Assembly: GCF_006345805.1 (NCBI RefSeq)
Contig: NC_043008.1
Span: 77,810,001-77,874,000, forward strand
DNA length: 64,000 nt
Direction of reading: 5' to 3'
Source: Octopus sinensis
Lineage: Eukaryota
The notes beneath the pieces were generated by a model. It worked only from the letters and a program-made list of their open reading frames with translations. It was not told the DNA's origin and did not search any database. Both the position numbers and the translations under genes were made by a program. Positions 1 to 64,000 of the stretch are shown here, piece after piece; the stretch's first letter is position 1, and every line of letters starts with the position of its first letter.

Positions 1-520
1 CTTGAAAAGGAAAGTGAGAGTAGAGAGGCAAGTTTTGTCTAGCGAATGTTTTAAAAAAAGATGGGTGAATGTAGCAAGAATGGCACGTATGAATGACGAA
101 GCCACCTTGAGCATAGTCCTATGAACCCAGAAATCGAAGACAGAGAGTTGCTTATTTGCAAAAAAAAAAAAAAAAAAAAAGAAATATAAAATGTGACTTC
201 ATTGACCGAGGTTACCGTGGTCTTTTCCGTAGGCTTTTCTTTCCACAGGTAAACCTCACCTGTCCTCCCCTTTACACTTCATATTGACATTTCTGTGATA
301 ACGATCCCTATTGATCAATTTTTTTTTCCTCTCCCCCCCCTTTTTTTTTTTTTTAACCCCCCCCTTTTTTTTGTCCTCTTTCTCTCCTTTTACGATCCCT
401 TTTGATCGAAACTCCCCCTTCCTTTTTTTTTTTTTTTTTTTTTTTAAACCTTCAAAAGAAAAGCTCTACCTTGTAATTTGTTCTATCTGTGTGCAGCCCT
501 GTGTGGCTAATAAAGAAACA
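1..520 (+). mobile_element. 3' end of a Tx1-like (L1-clade) LINE: ORF2 C-terminus (2-124) plus 3'UTR
   Basis: Frame from 2 reads LKRKVRVERQVLSSECFKKRWVNVARMARMN...L*, matching LKRKMRLERKVLSDSKFYERWVNCARLA of the copies at 22-34 kb. The 3'UTR ends in GCAGCCCTGTGTGGCTAATAAAGAAAC, like GTCAGCCCTTGTGGCCAATAAAAAAGAA of those copies. Confidence 0.8.
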
Positions 521-595
521 TATCTATCTATAAGTGTGTGTGTGTATCTGTGTGCGTGCGTGTGTATGTGTATAGAAAAAAAATCCCATTTTCCG

Positions 596-641
596 TAGCG
601 GTGTCGTATGAAATTGTCACCCATAATTATAGCCCTAGTAT
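596..641 (+). mobile_element. Fragment of the repeat family also present at 18956-19166
   Basis: TAGCGGTGTCGTATGAAATTGTCACCCATAATTATAGCCCTAGTATCG is nearly identical to the segment at ~18987-19034. Confidence 0.65.
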
Positions 642-707
642 CGTCTTGCAACCTTTTCAATAGTTTTGACTCTCAATAGTCAAAACTATTGAAAAGGTTG
701 CAAGACG
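642..707. repeat. Perfect 30-bp inverted repeat with 6-nt spacer
   Basis: CGTCTTGCAACCTTTTCAATAGTTTTGACT (642-671) is the exact reverse complement of 678-707. Confidence 0.97.
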
Positions 708-870
708 CAAGGAAAATTTTAGAAAAATAAAAATAAGAAATAGGTGTAAATTTTACCGGTGAGTGTGTTACATTATAAGGCACAAAAAGGAAATGACTCT
801 CCCCAGACACAACATAATATGCTTCAACATACGAACTCATATAAAGAAAAAAACAAATCCAAAAACGAAA

Positions 871-882
871 TTATTATTAATA

Positions 883-972
<90 letters not shown>

Positions 973-995
973 TATTATTATTATTATTATTATTA
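871..995. repeat. (ATT)n microsatellite
   Basis: Direct reading. Confidence 0.99.
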
Positions 996-1007
996 GTATT
1001 TTCATTA

Positions 1008-1560
1008 AGTGAGAGAGCAGTGCATGCCATCAAAGTGTCACTGGGGTGAAAAATACGAAACCCAGTATACCCATCATGACTACCCGTCTGATAAGAGTAC
1101 ACCAGGCACATGCATCACAACCATATGTGCGCGACATGGTGATCTCATATCAAGATAAACAGAGCATGACCTTGCAGGTGGAGCCCAGTTAGAATTTTCT
1201 TCTCGTTGAGTAGCCCATCCCACACAAAATGTCCCTGAATAAAGATTGTTTAAGGAAGTTGAACGAACCACCCATGTTTCCAAAGGTGAATTATCCAAAC
1301 CTCTAAGAATTCCTTTCAACACACGGCTATGATGCTCCCACACTACTTCTGCTCGTGATCGGAGGTGCACATATCGTCAGTCATTAAAGGAGATGGTCAA
1401 CTGGTTAAGGTCAAACAACTGACAAGCAAATCTGTGATACTGAGCAGAATATTTGCTGTAGCCCATCTTTTATACCAAGACAAAAATATTTACATGTTAA
1501 CACTTCCAATCAGTTAAGATCAGAAACCATGAGAGCCACTGTCTGGTACCGCATCAGGGC
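1008..1560 (-). mobile_element. Unclassified ~550-bp AAT-flanked retroposon-like repeat, full length
   Basis: Homologous to 37362-37920, 41258-41806 and 58962-59514, with the same termini. Flanked by ATT tracts. Confidence 0.85.
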
Positions 1561-1570
1561 ATTTATTATT

Positions 1571-1611
<41 letters not shown>

Positions 1612-1615
1612 TATT

Positions 1616-1893
1616 GAGTGCGAGAGCAGTGCGTGCCATCAAAGTGACACTGGGGTAAAATATACGAAACCCAGTATACCCATCATCACTACCCGTCTGA
1701 TAAGGGTACACCAAGGACATGCATCACAACCATATGTGCGCGACTGGTGATCTCATATCAAGATAAAGAGTACATGACCTTGCAGTTGGGGCCCAGTTAG
1801 AATTTTCTTCAGGTTGAGTAGCCCATCCCGCTCAAAAGATCCTTGAATAAGGGTTGTTTAAAGATGTTGAACGAAACACCAAAGTTCCCAAAG
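1616..1893 (-). mobile_element. ~550-bp repeat, 5'-truncated tandem copy
   Basis: Retains the GAGTG(A/C)GAGAGCAG end and loses the other half. Separated from the previous copy by (ATT)/(ATC)n. Confidence 0.85.
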
Positions 1894-1970
1894 GTTCGAT
1901 AAAATAACTACCAGTAATCGATTAGTCCCCTCCCCCATATTTCAGGCCTTGTGCCTGTAGTGGAAAGAAT
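1893..1970 (+). mobile_element. 3' part of tRNA-derived SINE (type-A tail)
   Basis: TCGATAAAATAACTACCAG...TTTCAGGCCTTGTGCCTGTAGTGGAAAG followed by ATT tract, like the tails at 12668 and 41826. Confidence 0.7.
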
Positions 1971-2015
1971 TATTATTATCATTATTATTTATTATTATCA
2001 TTATTATTATTATTA

Positions 2016-2058
<43 letters not shown>

Positions 2059-2060
2059 AA

Positions 2061-2456
2061 GGCGGCGAGCTGGCAGAATCGTCAACATGCCGGGCGAAAT
2101 GCTTAGCGGTATTTTGTCTGCCGTTACGTTCTGAGTTCAAATTCCGCCGAGGTCGACTATGCCTTTCATCCTTTCGGGGTCGATAAATTACGTACCAGTT
2201 ACGCACTGGGGTCGATGTAATCTACTTAATCCCTTTGTCTGTCCTTGTTTGTCTCCTCTGTGTTTAGCCCCTTGTGGGTAGTAAAGAAATAGGTATTTCG
2301 TCTGTCGTTACGTTGTGAGTTCAAATTCCGTCCAGGTCGATTTTGCCTGCCATCCTTTTGGGGTCGATGAAATAACTACCAGTCGGGCACTGGGGTCAAT
2401 GTAATCGACTCATCCCCACCTCCCCCAGTAGCCCCCTTGTAGCAAAAATTTGAAAT
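2061..2456 (+). mobile_element. tRNA-derived SINE dimer (unit 1 2061-2291 with Tx1-like tail; unit 2 2292-2456 lacking the head)
   Basis: Head GGCGGCGAGCTGGCAGAATCG, B-box-like GAGTTCAAATTCC, central GCCTTTCATCCTTTCGGGGTCGATAAA. Junction AAAGAAATA|GGTATTTCG. Confidence 0.85.
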
Positions 2457-2490
2457 AATAATAATCGCTATTATGACAATTATTATTATT

Positions 2491-2603
2491 GAGAGAGTAG
2501 TGCATGCCATCAAAATGACACTGGTATACCCACCATGACTACCCATCTGATAAGGGTTCACAAGGCACATACATTATAAACATATGTGTGCGACATGGTG
2601 ATC
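2491..2603 (-). mobile_element. ~550-bp repeat, short 5'-truncated degenerate copy
   Basis: GAGAGAGTAGTGCATGCCATCAAA...CGACATGGTGATC directly after an ATT tract. Confidence 0.75.
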
Positions 2604-3018
2604 ATAGAGAGGGTGGGTAACGAAGCTGGCATAGGTGGGGCTTTGATCAAATTAGATCGGTCTATAGCTTTGGGTAATGTCGACCATCGATAATTGACAG
2701 CTGTTCTCAAGGCAGCGGGGTTTAGCCCGGTCTTCCGTGGGTGGATCACGGCTTTGTACAGCGGCATCTACTCCGTAATACTAGCCAGTCAGAGCCCTTC
2801 GGCATCTTGCGCTCGGTCCGCCAATGATACTTTCAACTCCCTTCTCTATGTACTGACTCTCGAGCCACCACTGCAGAGGCTGGAGGCATTGACGGGTGTC
2901 CCGCTTGATCTAGGGTGTGGGAAGAGCGTGTCTACCTATGCCGAGGATGTCACCATGATAGTGTCAAGCCACTGGCATATTGATCTGATTGGCGACGCAC
3001 TAAACACGTACGAAGCAC
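2601..3018 (+). pseudogene. Degenerate Tx1-like RT fragment
   Basis: IERVGNEAGIGGALIKLD...VDHR*LTAVLKAAGFSPVFRGWITALYS...YAEDVT aligns with ORF2 at 23.8-24.2 kb. Confidence 0.85.
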
Positions 3019-3542
3019 CATTGTGTGGAGTCAGGGAAATTTGGTTCCCCGTAAGTTGAAAAAGTGTTTGTAATCTTTTCGGCCTTTTCATTTGTGTTTA
3101 ACATTACATCTCGGAGATTGTCTGGATTGTGCAGAATTATTCTTGCATAGAAACACCCCGTGTTTTGCAGAGGGTGCGCATAAATAATTTTTAAATTTTA
3201 ACTGCTTTCAGCAAAAACAAATATATAGCAATTTTCTGCAAATTTTTGAAGATGGCTGATAAAGAAGCCATAATAATATTCGATAAAGGAACGCGCTCCT
3301 TGTCGAGAAATTTTAAGAACAAGGAATGAAATGAGAATATTAACATCAAATGGCTTAAACTCAATGACATCACCAGGACGAAAAATGTTTCGTCTCTAAG
3401 CAACGTCATAACTTAAGGTGTCGACAAAGAGAACAAGATCAACAACAGCTGCAGTGACAGCAGCAGCAACAGTGATAGCAGCAGCAGCAGTAGTGACACC
3501 AGCAGCAGCAGCAACAACAACAACAACAACAACAACACAACA

Positions 3543-3574
<32 letters not shown>

Positions 3575-3774
3575 GTGAGAGAAATAAAACGTAAAAATGC
3601 AAACATCGCCCCTGTTTCTTTTGTGTCAGCGGCGAGAAATATGGAGTGCTTCTACATCAATAAAGAAGAATTAAAATTTGCTAGAAAAAGTGTTAAAAGA
3701 GATTGGAGAAGAGTAGCTCTAAACCCTCCATCGACGTGATAGAAAATATTGCAAGATGCACGGTCACATACCGG

Positions 3775-4140
3775 ATTCAAGTCTCGGCGGCCGGTTTCGA
3801 ACCCCTTTTTCAGAGGACAGATTGCTGCAATGCACAGCGGCGCCTGCTCGGTGGTCAAAGTAAATGGCTACTTATTGGAACCGTTTAGCATCGTACGTAT
3901 GATCCGCCAGGGTTGCCCGCTGTCACCTCGTCTGTAAGTGCTGGCTCTCGAGCCACTACTGCAGAAGTTGGAACTCGGGAAGGTAGTGTCTGCATACGCG
4001 GACGATGCCGCCGTCATGGGGTCGGATGCCTCCGATGTGGAGACGATTGGCTCCATTGTAAAAGAATATGAGTTGGTTGCAGAGGCTAAAATCAATGCCA
4101 ACTAGTCAGTGGGATTGATACTGGGCAAATCGATGCCGTC
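3775..4140 (+). pseudogene. Degenerate Tx1-like RT fragment (another lineage)
   Basis: VKVNGYLLEPF...RQGCPLSP...LALEPLL...SAYADD...EAKINAN*SVGL motifs. Confidence 0.85.
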
Positions 4141-5195
4141 AAGAGACAACAAGTTAGAAGTTCATGTTGGTGTTATGCTTAGGGTGCCATATATTTGCTT
4201 TTGTACATTGTGTTGTTCTAGAGAATGTTTAAGAAACCATAAGAAAATTATGTGTTTGTTTTAAAATTTGAAATTACATATGCAGTATTTTAAGTAGGAT
4301 ATGGGCAGTTCCCACGATCACTATCTTTTGAATTTCTGCCGTTTCGGGGTTTTCTAGTATCGGAGCTAGGTAACAATTAACCTCTTTTGCTATCATTCCT
4401 AGGGCACCTATGACAAAAGGTATTGTTTTAGTCTTCAGGTTCCGCATTTTGCTGATTTCTAATTCAAGATCTTTATACTTGCTCGGTTTTTGGTAGGTCT
4501 TGACAGATACGTTTATATCGATTGGGACAGTCATATCAATGAGGAGGAATGATTTTTATCTGAAGTTTTTCAATATGATGGCTGGCCTATTTACATCTAT
4601 CTTTCTGTTAGTTTGAATGGTGAAGTTCCAGAGGAGTGAGATGTGACCATTTTCAAGCACTGGAGGTGGTTTGTGTCCCCACCAGTTTTTATTATGGGGC
4701 AAGTCCAGGTTTTTGCAAATTACGCAGTGAATATATTGTGCAGCTCTATCATGCCCGTTGAGATACTCTGTGGGTGCAAGAAAACTACACAGGGAGACAG
4801 CATGATCAATGGTTTCATTTTGTTGTTGACATACACTTGTTGGTGAGCTGCCGTTCTTTAATATGTTGGCCTGGTAGTTCCTTCTAAGTAGGCATTGATC
4901 TTGGGCTGCTGTAATAAACCCTTTTGTTTCTGATTTTAAACCAGAAGCCAATTGTGGAAATCGTCATTGTTAATGCCAGTTGTAAAAGTCCACGGCCACT
5001 CTCCTTCCTTGGCAGATAAAGTCGTTCTATATCTGCCTTAGGTTGGTGCATTCTATTCATTGTCAACAGTTTTCGTATTTTTCTGTCAATTTTCCTTTGA
5101 GAAAGGAAGCTTTTGCACATTCATCGAGACGAAATTGCCTCCTGATGTCATCACTGAATTGTTTAACAATCGCTAGTAAGCTCTTGAGTTGTTGG
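4141..5195 (-). mobile_element. R4/Dong-clade LINE (family A), 5'-truncated
   Basis: MHQPKADIERLY..GRGL, SETKGFITAAQDQ, ETIDH..C..EYLNGHD, NRPAI and KYKDL..KTIPFVIGALG (restriction-like endonuclease region). The 3'UTR matches 35064-35402. Confidence 0.9.
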
Positions 5196-5226
5196 TCATT
5201 ATTATTTTTATTTTTAACATTATTAT

Positions 5227-5270
<44 letters not shown>

Positions 5271-5271
5271 A

Positions 5272-5306
<35 letters not shown>

Positions 5307-5340
5307 CTACTACTACTACTACTACTACTATTATTATTAT

Positions 5341-5375
<35 letters not shown>

Positions 5376-5377
5376 TT
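5196..5377. repeat. Compound (ATT)/(ACT)/(GCT) microsatellite
   Basis: Direct reading. Confidence 0.97.
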
Positions 5378-6600
5378 ACTTGCAATTTGCATATTTGTTA
5401 CAACCTCTTACCAAGACACACCAAGTGTCCTAGTTGAGTGAAGGATAAGAGATGTTACAGTATGACTGAAAGCTTGGAGAGGGGAAGTTGCAGGGACAGT
5501 AACGAAATATCTTCATGTAATACAACACAGACATTTAAATTGATAGGGTTTTTCTAAGGATGTAGGCAGTACTTGTAAGCACAATCTTTTGGATTTCTCT
5601 ATCACATGATTTTACTGGGATGTTATCTAGATATTTCTGAGATCCATTTATTATCATACCTAGGGCACCTACAATAATAGGAACAGTTCTCGCTTTAAGA
5701 CACCACATCTTTTATATTTCAGTTCCAAGGTCTTTATATTTACTTAATTTCTCAAATTCCTTTACAAATATATTTTTATCAGTGGGAAGACTTACATCTA
5801 TAAGTCTACAAGTATTTTCTTCCCGTCCTTAATGGCTATGTATGGCCGATTTGCCTGGATCGTTCTGTCGGTGTTTATAAGAAAACAGTGACATTTTTAC
5901 CTTCAACGACTGACTCAGGATGATGCTCATACCAGTAAGCATGAGCGCTGATTTTGTAGTGTTTACATATTTTCCAATCGAAATACTGTCATATACTATC
6001 TTGGCGATTTTTGTATTCGTTTAGTGTCAGCACAGGTCATCCTAAGACGAGATGGTATATTGTTTCGTCAAATGAGTCGCAGAATCTGTATTTAAGGTCA
6101 AAACCATTTTGAAGAACGCTAGCCTAGTAGTTTTTCGTAAGCAAGTTTTGATCTTGTGCCACCAGTATCAAACCTTCAGTCTCTGCTTTCTTTTGCGAAA
6201 GGGAACCAGACGATTATATCCCGATGTCATTGCTGAACTCTTTAGCGTTTGTTAGCAGCCCTTCTAGCTCTTCCTCATTCCTAGAAAACAGTTTCAGATC
6301 GTCCATATAAAAGAGATGGTTTATTGTAGTATTATAAACTTTGAACCCATACCTGGTATTATTCAGTTTGTTTGAGAGTGGGATCAGTACCATGCAAAAG
6401 AGAAATGGGGAGAGGGAAGTCATCTTGAAAGATGCCTCTTTTGATATTGATGTTGTTAGATTGACTTAAGCCATTACTATGATTTAGAAGGAGACGTGTT
6501 CCATTTGGCCATGCTACCTTGTAAGAATCTGGAGACTACAGGTAAGATCGTATATATCTCAAGGGCCTTGAGTAGCCAATTATGTGAGACACTATCTAAG
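5378..6600 (-). mobile_element. R4/Dong-clade LINE (another family), internally deleted
   Basis: IKRGIFQD, SLSPFLF, HLFYMDDLKLF, then a jump to KAETEGLILVAQDQ and later [12 protein letters not shown]. Confidence 0.85.
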
Positions 6601-6759
6601 ACGATTGAATATTCTCTCAGCTATGAATGAACAAGATCCCCAGAATCATGAAATGAATACAAAATATTACAACCCTTTTTTTTAGGGAGAACATACTACA
6701 GCTGGGACCCAGATCCGATGAAACAAAAAATTCAAATAAACTCACAGAACAAATAGAAC

Positions 6760-7160
6760 CTAAAATTATAAATTTATCGAAAAGAAACCTCTTCAAAAAT
6801 TAAATAGATCTTTTGTTGAAAGGTTTCAAAAATTTCCCCCTACACCTACTTATAACTTCATAGAATTAAAAACAGATATTGAACACTTTAGTCACCGCCT
6901 CCGTCCTATAAAATTCTTCGGCAATAAGAATATAAATGATAAGTCAATTGTCAAAAATAAATCTTACTCTACCCCTTACAGGAGAAATGACAAACATTTA
7001 GATACATGTATAGACATCATTTCCAAATTACCTCTCAGTGCTCATAAATGCAAACAAAACCGCCGTAAAGAAGAAAAGGAAACTTTACTAACACTAACAT
7101 GACGAACAACTCAATCATCCTAAAAGAAGCCGTTAAGAGTAGGGCAATAGTGACTACATT
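6760..7160 (+). pseudogene. Penelope-like element RT N-terminal remnant
   Basis: Frameshifted KG..KF.PTP, ELKTDIEHFSHRLR..KFF and IILKEAVKSRAIV resemble the PLE motifs KGLKFxPTP, DIxxFxRRLRL and IIKxADKGxAxV. Confidence 0.6.
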
Positions 7161-9348
7161 ACAGTTTATTGGGTACTTTTAACATGGCACCAGCACCAAT
7201 ACTTTTTATCTAGCAATAGCACCAGTCGAGTCTCCAAGTAACCTTCAAGACTAAGATCCCTTGAGTAGGGAGAGGTTAAACTATAATAGAGGAAGAGAGT
7301 TGTGTCTTGCTGTGGACAAGATACATGGTAACCCAGATGAGCTACAAAGGGAGAGAGAGAGAGACCTAAAGAGGAAGACAGGGAGACATGGCTATGCCAG
7401 TTGCAAAAGAAATGCAAGAAAGAAAGAATGGAAGATAAAGAGAAAATGGAAGTTTGGATACCTTCCATTATGACTGGAGAATGTTCGAGATATTGTTTTC
7501 TGTGGGGAGCTTCAGGATATGTAATTATTGAATGTAAATTTAAAATATATGGAATGATTTTCAAAAGAAAAATTGAATTATGGAAATGTAAGAAGTGAAG
7601 AATATTTACTTGAATATAGAAGTCTATACAAATGCCTTGTATGTTATAATAAAAACCTTACCTATTGTTCTTGGCAGCAATGTGTTAAGATGTTAGTGTT
7701 TTGCTGCCCAGGAATATAGAGGAAATAAGGAATAGGCAAAAAAAGACAAATTGTTTCTAGTTGTTGCAACTAGGAAGGTTGAGGTGTTAAAACAATATTT
7801 GCTGTTGCTTATACTTCTATACAATAACTTTCAAAGAAAGGTAAGTTCAGAATTTAGAAGTATTGTCTACTCTGACGGACTTACCAGAGATATGAATGAT
7901 GCTGGAAAAAAAGAAGAATAAATACAGTAAAAAGAAGAATTAGCAAGGAATGCTGAATATTTACCTTATGATGGAAATCCTCTATAATGTCCTATTAATG
8001 CTGGTATATAAAAAAGTACTATTTACTGTTGCATCTGAAGATATCCCAATATACCAATTCACACAAAAGAATGTATTTACTCACTACAGACTATGAAAAA
8101 TGATGTCTATGAATAGGTGAAAGCAGAAACCTCATCCAATTAGTAAGTATATGTAAATGTGTCTTACTTTTGACCTGTAAGTTATGAGATATCCAAAACT
8201 ACCATGTATGTGTGAATTTTTTTTCTTTTTCTTTTAGTAGCTGAATGAAAGAGGTTATTTCCAATATAAGTGGAAAAGTTGAAATTTCTAAAGGGAGCAG
8301 AGAAATTGCATTAATAAGTAAATTAATAATGAAGGAAGAATATTTACTTTGAAAGTATACCTAGAATGTTTCCTGTTGTTAATGTAATCTGCTATGCTAT
8401 ACCATTGATTACTGTAAATGAAGATGATGTTGATAAGTTGTTGTTGCTGAAATTTTTAATCTGGAGGGAAAGTAATGATCATAACTCTTTATTTTACACT
8501 AATATTTCCTATGTAGAAATGAAAGAAGCATGAAATGGTTTTTTAAATAGTGTGTGATATGTGTTCATGGGAAACCTACTTGATAACATTAGTTTTGATA
8601 TTTTATGAAGTTGTTAGTATTTTAATAAGCAGAAATATGAAGGGGCAATGAACAAAGCATATTTAAATTGAAAATATCTGCAATCCTGTCTACTATTAAT
8701 AGACCGTTGTTGTTGACTATATGTTTAACATTGTATTGGCTGATGATCTTCATTATTTGGAAATGAAAACTTCCTTGAAACAATAATTGTCCTTGAATGT
8801 GTCTTGATTCTTTTGTTTTTAATGTTGTGCAATATCTGAAAGGAAGGGTAATTTGTAAACATGGATGGGAAAATGAAAATGCACACTACAGAATGTTATG
8901 TATAAAATGGTGAATCGAGAAAATTTATTTGAAATTAAAATGCATGTGAAGGGAATGAAGAATAATTACCAGATGATGAAATGTGGTATTCAATGCTCTA
9001 ATCCTCTCTGCAACAAATGTATGATAGCATTGATATTGTATTGATAAACATCATTTCTTTCAGTTTGTATCCTGTATGAAAGTTGTGGGTGGTTAATTTT
9101 ATGAAATAGAAAAGAATGACAAAGTAATAAAAATGAATGATGAAATATGAATAATGTTTGCTGAATGATGGCTATTATATAACTCTTTCCCCTTGTCACT
9201 AATAATGAGTACAAAATTAATAATTCCTGATATTTATGGCAGTAGTTGCTTGATGTTGTCATGTGAAAAAAGTTATATGCAGTGTAGGCTAATATTTAAA
9301 TTGGTGGAAATGAAGAAAAGTATGAATTGATAAGAGATAATGAATGAA

Positions 9349-9351
<3 letters not shown>

Positions 9352-9404
<53 letters not shown>
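9352..9404. repeat. (AT)n microsatellite
   Basis: Direct reading. Confidence 0.99.
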
Positions 9405-9409
<5 letters not shown>

Positions 9410-9639
9410 ATGATGAAATTTTTAATTTATGGTAATTGATGCTTTTATCTTTTAGTTGCATTTGTATGGTTAATACCAAGATGATATAAGGGTTTGTGAG
9501 TTTGTAATAGGTTGACTTTTTCAGGAAATGGAGTCAGCAACTCCAATTCCTACTGGTAATAGTTATCTTTTTCTTGTCTCTAGATATTTAACTATCCAAC
9601 ATGTTTGAATATTTTGTAGGTCAACATTCACTATAATAG

Positions 9640-11780
9640 CTTATAATGAGCTAAATTACTTTAAAACTTCAAATGCACTCCATGCTTTTAATAATTGTTT
9701 TGTTTCCATATTTCTTACTTTCATTGGTTTCCTTGTCAGAAGTCTTTCTACATGAGAATTTCCTTGTAAAGAACATTCTTTGTGGAATGTTTGTAATTTG
9801 ATGTATATATATGTTTAATCTTGGAAATCCAGCAAACACTCTGGAGAAAGTAACATGTAGTTGTACATGTGTGAGCACAGGCTTGATAAATATTAAACAA
9901 TTTTATCAAATGTTTGTCCTTGTGATTTATTAATTGTCATTGCTAATTTAATAGGAAACTGTTGTCTAATTAATGTAAATGATAGCTCTTCACTTACTGA
10001 AGAAAGGGTAACTCTTGGTATAAAAACAGTTTTTCTTTCATTTATAATTTTTGCCTGAATGACTTTTTCTTGAATGTCTTGAATAACTAAACACTTACCA
10101 TTACGCATGCCATTAACTTGGTCAATTGTACATGAAAGAATAAATATTGCATTAGTTTTTAATAATAATATACATAATGGTAAGCCGGGAATATTTAGCA
10201 TATTTAAGTATTCGGTAATAAATTCTGAAGAGTCATCCTGATGTGAACATCAATCATGACTAATAACAACTTTATCATGTACTTGAAACAGTTTTAGTAT
10301 TGCCTCATTGATGAATTCAACATCAATATTTTGGGGTACTAAAACAAGAACTTCTGAAAATCTCTCTGGTTCTGCAATACATTCTTGTATGACATTTCGA
10401 CTGAAAACTGATAAAATAAGGTCATTAAAATCATGAACAATGTTACATCCTAGGGTAACCTTTTGTCATAAGGTCTTTTAACATTCTATCCAATGCCTCT
10501 GAGATGAAATGGTGAAAGAGGGGCAATTCATCCCTAATCAGCCTGAATGATGCAAGTTGCTTTGTTACTTTGTATGGATACATTACATGATGCACCGTTA
10601 ACTGGATTGAAGGGAAAGGAGAAAGCGAAATGAATTATTGTACTCCCAGCAAGTAGCAATGCAGTTATAGCAGATGATGCAATTGCTATTGCAATCCTTC
10701 CTTCTTTGTAGGAGAAAATGACACAAAAGAGAAAGGTTTTGCTTGACCTACCTGGTGCATCAATAAAGAAAGTTTTAACAGTGAGAATCTTTTGACTGAT
10801 TATCTGTTTTTGAATTGTCAATTGCCTCTTTAATGCGGCTTGTTGACCACAATTTAATTTTTTGACAATTTCATCAAAGAAATTCTTTTGTTCAGTCTGT
10901 GGAAATTTTCAAAGGTATTGCAGAATGAATGGATTGCCTGTATTGATGCTGAATATATTCATGTTTAGTGTACTGATGGGGAGGGGAATTGCTTAATGTT
11001 GAATCATTTTCTCTTGTATGCTGTTGTATGCTATCTTCTACTTCTAAAGCAATCATTTGATCTTCTAAAATTGCTTTCCAAATGTAAATAATTTGTCAGG
11101 TTCTGCAAGATGATTGCAGTAATTGAGAATGGAGCAGAAACGTTTTTGCAGCTGATATGGAGTGGCTGAAACACTTGCAAATTCCACAATTTGATAGTAT
11201 TCATGGTCATCAAGTGCTAAATTCAGATTCATTGCAGCTTACACAATTAATAGTTCTACAACATTAATAGTTCACGTATCTTCAAATGACATAATAAAGT
11301 TCTGAAATAGAATGGCTCCTGTTCCTTTGGCAAAACAAAGTAGATATGCCCAATTGCATGCGTATTATTTTTTGTGAGATGCCACTTTTTTTCAGTATTA
11401 TTCCATGTATAAAATTCAGGGAAATTTCTAATGTAAGTAATATAGTTTCTGCATCATCATGGACCCCCTGTGACTGTTGGAGGTATAATTACTCTTTTGC
11501 CAATATTTGAGCTATGGGAATATATGTAATTGTGAATATTCTAATACATTTCTGTCTTGATGTTTTTGCTTTGATTGTATTGAATCCACTGTAACCTTGC
11601 TTCTTCAGTCTTGGAATACATATTACAGAAATATTTCTGAGCTGAATGACCTGAGTTGTCAAGGAAATGGGCATTATGTTCCTGGGCCATAAGTCTATAT
11701 TTGTAAAAATCCATCTGTTATATTTTATGACTCTTACCTCCAACATCAAAAATGAACCTTCCATCCCCTATCATCAAATG
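9640..11780 (-). mobile_element. Helitron RepHel remnant (PIF1-like helicase plus part of Rep)
   Basis: FFIDAPGRSSKTFL (Walker A-like), IASSAITALLLAG, QFPIKL-AMTINKSQGQT, PVLTHVQLHVTFSRV; upstream NRWI...HNAH resembles the Rep region. Many stops and frameshifts. Confidence 0.85.
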
Positions 11781-11879
11781 AAAATAGCAATGAGAACTGC
11801 AGTGGGTCATAATCCAGATGCAGTGAACTGATTGTTTGAAGGGGAGATTCACCTTTGCATGCCATAGCAATCCCCATCC

Positions 11880-12340
11880 AATATCAACTCACTATCATAT
11901 CCCACTAACCACTGCTGTCTTGATCACCAACTCAACCCCACATTCTGTCCACCCACCTCTATTTTCTATCATACCTTTCTATATACTTTAGTAATTTCCT
12001 TCTGCCACTGAATAGACACTTTACTACCCTCAAATAATGCCACTCCATTTCTCACTATCTCAACTAAGAATTCTGTAGCTTCATCCCTAAAATCTACTAT
12101 TCACATATTATCTACTACGCCCTCCCATTCCTCTTCCCAATCAACCTTTACTACTACTCTCTTAGTAGCCTCATCATTAACCCCTCACACTTGATCTATC
12201 TTTTCTCCTCTAACCATTCCCAATCTCAATACATCCCAGTACCCTCCCCTAATACACTTAGCTCTCCACGTTCAATCATTCCATCTTTGAACTTCACTGC
12301 ATTAAGATCTAAAATGTAAGATCTTCTCTATCCTGATGAT
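11880..12340 (-). pseudogene. Possible old LINE (RTE/CR1-type) remnant
   Basis: Purine-rich minus strand with EG.KV..QW.K..I..VY.K, resembling the EGxxPxDWxxSxIxPIYK region. Single weak motif. Confidence 0.3.
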
Positions 12341-12667
12341 GGAGGCTCATCTCATACTATGTTAAATACATCAATATGATCACATATTGTTTTGAACTAA
12401 ATCTACCAACATTATTATGGATCACTGATGGACTTATAATACAGCTGTTGGACTTATAATACCTTCCTTCCACTTCTTTAACTTTATTTGTCATTTGTAA
12501 TCTGGGTAAGTTGGACCTATTAATATATATATATAAATTCATCATCTGAAAGTTTCCATCTTTTGCTTTTTCTCGTTTTGTATGTATATATATGTGCATA
12601 TTTTGTATTTAATATATTTAATGTATTTGATATATTTGATATGTCTAATTTGTTTATCCACATAATT

Positions 12668-12884
12668 CTTTTCTGCTTTAGGCACAAGGCCCAAAATTTT
12701 GGGAGGAGGAGACCAGTCGATTATATCAACTCCAGTATGCAACTTGAACTTAATTTATCGACCACAAAAGGATGAAAGGCAAAGTCGACCTCGGTGGAAT
12801 TTGAACTCAGAATGTAAAGACAGATGAAATACCACTAAGCATTTTTCCCAGTGTGCTAACGATTTTGCCAGCTTGCCACCTTGC
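12668..12884 (-). mobile_element. tRNA-derived SINE (type-A tail) with 14-bp TSD
   Basis: Same body as 2061-2291. TTATCCACATAATT occurs at 12654-12667 and 12885-12898. Confidence 0.9.
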
Positions 12885-13305
12885 TTATCCACATAATTGC
12901 TTCTATACCTGCTCAACCTGATCCCTCTTATAGCCTTTCTTTACCTTGAGGAATGATCCCATGTAAAGACACCGAGTCTAAGTTTGAATCTTTTGAGCAC
13001 TGCTAGGTGTTTTCTATGCAGAACATATATGGATCTCTTCTGTGAAATATAAACATTTGATATATTCATATCTCCCACTATATTTAAAATGACAGCAACA
13101 TCAAAGCTATCGTGGATACAGAAGATAGCCTCTATATAGGTGTATTGGTATGAATATATATAAATAGATTTCTATATTTTAGCTATGTCCTGTCCAACCT
13201 TTCCTTTCTGCTATCCGAAAACCCTCTCACCCTCCCCTATTCACCACCAGGCTTGTAAAGCACCCATCCAATCAAACAGCCTGTATTATTAGACCCAACA
13301 GTGAA

Positions 13306-13424
13306 TTTTTTGTGAGGTGGCTGTTCCCATTACTTCTGCTTCATTTTCTGATAGTAAATTTACATTTACACTTTACTGTCAGAAAATGAAGCAGAAGTAA
13401 TGGGAACAGATATATCACAAAAAA
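13306..13424. repeat. Long hairpin: 10 bp + 5x5 internal loop + 31 perfect bp + T.G + 6 bp + 13-nt loop
   Basis: CTGTTCCCATTACTTCTGCTTCATTTTCTGA (13321-13351) is the exact reverse complement of 13379-13409; TTTTTTGTGA pairs with TCACAAAAAA. Confidence 0.95.
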
Positions 13425-13429
13425 TATGG

Positions 13430-15331
13430 TGATAATCAACAGGATATAGTGAGGATGATGTGCTGATATATTAGAGAAGACCAGGACCGAGCACCCCCAA
13501 ATCTGAGGTGTGTTGATAGGTGCAAGCTAAACACTGAAACTGAAAAGACAGATTCCGTCCTAGGACTATTCCAGATGGGAAAGGCAACTGAAACCAACAA
13601 ATTATTAGGGCTACAGCTATAATTGCTGCAGAAAGAGTCGGATACAAAAAAGAGAAAAACAGAACATAAAGAACCATACTGATAAAGATGAACTTGTGAA
13701 AAACAAATATAAAAAGACGTTTTTAGACAAGTTGATAGATTGAAAAGAAGGGAATTATAAAACAAAACTATAAGAATAAGACTGGAAAGAACATATAGAA
13801 TGAGAGATAAAGAGTATAATGTGATACTGGAAGCATTGAAACAAAGTACTGGAAAAATATGTCTGTAGGACAAAACAACTCAGCAGAACAGGTTACTTGA
13901 AGTCAATTAAAAAAAAGTTCCTATTTCCTGTTTCAGGAACTAGATGGACAGTTACATGTGACATTGACACTAGATACCGAAGAAAGCAGAGCATTCTGTG
14001 GAGGATATATATAAAGCATAATGATGAAATGGAGTGGCTGTATGAAATCCATGATAAATTAAGAAATATACACGGTCAAAACAACATAAAAATAGCTACA
14101 GAAATGGTAAAAAGACAGTTAAGGAAAATCGAAAATTGGAAGGTCCCCAGGGCTAGATGGTGCCCAAGATTATTGGGTGAAGAAACTGAGAGGGATCCAT
14201 GAAAGGATAGCGCAACAGCTGGATGAGTGCTTGCAGGAAGGCTCAGTACTCAGCTGGATGACAAAAGGAAAGACATTATGAGCCAATGGGTAATAATGCA
14301 CCCAACTTTCAATCGATGTATCTTCTGCTTCTGTGAAAACTATTGTCGGGTACTTTGGCCAGTGAACTGTTGATAGAGAAAAGTAGGCTGCTATCTATTG
14401 AACAGAAAAGTTGCCATAAGAGGTGCCAGAGAAAGAAAGGTCGGTTGTTAATTGATAAACTAATTATCAGAAACTGCAAGAGAAGACACACAAAGGTAAG
14501 CATGGTGTGGACTGATTATCATAAGGCATATGATATGATATCACATTCTTGTATAAGAACTGTGGAAACGTAAGGAGGAGTAGAAAACATGAAATACCTT
14601 ATATAGAACAGTATGAAATGCTGAAGAACTGAGTTGACAGAAGGGTGTCAGGTATTAAGACAGGTAAAAATCAAGAGAGGCATCTGGTAGTGGGACAGCG
14701 TATCCCCACTCATCTTTCTACAGGGAATGATCCCCTTGAGTGAAATACTGCAGAAGACGAAGTTGGGGTATGATGTGGGAAGCAGTAGGGGAAAACTTAT
14801 GGATGACTTATTCATGGATGACTTGAAGATGTTCACAAAACGTGAGGAAGAACTGGAAAGTCTAGTCCAGTCTGTGCAGATTTTCCCGAATATCAAGATG
14901 GAATTTGGACTCCCAAATGTGGTGATGAGTTGGGGAAAGCTTGTCAGGACAGAAGACATATGTATGCCAAGTGGTGAAATGATGAAGGCAATTGAACCTG
15001 AATGCAGTTATAAATACTGGGAAATAATTGAAGCAGATGAAATTGAACTCAACAATAACAAAGAATAAACATGCCACAAGTGTAAAAAATATTGGCTTCA
15101 AAGCTGAATGACAGTAACATAATTTCGACAATAAACTCGCATGCAGTCGCAGCAGTTCAGTATAGAACTAGAATTCTGAAGTGGACAGCAGATGGGTTAA
15201 AAGAGAGGGACAGGAAGACAAGAAAGCTCCTAACAATGCATGGAGCCCGTCATCCATGTGCAGACACTGATTGCCAATACACGAAGAGAGAAAATGGAGG
15301 AAGGAGACTGATAAGTGTGGAAGATTATGTA
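13430..15331 (+). mobile_element. Degenerate R4-clade LINE RT region, interrupted by mariner (resumes ~16622-16700)
   Basis: ITCLP, EQKSC..DKLII..WTDYHKAYD, KIKRGI..DSVSP, LFMDDLKMF and DRKTRKLLTMHG...GGRRLISVEDY. Confidence 0.85.
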
Positions 15332-16621
15332 CGAGGGACGTTCAATAAGTAATGCCTATGACCCACTTGCAGTTGTTTGATCTAGCTGCAATTTTGCATG
15401 TACAATTATTTATATCTCTATAGATTAAGTGGCAAATTACAGCTCTGAACTAATTGTGGTTTCTGATTTACAGGTGTTTGAACTGAGTCAAGTGTGAAAT
15501 GGAGCCTGTTGAGTGTCGAGCAGTGATCCGGTTTTTGTATTTGAAAGGACACACACCACGGGAGGCATTTGATGAAATGAAAGTAACTTATGGTGATGAT
15601 GCCCCATCATATGACCTTGTAAAACGCTGGCATCGTGAATTCAAACATGGTCAGAACTTTGTGGAAACAGCTCCCAGATCTGGTCGCCCCCTTCTGCCAT
15701 TGATGAGGCATCTGTCCGTCAAGTTGAGGCTGCCGTTTTGGAAGATCGACGCATAACTATTCGCCAAATAGCCCATGAGGTCAAGATTAGTACCGGGTCT
15801 GTGGAAACTATCATTCATGACCATTTGCATATGCAAAAGGTGTCTGCCAGATGGATTCCCAGGCTGCTCACACCTTTCCAGAAGCAAGAACGCGTCGATT
15901 GCGCGAGGATGAATTTGGAGATGTGCCAAGAAGATGAGTCAAAATTTTTCAAAAGACTGATTACATAGGATGAAACCTGGGTCCATCACTATGATCCAGA
16001 GACCAAAGCCCAGTCAATGCAGTGGAAGCACCGTGACTCACCTCCTCCAAAGAAAGCAAGGGTGCAGCCCTCCGCTGGCAAGGTCATGCTCACAGTCTTC
16101 TGGGACCAGGACGGAGTAGTAATGACAGATTTCTTGGCAAAGGGTACCACAATTACAGGAGTCTATTATGCTTCACTTTTGAGGAAATTAAGAGAAGCTA
16201 TCAAAATCAAGAGGCGGGGCAAGATCAGCAAAGGAATCCTCCTCCTGCAGGACAACGCTCCGATCCACAACTCGCGTGTCGCCAGATCAGAAGCACAGGC
16301 GTGCGGCTATGAACTCATCCCACATTCTCCCTACTCTCCTGACCTGCACCCTCTGATTTTCACCTCTTCCCAGCCATGAAGTTGTTTATAAAGGAAAGCG
16401 TTTCCCAGATGATGCAGCCTTGATTTCTGAAGTCACGTCGTGGTTGGAGGACCAAGCTAGGGTCTTCTACAAAAACGGTCTTCAGAGCTGCATCAAACGA
16501 TGGGAGAAATGCGTAACTCTGGGTGGTTCCTATGTAGAAAAAGACTAATAACTGTGCCAAGTTTCGTTGCTCTACTGCTATGGGAAGTGGGTCAGGGGCA
16601 TTACTTATTGAACGCCCCTCG
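15332..16621 (+). mobile_element. Full-length mariner (Tc1/mariner, DD34D type) transposon
   Basis: TIR CGAGGG(A/G)CGTTCAATAAGTAATGCC at both ends; TA duplication at 15330-31 and 16622-23; about 1.29 kb. Confidence 0.97.
15499..16548 (+). pseudogene. Mariner transposase with one in-frame stop and a few frameshifts
   Basis: N-terminal HTH region with RSGRP, WIPRLL, IT*DETW, LQDNAP, HSPYSPDL and SDFHLFP; ends GGSYVEKD*. Confidence 0.95.
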
Positions 16622-16730
16622 TACGTATTCATCTCGGGGGATTACTGAGATACCTACGCATGCAAGACTCCAGGAATTCCAACAAGACCTGAGTTAAAAA
16701 GAACAACAAAACAACAACAACAATAATAAT

Positions 16731-16906
16731 CCTTTCTACAGAAGGCACAAGACCTGAAATCTGGTGAGGGGGACTAATCGATTACATCGCCTCCAGTGTT
16801 TCAATGGTATTTGATTTATCGACTCCGAAAGATTGAAAGGAGGAATTTGAACTCAGAATCTAAAGACAGACGAAATGCTGCTGAGTGTTTTGCCCAGCTC
16901 ACTGCC
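16731..16906 (-). mobile_element. tRNA-derived SINE (type-A tail), degenerate
   Basis: GGAATTTGAACTCAGAA (B-box reverse) plus the conserved central block; flanked by AAT/AAC tracts. Confidence 0.8.
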
Positions 16907-16933
16907 TAAATAATAATAATAGTAATAATAATG

Positions 16934-16977
<44 letters not shown>

Positions 16978-16983
16978 TAATAA

Positions 16984-17014
<31 letters not shown>

Positions 17015-17067
17015 AAGAAGAATGATAACAACAACAACAACAACAACAATAAAATAATAATAATAAT
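16907..17067. repeat. Compound (AAT)/(AAG)/(AAC) microsatellite
   Basis: Direct reading. Confidence 0.97.
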
Positions 17068-17465
17068 AAACAAAATGAAACCATTGATCATATTATCTCT
17101 CTGTGCAGTCTTCTTGTGCCTACAGTATATCTCAACAAGCATGATAGAGCAGCACAATATATTCACTGGGTAATCTGCAAAAACCTGGACCTTCCCCATG
17201 ATAAAACACAAATCACCTCTAGGGCTTGAAAATGACCACATCTCACACCTCTGGAATTTCACCATTCAAACAGGCCAAATATTACATTAAAAGACTTCAG
17301 ACAAAAATCATGCCTCCTCATTGATATGACTGTCCCAGTCGGCATAAAACTATCTGTCAAGACCTACCAAAAAACTGAGCAAGCATAAAGATCTTGAAAT
17401 AGAAATTGGCAAAATATGGAACCCCATTCTCTGGGTGAGAATTGGAGTCAAAGCAAATGTCAAAC

Positions 17466-17467
<2 letters not shown>
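17068..17467 (+). mobile_element. R4/Dong family A 3' fragment with internal deletion
   Basis: ETIDHIISLC...HDRAAQYIHW...KDLEIEIGKIWN, then a jump to the terminal 3'UTR (CTCTGGGTGAGAATTGGAG...GTCAAACAT) and AAT tract. Confidence 0.85.
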
Positions 17468-17520
<53 letters not shown>

Positions 17521-17540
17521 TAATAATAATAATAATAATG

Positions 17541-18012
17541 TTGGTATAAAAGATGGGCTACAGTAAATATTCTGCTCAATACCGCAGATTTGCTTCTCAG
17601 TTGTTTGACTGTAACCAGTTGAGCACATCCCTTAGTGGCTGACAATATGTGCATCACTGACTACGAGCAAAAGTAGTGGGGGAGCGTCATAGCCATGTGT
17701 TGAGAGGGATTCTTTGGGGTTTGAATAATTCACCTCTGGAAACATGGGTGGTTCTTTCAACATCCTTAAACAACCATTATTCAGGGATCTTTTGAGTGGG
17801 ATAGGTTACTCGACCAGAAGAAAATTCTAACTGGGCCCCACCTGCAAGGTCATGTGCTGTTTATCTTGATATGAGATCACCATGTCGCGCACATATGATT
17901 GTGATGCATGTGCCAAGTGTACCCTTATCAGACAGGAAGTCATGATGTGTATACTGGGTTTCGTATATTTTACCCCAGTGTCACTTTGATAGCATGCACT
18001 GCTCTCTCACTC
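17541..18012 (+). mobile_element. ~550-bp repeat, 5'-truncated
   Basis: Starts at TTGGTATAAAAG after an AAT tract and ends CTCTCTCACTC-AAT. Confidence 0.88.
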
Positions 18013-18299
18013 AATAGTAATAACGTTCATCTGTTGAGTATCGGATGGCACATGTTGTGGGCTTTGTTCATTTTATTGGAGATTTACTGTATGCACTTCG
18101 TAAAAAAGCACACACAAAAAAGCTAATACAACCGAAGACTCAAACCAAACCCAATAACAAAACATACTGAAGCGACACAATATTCTCCAAAGGATAAAAA
18201 AAAACATGAAGCACACACCCTATCAGCACAAAGTGCAGTAAGTGATGCAAAAGAAAGTTACTTAAAACTATCAGATGTCGAATAATAATAGTGGTAATG

Positions 18300-20080
18300 A
18301 CCATGGTGACAAACGCTACCTTACCTCAGTTCATGAGAGACAAGAGTTTGTGTAGAAACTCTGACTGTAACAGCGAAATTGAGGTTGGATCTTTAAGGGA
18401 AGGCCTCTCGTACAGCAGCGATTCAGTAAAGATGCATACTGACCACACCTATTATCCTAAGACAGTATCAACAGATAATAGGGTAAGGAGGAGGAAGTGA
18501 ACCAATGAAGAAACCAGGATATTGATGCAGTGCTATTTAGAAAGTGAACGTAAAAGAAGGGGTAATAGAAAATGGATTTTAACACTTTAGGCGGAGAAGG
18601 GTATGTTTAAAGTGACTGAGCAGAGACTAGTAGATGAAACTAATGCTATACGGGGAAGAAAGTGGATGACAGAATTGGTGGTGGAAGAGATCACATGGGA
18701 ACTAGAAAGAAAGACCAGGCAGTAGGAAAGACAAACAACGTAAGAGATACAGCTCAAACCAAAGTAGAACATAAAGGGTAAACTAATGATAGCACTACCA
18801 ATAAGATAGGTACCAGCGATTTAAGTGATTTAAGTGAGGAAGATCAGATTTAGATGGGTTGCAGGAAGTAATGAATAAAGAAGAAAAGGATTGCCAACAT
18901 TAAACGATACCAACAGAAGGAAGTTGCTAGATATTACTAGAAAAGTAGATTCTGTGGATCTTTTTGGTTTGAACGGCAGTTTTTTCTAGCGGTGTCATAT
19001 GAAATTGTCACCCATAATTATGACCCTAGTATCGATCTATTGCATTTCAATTTGTTTTAGGGTTAGGGTTAGTTAGGGTTAGGGGTGGGGGAAGGGTATC
19101 TTTTTTCTTCAGAAATGTAAATAAACCCAATCTGTTTCTTAAATGAGGGACATATTCATACGGCACAATTTTCCAGATATCAGGAAAAGATAGATCAGTT
19201 TCAATAGAATAGATTATTTGAGATAGACCAGAGAACATTTTATAACCAAATACATAGTAGGGAAAAAAGCACTGAAGATGAGAAACCTAATGCAGAAGCT
19301 ACAAAGTGCTGGAGTAAGATTTGAAATAAGCCAGTTAATCGTAATGGAGATGCAGTATGGTTAAAGAAAGTAAAAGTAGTGAGTGAGAAGCAGCCATATC
19401 TAAGAATAACTAGTTTATTTTATTTATTTATTTTATTTTATCTAGTTTCAGCTCACGAGCTGTGGCCATGCTGGGGCACCGCCATAGTGCATTAATCAGT
19501 AAAGTATTAGGAAAAAGGCCGAACTGGAAAGGCCCAGGACCAGACTTACTTCAAGGGTATTGGTTAAAGAAATTTAGTAGTTTACATGGGAGGCTGAGGG
19601 AATAACTTTAGGATTGCCTTAATGGAGGAATAATATCAGGTTGGATAGCTAGATAGAGAACAATGCTGCTTATGAATGATAAAAGCATGGGTAATGCAGT
19701 TAGCAATTATAGACCAATCACTTGCTTACCATTAATCTGGAAGCTGTTAACGGGAATGCTTTCAGAAAGTATTTACGAGCACCTTGACAACCAGAATTTA
19801 CTGCCAGAAGAACAGAAAGGTTGCAGGAAGAAGGCTAGAGGAACGCATGATTTATTATACATAGACAAAGCATTTCTAAATGAGGTAAAAGCTTGAAAGA
19901 AAAATCTAACAGCATGGGTAGATTATAAGAAAGCGTATGACATTGATCCCAGACACATGGATAAGTGAATGTTTGAATATATTCAGTATAGGAGACAACA
20001 TAAGAAACTTCATTAGCTTTAGCATGAAGAAACGGAAAGTAGCTCTCTACTAAGGCGATACAGTCTTAGGGAAAGTTGAC
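18300..20080 (+). mobile_element. R4-clade LINE 5' half (N-terminal Myb-like region to RT), degenerate, with insertions
   Basis: RRRKWTNEE...CYLES...EQRLVD; NRLFEIDQ.TFY; GPGPD..QGYWLK; [17 protein letters not shown]; [15 protein letters not shown]. Confidence 0.85.
18956..19166 (+). mobile_element. MITE-like element fragment with GGATCTTTT terminus and TTAGGG-rich core
   Basis: Terminus GGATCTTTTTGGTTTGAACGGCAGTTTTT resembles GGATCTTTTCACTTTGACCGGCAGATTTTT at 21716. An internal segment recurs at 596-641. Confidence 0.6.
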
Positions 20081-20419
20081 TAGAATGAAGATTGCGAGCA
20101 AGGGATAACAGTATTCGTAAGTATTTAATAAACCTGGAAAAATAGGGGACAAGAAATAAGCCTAAAATAAAATAAAAGAGCTTAAATTATTGCAGCTAAA
20201 ATAAAATTTGAATAGGTTGCCAATTAAATAAAATATACAAATGAGCTAAGCTATTCAATACTGACCAACCATCTTTCACCCAAGGAATAAGCCTAAAATA
20301 AAAGAGCTTACAATACTGCAGATAAATAGAAAATTCGATAAAAATGAGCTGATGCTTTATCAGTGTTAAGGAAAGTTAAAATGAAGAGAGGAATGTTCCA
20401 AGGAGACTCGATAGTACGC

Positions 20420-21712
20420 CTGTAAATGATTTGTCATGCCACAGACATGGCATCGAGGACGTCTGCGTTCTACAAGTTCTATTCGGTAGGGAGATCAGAT
20501 CAAGGATCCTCTCCAGCTGTCTGACTTTACATGGAGAATTATCTCCAGTGTGATTCATGTCCAGTTCTCCCTCCTTGATCTCTTGACCTCCAGGAGATTT
20601 CCCCTTCCATTAATTACCACGCAAGCGAGTACACACCACGTATCTAAGGTCTGGTGGTATTCTCTGTATGGTAACCTTTACCGCCCTTCTTTCTGTATAC
20701 TTAGGGAAGAGCACGAATTCCTCACTGTAACAGGCGGCCACTAAGCGTTGAGTAGCCATGGCCTCTGTTTTAAATAAAACTTCCAACCCGTGGAACTGCT
20801 CTGCCCTCGATATATGACCGATGTCCTGCCATATGTAGTGAAGAGCCCTTTCTATCGGGACGTTCGTTGCCGTTTCGAGCAGTTTCGATTTACGGCTAAC
20901 ACAGCGGTATGTCACTATTTTCCTGGCTGTGTTTTCTAGCGTTTCCGGTGGTGGTGACATCTGACATCTGTGCCCTCCACCCATCTATTTTTCTAAATTT
21001 AGCTGCGTTCGCCAATTTAGAGGCCTTATCTTCAAGGGAGAGAGCAAACAGTTCTTTTGAGGCAGCAGCGGCAGCGAAAGAAGTCTTATCAGTGATGGTG
21101 GTGGTGGAGTTGTAACCACCTCCGTTGTTGCTACTACCGCAGCCTCCCACCACTTCCGATTCCACTACTGTCATAACTCTTGCTGTTACCCTTTGAGTTA
21201 CTGTCAATGCTACCGCTACTACTATTGTCGTTGCTTCTGCTGCTATTCTTCTTCTTATCACCGTCATTGTTCATGCTGTTGTCATAACCGCTACCACCAC
21301 TGCTGTTATCGCTTCCACTACCATCACTGCTGTTACTGCCGCTATTGTCGCAATTACTCTTACTATCCTCATAATTCTCTTGACAAGTTAAGCATTTGTC
21401 TGTTTCCATCACTTTTGTCACCTCCCCTACTACTGCATTATTCTTGGCAAGAAAAGGAAGGGGAGATCTGTAAGAATGCTGGGATGGGGGTGGAAATGAT
21501 TTTCCTTTAAAAAAATTTAAGATGGATGCACTATGTCGATGAATTTGTTGTTTTTAAATGCCCTTCGGGCAATATTGTGGAGGAGTCAATATTACCCCTT
21601 ACGAGGCCAAACAATTACAGAAAACCTAGTAACAATTTCCGGGAGTTTTCAGTAACAAATTTGAACGAAAATTCCGAACGAAAAACATCACGAAACGGAT
21701 GAATACAACAGA
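20420..21712 (-). mobile_element. Third, more divergent Tx1-like element: 5'UTR and ORF1 remnant only
   Basis: EVLFKTEAMA...FVLFPKYTERRAVKVTIQRIPPDL aligns with EVRFPTEELA...LIPTHLGRRVTKIKIDLVPPEL. RRPRCHVCGMTNHL is a degenerate zinc knuckle. The 5' region resembles the 5' ends of the full copies. Confidence 0.75.
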
Positions 21713-21715
21713 TGG

Positions 21716-22133
21716 ATCTTTTCACTTTGACCGGCAGATTTTTAAAATAATTTCTTTGTAACTAAACACTTTTAAACTTCGTATACTGGTAGAATGTGTC
21801 ACATAAAACATCTTATTCTCTTGGCGTTCTTGAGAAAACTCTGTAGTTTGTAAGCTATTTCTTGTTTAATTTCTCGTATTTCGGCAATTTCAAGATAGTG
21901 TTGGCAAACAACAGCAGTAATTGTATTCACCTCAATAGACGTCATTGATTGGTTGAAATTGCTGAAATACGAGAAATTAAACAAGAAATAGCTTACAAAC
22001 TACAGAGTTTTCTCAACAACGCCCAAGAGAAAAAGATGTTTTTATGTGACACATTCTACCAGTATACGAAGTTTAAAAGTGTTTAGTTACAAAGAAATTA
22101 TTTTAAAAATCTGCCGGTCAAAGTGAAAATATC
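21716..22133. mobile_element. Foldback/MITE-like palindrome (~175-bp arms, ~60-bp spacer)
   Basis: 21719-21892 is near-perfectly reverse complementary to 21953-22129. Confidence 0.9.
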
Positions 22134-22462
22134 CCAACAGATATAATGAGGGCTTAGTTCGTGCGTTCGAAAACATGTCAGAGGTACTCCGCAGCAAATA
22201 TAATAATAATAATAATAATCAATTCTTTTTTATTGGCCACAAGGGCTGACACGCATGATTACATAAAGGACGAAAGGTTACAAAGGGTTTTGTCCGTTTT
22301 TGAAAAACATCGAGTAAAAACTTTATAACAACGATTATAAAACAATGAAAAACTCCCAAAAGGGGGAGACGTTTCGAAAGGTTCCTGGTGGAAAAAACCC
22401 TACAAAAGCCAACGGGAGCCTGGTCAAAAAAAGGGGTGTAGAGAGTACCCTTTTTTCTCCTT

Positions 22463-25400
22463 TTACATTACCTTTTTGAAATCACAGGCGAAACTGAGAA
22501 CTGGTCCATTTATACTGGCCAGTCTCGCACAATTTACCCACCTTTCATAAAACTTGCTATCGGACAACACTTTCCTCTCTAACCTCATCTTCCTTTTCAA
22601 GTGAAACTTGAAAAAGTTGATGAGGCCTTGACCAAAGAGGAAAGTGTCTGACTTTAGCCCTTTCAAACGAGTCCACCGCACCACCTCTTTCGCCACAGCC
22701 ACTAGGCACAAGAAAACGGCCTCGCCCTCCTTGTTAAAGGAGGTCGGCGGGGCAATCTTCACTATGGATTCGGCTGATAGTCGGATCCGTCCTACACGTG
22801 ACAGTAGCTGTTCGACATAAACCCATATTTCAGCAATACTCGGGCACTGGACGAGTGCGTGCAGAACGGTTTCGTCGTCCTGGCAACACCTCGGGCAGGC
22901 CCGGCTGACGGCACTTCCGTGCCGGTAGAGTTATCTCGAACAGGCAGAGCCCCTCGGTAGCACTGCCAGGCGAGCGACCTCTGGAAATTATCCATCGGCC
23001 CCGGCCCGAAAGTCCTCCCGAACAGACCACTCAGTTCGTCATCTTCAACGCCTAGAGTTTCCCTGAGAACGTCGTCGCATTTTTCCTCCACTAACCCTCT
23101 ATAGAACGCTAGAGTGGAGCTGTAACCGATCGCATTGCCCGCCTGACGGAGGGCGGAGAGGGCTTGACGGCACTCGAGGTGCCAAGCGCCCTTTCTCGGT
23201 CTACGTTTGATCCAGGTCTGCAGCTCCGTCAAAGAGACGAGCTGCGGAAAATCGCGTCTGACAAAAGACGACCACACCTGTTCACCGTCTAGGAAGCGCT
23301 TGAGATGCCGCAGCCTGAGCGCATGTCTGCGCAACAGCAACCACGGCATTCCAAGGCCTCCGTTCAGCGGTCGTTGACAGCAGATGGATCGCCTGACCAG
23401 TGGCACCTGACCCTTCCACAAAAAGTCGAAGAGCAGGCGTACCAGCTTGGCCAACCAGCGGTCGGGACAAGGGACGACGGTCAAGCGGTAATAGATGACG
23501 GACGCGATGTACGCATTCCCCACCTCCGCTCGACCTTCCAGGGACAGCTTTCTCTCGGCCCATTTCTTGGTGAGACGTGCCACCCTGCTCGTCACCTCTT
23601 CCCAGTTCTTATCCACCTGGAGGTCCGGACCGAACCAGACCCCGAGCAGTTTAACGGGTCCGTCTGTCCAGCGCCCTACGACGCTGTTGGACGGCATGGG
23701 CTTGCCTCTCCAGGTGCCCAGTTGCAAGCCCACAGACTTTTCCGCGTTAATCTTTGCCCCTGTCACCGCTTCGTACTGGTTTAGCGTCTCGCCAATCAGG
23801 CCAATGTGCCTGTGGCTCGACACCACCACGGTGACGTCGTCGGCATAAGCAGACACGCTGTTTCCGCCTCCTAGATCGCGCGGGATACCCCGCAAAGCCT
23901 CCAACTTGCGCAGTAATGTCTCGAGAGTCAAAATGTACAAGAGGGAGGAGAGAGGGCATCCTTGGCGGACCGAACGCGAGATGTCGAACGGTTCCGAAAG
24001 GTGACCGTTCACCCGTATCACCGAGCAGATGTTGCTGTATAAAGCAGCTATCCACCCGCGGAAGACTGGACCGAAGCCGGCTGCCTTGAGGACAGCTGCC
24101 AGGTACCGATGGTCGATCCTATCGAAGGCTTTACTCTGATCCAAGTTGATGAAAGCCCCATCCGCGCCAGCGTCGTTACCCACCCTCTCTATGATGTAGC
24201 GCATGAGATGGAGGTTGTCGTGTATCGACCTGGTCGGCACGGCGCATGTCTGCGTCTTGCCGACCAGCTTGTCCACGACAAGCGCCAATCTCTTGGCTAG
24301 CACCTTGGCCAAAATCTTCAACTCTGCATTGAGCAGAGTGATGGGCCGGAAATTCCCTATAACGTCCCCCTTGTTTGGGTCCTTCTTCAGCAAAGCCACC
24401 ACCCCTCGACAGACAAAAGCAGGAATTCTCTCGTTTTGCTGCCAGTTGCAGTAGACGTTTGCCAACAGGCCCGCAAACAAGTCTGGCATTGAAAAGTAAA
24501 GCTCGTAGGGCAGACCATCCAAACCCGGCGATCTACCTCTCGTGCAACTCTTCATCGCTTCTCCCACTTCCCAGGCAGATATCGGTCCTTCGCAGCACTC
24601 TGCCTCGCTGTCCGAGAGTTGCGGTAGGCCGTCCAGGTACACACCGAAGTCTGCACCGTTGTCCGTTCCACCGCTCGTCCCAAACAGTTGAGTAAAGTGC
24701 CGCTGAAGCACCGTACACATCTGCTTCGGTTGGGTAACCTCGCGCCCGTTCTGGTCCACCAAAGACCGAATGGTTGCTCTGTTGCCTCGCTTCGCCTCCG
24801 CCACGCGGGCCCATCGAGCGGCTCTAGTCCCCTCCCCGCTTAGCGAACGTGCCTTAGCTCTGACAACGCAGCCTTCGTGTTTGGCGTCGAAGTGTTGGTC
24901 GAGGGCCAACCTTGCCGCCAACACGTCGGTCGCGATGCCAGTGTCAAGAGCCTCGTCTAGTTTCTTAACTAAATCCCGCTCTCTCTTCCTACGTTCAATA
25001 GCTAGAGTCTTACTATACCTAATCGACTCTACTCTAATTGCTCTCTTGAGGGCAAACCACCAGTTGTTGTTGATGATTGCCCCCGTGAGCGCCCACTTAA
25101 CTAGTAAACTAATCCGGTCTCTGTAAGCTTTGCACGCCGTTAACGACGCGTTCAGCTTCCAGTAGCCGGGTCCCTGTCTATGTAGCCTATCTAAGTCGAC
25201 CGTACAGATCACTAATTTGTGGTCCGTATATTCGACTAGGTGGAATTGTGGACACCCTACGCTGTCCTTATCCGCTGGCCTACAAAACACTCTATCTAAG
25301 TACGATCTAGACGACCCGATGCGATTGGTCCAAGTCCACATTGGCACATTCGGGTTGTCTAGTCGAAACCTGTCGGACAGCTGAAAGCGGCCGAGTAGGT

Positions 25401-25910
25401 TGGCGAGGCTCTTGCACCCTCCCCCTCTCCTATCAGACGCTCCCCTGCCCACCCGATCGAAACGTTCGTCTAAGACAGCGTTCCAATCCCCAACTAGCAC
25501 TAGAGTGCGTGACGTTCCCAGAAAACTTCCAGACGTTTGAAATAATCCGACTGCCCTGCTCCTGTCGGAGCGTAGGCAGCCAGCAGTCTGAAAGCACCGC
25601 CGTCACTACCGTCCACGTCGAGGACCACCAACTTACCTTCCGGATCCAAGAAGACTGTCCTTATTTTCAAGTCCAGGCCCTTCCGAAACAACACCGCAGT
25701 ACCACCACCGCCCGCTCCCGGCCGACACGGAGATAGAAATATCTCGTATCCCCCGAAAAGGGCTGCGAGTTCCTGCGTGTCGGAGAGCCTGGTTTCACTG
25801 ATGGCTGCTACATCCACATCATGAAACCTCAGGTCGTTTAACAGGTGACCCTGTTTCCAAGGTGACCCGAGGCCTCTCACATTCAAGCAACCGATTCTAA
25901 GATTTGCCAT
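22463..25910 (-). CDS. ORF2 (APE endonuclease + RT + C-terminal zinc knuckle), split by single-base frameshifts near 25520 and 22930
   Basis: MANLRIGCLNVRGL, AAISET, VGDWNA, YLDRVF, TDHK; SPGLDG, FRPITLLN, DQSKAFD, RQGCPLS, YADDVT; CPRCCQDDETVLHALVQC. Confidence 0.93.
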
Positions 25911-25947
25911 GTTTCAAAAGTTAGGAAAAAAAAAGAGAAAAAAGGCT

Positions 25948-27797
25948 CTACTTACTGTTGTTGGTGGTGGGGGTGGCTCCCTTGTGCTTTTGCACGGGTG
26001 CTTCCACTATATTTTTGTAAAGTTTCTTAGAGAAACTTTTCCCTAACGATCCCACATCATTAGGGAATATTTGTTTAACTTCGTTGTATGTTGTTTTGTT
26101 TATTTTAATTGTGAGAATGTGTGCTGGTGGTGTGTTTTGTGTTGGTATAACGAAATCCGTTATATTTGTACTTGTTTTTTCTTTCAAGTACTCAACCAGT
26201 TCCTGGTTTCTTGTATTTATTGCTGTAATTGTGTCTGTGTGGGTTTGTGTCTGTGGCAGTGGCAATGGCAGTAGTGGTGTCGAAAGTGTTGTTGTTGTTT
26301 GTTGTTGTGAGTGTGTGTTGTTGTTGTTGTTGTTGTTGATGTTGGGAAGCACTATTTGTTCGTGCTTCCCCTGTATGTCTTTTTGTTTTCTCCTCCTTTT
26401 CTTTTTTGGAGGCACTGTGCTCCATTCTCCTTTGTTGGAATCAGAGCTCGCACAATCCGAGTACTCTTCATCCGGCAAAGGAAGGATGAGGGGTCTGCTT
26501 CAGCAGCAGGACGAAAAGTTGTTGGTTCCGCCGGTATCGGTGGTGCCGCTGCTCCTGTTGCTGTTGATGGTGCCCGCGTTGGTGAGCTCTCACCTTCTCT
26601 TCTTGCTGCTGTCGACCTTCTAGGTACTGGTGTTGGTGTTGGTTTGGTGTGATTGTTGTTGTTGGAGGTGGTGTTGTTCGTCTTGGTGTTGGTGATGGTG
26701 TTGGTGGTGTGGCAGCCTTTGGTTTTCGTGCTGTTTCTGTTGTTTCTGTTTTTGTTGTTGTTTGTTGTTGTTGCTGCTCTTGCTGTTTCCTCCATCTCTT
26801 TTCTTTTTTTTTGAATGGGCAGTCCCTCTTCAGGTGGCTTTCGCTACTGCAGAGGAAACATTTTGGCTTTCGCCCCTCTACAGTAACGTTTAGCCTGGTC
26901 CCATTTAGTAAGATGACAAAGTCAGGTATGGCATTGATGTTTTCCTGCTGTATCTGTACCAGCAGTTCAATACCCATACCTGACCAGTTCTTTTCTCTTA
27001 CCCTCCGAACATTTAGAATAGTGGCAGTGTCCTCTATACCATAGAGGATAGCCGCCACTAGCCATGAGATATTCAGTTCAGGGGGTATTGTATTTATTGT
27101 TATTTTTTGGACCTTACGCCCGAGGTACATCGGAACGAGGAACAAATGTTCATTTTGCAAGGGCGAAATGGCATGCGCCCTTGCTTGCTCCTCTTGGTGG
27201 AAGCGAACCTCCACGGTTCCAAATCGCTTCCTTCTTGTCACATAGCTCTTTGGCCCCAAATGGGCTTCAGAGCCATTTCTAACTGTTGGGGTGTGCGTTA
27301 AGCAATCTTTTAGTTTTCTTTTCGAAAACTTTATAGAAAATTGTTTTTTTGTTGGTCTCTTGTATGAGTTGTTGAGGTGTGTTGAGGAAAACACTGTTTC
27401 CCTCTTTTCTCAACAAATCTTTTGCCATTTTAATATCTTCCATCGTAATTTGTATCCCTTCCGAAATTTGCTTCGCAGCTGAAGCAAAACCCTTGGAATT
27501 TTCTTCAATTTTTTTTTCTTTGTTTATTTCTCTCTTATTCATATCATTCCCTTCCTCCCCCTTCGGTACTATAACATTAGTTGAAGGTAGAGGGGGGAAA
27601 TCTAAAATGACGTCGCAAGAGACAACGTCTTTTTTGTTTTTATTTGGAACGCTTGCTTTTCAGACACATTTTCATTGTAATGTTTACTTCGCGCTTTTAC
27701 GGCTTGAAATTCGTTCGTAACCTCTGACGAAATTTTTTCTTCTTGTGGAGGGTGGTGTTGCAAGGAGGGAAGAGCCAGCAGCTCTTTTTAAAGCCAT
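25948..27797 (-). CDS. ORF1 (gag-like, zinc knuckle, Pro/Thr/Gln-rich tail), frameshifted
   Basis: GRKPKCFLCSSESHLKRDC and EWSTVPPKKKRRRK; pieces spread over several frames. Confidence 0.8.
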
Positions 27798-28318
27798 TTT
27801 GGAAATGTGTGTGTGCAAAATAATGTGAATGTCAATAATATAAACAGTAATTTTACCCCGAAAGGGGTAAAATTTTGCCTAGCCAACTGGCTCCGCAAGA
27901 AGTTAGTCGGCTTGGCCACAAAAATATTCAAAAATATTAACGCTTATCAACAAATTTCCAATGAAATTGTCACAAAACTCACGGAGCTTCCGTAGACACG
28001 TCCATCCGCGTTGGAAGAAATAATAATAATAATCAATTCTTTTTTATTGGCCACAAGGGCTGACACGCATGATTACATAAAGGGACAAGACAGGACGAAA
28101 GGTTACAAAGGGTTTTGCCGTTTTTTTTTTAAAAACATCGAGTAAAAATCTTTATAACAACTTATAAAATTCAACAATGAAAAACTCCCAAAAGGGGGAG
28201 ACGTCTCGAAAGGTTCCTGGTGGAAAAAACCCTACAAAAGCCAACGGGAGCCTGGTCAAAAAAAGGGGGTGTAGAGAGTCCCCTTTCTTCTCCTTTTACA
28301 TTACCTTTTTCTTTGAAA

Positions 28319-31300
28319 TCACAGGCGAAACCTGAGAACTGGTCCATTTATACAGGCCAGTCTCGCACAATTCACCCACCTTTCATAAAACTTGCTATCG
28401 GACAGCACTTTCCTCTCTAACCTCATCTTCCTTTTCAAGTGAAACTTGAAAAAGTTGATGAGGCCTTGACCAAAGAGGAAAGTGTCTGACTTTAGCCCTT
28501 TCAAACGAGTCCACCACACAACTTCTTTCGCCACAGCCACAAGGCACAAGAAAACGGCCTCGCCCTCCTTGTTAAAGGAGGTCGGCGGGGCAATCTTCAC
28601 TATGGATTCGGCCGATAGTCGGATCCGTCCTATACGTGACAGTAGCTGTTCGACATAAACCCATATTTCAGCAATACTCGGGCACTGAACGAGTGCGTGC
28701 AGAACGGTTTCGTCGTCCTGGCAACACCTCGGGCAGGCCGGCTGACGGCACTTCCGTGCCGGTAGAGTTTATCTCGAACAGGCAGAGCCCCTCGGTAGCA
28801 CTGCCAGGCGAGAGACCTCTGGAAATTATCCATCGGCCCCGGCCCGAAAGTCCTCCCGAACAGACCGCTCAGTTCGTCGTCTTCAACGCCTAGAGTTTCC
28901 CCGAGAACGTCGTCGCATTTTTCCTCCACTAACCCTCTATAGAACGCTAGAGTGGAGCTGTAACCGACCGCATTGCCCGCCTGGTGGAGGGCGGAGAGGG
29001 CTTGACGGCACTCGAGGTGCCAAGCGCCCTTTCTCGGTCTACGTTTGATCCAGGTCTGCAGCTCCGTCAAAGAGACGAGCTGCGGAAAATCGCGTCTGAC
29101 AAAAGACGACCACACCTGTTCACCGTCTAGGAAGCGTTTGAGATGCCGCAGCCTGAGCGCATGTCTGCGCAACAGCAACCACGGCATTCCAAGGCCTCCG
29201 TTCAGCGGTCGTTGACAGCAGATGGATCGCCTGACCAGTGGCACCTGACCCTTCCACAAAAAGTCGAAGAGCAGGCGTACCAGCTTGGCCAACCAGCGGT
29301 CGGGACAAGGGACGACGGTCAAGCGGTAATAGATGACGGATGCGATGTACGCATTCGCCACCTCCTCTCGACCTTTCAGGGACAGCTTCCTCTCGGCCCA
29401 TTTCTGGGTGAGACGTGCCACCCTGCTCGTCACCTCTTCCCAGTTTTTATCCACCTGGAGGTCCGGACCGAACCAGACCCCGAGCAGTTTAACGGGTCCG
29501 TCTGTCCAGCGCCCTACGACGCTGTTGGACGGCATGGGCTTGCCTCTCCAGGTGCCCAGTTGCAAGCCCACAGACTTTTCCGCGTTAATCTTTGCCCCTG
29601 TCACCGCTTCGTACTGGTTTAGCGTCTCGCCAATCAGGCCAATGTGCCTGTGGCTCGACACCACCACGGTGACGTCGTCGGCATAAGCAGACACGCTGTT
29701 TCCGCCTACTAGATCGCGCGGGATGGCCCTCAAAGTCTCCCTCAAAGCCTCCAACTTGCACAGTAATGGCTCGAGAGTCAAAATGTACAAGAGGGAGGAG
29801 AGAGGGCATCCTTGGCGGACCGAACGCGAGATGTCGAACGGTTCCGAAAGGTGACCGTTCACCCGTATCACCGAGCAGATGTTGCTGTATAAAGCAGCGA
29901 TCCACCCGCGGATGACTGGACCGAAGCCGGCTGCCTTGAGGACAGCTGCCAGGTACCGATGGTCGACCCTATCGAAGGCTTTACTCTGATCCAAGTTGAT
30001 CAAAGCCCCACCCGCGCCAGCGTCGTTACCCACCCTCTCTATGATGTAGCGCATGAGATGGAGGTTGTCGTGTATCGACCTGGTCGGCACGGCGCATGTC
30101 TGCGTCCGCCGACCAGCTTGTCCACGACAAGCACCAATCTCTTGGCTAGCACCTTGGCCAAAATCTTCAACTCTGCATTGAGCAGAGTGATGGGCCGGAA
30201 ATTCCCTATAACGTCCCCCTTGTTTGGGTCCTTCTTTAGCAAGCCACCACCCCTCGACAGACAAAGCAGGAATTCTCCCGTTTTGCTGCCAGTTGCAGTA
30301 GACGTTTGCCAACAGGTCCGCAACAAGTCTGGCATTGAAAAGTAAAGCTCGTAGGGCAGACCATCCAAACCCGGCGATCTACCTCTCGTGCAACTCTTCA
30401 TCGCTTCCTGTACTTCCCAGGCAGATATCGGTCCTTCGCAGCACTCTGCCTCGCTGTCCGAGAGTTGCGGCAGTCCGTCCAGGTACACACCGAAGTCTGT
30501 ACCGTTGGTGTCCGTTCCACCGCTCGTCCCAAACAGTTGAGCAAAGTGCCGCTGAAGCACCGTACACATCTGCTTCGGTTGGGTAACCTCGCGCCCGTTC
30601 TGGTCCACCAAAGACCGAATGGTTGCTCTGTTGCCTCGCTTCGCCTCCGCCACGGGCCCATCGAGCGGCTCTAGTCCCCTCCCCGCTTAGCGAACGTGCC
30701 TTAGCTCTGACAACGCAGCCTTCGTGTTTGGCGTCGAAGTGTTGGTCGAGGGCCAACCTTGCCGCCAACACGGTCGGTCGCGATGCCAGTGTCAAGAGCC
30801 TCGTCTAGTTTTTAACTAAATCCCGCTCTCTCTTCCTACGTTCAATAGCTAGAGTCTTACTATACCTAATCGACTCTACTCTAATTGCTCTCTTGAGGGC
30901 AAACCACCAGTTGTTGTTGATGATTGCCCCCGTGAGCGCCCGCTAACTAGTAAACTAATCCGGTCTCTGTAAGCTTTGCACGCCGTTAACGACGCGTTCA
31001 GCTTCCAGTAGCCGGGTCCCTGTCTATGTAGCCTATCTAAGTCGACCGTACAGATCACTAATTTGTGGTCCGTATATTCGACTAGGTGGAATTGTGGACA
31101 CCCTACGCTGTCCTTATCAGCTGGCCTACAAAACACTCTATCTAAGTACGATCTAGACGACCCGATGCGGTTTGTCCAAGTCCACATTGGCACATTCGGG
31201 TTGTCTAGTCGAAACCTGTCGGACAGCTGAAAGCGGCCGAGTAGGTTGGCGAGGCTCTTGCACCCTCCCCCTCTCCTATCAGACGCTCCCCTGCCCACCC

Positions 31301-31757
31301 GATCGAAACGTTCGTCTAAGACAGCGTTCCAATCCCCAACTAGTACTAGAGTGCGTGACGTTCCCAGGAAAACTTCCAGACGTTTGAAATAATCCGACTG
31401 CCCTGCTCCTGTCGGAGCGTAGGCAGCCAGCAGTCTGAAAGCACCGCCGTCACTACCGTCCACGTCGAGGACCACCAACTTACCTTCCGGATCCAAGAAG
31501 ACTGTCCTTATTTTCAGGTCCAGGCCCTTCCGAAACAACACCGCAGTACCCCACACCGCCCGCTCCCGGCCGACACGGAGATAGAAATATCTCGTATCCG
31601 CCGAAAAGGGCTGCGAGTTCCTGCGGGTCGGAGAGCCTGGTTTCACTGATGGCTGCTACATCCACATCATGAAACCTCAGGTCGTTTAACAGTGACCCTG
31701 TTTCCAAGGTGACCCGAGGCCTCTCACATTCAAGCAACCGATTCTAAGATTTGCCAT
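28319..31757 (-). CDS. ORF2 of copy 2 (APE-RT), multiple single-base frameshifts
   Basis: Near-identical to copy 1 ORF2; frames 28630-30312, 30039-30653 and 30876-31646 tile the protein. Confidence 0.9.
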
Positions 31758-31797
31758 GTTTCAAAAGTTACGGGAAAAAAAAAGGAGAAAAAAGGCT

Positions 31798-32619
31798 CTA
31801 CTTACTGTTGTTGGTGGTGGGGGTGGCTCCCTTGTGCTTTTGCACGGGTGCTTCAATAATATTTTGTAAAGTTTCTGAGAGAAACTTTTCCCTAACGATC
31901 CCACATCGTTAGGGAATATTTGTTTTATTTCGTTGTAAACTGTTTTGTTTATTTTAATTGTGAGAATGTGTGCTGGTGGTGTGTTGTGTGTAGGTATTAT
32001 GAAATCTGTAATGTTTGTGCTTGTTTTGTTTTTCAAATACTCAACCAGTTCCTGGTTTCTTGTATTCACTGCTGTAATCGTGTCTGTAATTGTGTCTGTG
32101 TTGTTTGTGTGTCTGTGGTAGTGGCAGTAGTGGTGTCGAAAGTGTTGTTGTTGTTGTTGTTGTTGTTGTGGAGTGTGTGTTGTTGTTGTTGTTGTTGATG
32201 TTGGGAAGTACTGTTTGTCGTGCTTCCCCTGTAAATCTTTTTGTTTTTTCCTCCTTTTCTTTTTTGGAGGTACTATGTTCCATTCTCCTTTGTTGGAATC
32301 AGAGCTCGCACAATCCGAGATCTCTTCATCCGGCAAAGGAATGGTTGAGGAGTCTGCTTCAGTAGCAGGACGAAAAGTTTTTGGTTCCGCCGGTATCGGT
32401 GGTGCCGCTGCTCCTGTTACTGTTGATGTCGCTGCTGTCGACCTTCGAGGTACTGGTGTCGGTGTTGGTTTGCTGGTGGTTGTCGGTGTTGGTTTGGTGG
32501 TGGTTGTTGTTGTTGGAGGTGGTGTTGTTCGTCTTGGTGCTGGTGTTGGTGTTGGTGTTGGTGGTGTGGCAGCCTTTGGTGTTTCTTGCTGTTTTTGTTG
32601 TTTCTGTTGTTGTTGCTTG

Positions 32620-32653
<34 letters not shown>

Positions 32654-33672
32654 GCTGCTGCCTCTTGCTGAACGCCTCCATCCTCTTTTTGTGAATGGGA
32701 CAGTCCCTCTTTAAGTGGCTTTCGCTGCTGCAGAGAAAACATTTTGGCTTTCGCCCCTCCACAGCAACGTTTAGCCTGGTGCCGTCCGGCAAACTTACGA
32801 AATCAGGGATTTTACTTATATTCTCTTGCTGAATTTGCGCAAGAAGCAGCACTCCCATCCCCAACCAGTTTTTCGCCCTCACTCTCCTGACATCTAGAAT
32901 GGTGGTAGTGTCCTCTATATCATAGAGGACAGCTGCCACCAGCCATGACATATTTAGCTCAGGGGGGACGAGGTCGATTTTTATTTTTGTTACTCTTCGC
33001 CCGAGGTGGGTCGGAATTAGTAACAAATTCTCAGTTTGCAAGGGCGAAATGGCGTTCGCCCTTGCAAGCTCCTCTGTTGGGAAGCGAACCTCCACGGTTC
33101 CAAAACGCTTCCCCTTGGTTACGTAGCTCTTTTGGGCCCAAATGGGCTTTAGAGCTATCTCCAACTGTTGGTGTGGCATTTGTTATTCTTTTTAGTTTTC
33201 TGTCGAAAACTTTGTAAATTATTGTTTGCTTGTTGGTGCTTTCAATCACCTCTTGTGGAGTATTGAGGAAGATACCATTGTCATCCTTCCTTAACAATTC
33301 CTTCGCTCTTTTCACATCTTCTAGAGTTATCTTAACTTCCTCCGAAATTTGCTTCGCAGCAGAAGCAAAATTGTTGGAAGTTTTTTCTTTTATCTCCGTG
33401 TCAATGTTGTGATGATTTTTGTATTTGTTTTTTTTTTCCTCCTCCTTCCGTACCAAAGCATTAGGTGAAGGCAGAGGGGGAAATCGAGAATTACGTCGAA
33501 CGCGACGTCCTGGCTTGCATTCTCCTTTTGAACGGAGCTCGTGCTCTGCGGTTCGGAAGGAGAATCTTTGTTGCCTTTTAAGGCGTGAAGTGGGTGTTTT
33601 ACGAGTTGTGTGTGTTTGCGGAGGGAGTGTATCTTGAAGGAAGGAACAGCCAACTGTTCGCTTCATAGCCAT
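31798..33672 (-). CDS. ORF1 of copy 2, frameshifted
   Basis: MAMKRTVG...FASAAKQISEEV...GTVEVRF...GRKPKCFLCSSESHLKRDC; poly-Gln and Pro/Thr tracts. Confidence 0.82.
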
Positions 33673-33904
33673 GTTTTTTTTTGTTGTAATATTCAAAATG
33701 TTGAAAAATGTCAAATGTTCAAAATTTTAAAACGTAATTTCACACCCCGAATGGGCAAAATTTCGCCCACCGACGAGCTCCGCAAGAAGCCGGTCGGTTT
33801 GGCTACAAAAATATTAAAAAATATTCAAACCTAACAATAGATTTCCAATGAAATTGGTGTCAAATTCACGGAGCTGATTCACGTACGTCCATCGGCGTCG
33901 GAAG

Positions 33905-34011
<107 letters not shown>

Positions 34012-34540
34012 CTCTCCATGGCTTCTTATCTTAACTGATTGGAAGTGTTATCATGTACATTGTTTTGTCTTGGTATAAAAGATGGGCTACAGCAAATATT
34101 CTGCTCAATACCACAGATTTGCTTGTCAGTTGTTTGACCTTAACCAGTTGAGCATGTCCTTAGTGGCTGACGATATGTGCATCTCTGATCACGAGCAGAA
34201 GTAGTGGGGGAGCATCATAGCCATGTGTTGAGAGGGATTCTTTGGGGTTTGAATAGTTCACCTCTGGAAACATGGGTGGTTCTTTCAACATCCTTAAACA
34301 ACCCTTATTCAGGGACCGTTTGAGCGGGATGGGCTACTCAACCTGAAGAAAATTCTAACTGGGCCCCACCTGCAAGGTCATGTGCTGTTTATCTTAATAT
34401 GAGATCACCATGTCGCGCACATATGGTTGTGATGCATGTGCCTGGTGTACCTTTATCAGACGGGTAGTCATGATGGGTATATTGGGCTTCGTATATTTTA
34501 CCCCAGTGTCACTTTGATGGCATGAACTGCTCTCTCACTC
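34012..34540 (+). mobile_element. ~550-bp repeat, slightly 5'-truncated
   Basis: Lacks the first ~25 nt and ends CTCTCTCACTC-AAT. Confidence 0.88.
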
Positions 34541-34575
<35 letters not shown>

Positions 34576-34593
34576 TAATAATAATAATAATAA

Positions 34594-34917
34594 AAATAGT
34601 CAAGACGAAGAGCGTGATTCCATGGTAAGATATTTTATTAGTTGAACGATATTTCAACAGTACGTCTGTCTTTGTCAAGTTCAAAATAAGTGATAAAACT
34701 TCAAAATTACAGATATTTAAACGTAAAGTATGAACGAGAGCAAGTAGCGTCCGCACGTTGATGGAATGACATCATCAGTTTTTAAGTTACAATCTTATAA
34801 CATGCCTGTTATTTTTATCACTTCTTATTTTGAATTTGCCAAAGACAGACGTACTGTTCAAATTTCGTTCGAATAAAATATCTTATAATCGAATCACGCT
34901 CTTCGTCTTGACTGTTT
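34594..34917. mobile_element. MITE-like element with ~100-bp imperfect TIRs
   Basis: AGTCAAGACGAAGAGCGTGATTC...AACAGTACGTCTGTCTTTG is mirrored by CAAAGACAGACGTACTGTT...GAATCACGCTCTTCGTCTTGACT. Confidence 0.8.
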
Positions 34918-35063
34918 ACCTTTGTGAAGAGTTACGTCAATCCTTTTTAAAATATAATAATAATAATGATGGCAATAATAATAATATAATAATAATAATA
35001 TAATAATAATAATAATAATAATAATGATAATAATAATAATAATAATGATAATAATAATAATAA

Positions 35064-37339
<2,276 letters not shown>

Positions 37340-37361
37340 AATAATAATAATAATAATATAT

Positions 37362-37920
37362 GCCCTGATGCAGTACCATACAGTGGCTCTCATGGTTTCT
37401 GATCTTAACTGATTGGAAGTGTTATCATGTAAATATTTTTGTCTTGGTATAAAAGATGGGCTATAGCAAATATTCTGCTCAATACCACAGATTTGCTTGT
37501 CAGTTATTTGACCTTAACCAGTTGACCATGTCCTTTAGTGGCTGACGATATGTGCATCTCTGATCACGAGCAGAAATAGTAGGAGAGTATCATAGCCGTG
37601 TGTTGAAAGGTATTCTTGGAGGTTTGGATAATTCACCTTTGGAGACATGGGTGTTTCGTTTAACAGCCTTAAACAATCCTTATTCATGGACCTTTGGAGC
37701 GGGATGGGCTACTCGACCAGAAGAAAATTCTAATTGGGCCCCACCTGCAAAGGCATGCGCTGTTTATCTTGATATGAGATCACCATATCGTATCGTACAC
37801 ATTTGGTTGTGATGCATGTGCCTAGCGTACCCTTTTCAGACGGGTAGTCATGATGGGTATACTGGGTTTCGTATATTTTACCCCAGTGTCACTTTGATGG
37901 CATGCACTGCTCTCTCACTC
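37362..37920 (+). mobile_element. ~550-bp repeat, full length
   Basis: GCCCTGATGCAGTACC...CTCTCTCACTC between AAT tracts. Confidence 0.9.
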
Positions 37921-37958
<38 letters not shown>

Positions 37959-37980
37959 TAATAATAATAATAATAAAAAT

Positions 37981-38178
37981 AACCCTTTATACTAAACTCA
38001 CATGGCCTGAGGTTTGTGTGGAGGGGCCAGTCGATTACATCGACCCCAGTACTCCACTGGTACTTAATTTATCAACTCTGAAAGGATGAAAAGCAAAGTT
38101 GACCTCAACGGAATTTGAACTCGGAACGTAGCAACGAGCGAAATACCGCTAAGCATTATATCCAGCGAGCTAACTCAT
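37981..38178 (-). mobile_element. tRNA-derived SINE (type-A tail), degenerate
   Basis: GGAATTTGAACTC and AAAGGATGAAAAGC blocks, as in the other copies. Confidence 0.78.
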
Positions 38179-39001
38179 ACATCAAATATTTTACAATAAA
38201 AACACAAGTTGTCAACAACCAGTCTGGTTGCCCAAATGGCCTTCATATTGTCTGTTTTTATGCACAAGCACTTCCTGCTGTAAATAGCATGGATGACTAT
38301 TTATAGAATAGTAATATAGAGCTAGGTGTTGATTGCTCTGAATATTATTCAGCCGAAAATCTTTGGGCGTTCGCCGGGAAAATTAAAAAGTTATTTCTCA
38401 TGTAATCTTCTTCTAAGACGAAGAGCTGAAAATTTCTGGCGTCAATGATAAAAATAATCATGAGAAAAAATAAATAAAATGGTTCTGTTGACGGCTGTCC
38501 TTGGAAAAATAGACATCTGAAGATTAAAACTTTATATCTGAAGCTGATGTTAGTTTTCCAGTTATTAAAAAAATAAATAAAAGTTTGCTTTTATGGTCCA
38601 AGAAATAAACCAATGGCATCGTTTTAGCTACCGCAATCTTATTTTTTGTCCAATTTTAGCAATTACCATCCATCGTTCGTGAAACAAATGTATTTCCCCA
38701 AGTATTTCTTCCAAAAAAAAAAAAAATACTATATCGCCCTATATTATAAATATTTATATTAACCCTAATAGTAACGTTCAAATCTCGGGTAGAATACATA
38801 ATTGAAGAAGAGCTATAAGAAGACTTATTGCTGTAAAATCTTTGAGGTCAGTGCAATCTCCATAATTGGCAAGAAGCAATCATAGATGTGTTTTTTTTCA
38901 TATTTTAGGTATATGTTCAGGGACGGGTTCTGCATTTGTGACTTTGTTAGGCTTAAATATAGTGCTGCGAAGCATTTTCCATGAGACTGACTGTTCTACT
39001 C

Positions 39002-39052
<51 letters not shown>

Positions 39053-39071
39053 TCAACAACAACAACAACAA

Positions 39072-40250
39072 CATAGATATGTTACACTGGGCTCTCCATT
39101 CAAAACAAATATAATCTAATAACATCGGTTACGAGCAATGATTTAATTCAGAGAAATCGGAGGCGGTGTTCTCTCAAAACATTAACCCTAAATAGACAGA
39201 TCCGTCCCCTAATGTCAACGTCCAAGCTCGTCCTGCCGCAATGATAACAAAACAAAATACAAACCGAATCCGCGTTCACCCGAAAAAGAACAAGAGCAGC
39301 GTACCCGAGTGAAGAATCAGATTGGGTACGAAAAATCAGCTACTAGTTCAAATCTTCCCGAAACACAAGAGCGGGAAGTACCCCACAACCGGAATATTCC
39401 AACTGATGATCATCCATGCTTGTCATAGAAGAGCCAAAAGAAAAAGACTGAAAATGGTCTTGGGCAGAAAATAAAGATGTCCTTAAGGCCGTCTATCATG
39501 CAATGCATTTCCCCACAAATAAATCGAATACCGCACAAACCTACTTAAACTGGAGACAGAAACACCTTGAAGTAAGACCATACATAGATAGTAACAAACT
39601 TGCCAACGTCAGAAGAAAGATTATGAAAAAGAAATTACTCACTGAATTAGAGATTGACCAAATTAAACAATCAGTAAGGGATAAAAGGAACGAAGTTGCA
39701 GCTAAAGAAGATATTACAGAGGAAATGATTATAGACCAGCCCAGATCTGATGGAAATGCAATAATGATTGAAAGAGATAATGTAACTGATAAGCAAATTG
39801 AAATATTCTCTGAACAAACCATAAACATTAAGGCTGACGAAGATCAAATAGATGGAGAAAGTCACACAGAAATTGATGCAACAGAACTACATGATATAAA
39901 AATTCAGATCATGATTGAATCGCTGAAAATTAAAGAAACCAGTATGAATGAACGTGTGACACTCTCCCAAAAATTCGCAATTCTAACCAAAACCTGAAAA
40001 TAAGTGGTAAAATCTGCCTTGCAATTAAGGATATAATTTCAGCTAATGATGTTGATATTACAGATCTCAACCATCTGTACTAAGCATCCGCGAAAATCTC
40101 AACGATTCTATGTGGTAAAAACGACATTCCCACAGAAAGCGTACTTGGCAAGAGCGTATTTCACACCAAATTCAGCTACTTGGGTCTGACATAAAATGTT
40201 TTAAAAACCTTAAGATTGACAACTTTTCGAAATCTGTGTTTAACTGAATT
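39072..40250 (+). mobile_element. R4-clade LINE 5' portion (3'-truncated), starting at an AAT/AAC tract
   Basis: TYLNWRQKH..R..IDSNKLANVRRKIMKKKLLTELEIDQIK resembles the R4-type N-terminal domain. Confidence 0.65.
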
Positions 40251-40251
40251 A

Positions 40252-41000
40252 TGGAACGAAAAATTTCAATGTGACCCCCACTTACGTGGGTCTGTTTTTA
40301 GGAATACCACCTCTCCTCGACTCACAAAACTGGGAGTCCAGCCATTCTGCTACCAGTTGTAGTAGATGTCTTCTAAGAGGTCTACGAACAGGTCTGAGCA
40401 GATCATCCGAACCAGGCAATTTGCCCTTCATGCAGCCAACCTTTGCTTCCTGCATTTCTGCGGCTGTTATCAGCTTTTCGTAAAGGCGCGTGGCTTAGTG
40501 GTCAGGGTATTCGGCTTGCGCTCGTAAGGTCGTGAGTTCAATTCCCGGCGACTAGTTGTGTGCTTGGGCAAGACACTTTAATTCGTGTTGTTCCAGTCCA
40601 CTCAACTGGTGAAAATGAGTAGTGCCTGTATGTCACGCTGAATATCCCTGAGAATACTTTAAGGGTACACGTGTCGACGGAGTGACCACCACTTGCACAC
40701 TTTAATTTCACGAGCAGGCTGTCCTGTTGATAGGATCCTCTGGGCCCCTTTTAGTCGTAAGCAACGGAGTGCCAATTTTGTCAGCTTTTCATATCACTCC
40801 GCTGCTCTTACCGAGAGCTGTATCTGGCCGTCAAGATAGGCACTAAAAGCCATCTTACGGTCCGGTTCGCCATTCGTCTCAACCGCTGCTTGAGATCGAG
40901 GAACATGTGCCTATTTTGTTCTGCCAAAAGATCAAATTGTGGTTTTGTTGGCGCAGTCTGTCTTTGCCACCGATTTTCGTTCCTCCGTACTTTAAAGTGC
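40252..41000 (-). pseudogene. Degenerate Tx1-like ORF2 fragment split by a SINE
   Basis: NKTTI, FSAYLDGQIQLS, EKLITAAEMQE, KGKLPGSD and PDLFVDLLEDIYYNW*QNG match NRATI, FGVYLDGLPQLS, EGPISAWEVQE and PDLFAGLLANVYCNWQQN. Confidence 0.8.
40483..40780 (+). mobile_element. tRNA-derived SINE (second family) with ~13-bp TSD
   Basis: A box TGGCTTAGTGG, B box GAGTTCAATTCC. TCAGCTTTTC(G/A)TA at 40470-40482 and 40781-40793. Confidence 0.85.
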
Positions 41001-41155
41001 ATTCCTTAGTTTCTCAATTTTTATTGAGAAACTAACCAGAATCTTAAGGAACTGGTTAGATAGCAAATGTTCAGTATATAACTTTATGTAACAGTAGAAA
41101 CAATAACAAATTTACAGGATCGATGTGTAATACCTGTGGACTGACGAAAAAACAG

Positions 41156-41228
<73 letters not shown>

Positions 41229-41257
41229 TTAATAATAATAATAATAATAATAATAAT

Positions 41258-41806
41258 GCCCTGATGCAGTACCATACAGTGGCTTTCGTGGCTTCTGATC
41301 TTAACAGATTGGAAGTGTTATCATGTACATTGTTTTGTCTTGGTATAAAAGATGGGCTACAGCAAATATTCTGCTCAATACCACAGATTTGTTTGTCAGA
41401 TGTTTGACCGTAACCAATTAGCCATGTCCTTTAGTGGCTGACGATATGTGCATCTCTGACCACGAGCATAAGTAGTGGGGGAGTATCATAGCCGTGTGTT
41501 GAAAGGAAATCTTAGAGATTTGGATAATTCACCTTTGGAAACATGGATGGTTCTTTCAACATCCTTAAACAATTCTTATTCAGGGACCTTTTAATGGGGA
41601 TGGGCTATTCGACCAGAAGAAAATTCTACCGAGCCCCACCTGCAAAGGCATGCGCTGTTTATGTTGATATGAGATCACCATGTCGAGCACATTTGGTTGT
41701 GATGCATGTGCCTAGTGTACCCTTATCAGACAGGAAGTCATAATGGGTATACTGGGCTTCGTATATTTTACCCCAGTGTCACTTTGATAGCATGCACTGC
41801 TCTCTC
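41258..41806 (+). mobile_element. ~550-bp repeat, full length
   Basis: Same termini, between AAT tracts. Confidence 0.9.
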
Positions 41807-41825
41807 AATAATAATAATAATAGTA

Positions 41826-42388
41826 ACCTTTTCTACTCTAGGTACAAGGCCCAAAATATTTGGAGAGGGGCCAGTCGATTAGACCTCAGTGCGCAACTGG
41901 TACTTAATTTATCGACCCCCGAAACGATGAAAGGCTAAATCAACTTCGGCGGAATTTGAACTCAGAACGTAAATACCTATTTCTTTACTACTCACAAGGG
42001 CTAAACAGAGAGGACAAACAAGGACAGACAAACGGATTAAGTCGATTATATCAACAACAGTGCGTAACTGGTACTTATTTAATAGACTCCGAAAGGATGA
42101 AAGGTAAAGTCGACCTCGGCGGAATTTGAACTCAGAACGTAGCGGCAGACGAAATACCTATTTCTTTATTACCCACAAGGGGCTAAACACAGAGGGGACA
42201 AACAAGGACAGACATAGGTATTAAGTCGATTACATCGACCCCAGTGCGTAACTGGTACTTAATTTATCGACCCCGAAAGGATGAAAGGCAAAGTCGACCT
42301 CGGCGGAATTTGAACTCACAACGTAACGCAGACGAAATACCGCTAAGCATTTCGCCCGGCGTGTTAACGATTCTGCCAGCTCGCCGCC
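41826..42388 (-). mobile_element. tRNA-derived SINE trimer (42388-42159, 42158-41978, 41977-41826)
   Basis: One head, two Tx1-like tails and one type-A tail. Both internal junctions read AAAGAAATA|GGTATTT on the sense strand. Confidence 0.9.
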
Positions 42389-42389
<1 letters not shown>

Positions 42390-42451
<62 letters not shown>

Positions 42452-42454
42452 TAA

Positions 42455-42485
<31 letters not shown>

Positions 42486-42522
42486 AAGAAGAAGAAGAAG
42501 AAGAAGAAGAAGAAGAAGAAGA
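42390..42522. repeat. (AAT)n then (AAG)n microsatellite
   Basis: Direct reading. Confidence 0.98.
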
Positions 42523-45500
42523 ATTTTTCCCAGTTGAGATACGCCAACTAACCACAAGTGTTATTAAAAAAGTTCTTTGTTTTAGTTTTGTAACAAGAAA
42601 AAAGACAGGAACCTGATCGTGTAACAATGTCTATCAAAGATAGAGTTCCATTCTACAATATAATGGTTAAATGTGAGTCATATTTGAACTTTGAAGACAG
42701 TCAGCAATTAATTAGAGCTAATACAGTTTACTTGAATGAAGCGGTAACTTAAACATTCGCATAATAAAATTACTAGATGCCACTGGTGAAAAGGTAGAGA
42801 CAAAAAAATCTTTTCATATTTCGGCGATCGGTAAACGTTTTGTGAAATTTTGAGCTGACAATCTAAATGAGGGGGAAAGTTGACAAATATTCAATAGAAC
42901 TAGAATTATAACTGCCTTCTACTGCGACAGGGAAGCTTGAATATCGAATATTTCAGCTAAGAATTATAAGAAATCGCCTATTAACTTGATATATCATACG
43001 ACCTAAACAAAGTAACCCGTGTATGAACAGCAGAAGATGAAAATAATAAGATAAAGTAAGAATATTGCGATTATAGCAGCCCTCTACCTATTTGTGACCA
43101 TAGGGTAGATCTTTTCGAAAGATATTTCTGGGTGTTTATTCAGTTGACATTGTCTCTATTAATAGTGACGATGAATTTCTCTATCGAATACTTTCAGATA
43201 TTTAACAACGAATTATGATGAGCGGAGAAGGTGAAGTAGAGAGTGAAAACTATTTTTAAAAAGAAGAATAGTTTCTACTATATACTAGAGCAAATCATGA
43301 ATACCAACGCTTATATATAGCTAGCTGTAAATCATTAGTAAAGAAAATTAAGTGTTAAGCCCCCACCCCCGGAGAACAGTAAGAACAAATAACAGAAATT
43401 TCTCCAAGATTCTAGGAAATAGTTTCCAATTATTTGAAGAAATATCTGGACTCTTAAATTGAATGTTTAAAGCAGAAAAATCTTATAAAATGTGTTTGAC
43501 ATATGAAAAGAGTGAGATGTTTAATGTTTAGAGGTTATTAGAACAGATAGGTAGGGAATGTTTGACCCCTTATATAGCTAAAAACCTTCTTTAAATTGTG
43601 ACCATCACCGAAAAGAATCACAGCGATTGATATTGCCATAGGACAAGCATTAGTAAAAAAACGTCAAATTCAGTTTGATTTGGTTTCGATTCTAATCCAT
43701 TCTCAATGCTTTTTCAGATCTTAAAATATTTCCTAGAATGAATGAAACTAGTGAATTCTAAAACGCGAAGTCTCTTTTGACACCTGGAAAACAATTTAAA
43801 GGTTTTGTTGATTGCAAAAATCAAACAAAAGAAGTTTAAATCAGCATTGATTTAATCACAAATTATAATTTGTATCCAAAACAAGACTTAGTCATTTCAG
43901 CTTCTCAGAAAAATAAGGGTTCCACCGGTGACCTTCACATTTCTTTAAAAAATCATGAACTTTGTATGTTCGTCCTTTTATGTAACGACAAGGAGCGATT
44001 TGATGAAATTCGGTTACTATTCTTCATAGATTGAGTGCCTGTGCGACGGATCTTTTATAGGTCCGGGCTCCTTGATTGCTTAACAACTGTGCCTTTATAT
44101 CTTTATTGCATGGTTATATTTGATGCACCGTCATATCAACGGGGAGCAATCCAGATAATTTAGTTTAATATTTCATAATAAAGAACTCTTGCTTATTTTC
44201 CTTATCCTGTCCTTCGCTTTAGGAGCTGAACAACACCAAGTACAATTTCTCTCGGCCAACTTTTGCCAAGATTAAAAACAAGTATATCAATAGAAGGACT
44301 TCGTTTTCAAAATCTGGATAGACCTTTGTTACAACTTTTATGAAGCAGAGGAAGTTTACAAGCAGAAAGCGCAAAGTCATAAGTTCAATAATTCTGTTTC
44401 ACCCAGTAAAGCAAAAATACCATTCATCACATGATTAAGCTTCGATTAGATAGTATCCCGAAAAAATACTAAATTTTCAGTTTGTTCGTGGTATTATCGT
44501 GATGGTACTGTTTTAACTGTAAATGATAGAAATTATGAGTGTCTTATAGAATTTTTGGTAGTCAAGTTCTAGCTAGGATTTTTAACTGTAACTTATAAAT
44601 ATTGCGTCTCTTGTAATATTTCAAAATATTGCATGAAATGCTTTTACTAATTATATTGGACAGAGGGATAACAGAAACTGTAAATAAGCGGGTAAAATCA
44701 CATATCGGTTGACTTGTCTTTCATCCACCTGAGTTTTATTGAATTAATGCCAATCGTGTATACTTGGGTTAGTATCGTCGATTATTTGACTTGTGTCGAT
44801 GCTAAAAATCATTAAAAGACATTGTGGTTTGATATCCAAGATTGCTAAGATACAACACTTCGCAAATTTCTAGTCGATGGCCAAACTATTCAATGTTTAA
44901 TAAGTTATACAAGAGTCAAAAACTAAATGGAGATTGCTAACATGAAAAACTAATACAATATGCGCAATAAAAATTATAAGATAAGACTGATAAATAATTC
45001 TGTCAATCTACATATTTTGGATGCAATCAAAGAAACAGAGGCTTTTCAAAATACATACACACATAAACATAAGCATACATACATGCCATGTTTCCTTACA
45101 CATAGATGCACACATGTCTTACACAAATATATTTAGGACACATGTATTGCTCGTAGATCACTACATAAATACATTTAGATATGAATGTAAATATACAGAA
45201 TTGTGTCTCTATTTCATTATACTGCAATAATTAGGTATTCGAACATATTTTTCTATTCCCAGGAAGCTCTACACAGCTATAACTACACACACACTCACAC
45301 ACAGGCATGCGAGCATACATACTTATAAATATTCAGATTTAGCTCATGCACATACGCATATGTATATATCTATATATATATATATGTGTGTGTGTGTGTA
45401 TATGTATGTAATGTATGTATGTATGCATGTTTGTATGTATGTATGAATGAATGTATGTATGTATATAGTTCTTCACTTCTTTTGTTTGTTTTAGCCATGA

Positions 45501-45917
45501 CCACCAAGGCCATGCTGTGACACTACCTTCAGAGTTTTTTTACAGTTGAAAGTTCTCTGTTCAATGTTTTTCTTAGTTGGGTTCACTATGTTTTTTCCGT
45601 CCATAATTTTGGTGATTATCAAAGGCATACATTTTTAGAATCTTCATAGTGTGCTTAATCCAAAACTTAATGTTTACATTCACGTAGACACCTACTGGCG
45701 CCAATTTAGAATTTCAAAATGACCTCCATATAACACATAATTTGCAATATTTCGGCTAATATTCAATCTAGAATCATACATAAATGAGCTAATCACTTGT
45801 TTTTATTTAGGCCAAGAAGAGAAACAGATACATCATAAGGTTTTTAATTCTAATACTAGCTTTACTTTTAGGATTTATTTTTATCTTTTCAAAGCTCAAA
45901 TCGACCATGGGCATGTA

Positions 45918-47183
45918 TGAAGTGTGTTCCAGAGGCTTTGAAACTTCTTTTTAGGAGAGATAGTTATAACTATCTTAGATTGTTGGGATTTTAGTATATC
46001 ATTCCGATACGCCGAATAAAGTGACCTGCCAAGTTTTTTGTTCCAGATTGAGGAGACGGCTGTAACACATCCTACTAAACACGGCTTGTCACAGCAATAA
46101 AGTTTTAGTTTAAACTAGGTAAAAATGGTACAAAAATTTATGAAATGCTCCTGATTACTTATGGATTGATTAACTCGTATAACCCGAAAATGTTTTGTGC
46201 TGGCACAAGACGTTCAAGGACGGTAGAGGAGATGAGGGACGAGGAGAGATGTGGAGGGGAGAGGGACGTAAGAACATCAGAGATGGTCAAGAGAATTCGC
46301 AATTTTCTGTGTGAAAACCTTTGCGTGTCTATAAAGACAATAAGTTTACAGTTTGGAGTTGGCATGGCAGCTGCATTTAGAAGTACAGTACTTAGAAGAT
46401 CTGAACATGTTAACAATTTGTGAAAAGGTTATTTCCAGGGTGCTCAGTGACGAACTGAAGGAAAGACACGTTGGTGACAGCAGGGAGACGGTTGAGTTTA
46501 TTACTTTCAATCCATGAAAACTCGAGTCTCTGGTGTCCTGTGTCGAAAGCTGAATCTATTGCTTTTATCCAGAGACCAAGAGATAGAGTGACTAATGAAA
46601 GTATCCTGGTTTCCCCAAACCAAAACAGGGCTAGGCAAAACAAGTCCACTGGGAAGCTAGTGTTGAACCCCTTTTTCGGCAGCAAGAGAATCATCTACGT
46701 CCACTGTGTTTCCTCTGGCAAGACGGTCAACGAAGAGTTCTTTGTAGAGGTTTTAAGGGTAATCAGAAAGAAATTTCATCGCAAAAGACCAGAACTCTTT
46801 CATTTAGGTCGATGGCACGTACACCAGGATCTAACACTAGTTCACAATTCCATCCTGGTAACCAACTACGTGACAGAGGTAAACATCAAAACTGTCATTC
46901 ACGCTCCCTACAGTCCAGACTTTGCTCCCTGTGACTTTTGGTTCTTTCCCAAGCTGAAGAATAACCTCAAGAGCAGATGTTTTGAAGATATTGAAAAATT
47001 TAAGGCAGTTGCGACAAGGCTCCTCGACACCTGCATTCTGGAAGATTTCCATGGGAGTTTCACAAAGTGGCTAGAGCACAACAAAATGTGCATTGAAGTC
47101 AGAAGATCCTACTTTGAGTTTTGTACGTCTTTGAAATTCATATCTCTCTTGAAAAAGTCTCAAAACTTCTGGAACGCACTTTG
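45918..47183 (+). mobile_element. Older mariner transposon with degenerate transposase
   Basis: Imperfect TIRs (TGAAGTGTGTTCCAGAGGCTTTGAAACTT vs CAAAGTGCGTTCCAGAAGTTTTGAGACTT) flanked by TA; RKRPELF..RWHVHQD and HAPYSPDFAPCDFWFFPKLK. Confidence 0.9.
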
Positions 47184-49072
47184 TATATGTCACTTCGTGA
47201 TAAAATAGAATATTCCAAAACATCTTTGAACTAATAATCTCTTCATTCAATACACCTATTTTATGTTTCTAGACACGAGGAATCCGCTTGAGGCTGAAGT
47301 CATCCAGAAATCTGGCGTCGGCATCAAGGCACGAATGTATTTGTCATTGTGAGATAACTCTCGTTATCAGTGGTGTAGACTAAGAATCGAGACGAGTAAA
47401 TAGGAGGATGAAGATATTTTCTGGTTTATTAACGCCAACGTATGGAAATGATTCTTTCTTACTTCACCAGAGGTGATAAATATCTCATAGGAAATTAAAG
47501 AAAAATTTGATATCTTTGTTCACAAAAGTATAAGGAAATCATCTGACCCAAGAAAATGCTGCTAAGAAAGAATTTGGTGTCAACAAAATCAAAGCTGGCA
47601 TAACGAGTCACACTGGTACCTTTGAAGTAGATGGTAGTTAGTTAATTTCAAGACCTATGCATACGATCCCCAAGAGAATGTTCCGTTGCTTCTTAATAGA
47701 GACGAAAGTAGTCAGATGCTATGCGAAGAGTATATTGAATGCGGTTAATATAAAAGTTAGTTTGTGAGCACCAGCCAAAAAGTGAAACAATGCCAATGTA
47801 TAAGCTACATTGGAGATTACGATGGGATATGACAAATCATGAGTTACACATATTACGTTTAAACAACCAATATTGTCAGATTTTCTGCAGTAGATAAAAC
47901 CAAATGTTTTCACTAGTGGATGAAAGTTGATAGGATCATCATGTTAACACTGATTAAACTGATAAAGGAAGGTGACCGAACACACAGGAAGGATCACTGG
48001 AAAAATTGTTATATTTAATGTGACGTCCAAAGTGCATCTATTTAAAAAGTATTCCTGACGTAGGATGGTATCTGATTTGTAAAAAAAAAAAAAGTAGCAA
48101 AAAAGCGGCAAATTTGTCCTTGACTCAGTGCCTTTGTAAGGGACATTTCACGTTTGCAGAGTAGGATGTGGTATCAATCCACAGTGATGTGACAACGTCT
48201 CATCAATCCATTTAAAAATGGCTACTATCAGAATGACTGTGGAAACATTCCTCCTACCACTAGACTTGCACCCCAGGCCATTGTAGAGTCGGCCAGATAA
48301 CTGTGTAAAGCGTATTGCACAACTCAGTGATATTATTATAGGAAACTCAACTTAACTTTAAAAAAAGATTTGCTTTATGTTGAAATAACTGCAATAATGA
48401 TGCGGACTTTATTGTTGAAAATGATACTCATGATACTGAAGATCTGTAAAAGTATATTCCAAAACATTGTACGACCTAATAGGTTCTGTCTAAAGAATCT
48501 ATAGTTCAGTCTTATAACTAAAAAAAGAAAAGAAAACAGCTATCTTGCTTTATAACCCCACTCGTGTAATTTCAAAGGTTATGTAATACTCACAAAAATA
48601 AAGACAATGATTTTCAATTAACTTTGTTACATTTCAATAAACCTAATCACATATTTGTACATTAAAATAAAAGAGATAAACTGACATGAAGAAAAAGAAA
48701 TTACGGTATTCAAGATCAGCTTTGCACTAACAGAAGTTTTTTTCTTGCTTTAACACATCAGCACTTCTTCTCATTGTAAAAATCAATTTCTCATTTTCTC
48801 TTTTAAAATCAAACACATGCACAAACACACACACTCACTCATTCACTCACACTCACGTACACACATTCACACACACAAATGCATATAATTAAATGACAAA
48901 GGAAATGAAATTTACATGAACTTTATATGCACACATACATATATATATATATACACATACATATATATATTTTTCGAGAAAATGATTTTTTTTTTCGAAA
49001 AGAATTTTATCCTCACATTTGATATAAATTTAAGCGTTCACTTCCGAACTAACTAACTAACTAACTCACTCT

Positions 49073-49683
49073 CTCCAGCAAGAGTGGGAAGAAGGGAGAA
49101 AAAAAAGAAAAAAAAAGAAAAAAGAAAACAGTACGAAACCCCAGCCCACCCCAACACCACCCGTACCCTCTGAGTCCCATCCTTCCCTGCAAACAGCGAT
49201 TCCACCCACTCCCCGCCTACAAGCAAACCAAAAACAAATAATAATGCAGACACACAGAACGAACAAAGTCCCAGGCCCTATTTTTTATGTGTTGCGAGGA
49301 AGAAGGACACCCAGAACTCAAAAAGAATAATACATAAAGATTTATGGCACGAACGTGAAGATGGGAGTTGCGCGGTGTTGAAAGATGAATTTATGGACAC
49401 AGTGGTGATGTTGTGTGAGGAAGAGGGTATAAAAGTGATGAAAGTGACAATTCAGGATGAAGAGATAGAGAAGTATGAAAGGAAAACGAAGAGTGTGATA
49501 GGAAAGGAAGGACTTGTGATTGGAAATGGGTGATGAAGGACAGGTAAGTGGTGCTGGCGGATGCATCACTTTCATTTCATCATTTTCATTTTAAAATTCA
49601 TTTCTCATAATTTTAAATTGTTCTATGTCCCCAATGTATTGTGATGTTTTTTCTGTGTCGCCCCTGTGGGTAATAAAGAAATA
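49073..49683 (+). mobile_element. 5'-truncated retroposon with Tx1-type 3' end and 11-bp TSD; ORF1-tail-like content (HAL1-like candidate)
   Basis: TAACTCACTCT at 49062-49072 and 49684-49694. Ends TGTGTCGCCCCTGTGGGTAATAAAGAAATA. EWEEGRKKRKKKK followed by a Pro/Thr-rich stretch; no ORF2 motifs. Confidence 0.6.
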
Positions 49684-50045
49684 TAACTCACTCTGTGAGA
49701 GCCTCAGTTCAAATCGCACGTGCCTCGAATGGGCTGGAGTATTTCTATTTTGGATGTATTTGGGGTACTTAGTTGTGCCCATGACTTAGTATTTGCTTCT
49801 TCCATGGATGTGAGTAAGTATCTCATTTATTTCTTTTACCACATGTATCACTGACGAAGAGAGGGCTCTTAGTAGCTAACTCTGAAATCGGTCCGATATG
49901 GTAATAATGGACTTTTTTAGAAATTTCTGTCGACCTTTTTTCGAGTAGCGTGCGTATTGTGAAAAAATTATATGGTTAATGGACAATATGTCCAATATTT
50001 CGGCATATTTGGCATTAGAATTCTTTTCCTTTGCCCTCATTTATG

Positions 50046-50046
<1 letters not shown>

Positions 50047-50110
<64 letters not shown>
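50047..50110. repeat. (AT)n microsatellite
   Basis: Direct reading. Confidence 0.98.
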
Positions 50111-50121
<11 letters not shown>

Positions 50122-50287
50122 ATATCTTGTTAGAGAGGTCATAGCCGACAGGTTTTGGATCTGACGATACGCTGTAAAGTTAAACGCTTTATAGATGTGA
50201 AACCCAGGGTAGTCCCATAAACCAGTCTTATCTAACTTCATCTATATAATATATTGCTCTTCGCTGCCATCTTAGTGTATATGTGTC

Positions 50288-50383
50288 AAAACAGCTCTAG
50301 CCCACGGGCAAGCACTTATCTAATAACTGACAAGGGAGACATCATAGGGTTAGGGTTTTGTACTCACGATAACGTAATCATGA

Positions 50384-50433
<50 letters not shown>

Positions 50434-50797
50434 TGTGTGTGTGAATACGTGTACATAACGTACTCTCCCGTCGTTAGACAATGGACGAGAGCTCTGCAAC
50501 ATTTTGTTGAATCACACCGATGTTTTGTTTATAATGTTCAAATGTTTATGATCACATAAGCTCACTAGCTCCATGAAATCGACATTATCTGTACAGGTAC
50601 ACAAGTGTACCATACATCAGACGTCAACATGATCGCAGAGCAATGTGAAATGAAGTGTTGTGCGGAAGAAAACATTGCCCCGCTTGATCTGAGAATCGAA
50701 ACCATGATTACGTTATCGTGTATACAAAGCCGTAACTCTAGGATGTCTCCCTTGTCTCTCATTAGATAAGTGCTTGCCCGTGAACTAGAGTTGTTTT
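50288..50797. mobile_element. MITE-like element with ~95-bp imperfect TIRs and internal (TG)n
   Basis: CACGGGCAAGCACTTATCTAAT..GACAAGGGAGACATC..CACGATAACGTAATCATG is mirrored at ~50704-50797. Confidence 0.8.
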
Positions 50798-51064
50798 AAC
50801 TCTTATTTCTAGCACTTACTAGCTGAATGAATTCACTATTTCTAGCACTGACTAACACCATTAGTCACTTTAAAGATGACAATGCTTTTTAGTTGTAAAT
50901 TGCGACTAACCACCTTAATACTTTATAATTTTTCACTTTACCATTTTACGAAATCAGCCACTGATTCCTGCGGTATTTTCTACAAACTGACAAGGCGAGT
51001 TAAGTTTAACCCTCGGCAACAGGGTAAGAGTCTATCTTTATATCTGTTATTCTCTCTACCCCTA

Positions 51065-51148
51065 CGCACGCACACACACGCACACGCACATGTACACACA
51101 CACACACACACACACGCGCACACACACACACACACACACGCGCGCACA
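51065..51148. repeat. (CA)n-type microsatellite
   Basis: Direct reading. Confidence 0.95.
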
Positions 51149-53153
51149 CAGGGCTTGTTTCCACAGAATGAAAACAGGCTTCATGCTGGGATAACCGGAA
51201 AATGGTCCCTTGCCACATAGACACCCTAAAAAACGGCTGTCTGGCAAATGTCTACAAACAAATTCCTGAAGATTTTGAATGTTGTTTCAGACGAGGTCAA
51301 GAATCTGTTGCTCAAACGGAACCCATTTATAAAAGAAAAGAAACGAAGGTAGAAATAAAGAAGTAAAAACACAAAGAATAGATGAAATGAAAAGTAAAAG
51401 AAATAAAGTAAATGTTTTTAAAACTAACAGCCGGGAGGTATTTTTCATGTGCGACTAAAGTAAATAGACACAAACGCTAAGCAATATGGTTGGGTTTGCT
51501 ATAACAACAACAAACCGTCGCCAGTGCACTTTAGATTGGCGAGTACTGTGAGAGGTGTTTACTAGGAGAACCTTTATCGATAGGTTTATAATCACTGTAG
51601 CTTTTTCTATATCGGGCGATGGGAGGTGGAGTAAACAATATAGGAGAAAACGAAATACGTTAGTTGAGGTTTCATAACAAAATAAATTCTCACCGCTCTA
51701 GATGAATAGAATTTGTGTTTAAAAGGTTGTTTATGGAAGGAGTAAGTTTAGTGATAAAAGTTTTCATGCATTGACTCTAAGGGAAATGAAAATTCCAAAC
51801 ACATAAGAAACAAACACTTGTCTTTTCATGTATTCTTTCAAATACAAATGTAGATTTGGAGTTAAGGATGCTCAACCTGATATAGCCGACTTTGTAGGAT
51901 CTGATAAGTGAAAATTAATACCAACTAAAGTAGGATGAAATGTTGCAGCTAAAAACTCTTGGAAGGTATTTAAACTGAACAACTACTGAAATGAAAGTTA
52001 ATACAAATAAGATTTCACTTTTCAATTGCACGATAATTTAATTTAACAGAAAGAAACACAAATGCATTAAAGCTATTCAAGGCTTAATTTATTACAGAAT
52101 ATAATAAAAACGACGATATCTACATTCACGAAGTACTGTACATCTATTTCTGTTCAGTAATTTAAGAGATTTAAATATCTCATGAGGTGGGATTACAAAC
52201 ACCCCAGATGTATCTCTCAGTTTATCACACATGTAAAACACATGCTGACTCCAGTAACTCACTGAAGTGTGAATGTGTCGCTGTATATTTCGTATCTAAT
52301 AGTATTCAGTAGCACCTAAACTATTGCTCTACCATCCTTCATCTACATTATGTATAGAAAGCTATAAAACTCAGCAGTACCAGCTAACGAAGCTCTTAGC
52401 AAATTTACAGTTGATCCACTACTTACAGTGGCGAGTTATTTCCACCATAAGGTGTCTATAGACTGATAAAGAGATCATATTATTTGAGAGACCTGACTGA
52501 ATACAAAACACTGTATTTGGACGGTTGAACATCTGCTCATCCATGCTGTCCAGGAGTAAATTTATGAGATTAACAAAGTTTATTGTTTTTCTTTCACAAG
52601 TGACCATGAGATACAATCAATATGATGATGATGATGACAACGACGCGACGACGACGACGACGCAGATGATGATGATGATGATGGGGATTGCGTACTTTAA
52701 GTTACAATAATTGTCATATATAGAGGCGGGTAAAGAATCACAATAAACAATTCCATACTTAATATTTTTCGAGATATGCCAATATTATCTCAGAACAATA
52801 TCTCTGACTTTGGCTCAGTTTTTTTTAAGTCATCAAATACTTTTCCTCAGTAGCCTATATTGAATATGTAAGAAATCGAAGATATTTAATTATAATTATA
52901 TTATTGTAAAATTACTCTAAAGACTTTTTCGTTGAATGTTAACATATTTTTTACTGTTTCCTTTTTTTTTCTGCACATTCTATTGACATTCGTTTTATAA
53001 TTATCAAGATATTATCAGTAACTAAAGTTATTTGTCATTTTAATTTGGGCTGGACCATTTCCACACGTCCACACGTACTGTTAAGCAAGTGTCTTTACCA
53101 TAAAAATGTAAAACATTGCTTATGTGATATTTAAGTATTTTAAGTATTTTATA

Positions 53154-53570
53154 GGCGAAGTTGTGGCTGTGTAGTAAGAAATTCGCTTTCCAACTTACAT
53201 GCTTCTAGGTTCTCATTGCCTGGCACCTTAGGAAAGGGTCTTCTACTGTAACCTCGGCCTAACCAAAGATTTGTGAGTGGATTTGGTAGACGGAAACTGA
53301 AAGATGCCCGTCATATATATGCGCGCACACGAACGCACACACACGCGCGCGTGTCTGTGTGCGTCCTGCCTCACCACTTGACAACCTGTGCTGGTGTATT
53401 TACGGGTGTATTTACGTTCCTGTAACTTAGCGGCCCGGCAAAAGAAACTGATAGCATAAATACCATGCTTAAAAAGAAAATTAATTATTGGGTTGATTCG
53501 TTCGACTAAATTTTTTAAGGCTATGCTCCAGTATAACTGCAGTCTAATGTCTGAAACATGTAAAAGAAAA
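53154..53570 (+). mobile_element. tRNA-derived SINE (third family), degenerate
   Basis: Homologous to 63466-63867 (GTGGCTGTGT.GTAAG, GGATTTGGTAGACGGAAACTGAAAGA, GTAACTTAGCGG). Confidence 0.8.
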
Positions 53571-54879
53571 AATGAAAGTTAACCAGATATCATACATAAA
53601 ATAAGAACAGATGAGACAGAAAAAAATGTTACATAAAAAATGTAAACTGAGAAAATCCTTTACAGTTAGTTATATGAGTACCTTATTAAAAATTGTACTC
53701 ATATCTCATGTTTGACATTATTCTACATCTGAAAATGAGTTACTATGACTAGTTTGAAATTACTGTTGAGGTTATTATATTATTGTTCTAGTTGTTATTA
53801 TCGTAATGTTGTTTCTGCTAAACTATATTTCCCTGGCTATTGCAGAAACGCAAATTAATATCTATATAATAGTTTTCTGTCTCAAATATCACATTACACA
53901 TACGTTCTATATTTACAATTGTTAACAATCAATTACGTTCAAATTTTTGGTGGGATATCTTTGTCTCCGAATCGATGTTAGAAAGATTAAACAGCTTCTT
54001 TTTCATATTTTAAAAAGTGACTTTGGCCCAGTTTTTTTCCGCCTGAATTCCAAACACATGTCTTTGCTATGTATTTATATTGTTTTCTCATTGTCATTTG
54101 TATGAAAGAGTTTTCTGTCGTCTTTACATCAAATTGAATATAATGCCTGCATTGAATGTTTTTATGGCTGTCAACTGACACTTGATAATGTTTAATTCAT
54201 AACTCTCTATGAAAGACTTCGAGAGTGTTCATAGTGAATTCATTCAGCTTTTCTGAACGTATAGATATATTCTTAGCTTATATCTTACAGTGGAATGTTC
54301 TAAATGTAATAGATATAAGATAGTTTAACTGGAGACTTTGGAATTCTTAATTGAAGACTTGCAGCGTACATTAATATGAAAAGATCAAGAAGTAGAAAAT
54401 ACACTGAATCAAGTTGGTAATGTAGCAATGACAACAAATAAAACAGAAAATAAAATAAATATACTTTATTTTCATTATACTCAAAACTAAATGTTAAAGT
54501 AAAGAAATATTTTCATGATTGTATATAAATATATATGTGAACATAATATAAACTAACAAACGAAAAAGTCTCTAAGTGACTTTAAAAGATTCATATTGGA
54601 AAATGTACTGTCCTGGATGCACAATCTAAAATCAGACAGATGGTCATAGCTAGAATGCTTATTCATCATAGGTCTGTTCTATCATGACCGACTCAGTATT
54701 AACTAACAGATGGTGCGTGTTTTATCTATACGAGACGGATGAAGGAAAATACCGATAATGCATTTAGTCTACATTATCCAAAAATGAGGAAGAGGAAGAG
54801 TCAGACAAAACTTATACCTTAGCGTCAACCTGGGTGACCGTGTTCGATGCGGTCAAATGAAGGGGCAAACTCAAAGGCA

Positions 54880-56060
54880 GTACTACAGAAGAGTAAGGCT
54901 AGTCCTGAAAACTGAATTGAGTTTCAAGAATAGCAAGGAGGCCATTAACACCCTAGCACCCTAGCAGTGCCTGTTGTGCCAGATGGTTTCAGTGTAATCC
55001 GCAGGAATTTAGCTGATTTACAAAGAAGGGACACGAAGACCAGGGAACTCCAGACCGACAATAAAGTGCATTATTCAAAGGCACTATTCAAATATACCGT
55101 TTCTATCTGCTAATAAAAAAAAGGTGGAAGAGGACCGATTCAATTAGAATTTTCATAAAAATGACCACAATTGGTCTACAAGACTATTGATAATATTAGT
55201 GAAATAAATGAATCTCAGAAGAAGCTACGTTCCATAAACAAAGAAGCTGGGAAATATAGAAATCGCTAATGAAGCTGCCAAAATGCATAGGATGAAAACA
55301 AAAGCAGAACTTGAAACCTTGAAAGCATATGGCAACAGAAACCTCTCCATAGCCAATAACCACTCCACACCCAGAAAGCTAATGTAGGCTAATCAATGGT
55401 TTTGAAGTTCAAGGAATTCATTCTTACTGCGCAGGATGAGAGTCTATTACAAAAAGAAAAATATCAGGCTAATGTCCTCAAAAACGAAACAGATTCCTAG
55501 TGCAGAGTGTGTGATACCCATGACGAATCAATTGATTATATAGTGTGTGAATGTACACCACTGGCACCAATTGTATATAAAGCTAGACACAACGAAGTTG
55601 ACCAGTGCATTCAACGGAACTTGCAAAAACCGCCGCGTTGTTGAATATGCGAAAAACCGGTATGAACACCAAACTAAACTAGAAGTTGAAAGTAACGGCA
55701 TTACTATCCTTTGGGACTTTACATTATATAATGACTATAGAATGAATGCCAACTGATACTAATGTTAAAGACACCAAAAAACAACACCTAACTAGATATG
55801 TTATTAATAGCTGGCAAAAAAGGTACCTACCAAAGAAAATAATCTCGCCAAATACAAAGACTTCGAAATAGAAATAAGGAGGATGCATCAACTGGGGACG
55901 GAAACAGTTGCGATTGAAGCAATAGGCATCATGAAAAAAGCACTTTGTGACATCCTTGAAAAGATTTCAGGAAAACCTAACATATACGAAATCTAAAATT
56001 GGTACGGCTCACAATGTACGTAAGTTCTTGTCCTTGTGATTTATATTCTCGACATCGTTT
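54880..56060 (+). mobile_element. Highly degenerate R4-clade LINE 3' half
   Basis: LVLKTELSFKN..AINTLAVPV, KGGRGPIQLE, FILTAQD.S, CRVC...ESID, ILWDF and KYKD.EIEI. Confidence 0.75.
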
Positions 56061-56258
56061 GGGTTTTATTTTTTTACGCATTTCATTTTTGCTTCCTTTG
56101 CTTTTTATCACCGAACAGGGTCGGAAGCAGTGTTGAACAATGATATAACTTTATAATGCTTGTCCTGAGTGACCAATAGTCGCTCATGCATTTGTTACCT
56201 AGATATCAAAGGAAATAACAACAACAATAATATTGATAATAATAATAACAACAACAGC

Positions 56259-56323
<65 letters not shown>

Positions 56324-56327
56324 TAAT

Positions 56328-57833
56328 AAACATAAGACACTCTATGAATAAATGGCAGACAGTGCTACAGCTCCAAACACCTCTATCGGATATACTAAAT
56401 AGAATTGGATGCAGATATAAATGCTACGGCAAAACAATCAGCCACCTTTTATATATGGATGACCTAAAATTATACGCTACAAATGACAAACAGCTGGAAA
56501 CACTACTACATACTGTATATAGATTTACCAAAGAAATAGATATGAAATTTGGATTAGAAAACTGCGCCAAAGCAACCCTGAAAAGAGGAAAAGTAGTTAA
56601 GAGTAGCAACATCACGCTAGATAAAGCCAATGAAATAAGAGAATTAGACCAAAGTCAAACTTACAAATATTTAAGAATCCATGAACTAGATATGATACAA
56701 CACACACAAAAGAAAGAGAAAATAAAGAAAGAATACTATAGACGAGTTAGATCAATAATAAAAGCAGAGCTCAATGCTAAAAACAAGATAATAGGCATTG
56801 ACACTTTAGCCGTCCCAGTTATTAGTTACAGCTACAATATCCTCAATGAACTAAATGAACTAACCAAAATAGACAGGATAACAAGAAAAATAATGACAGG
56901 ATCTAGGATGCACCACCCGAAATCTACCATAGAAAGGCTATATATACAACGTAAAGAAGGTGGTAGAGGCCTTATACAGCTGGAAAACTATTATAAAATA
57001 ACCACCATAGGACTGCAAAAATATCTACTTCAGAAGCAAGGAAATAGACAGAGAAAAATTCCAGCAATGGTTGAGAAGCTCAGGACTCAAAGCAGAGACG
57101 GAGCGATTTTAAATTGCAGCACAAGACCAAAGCCTCCCCACCAGAAATTACTAAAAATATATAATGAAAAGAAACATAACAAGTAACTGGAGAATAGGTG
57201 GAGATGGACAAGAAACAATAAATCATATAATCTCTGGCTGCCCAGTCCTGGCTAAGAAGGAATATATTCACAGACACGGCAGAGTTGGGACCTACATACA
57301 CTGGAAGCTATGTCAAGACTATGGAATAACAATAGAAAAAAGAAGGTATAGGCACACACCAGAAAAGGTCACAGAAAACGAAAAAACAACCATACTCTGG
57401 GATATGTCAATACACAGATATAGAGAAATTAAGGCCAATAGGCCAGATATAGTTGTCAGAGATCATGAAGAAAAAAATGCTTTCTAATTGATGTATAAAC
57501 ACCAGCAGATGACATCGTTTCTCTAAAAAAAAATGGAGAAACTTTCAAAATACAAAGACCAGGAAATAGAGGTAACCAGAATGTGGAATCTAAAAACAGA
57601 AACAATTCCTATCGTAGTAGGCGCATTAGGTATGATGAACAAATATTCAGACAAATACATAACAAAAACACCAGGGCTTACAAATATATACAACCTACAG
57701 AAAATTTGACTACTACGCAGAACACTATCAATGCTGTAATCATAAGAGCTTCACAACAAACCACAGCACATACCCAAGGCACACAGTGCTGCGTTCGGTA
57801 GTGAAGTGAAAGCACGATATAAAAATATAACTA

Positions 57834-57836
<3 letters not shown>
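56328..57836 (+). mobile_element. R4/Dong family B, 5'-truncated, with ~350-bp internal deletion
   Basis: Closely matches 35503-37339 but lacks ~36176-36530; AAT tracts on both sides. Confidence 0.93.
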
Positions 57837-57909
<73 letters not shown>

Positions 57910-58503
57910 GGGAACACAAACCACCTCCAGTGCTTGAAAATGACCACATCTCATCCTCTGGAACTTCCCCATTCAAACTGACAGAAAGGTAGATGCAAAT
58001 AGGCCAGTCATCATACTGAAAGACTTCAAACAAAGAACATGCCTCCTCATTGATATGACTGTCCCAATCGATATAAATGTATCTGTCAAGACCTACCAAA
58101 AACTGAGCAAATATAAAGATCTTGAAATACAAATCAGCAAAATGTGGAACCTGAAGACTAAAAAATACCTGTTGTCATAGGTGCTCTGGGAATGATAGCA
58201 AAAAGGGCTGACCACTACCTAACTCAGATACCAGGAAACCCCCAAATTTCAGAAATTCAAAAGATAGTACTCATGGGAACTGCTCATATCCTACGCAAAA
58301 TACTTTCTATGTAATCTCAAGTTTTAAAGCAAACATAATTTTCGTTTTTTTTAGACATTCACTAGTACAACACTAAATACAAAACCAAATATATGGCACA
58401 CTAGGCATAACAACAACACGAACTTCCAACCTGTTGTCTCTTAAACTCTCTGGGTGAGACTTGGAGTCAACTTGTACAAATATAAAGCAAAAGTCAAACA
58501 TAG
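57910..58503 (+). mobile_element. R4/Dong family A, 5'-truncated, in AAT tract
   Basis: HKPPPVLEND..NRPVIILKD..DMTVPIDINVSVKTYQK, then the 3'UTR as at 35064. Confidence 0.92.
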
Positions 58504-58522
58504 AATAATAATAATGATGATG

Positions 58523-58559
<37 letters not shown>

Positions 58560-58792
58560 TAATAATAATAATAATAATGATAATAATAATAATAATAATA
58601 ATAATATAATAATAATAATAATAAGACCGCAGCTAATAGCAAACAGCACGGGCATGTGGAAGCAATGTGGCGGGAAGATAGATAATAACTGAAAACATCA
58701 CGAAGCAGGAATTAAGAATCTGCAAAAACAGTGAAAGAAAACTCTTGTAATGTAAACCATTTCGGGAAACCGAAAGATTTTCTTATATGTTG

Positions 58793-58824
<32 letters not shown>

Positions 58825-58859
58825 AGGTATGGTAGATAAGTTTAGTAGAATTCCGATGA

Positions 58860-58961
<102 letters not shown>

Positions 58962-59513
58962 GAGTGAGAGAGCAGTTCATGCCATCAAAGTGACACTGGG
59001 GTAAAATATACGAAGCCCAATATACCCATCATGACTACCCGTCTGATAAAGGTACACCAGGCACATGCATCACAACCATATGTGCGCGACATGGTGATCT
59101 CATATCAAGATAAACAGCACATGACCTTGCAGGTGGGGCCCAGTTAGAATTTTCTTCAGGTTGAGTAGCCCATCCCGCTCAAACGGTCCCTGAATTAGGG
59201 TTGCTTAAGGATGTTGAAAGAACCACCCATGTTTCCAGAGGTGAACTATTCAAACCCCAAAGAATCCCTCTCAACACATGGCTATGATGCTCCCCACTAC
59301 TTCTGCTCGTGATCAGAGATGCACATATCGTCAGCCACTAAGGGACATGCTCAACTGGTTAAGGTCAAACAGCTGACAAGCAAATCTGTGGTATTGAGCA
59401 GAATATTTGCTGTAGCCCATCTTTTATACCAAGACAAAACAATGTACATGATAACACTTCCAATCAGTTAAGATCAGAAGCCATGAGAGCCACTGCCTGG
59501 TACTGCATCAGGG

Positions 59514-59514
<1 letters not shown>
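58962..59514 (-). mobile_element. ~550-bp repeat, full length
   Basis: Same termini, between ATT tracts. Confidence 0.9.
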
Positions 59515-59584
<70 letters not shown>

Positions 59585-59995
59585 CGATGAATATGATATG
59601 TAAGTTAAAGGCACCAGAATTTAGTATCGTATTATCCATATAATTCAAAATGGGGTGATTATAATCAAAATAAGCTACAAGGATATCCAGAGGTAATGCA
59701 GTATGATCGTTTCATGCGATTTAATTGAACAATGAAAACATTACATCAATTTAAAAAGTACTGCAATCTTCAGCTGCATAAAAATATACTTTTCAACTGT
59801 GCAATATCTACGAATATATATGGTAAATTTATGTCAATTTTAGAAATAAACTTCCCTACTTCCCATAAATATAACGAAATATTTTAGCGTAAGACATACT
59901 CCACTCTACCAAATATAAGTACCATCAGAGCTAGATTAAATAGAAATAATATTAGACTAGCCAGAAATGTTGAAAGTAACAACGACAACAACAAC

Positions 59996-60032
<37 letters not shown>

Positions 60033-60066
60033 TTAATCAATAATATCAATAACATTAATAATAAGA

Positions 60067-60390
60067 ATGATACTTACAATAATAATAACAATGAATAAAA
60101 ATAATAATATTATTCCTACTAATCAAGACTTCAACACCTATAATGAAAATAATAATATTGAAAATGATAGGGCGTATGATATAAATGATATTAGGATCGA
60201 TAATAGTGGTGTTATGGAATACAGTTCCGGTACATATGCGCACATAGAAACTATTTTTATACCTGATGGTGATGAGACAAATTTATATAAGATGGTAGAG
60301 AAAGAATTAGAAACTAATAGTCAAAACCATAACTTACCTGATAACGTAATTATATATAACGATGATACTATTAATGTTAATAATAGTTTA

Positions 60391-60467
<77 letters not shown>

Positions 60468-60690
60468 TAATAATAATAATAATAACAACTTGTTTCTAAA
60501 TAATACTAATATCAATAATTATTCTCCTAGTTGTAATTGTACACCCGGGTCCCAATGTCCGGTATTTGGTCAATGTCTAGCCCAAAACGTAGTATACAAA
60601 TGTACAGTAATGACTTCAACTAATAATTTTATTTAATTCGGTTGTTCTGTAAATCTGAAGAAACGTATATATAATCACCTGTCAGTAACA
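60067..60690 (+). pseudogene. Asn-rich ORF ending in a Penelope-type GIY-YIG endonuclease remnant
   Basis: CNC...CPVFGQCLAQNVVYKCTV....FI*FGCS.NLKKRIYNH resembles the PLE motif CNCx5CPxxGxC..xVY...YIGxT..xKxRxxxH. Confidence 0.65.
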
Positions 60691-60759
60691 TTTTAATCAC
60701 ACATGCCTCCATCCATAACTAAACAGATGCTCTACGTATTATATATGCACATTGTTGTT

Positions 60760-61612
60760 CCTTCTTGGTCTCTCGCTTATACATGAATAATAATCATTTA
60801 TAATATGTGCTGCCTAAGAGCAAGCATTATGAACCAAATACATCAAATACAGAATAGACAACACACCAGAAAGTCATAAGTGCAGAATTTCTGGACAAAA
60901 TGGTGAAACCGTATGGTATATGCAAGTCAATGTATGCCACTAGCTAAGAAAGAATATGAGAGAGTCATGGCAAAGTAACATGGCAAAGTCATGGCAAAGT
61001 AACTGGACAAAATGCAACAAGCATGGACTTGACAGAGCAAAAAAGTGGTATGGAACATAATCCCAAAGTTATTATCAAAAATGATAATGCAAAGATCCGA
61101 AGAGAGTTTATCATTCAGTGCGATCATGAAATAGAGAATAGTAAAGCAGGCATAGTGGTAGTTGCAAAAGACGATGCATGTGCCTGGTATGTTCTTATTA
61201 GGCATGTAGTTATGATAGGTATATTGGACTTCGTATGTTTGTACTCCAATGTCACTATGCAAGAAAGCAAACAATGCTGGATCATAGACATAACATGCCC
61301 AGCTGACAATAAAGTATACGATAAGGAAGAAAGAAAAGTCGATAGATATGACAGGGTAGCTTGGGAGGTTAAGCAGTTGTGTTCGTTGAAAAGATGATAG
61401 TAGTACCAAAATTGCTGGAACCCTATAATAAATGAGAAGTGCATACAAAAATAGGGGCTGCAATAAGGGTGGGGCACTTGCAGAAAACAGCACTGCTTGG
61501 AACCGCTCAAATACTCCGATGGTGCTCGAAAAATAAGGGGTGTGATCTTAGTTCACTGGTAGTGAACAGCTGACACCGTAGTACATCTCCAGCGTTAGAA
61601 GCTGTACAAATA
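60760..61612 (+). mobile_element. Degenerate R4-clade LINE 3' end (RLE domain)
   Basis: KCRI..ETV..C.PLAKKEY, WYEHNPK..END, IIDITCPAD..KEERKVDRY and QKTALLGTAQILR. Confidence 0.8.
61173..61259 (+). mobile_element. ~87-bp piece of the ~550-bp repeat embedded in the R4 RLE domain
   Basis: GATGCATGTGCCTGGT...GTAGTTATGATAGGTATATTGGACTTCGTAT...GTCACT matches the sub-terminal 3' part of the repeat. Confidence 0.75.
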
Positions 61613-61699
61613 CAAGAAGAAGAAGAAGAAGAAGAAGAAGAAGAAGAAGAAGAAGAAGAAGAAGAAGAATAAGAAGAAGAAGAAGAACAACAACAACAA

Positions 61700-63420
61700 G
61701 AAAAGGTATGGGCTAAAGCTGCCCGTGTAGCAAGTTATGAAAAACGCGTTAGATTCGTCAAGGACAACAACATGTTCAACAATAATCAAAGAAATTTCTA
61801 CAGGAAGATAGGGAAAATATCAGTTACAGTAAAGTCTATCCCATCAAAAGAAGTGCAAGAATTTTGGAATAAAATCTGGGCAGAAGCAAACACACACAAT
61901 GAAAAGGCCCCTTAGATTGATAGAATATCTACAGCCTTAGACTTCTTAGAGGAGCAAAAGTGGGAGGGTTTCAAGGTAGAGGATGTAAGATCTACTCTCA
62001 GGAAGTCAAGCAAATAGAAGTCTCCAGGAAAGGATAAAGTTCCTAACTTCTGGTTGAATACCTTTCTAGAAAGCCATGAACTCCTAACAAAACTTTATAA
62101 GAATATTTTGCAACAACCTAGTAGGATTTCCTCTTAGCTAGTTAATGGTGTTACATTCCTACTTCCAATAAATGAAGAAACAAATGAACCAAAAAATTAT
62201 GGACCCATAACCTGTTTAACAGCAAAGTATCAAATACTAACGTCTGTCTTGACTGAATATACCTATAGTTTTTAATAGAAAGTGGCATATTCCCTAATGA
62301 ACAAAAAGGATGTAAACGTGGGTCCTATGGTTGTAAAGATCAGCTATTCATTAAAAAGATGATCTTAGAAGATTGTCACAAACGACACAAAAACTTGTCG
62401 ATGGTCTACCACATAGCTGGATTAAGAAATAGCATCTACTCTGCGAAATGTCTTGTCTGTAAATCATGGGGAAACCACACTGACTTTGAACAGTGACAAT
62501 GAATCTCTTAACGCTGGACATGTAAGAATGTCATGTGGCATTTCCCAGGGTGAATCACTATCACCACTCCTCTTTTGTCTAGCCTTATTAACTCTCTCGA
62601 AACTGCTCAATGACGTACAATACAGTTGTAAAATAATATCCTTTACATGGTTGATTTAAATCTCTTTGCGAACAATGACCAGCAGCTACAGGGCTTACTA
62701 GCGATTGTTTAGCAATACAGTGATGACATCAGGATGCAGTGTAGCATCGGTAAATGTGCAGAAGGAAAAATGATAGAAACATCCAATGTTAATCTTGACC
62801 AGCAGAGTATCTCAGCAGGCATGATAGAACAGCACAGTATATTCACTGGGTAATTTGCAAAAACCTGGACCTGCCCCATGATAAAAATTGGTGGGAACAT
62901 AATCCACCTCCAGTGCTTGAAAATGACCACATCTCATTTCTCTGGAACTTCACCATTGAAAGTGGCAGAAAGATAGATGCCAGTCACTATATTGAAAGAC
63001 TTCAGACAAAGATCATGCCTGCCCATTGATATGACTGTCCCAATCAATATAAATGTATCTGTCAAGACCTACCAAAACCTGAGCAAATATAAAGATCTGG
63101 AAATAGAAATCAGCAAAATGTGGAACCTGAAGACTAAAAAATACCTGTTGTCATAGGTGCCCTGGGAATGATAGCAAAAGGGGCTGACCACTACCTAACT
63201 CAGATACCAGGAAACCCCCAAATTTCAGAAATTCAAAAGATAGTACTCATGGGAACTGCTCATATCCTACGCAAAATACTTTCTATGTAATCTCAAGTTT
63301 TAAAGCAAACATAATTTTCGTTTTTTTTTTAGACATTCACTAGTACAACACTAAATACAAAACCAAATATATGGCACACTAGGCATAACAACAACACGAA
63401 CTTCCAACCTGTTGTCTCTT
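61700..63420 (+). mobile_element. R4/Dong LINE with several internal deletions (RT region joined to family A RLE/3'UTR)
   Basis: [46 protein letters not shown], then a jump to HDR..QYIHW at ~62800. Confidence 0.88.
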
Positions 63421-64000
63421 GAACTCCAAAATTTCAGAAATTCAAAAGATTGTGCTCATGGAAACTCTTTTATTCCTTTACTTGTTTCAGTCATTTGACT
63501 GCGGCCATGCTGGAGCACTGCCTTTAATCGAGCAACTCGACCCCGGGACTTATTCTTTTGTAAGCCCAGTACGTTTTCTATCGGTCTCTTTTGCCGAACC
63601 GCTAAGTAACGGGGACATAAACACACCAGCATCAGTTGTCAAGCAATGCTAGGGGACAAACACAGACACACAAACACACACACGCATATATATATACATA
63701 TATACGACGGGCTTCTTTCAGTTTCCATCTACCAAATCCATTCACAAGGCTTTGGTCAGCCCGAGGCTATAGTAGAAAACACTTGTCCAAGGTGCCACGC
63801 AGTGGGAATGAACCCGGAACCATGTGGTTGGTAGACAAGCTACTTACCACACAGCCACTTCTGCGCCTATATCCTACACAAAATACTGCTCATATCCTAC
63901 GCAAAATACTTTCTTTGTAATCTCAAGTTTTAAAACAAACATAATTTTCGTATGGTTTGTTAGGCATTCACTAGTACAACACTAAGTACAAAACCAAATA
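63421..64000 (+). repeat. Tandem re-duplication of the R4-A 3' ~200 bp (interrupted by SINE; runs off the window)
   Basis: AAATTTCAGAAATTCAAAAGAT...CTGCTCATATCCTACGCAAAATAC...CAAAACCAAATA repeats 63220-63370. Confidence 0.85.
63466..63867 (-). mobile_element. tRNA-derived SINE (third family), well preserved, inside a duplicated R4-A 3' end
   Basis: Head GGCGCAGAAGTGGCTGTGTGGTAAG, B-box-like GGGTTCATTCCC, internal (TA)/(TG) tract. Confidence 0.88.

Follow-up and report, generated by a model that had tools for sequence, protein, structure and literature searches.

In Octopus sinensis, one SINE head on the minus strand at 41828-42388 is followed by three bodies instead of one, and the question that this locus raises is how separate SINE units came to be joined at exactly the same base. 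More than a tenth of the octopus genome consists of SINEs, and the majority of SINE families are unclassified (PMC13282606). The window, i.e., the whole stretch of 64,000 nucleotides that was analyzed, had previously been given a sequence-only reading, which attributed the joint to a Tx1-type enzyme cutting the SINE head. The composite multi-unit organization, in which the joint is fixed at a hairpin apex, is real and unusual, and searches of the literature on octopus SINE arrays, together with a full-text search for the box-B string, did not find the structure described. As an enzyme mechanism for this joint, a self-targeting Tx1 cut is attractive and is not supported. The explanation tentatively preferred here is that composite SINEs are assembled at the reverse-transcription step, by template switching or strand transfer, and that the arrays integrate whole through their last tail.

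Anatomy of the SINE arrays

The trimer, read directly on the minus strand, consists of one head and three body units (Table 1), and a second array in the window, a dimer, is located on the plus strand at 2061-2456. All units of the trimer start with GGTATTT and carry the box-B-like motif GAGTTCAAATTCC and a shared core, 117 nt in length and ending in ...GTAATCGACT. In U1 and U2 of the trimer the core is followed by tail B (...GTCTGTCCTTGTTTGTCC..TTAGCCCCTTGTGGGTAATAAAGAAATA), of which the terminal sequence in U1 is ...GGGTAATAAAGAAATA; the 'AGTAAAG' subtype of this tail is common to U2 and the first unit of the dimer. Tail A of U3 is the tail that is also found in the TSD-flanked monomer at 12880-12668, and U3 is followed on its 3' side by GTTAC(TAT)5 and then by the reverse complement of repeat X. 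A period of 184 bp was found at the trimer by TRF (2.0 copies, 89% matches, score 587), and this is the sole long-period repeat in the window.

This anatomy is as the sequence-only reading had described it, with one head and then units joined at GGTATTT, except that the trimer is on the minus strand and that U3 is without the 11 nt right after GGTATTT. The type-A tail that had been assigned to the last unit is present in U3 of the trimer but not in the dimer, whose last tail is of a third type. Similarly, the head that had been called tRNA-like shows box-A-like (TGGCAGAATCG) and box-B-like motifs when read by eye only, and neither ARAGORN nor the Rfam tRNA model found a tRNA in it, even at E<=10.

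At 2101-2116 (plus strand), the dimer head has GGTATTTTG in place of GGTATTTCG; as a result of this CpG-to-TpG change, a T4 run that could terminate Pol III transcription coincides precisely with the position of the joint. Tail A also holds a T4 run (AATATTTTGGG / AAAATTTTGGG; 41851-41862 and 12691-12700, both on the minus strand) upstream of the LINE-like terminal motif, and this run would terminate Pol III transcripts 5' of the presumed RT recognition site. Immediately 5' of the trimer head, a pure (TAA)23 tract runs directly into a perfect (AAG)22 tract (42390-42523).

Table 1. Location and characteristics of SINE, LINE and repeat X features in the window
Feature	Position	Strand	Characteristics
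Trimer, SINE head	42342..42388	-	Begins GGCGGCGAGCTGG; box-A-like motif; last bases GCTTAGC; read directly
Trimer, 12-bp hairpin	42330..42357	-	GGGCGAAAUGCU / loop UAGC / GGUAUUUCGUCU; RNA fold
Trimer, U1	42159..42341	-	GGTATTT start, box B GAGTTCAAATTCC, shared core, tail B ending AATAAAGAAATA
Trimer, U2	41978..42158	-	Layout as U1; tail B of 'AGTAAAG' subtype
Trimer, U3	41828..41977	-	GGTATTT, 11-nt deletion, core, tail A ...GGGCCTTGTACCTAGAGTAGAAAAG
Repeat X copy at trimer	41159..41826	+	Trimer lies antisense in its (AAT)n tail
Dimer, head and first unit	2061..2291	+	Head 2061-2107; tail-B unit 2108-2291
Dimer, second unit	2292..2456	+	Other SINE subfamily (AAATAACTACCAGTCGGGCAC); third tail type
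Full-length monomer, tail A	12668..12880	-	18-bp TSD AATTATGTGGATAARCAA at 12881-12898 and 12650-12667
5'-truncated monomer	38021..38157	-	Starts near head position 22; in (AAT)n tail of repeat X copy
LINE a	22220..28018	-	L1/Tx1 type (APE + RT); 3' end ...CAGCCCTTGTGGCCAATAAAAAAGAATTG, then (ATT)6
LINE b	28034..33906	-	89.5% identical to LINE a; head-to-tail with it via (ATT)5; preceded by ~(ATT)35
Related LINE 3' end	1..520	+	Cut by window edge; tail ...GCCCTGTGTGGCTAATAAAGAAAC, then unrelated DNA (ATATCTATC...)
Free 3' end most like tail B	49630..49683	+	21/22 of last bases; then unrelated DNA (TAACTCAC...)

The fixed joint and the head hairpin

All three internal joints of the two arrays have the sequence AAAGAAATA|GGTATTT. 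The 16-mer AAAGAAATAGGTATTT occurs exactly three times in the window, at 42152-42167 (minus), 41971-41986 (minus) and 2283-2298 (plus), where 0.15 occurrences are expected by chance, in agreement with the three junctions that had been reported. All three SINE-borne B tails are thus followed by GGTATTT, even though the three joints may not be independent events. The head site GCTTAGCGGTATTTC, with at most one mismatch, was found in four heads in the window.

When the first 99 nt were folded as RNA, they formed a rod centered on a 12-bp hairpin (MFE -38.7 kcal/mol, z = -2.6). The repeat unit begins at 42341, the first base past the tetraloop of this hairpin, and the joint is therefore the 3' edge of the loop; as read from the sequence, the joint itself re-forms a small stem, GAAAU-AGGU-AUUUC. 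Its position at the hairpin apex suggests that the joint is a structural rather than a sequence landmark. The internal joints are without (ATT)n and the microsatellite is found solely outside the arrays. Cleavage at tRNA position 37/38, the intron site, was also considered as an origin of the joint and was rejected, as neither a cloverleaf nor a 7-nt anticodon loop could be drawn and the tRNA model gave no match.

SINE copies in the window and in Argonauta

Eight box-B-bearing units were found in the window, at five loci, and the box-B-like motif is present in all eight. A free B-module monomer is not among these eight units, and the window also lacks a monomer whose truncation point is exactly GGTATTT. 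In the monomer at 38 kb, the GCTTAGCGGTATTTC site is unoccupied. Dispersal is seen in the five window loci, and target site duplications are seen in the 18-bp TSD of the monomer at 12.8 kb and in a clear 10-bp TSD (TTTCAAGGAA) on one copy in Argonauta; both arrays are flanked by (ATT)n on both sides and their TSDs are therefore unreadable. A 3' tail in common with a partner LINE, which also characterizes SINEs, is represented by tail B. Upstream of the dimer, at 1897-2058 (plus strand), there is a 5'-truncated SINE fragment (~1897-1968) that belongs to the 'AAATAAC' subfamily; its ~(ATT)29 tail leads directly into the dimer head, showing that SINEs stack through microsatellites too.

In 22 kb from Argonauta, a SINE with another head has the same core and tail B; its seven copies are ordinary monomers that are followed by unrelated DNA. 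At 1380-3400 and 13520-15400 of the Argonauta hians sequence, the SINE head is unrelated (GGTGGGTGAGTCGATTTCG..., box B GCGTTCGAATC) and the core and tail B are the same. The presence of this core and tail behind an unrelated head suggests that core plus tail is an old module across octopod lineages and that the head has been replaced. A tandem of two full SINEs in Argonauta was examined as a possible case of end-to-end template jumping, which was rejected because the second copy is flanked on both sides by AG(G/A)(C/T)CAGCAC and thus represents an adjacent insertion.

Searches for the joint, the head site and the core in viral and genome collections gave no match, and a tail-B pattern gave only four matches in one metagenome scan, which were bacterial and due to chance. 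No copy of the SINE was present in the closest contigs bearing these transposable elements (GCA_024449705.1 and JGI 3300045642; DNA only 76-79% identical), and the SINE was also absent from ENA contigs that carry tandems of a 44%-identical LINE. Viral contigs gave no loci for the LINE protein, and spurious open reading frames through the SINE gave no candidate.

Tail B and the LINEs

Tail B was found to align with the 3' ends of the LINEs in the window, of a JGI LINE and of a LINE in Argonauta, with the common motif GCCCTTGTGG..AATAAAGAAAT. The description of this tail as Tx1-like is borne out to the extent that these are LINE 3' ends of the L1 superfamily, and on this alignment tail B is LINE-derived. 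LINEs a and b encode Exo_endo_phos and RVT_1 domains (Pfam), with zf-RVT (PF13966) found in close homologues, and the best PDB match is human L1 ORF2p (1e-42; R2, 1e-19). The APE and RT domains, with L1 ORF2p as the nearest solved relative, place both LINEs in the L1/Tx1 group; they may belong to the Tx1 clade itself, to which a distant match to 'Transposon TX1...' (27% identity) and a report of L1-Tx1 in octopus are the only pointers. L1-Tx1 families have been reported in octopus (PMC13282606). The best matches of the LINE ORF2 are in Argonauta hians (68%) and in an NCBI assembly (71%), in keeping with an octopod-like window.

Other mobile element sequences were also found in the window. Related LINE RT fragments, with 52-61% amino acid identity to LINE a, are located at 2601-3017 and 3803-4141 (plus strand), directly beside the cluster that includes the dimer and repeat X copy X8. 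A second, unrelated LINE family (RVT_1) is represented by broken copies at 35521-36974 and 56233-57300 (plus strand) as well as at 4.2-7.5 kb and 62-63.3 kb; the top database match of this family is at 80% (GCA_024449705.1), and many invertebrates and fish have relatives of it. A degenerate mariner/DDE transposase remnant is present at 46471-47208 (plus strand).

Microsatellite context of the SINEs and LINEs

LINEs a and b, the two full-length copies in the window, form a tandem and each have (ATT)n on both sides; in the JGI relative, too, the 3' end runs into (ATT)n. A boundary with (ATT)n is likewise seen for the trimer, the dimer, the monomers at 38 kb and 16.9 kb and the 5'-truncated fragment at ~1897-1968, even though the approximately twenty (AAT)n/(ATT)n tracts represent only ~2.9% of the window. 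What the members of this LINE/SINE group visibly have in common as a target or tail is therefore (ATT)n and not the SINE head, in agreement with the behavior of Tx1 relatives that are specific for microsatellites (PMC4494074). With both ends of the two full-length copies in one type of microsatellite, the LINE resembles Kibi, Koshi and Dong. The (ATT)5-joined tandem suggests that the LINE targets microsatellites and that its own tail repeat can serve as an insertion site. In an ENA contig, distant relatives of the LINE are also arranged in tandem, with a 6.6-kb period.

Three SINE loci are associated with repeat X, as the dimer and the monomer at 38 kb lie, like the trimer, antisense in the tails of X copies. 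Repeat X is ~670 bp long and has eight copies in the window, each ending in ...GCACTGCTCTCTCACTC(AAT)n, a repeat that is complementary to the one in the tails of the LINEs and SINEs. The other copies are located at 33906-34557, 17541-18023 and 37322-~37990 and, on the minus strand, at 58945-59583, 990-1615, 1604-1895 and 2470-2603. Both array-bearing copies are without 'ACTC' beside the tail.

Divergence between units

In the shared core, the first units of the trimer and the dimer are 96.1% identical, and the trimer head plus U1 is 94.9% identical to the dimer head plus first unit. By comparison, identity is 89.3% between U1 and U2, 80.8% between U2 and U3 and 83.5% between the two units of the dimer; the downstream units are thus 80-89% identical and have three different tails (B, A and the third type). 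Relative to a leave-one-out majority, U1 has 2 differences in 103 positions, U2 has 11 in 103 and U3 has 12 in 104. Over both arrays, the head-proximal units show 2 and 4 differences of 103, the downstream units 11, 12 and 14, and the old monomers 12 and 13. Our own binomial calculation gave P ~0.01-0.02 per array for the older-looking downstream units. The heads of the two arrays differ at 2 of 49 positions, while the trimer head and the head of the old monomer at 12.8 kb differ at 9 of 47, and the array heads therefore belong to the young module. Counts of CpG decay were uninformative as a measure of age, with few CpGs lost in any unit.

The combination of old downstream units and young first units looks like a late addition of the B module to old resident copies. 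Each downstream unit may, however, be a separate subfamily that was sampled once, and its differences may then be subfamily-diagnostic. Some of these differences do recur elsewhere, such as AAATAAC in the fragment at 1.9 kb and TTGATATAAT in the monomer at 12.8 kb.

Apart from a 4-nt deletion that they have in common, the repeat X flanks of the two arrays resemble each other no more than they resemble other X copies; the flanks are therefore not close paralogues and the two loci are independent, and a segmental duplication of one array was rejected on these grounds. The arrays were also rejected as copies of a single multimeric master, because their downstream units and tails differ. Since neighboring units are 81-89% identical and first units 96% identical, and since the arrays differ in their downstream units and tails, the proposal of recurrent, position-specific joining, as opposed to unequal recombination of one master, has held up. 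On this comparison of units, joining must have taken place more than once; whether counted by copy or by master gene, different SINE bodies received the B module at their GGTATTT on no fewer than two or three occasions.

How the joint may have been made

Template switching by reverse transcriptase is the accepted model for module exchange among mollusc SINEs (PMC4758252), and switching by LINE reverse transcriptase has been invoked for U6-L1 and snRNA-Alu chimeras (PMC4494074). We infer, tentatively, that the units of the octopus arrays were joined on RNA or cDNA in a similar manner and that the arrays then moved as units. The young B module would consist of head, core and LINE-type tail B, without microsatellite. 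Nascent cDNA of another SINE would reach GGTATTT, which starts at the first base past the loop of the head hairpin, and there the LINE reverse transcriptase would switch onto the 3' end of a B-module RNA and copy it through to the head, leaving the B module on the 5' end of the cDNA. An RNA that derives from an array and terminates in ...AAAUAGGUAUUU may serve as the acceptor, and the overlap of 7 nt could then act like the R repeat of a retrovirus. The finished array would integrate as a whole, via the tail of the final unit, into (AAT)n/(ATT)n, where this LINE/SINE group ordinarily inserts. Since the 117-nt core is common to all units, later switches in this core, either out of register or between subfamilies, could add units or swap the 3' unit, with the joint inherited unchanged. 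More speculatively, the CpG-to-TpG change by which GGTATTTCG acquires a T4 Pol III stop could yield B RNAs ending in GGUAUUU, which would provide a landing pad.

Several features are consistent with joining at reverse transcription. The arrays have a complete 5' module, a 5'-truncated 3' part and a tail repeat only on the outside or 3' side, and a complete 5' copy joined to a truncated 3' copy is the signature described for template-switch chimeras (PMC4494074). The young heads and the 96.1% identity of the first units fit a B module that was copied whole. In U3, GGTATTT is retained on tail B and the next 11 nt are absent, as an acceptor RNA ending in GGUAUUU would give. The (ATT)n setting of both arrays, which is also that of other SINE copies and of both LINEs, and the position of the joint at the hairpin apex count for such joining, as do the LINE ends of the tail family in the window and the LINE and seven SINE tails in Argonauta, which are away from GGTATTT and give no sign of a nuclease specificity for the head. 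On the other hand, the RNA ends that this model needs are hypothetical, as the eight units include neither a free B monomer nor a monomer truncated at GGTATTT. The older appearance of the downstream units, unless their differences are subfamily-diagnostic, fits later addition better than assembly in one step. Moreover, template-switch chimeras are normally rare and here three of eight units are joined, and the model needs one founding joint that it leaves unexplained.

Targeting of the head itself appears unlikely. According to this explanation, resident heads are opened at GCTTAGC^GGTATTT, either by a LINE enzyme of Tx1 type or by a structure-specific nick in the palindromic head. The RNA of a tail-B SINE would then be reverse-transcribed at this opening, with head homology resolving the 5' end, such that arrays grow stepwise on the head-proximal side. 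The B module would then be a tail-less SINE that integrates only at one base in the head hairpin of SINEs of its own superfamily, by means of either a Tx1-type endonuclease dedicated to this site or a structure-specific nick in the palindrome, and that parasitizes its relatives, replaces their heads and lets arrays grow from the 5' side, a life cycle that we consider doubtful. Targeting could account for the joining of three kinds of downstream unit at the same base, for head-proximal units that are the least diverged in both arrays (2 and 4 as compared to 11-14 differences of 103) and for two B sub-lineages within one array. A 3' joint without a tail is also typical of site-specific LINEs, and Tx1 elements are known to evolve repeat targets that SINEs share with their partners (PMC4494074). 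Free B monomers number zero, and all three SINE-borne B tails abut GGTATTT, which an inherited joint would give equally well.

A target-specific LINE is, however, expected at the target itself, with more than 20% of flanks as the criterion (PMC4494074). No LINE 3' end of this tail family was found at GGTATTT among four in the window and one in Argonauta, a very small sample. Two of the four window ends (LINEs a and b) abut (ATT)n and two (1-520 and 49630-49683) abut unrelated DNA, as does the LINE 3' end in Argonauta. The statement that Tx1-like tails are followed by the target therefore applies to three of the seven tails in the window, all of them SINE-borne, while the other four lie elsewhere, and the suggestion of a Tx1 enzyme that cuts the SINE head, with a LINE family at the same target, finds no support in these ends. 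The full LINEs here are instead associated with (ATT)n. Furthermore, both array heads are as young as the first units (2/49 as compared to 9/47), whereas plain annealing to a resident head would retain the old one; resolution of the 5' end by homology to the resident head, at least in its simplest version, does not predict such young heads, even though strand segregation could rescue about half of such events. No insertion with a non-homologous 5' joint was seen, and the source RNAs would need a defined ...GAAAUA end, yet the genomic copies continue into another unit.

It is improbable that several multimeric masters, i.e., a head-B-C dimer family and a head-B-B-A trimer family, were amplified as such, with the three joints derived from one old accident and nothing recurrent now. 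Such masters would be in line with the ~900 SINE families of octopus genomes, most of which are unclassified (PMC13282606), with the recurrence of some 'private' downstream differences in other copies and with the location of the arrays at ordinary (ATT)n targets. At least two masters with a near-identical first module and unrelated downstream units would nevertheless be needed, such that joining or exchange would still have taken place more than once, and no second copy of either array is present in the window.

Homology-directed DNA repair, which we regard as quite improbable, would start from breakage of a resident head, perhaps within the palindrome, and repair from an array elsewhere, with (ATT)n plus head as the left homology and the second unit of the donor as the right homology, thereby copying in head, U1 and tail B. 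This would account for a young head alongside old downstream units, for an invariant joint that is inherited and for the (ATT)n upstream of every array. The right homology would, however, extend over only ~117 nt, with 80-89% identity, and would thus be a poor substrate for recombination. Dispersed short repeats rarely undergo ectopic conversion, and the founding joint would be unexplained. Local tandem duplication at each locus, by unequal crossing-over or replication slippage, could produce the 184-bp TRF period and is very unlikely indeed, since neighboring units (89.3%, 80.8% and 83.5% identity) are less alike than first units at different loci (96.1%) and the dimer units belong to different subfamilies with different tails.

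Comparison with known systems

Rule-based fusion of a single module to many SINE bodies, always at one base, as assembly at reverse transcription would provide, would explain part of the SINE diversity of octopus and would also record the template choice of a reverse transcriptase in readable form. If targeted integration were true, this would be the first SINE known to home into the promoter region of its own family, and its site would represent a natural, short and programmable site of retro-insertion. Either way, annotation pipelines that split or merge such arrays miscount SINE families and their ages.

In the R2 and R1 elements, through a co-transcribed target sequence, and in retroviral strong-stop transfer, through the R repeat, a short overlap between template and acceptor fixes the joint. 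By comparison, the octopus RNA ending in GGUAUUU, which would provide such an overlap, is hypothetical. In the colugo CYN elements, the Twin SINE of Culex and dimeric Alu, each unit is a whole small-RNA-like monomer. The octopus arrays differ from these in that they have one head only, the repeat starts from the middle of the head at the hairpin apex and each internal unit has a complete LINE-derived tail; they resemble such dimeric and trimeric tRNA-derived SINEs (cited in PMC4758252) in being head-to-tail, multi-unit SINEs with a single 3' tail in transposition.

The template-switch chimeras U6-L1 and snRNA-Alu, as well as 5' additions in SINEU (PMC4494074), are similar to the octopus arrays in their complete 5' RNA copy, their 5'-truncated 3' retroposon and a tail repeat that is on the 3' side only. 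While the truncation points of the U6-L1 and snRNA-Alu chimeras are variable and these chimeras are rare, the octopus joint is identical in 3/3 cases and involves three of eight units. Target-specific Tx1 LINEs include Kibi and Koshi, which are found in (TC)n/(TTC)n, Keno, which is found in U2 genes, and Tx1-Mar, the target of which is shared by SINEU (PMC4494074). In contrast to these pairs, the common target in the octopus window is (ATT)n and no LINE copy is located at GCTTAGC^GGTATTT. Like Kibi, Koshi, Keno and Tx1-Mar, the octopus LINE is of L1/Tx1 type, and it occupies one microsatellite together with its SINEs and additionally forms head-to-tail LINE tandems.
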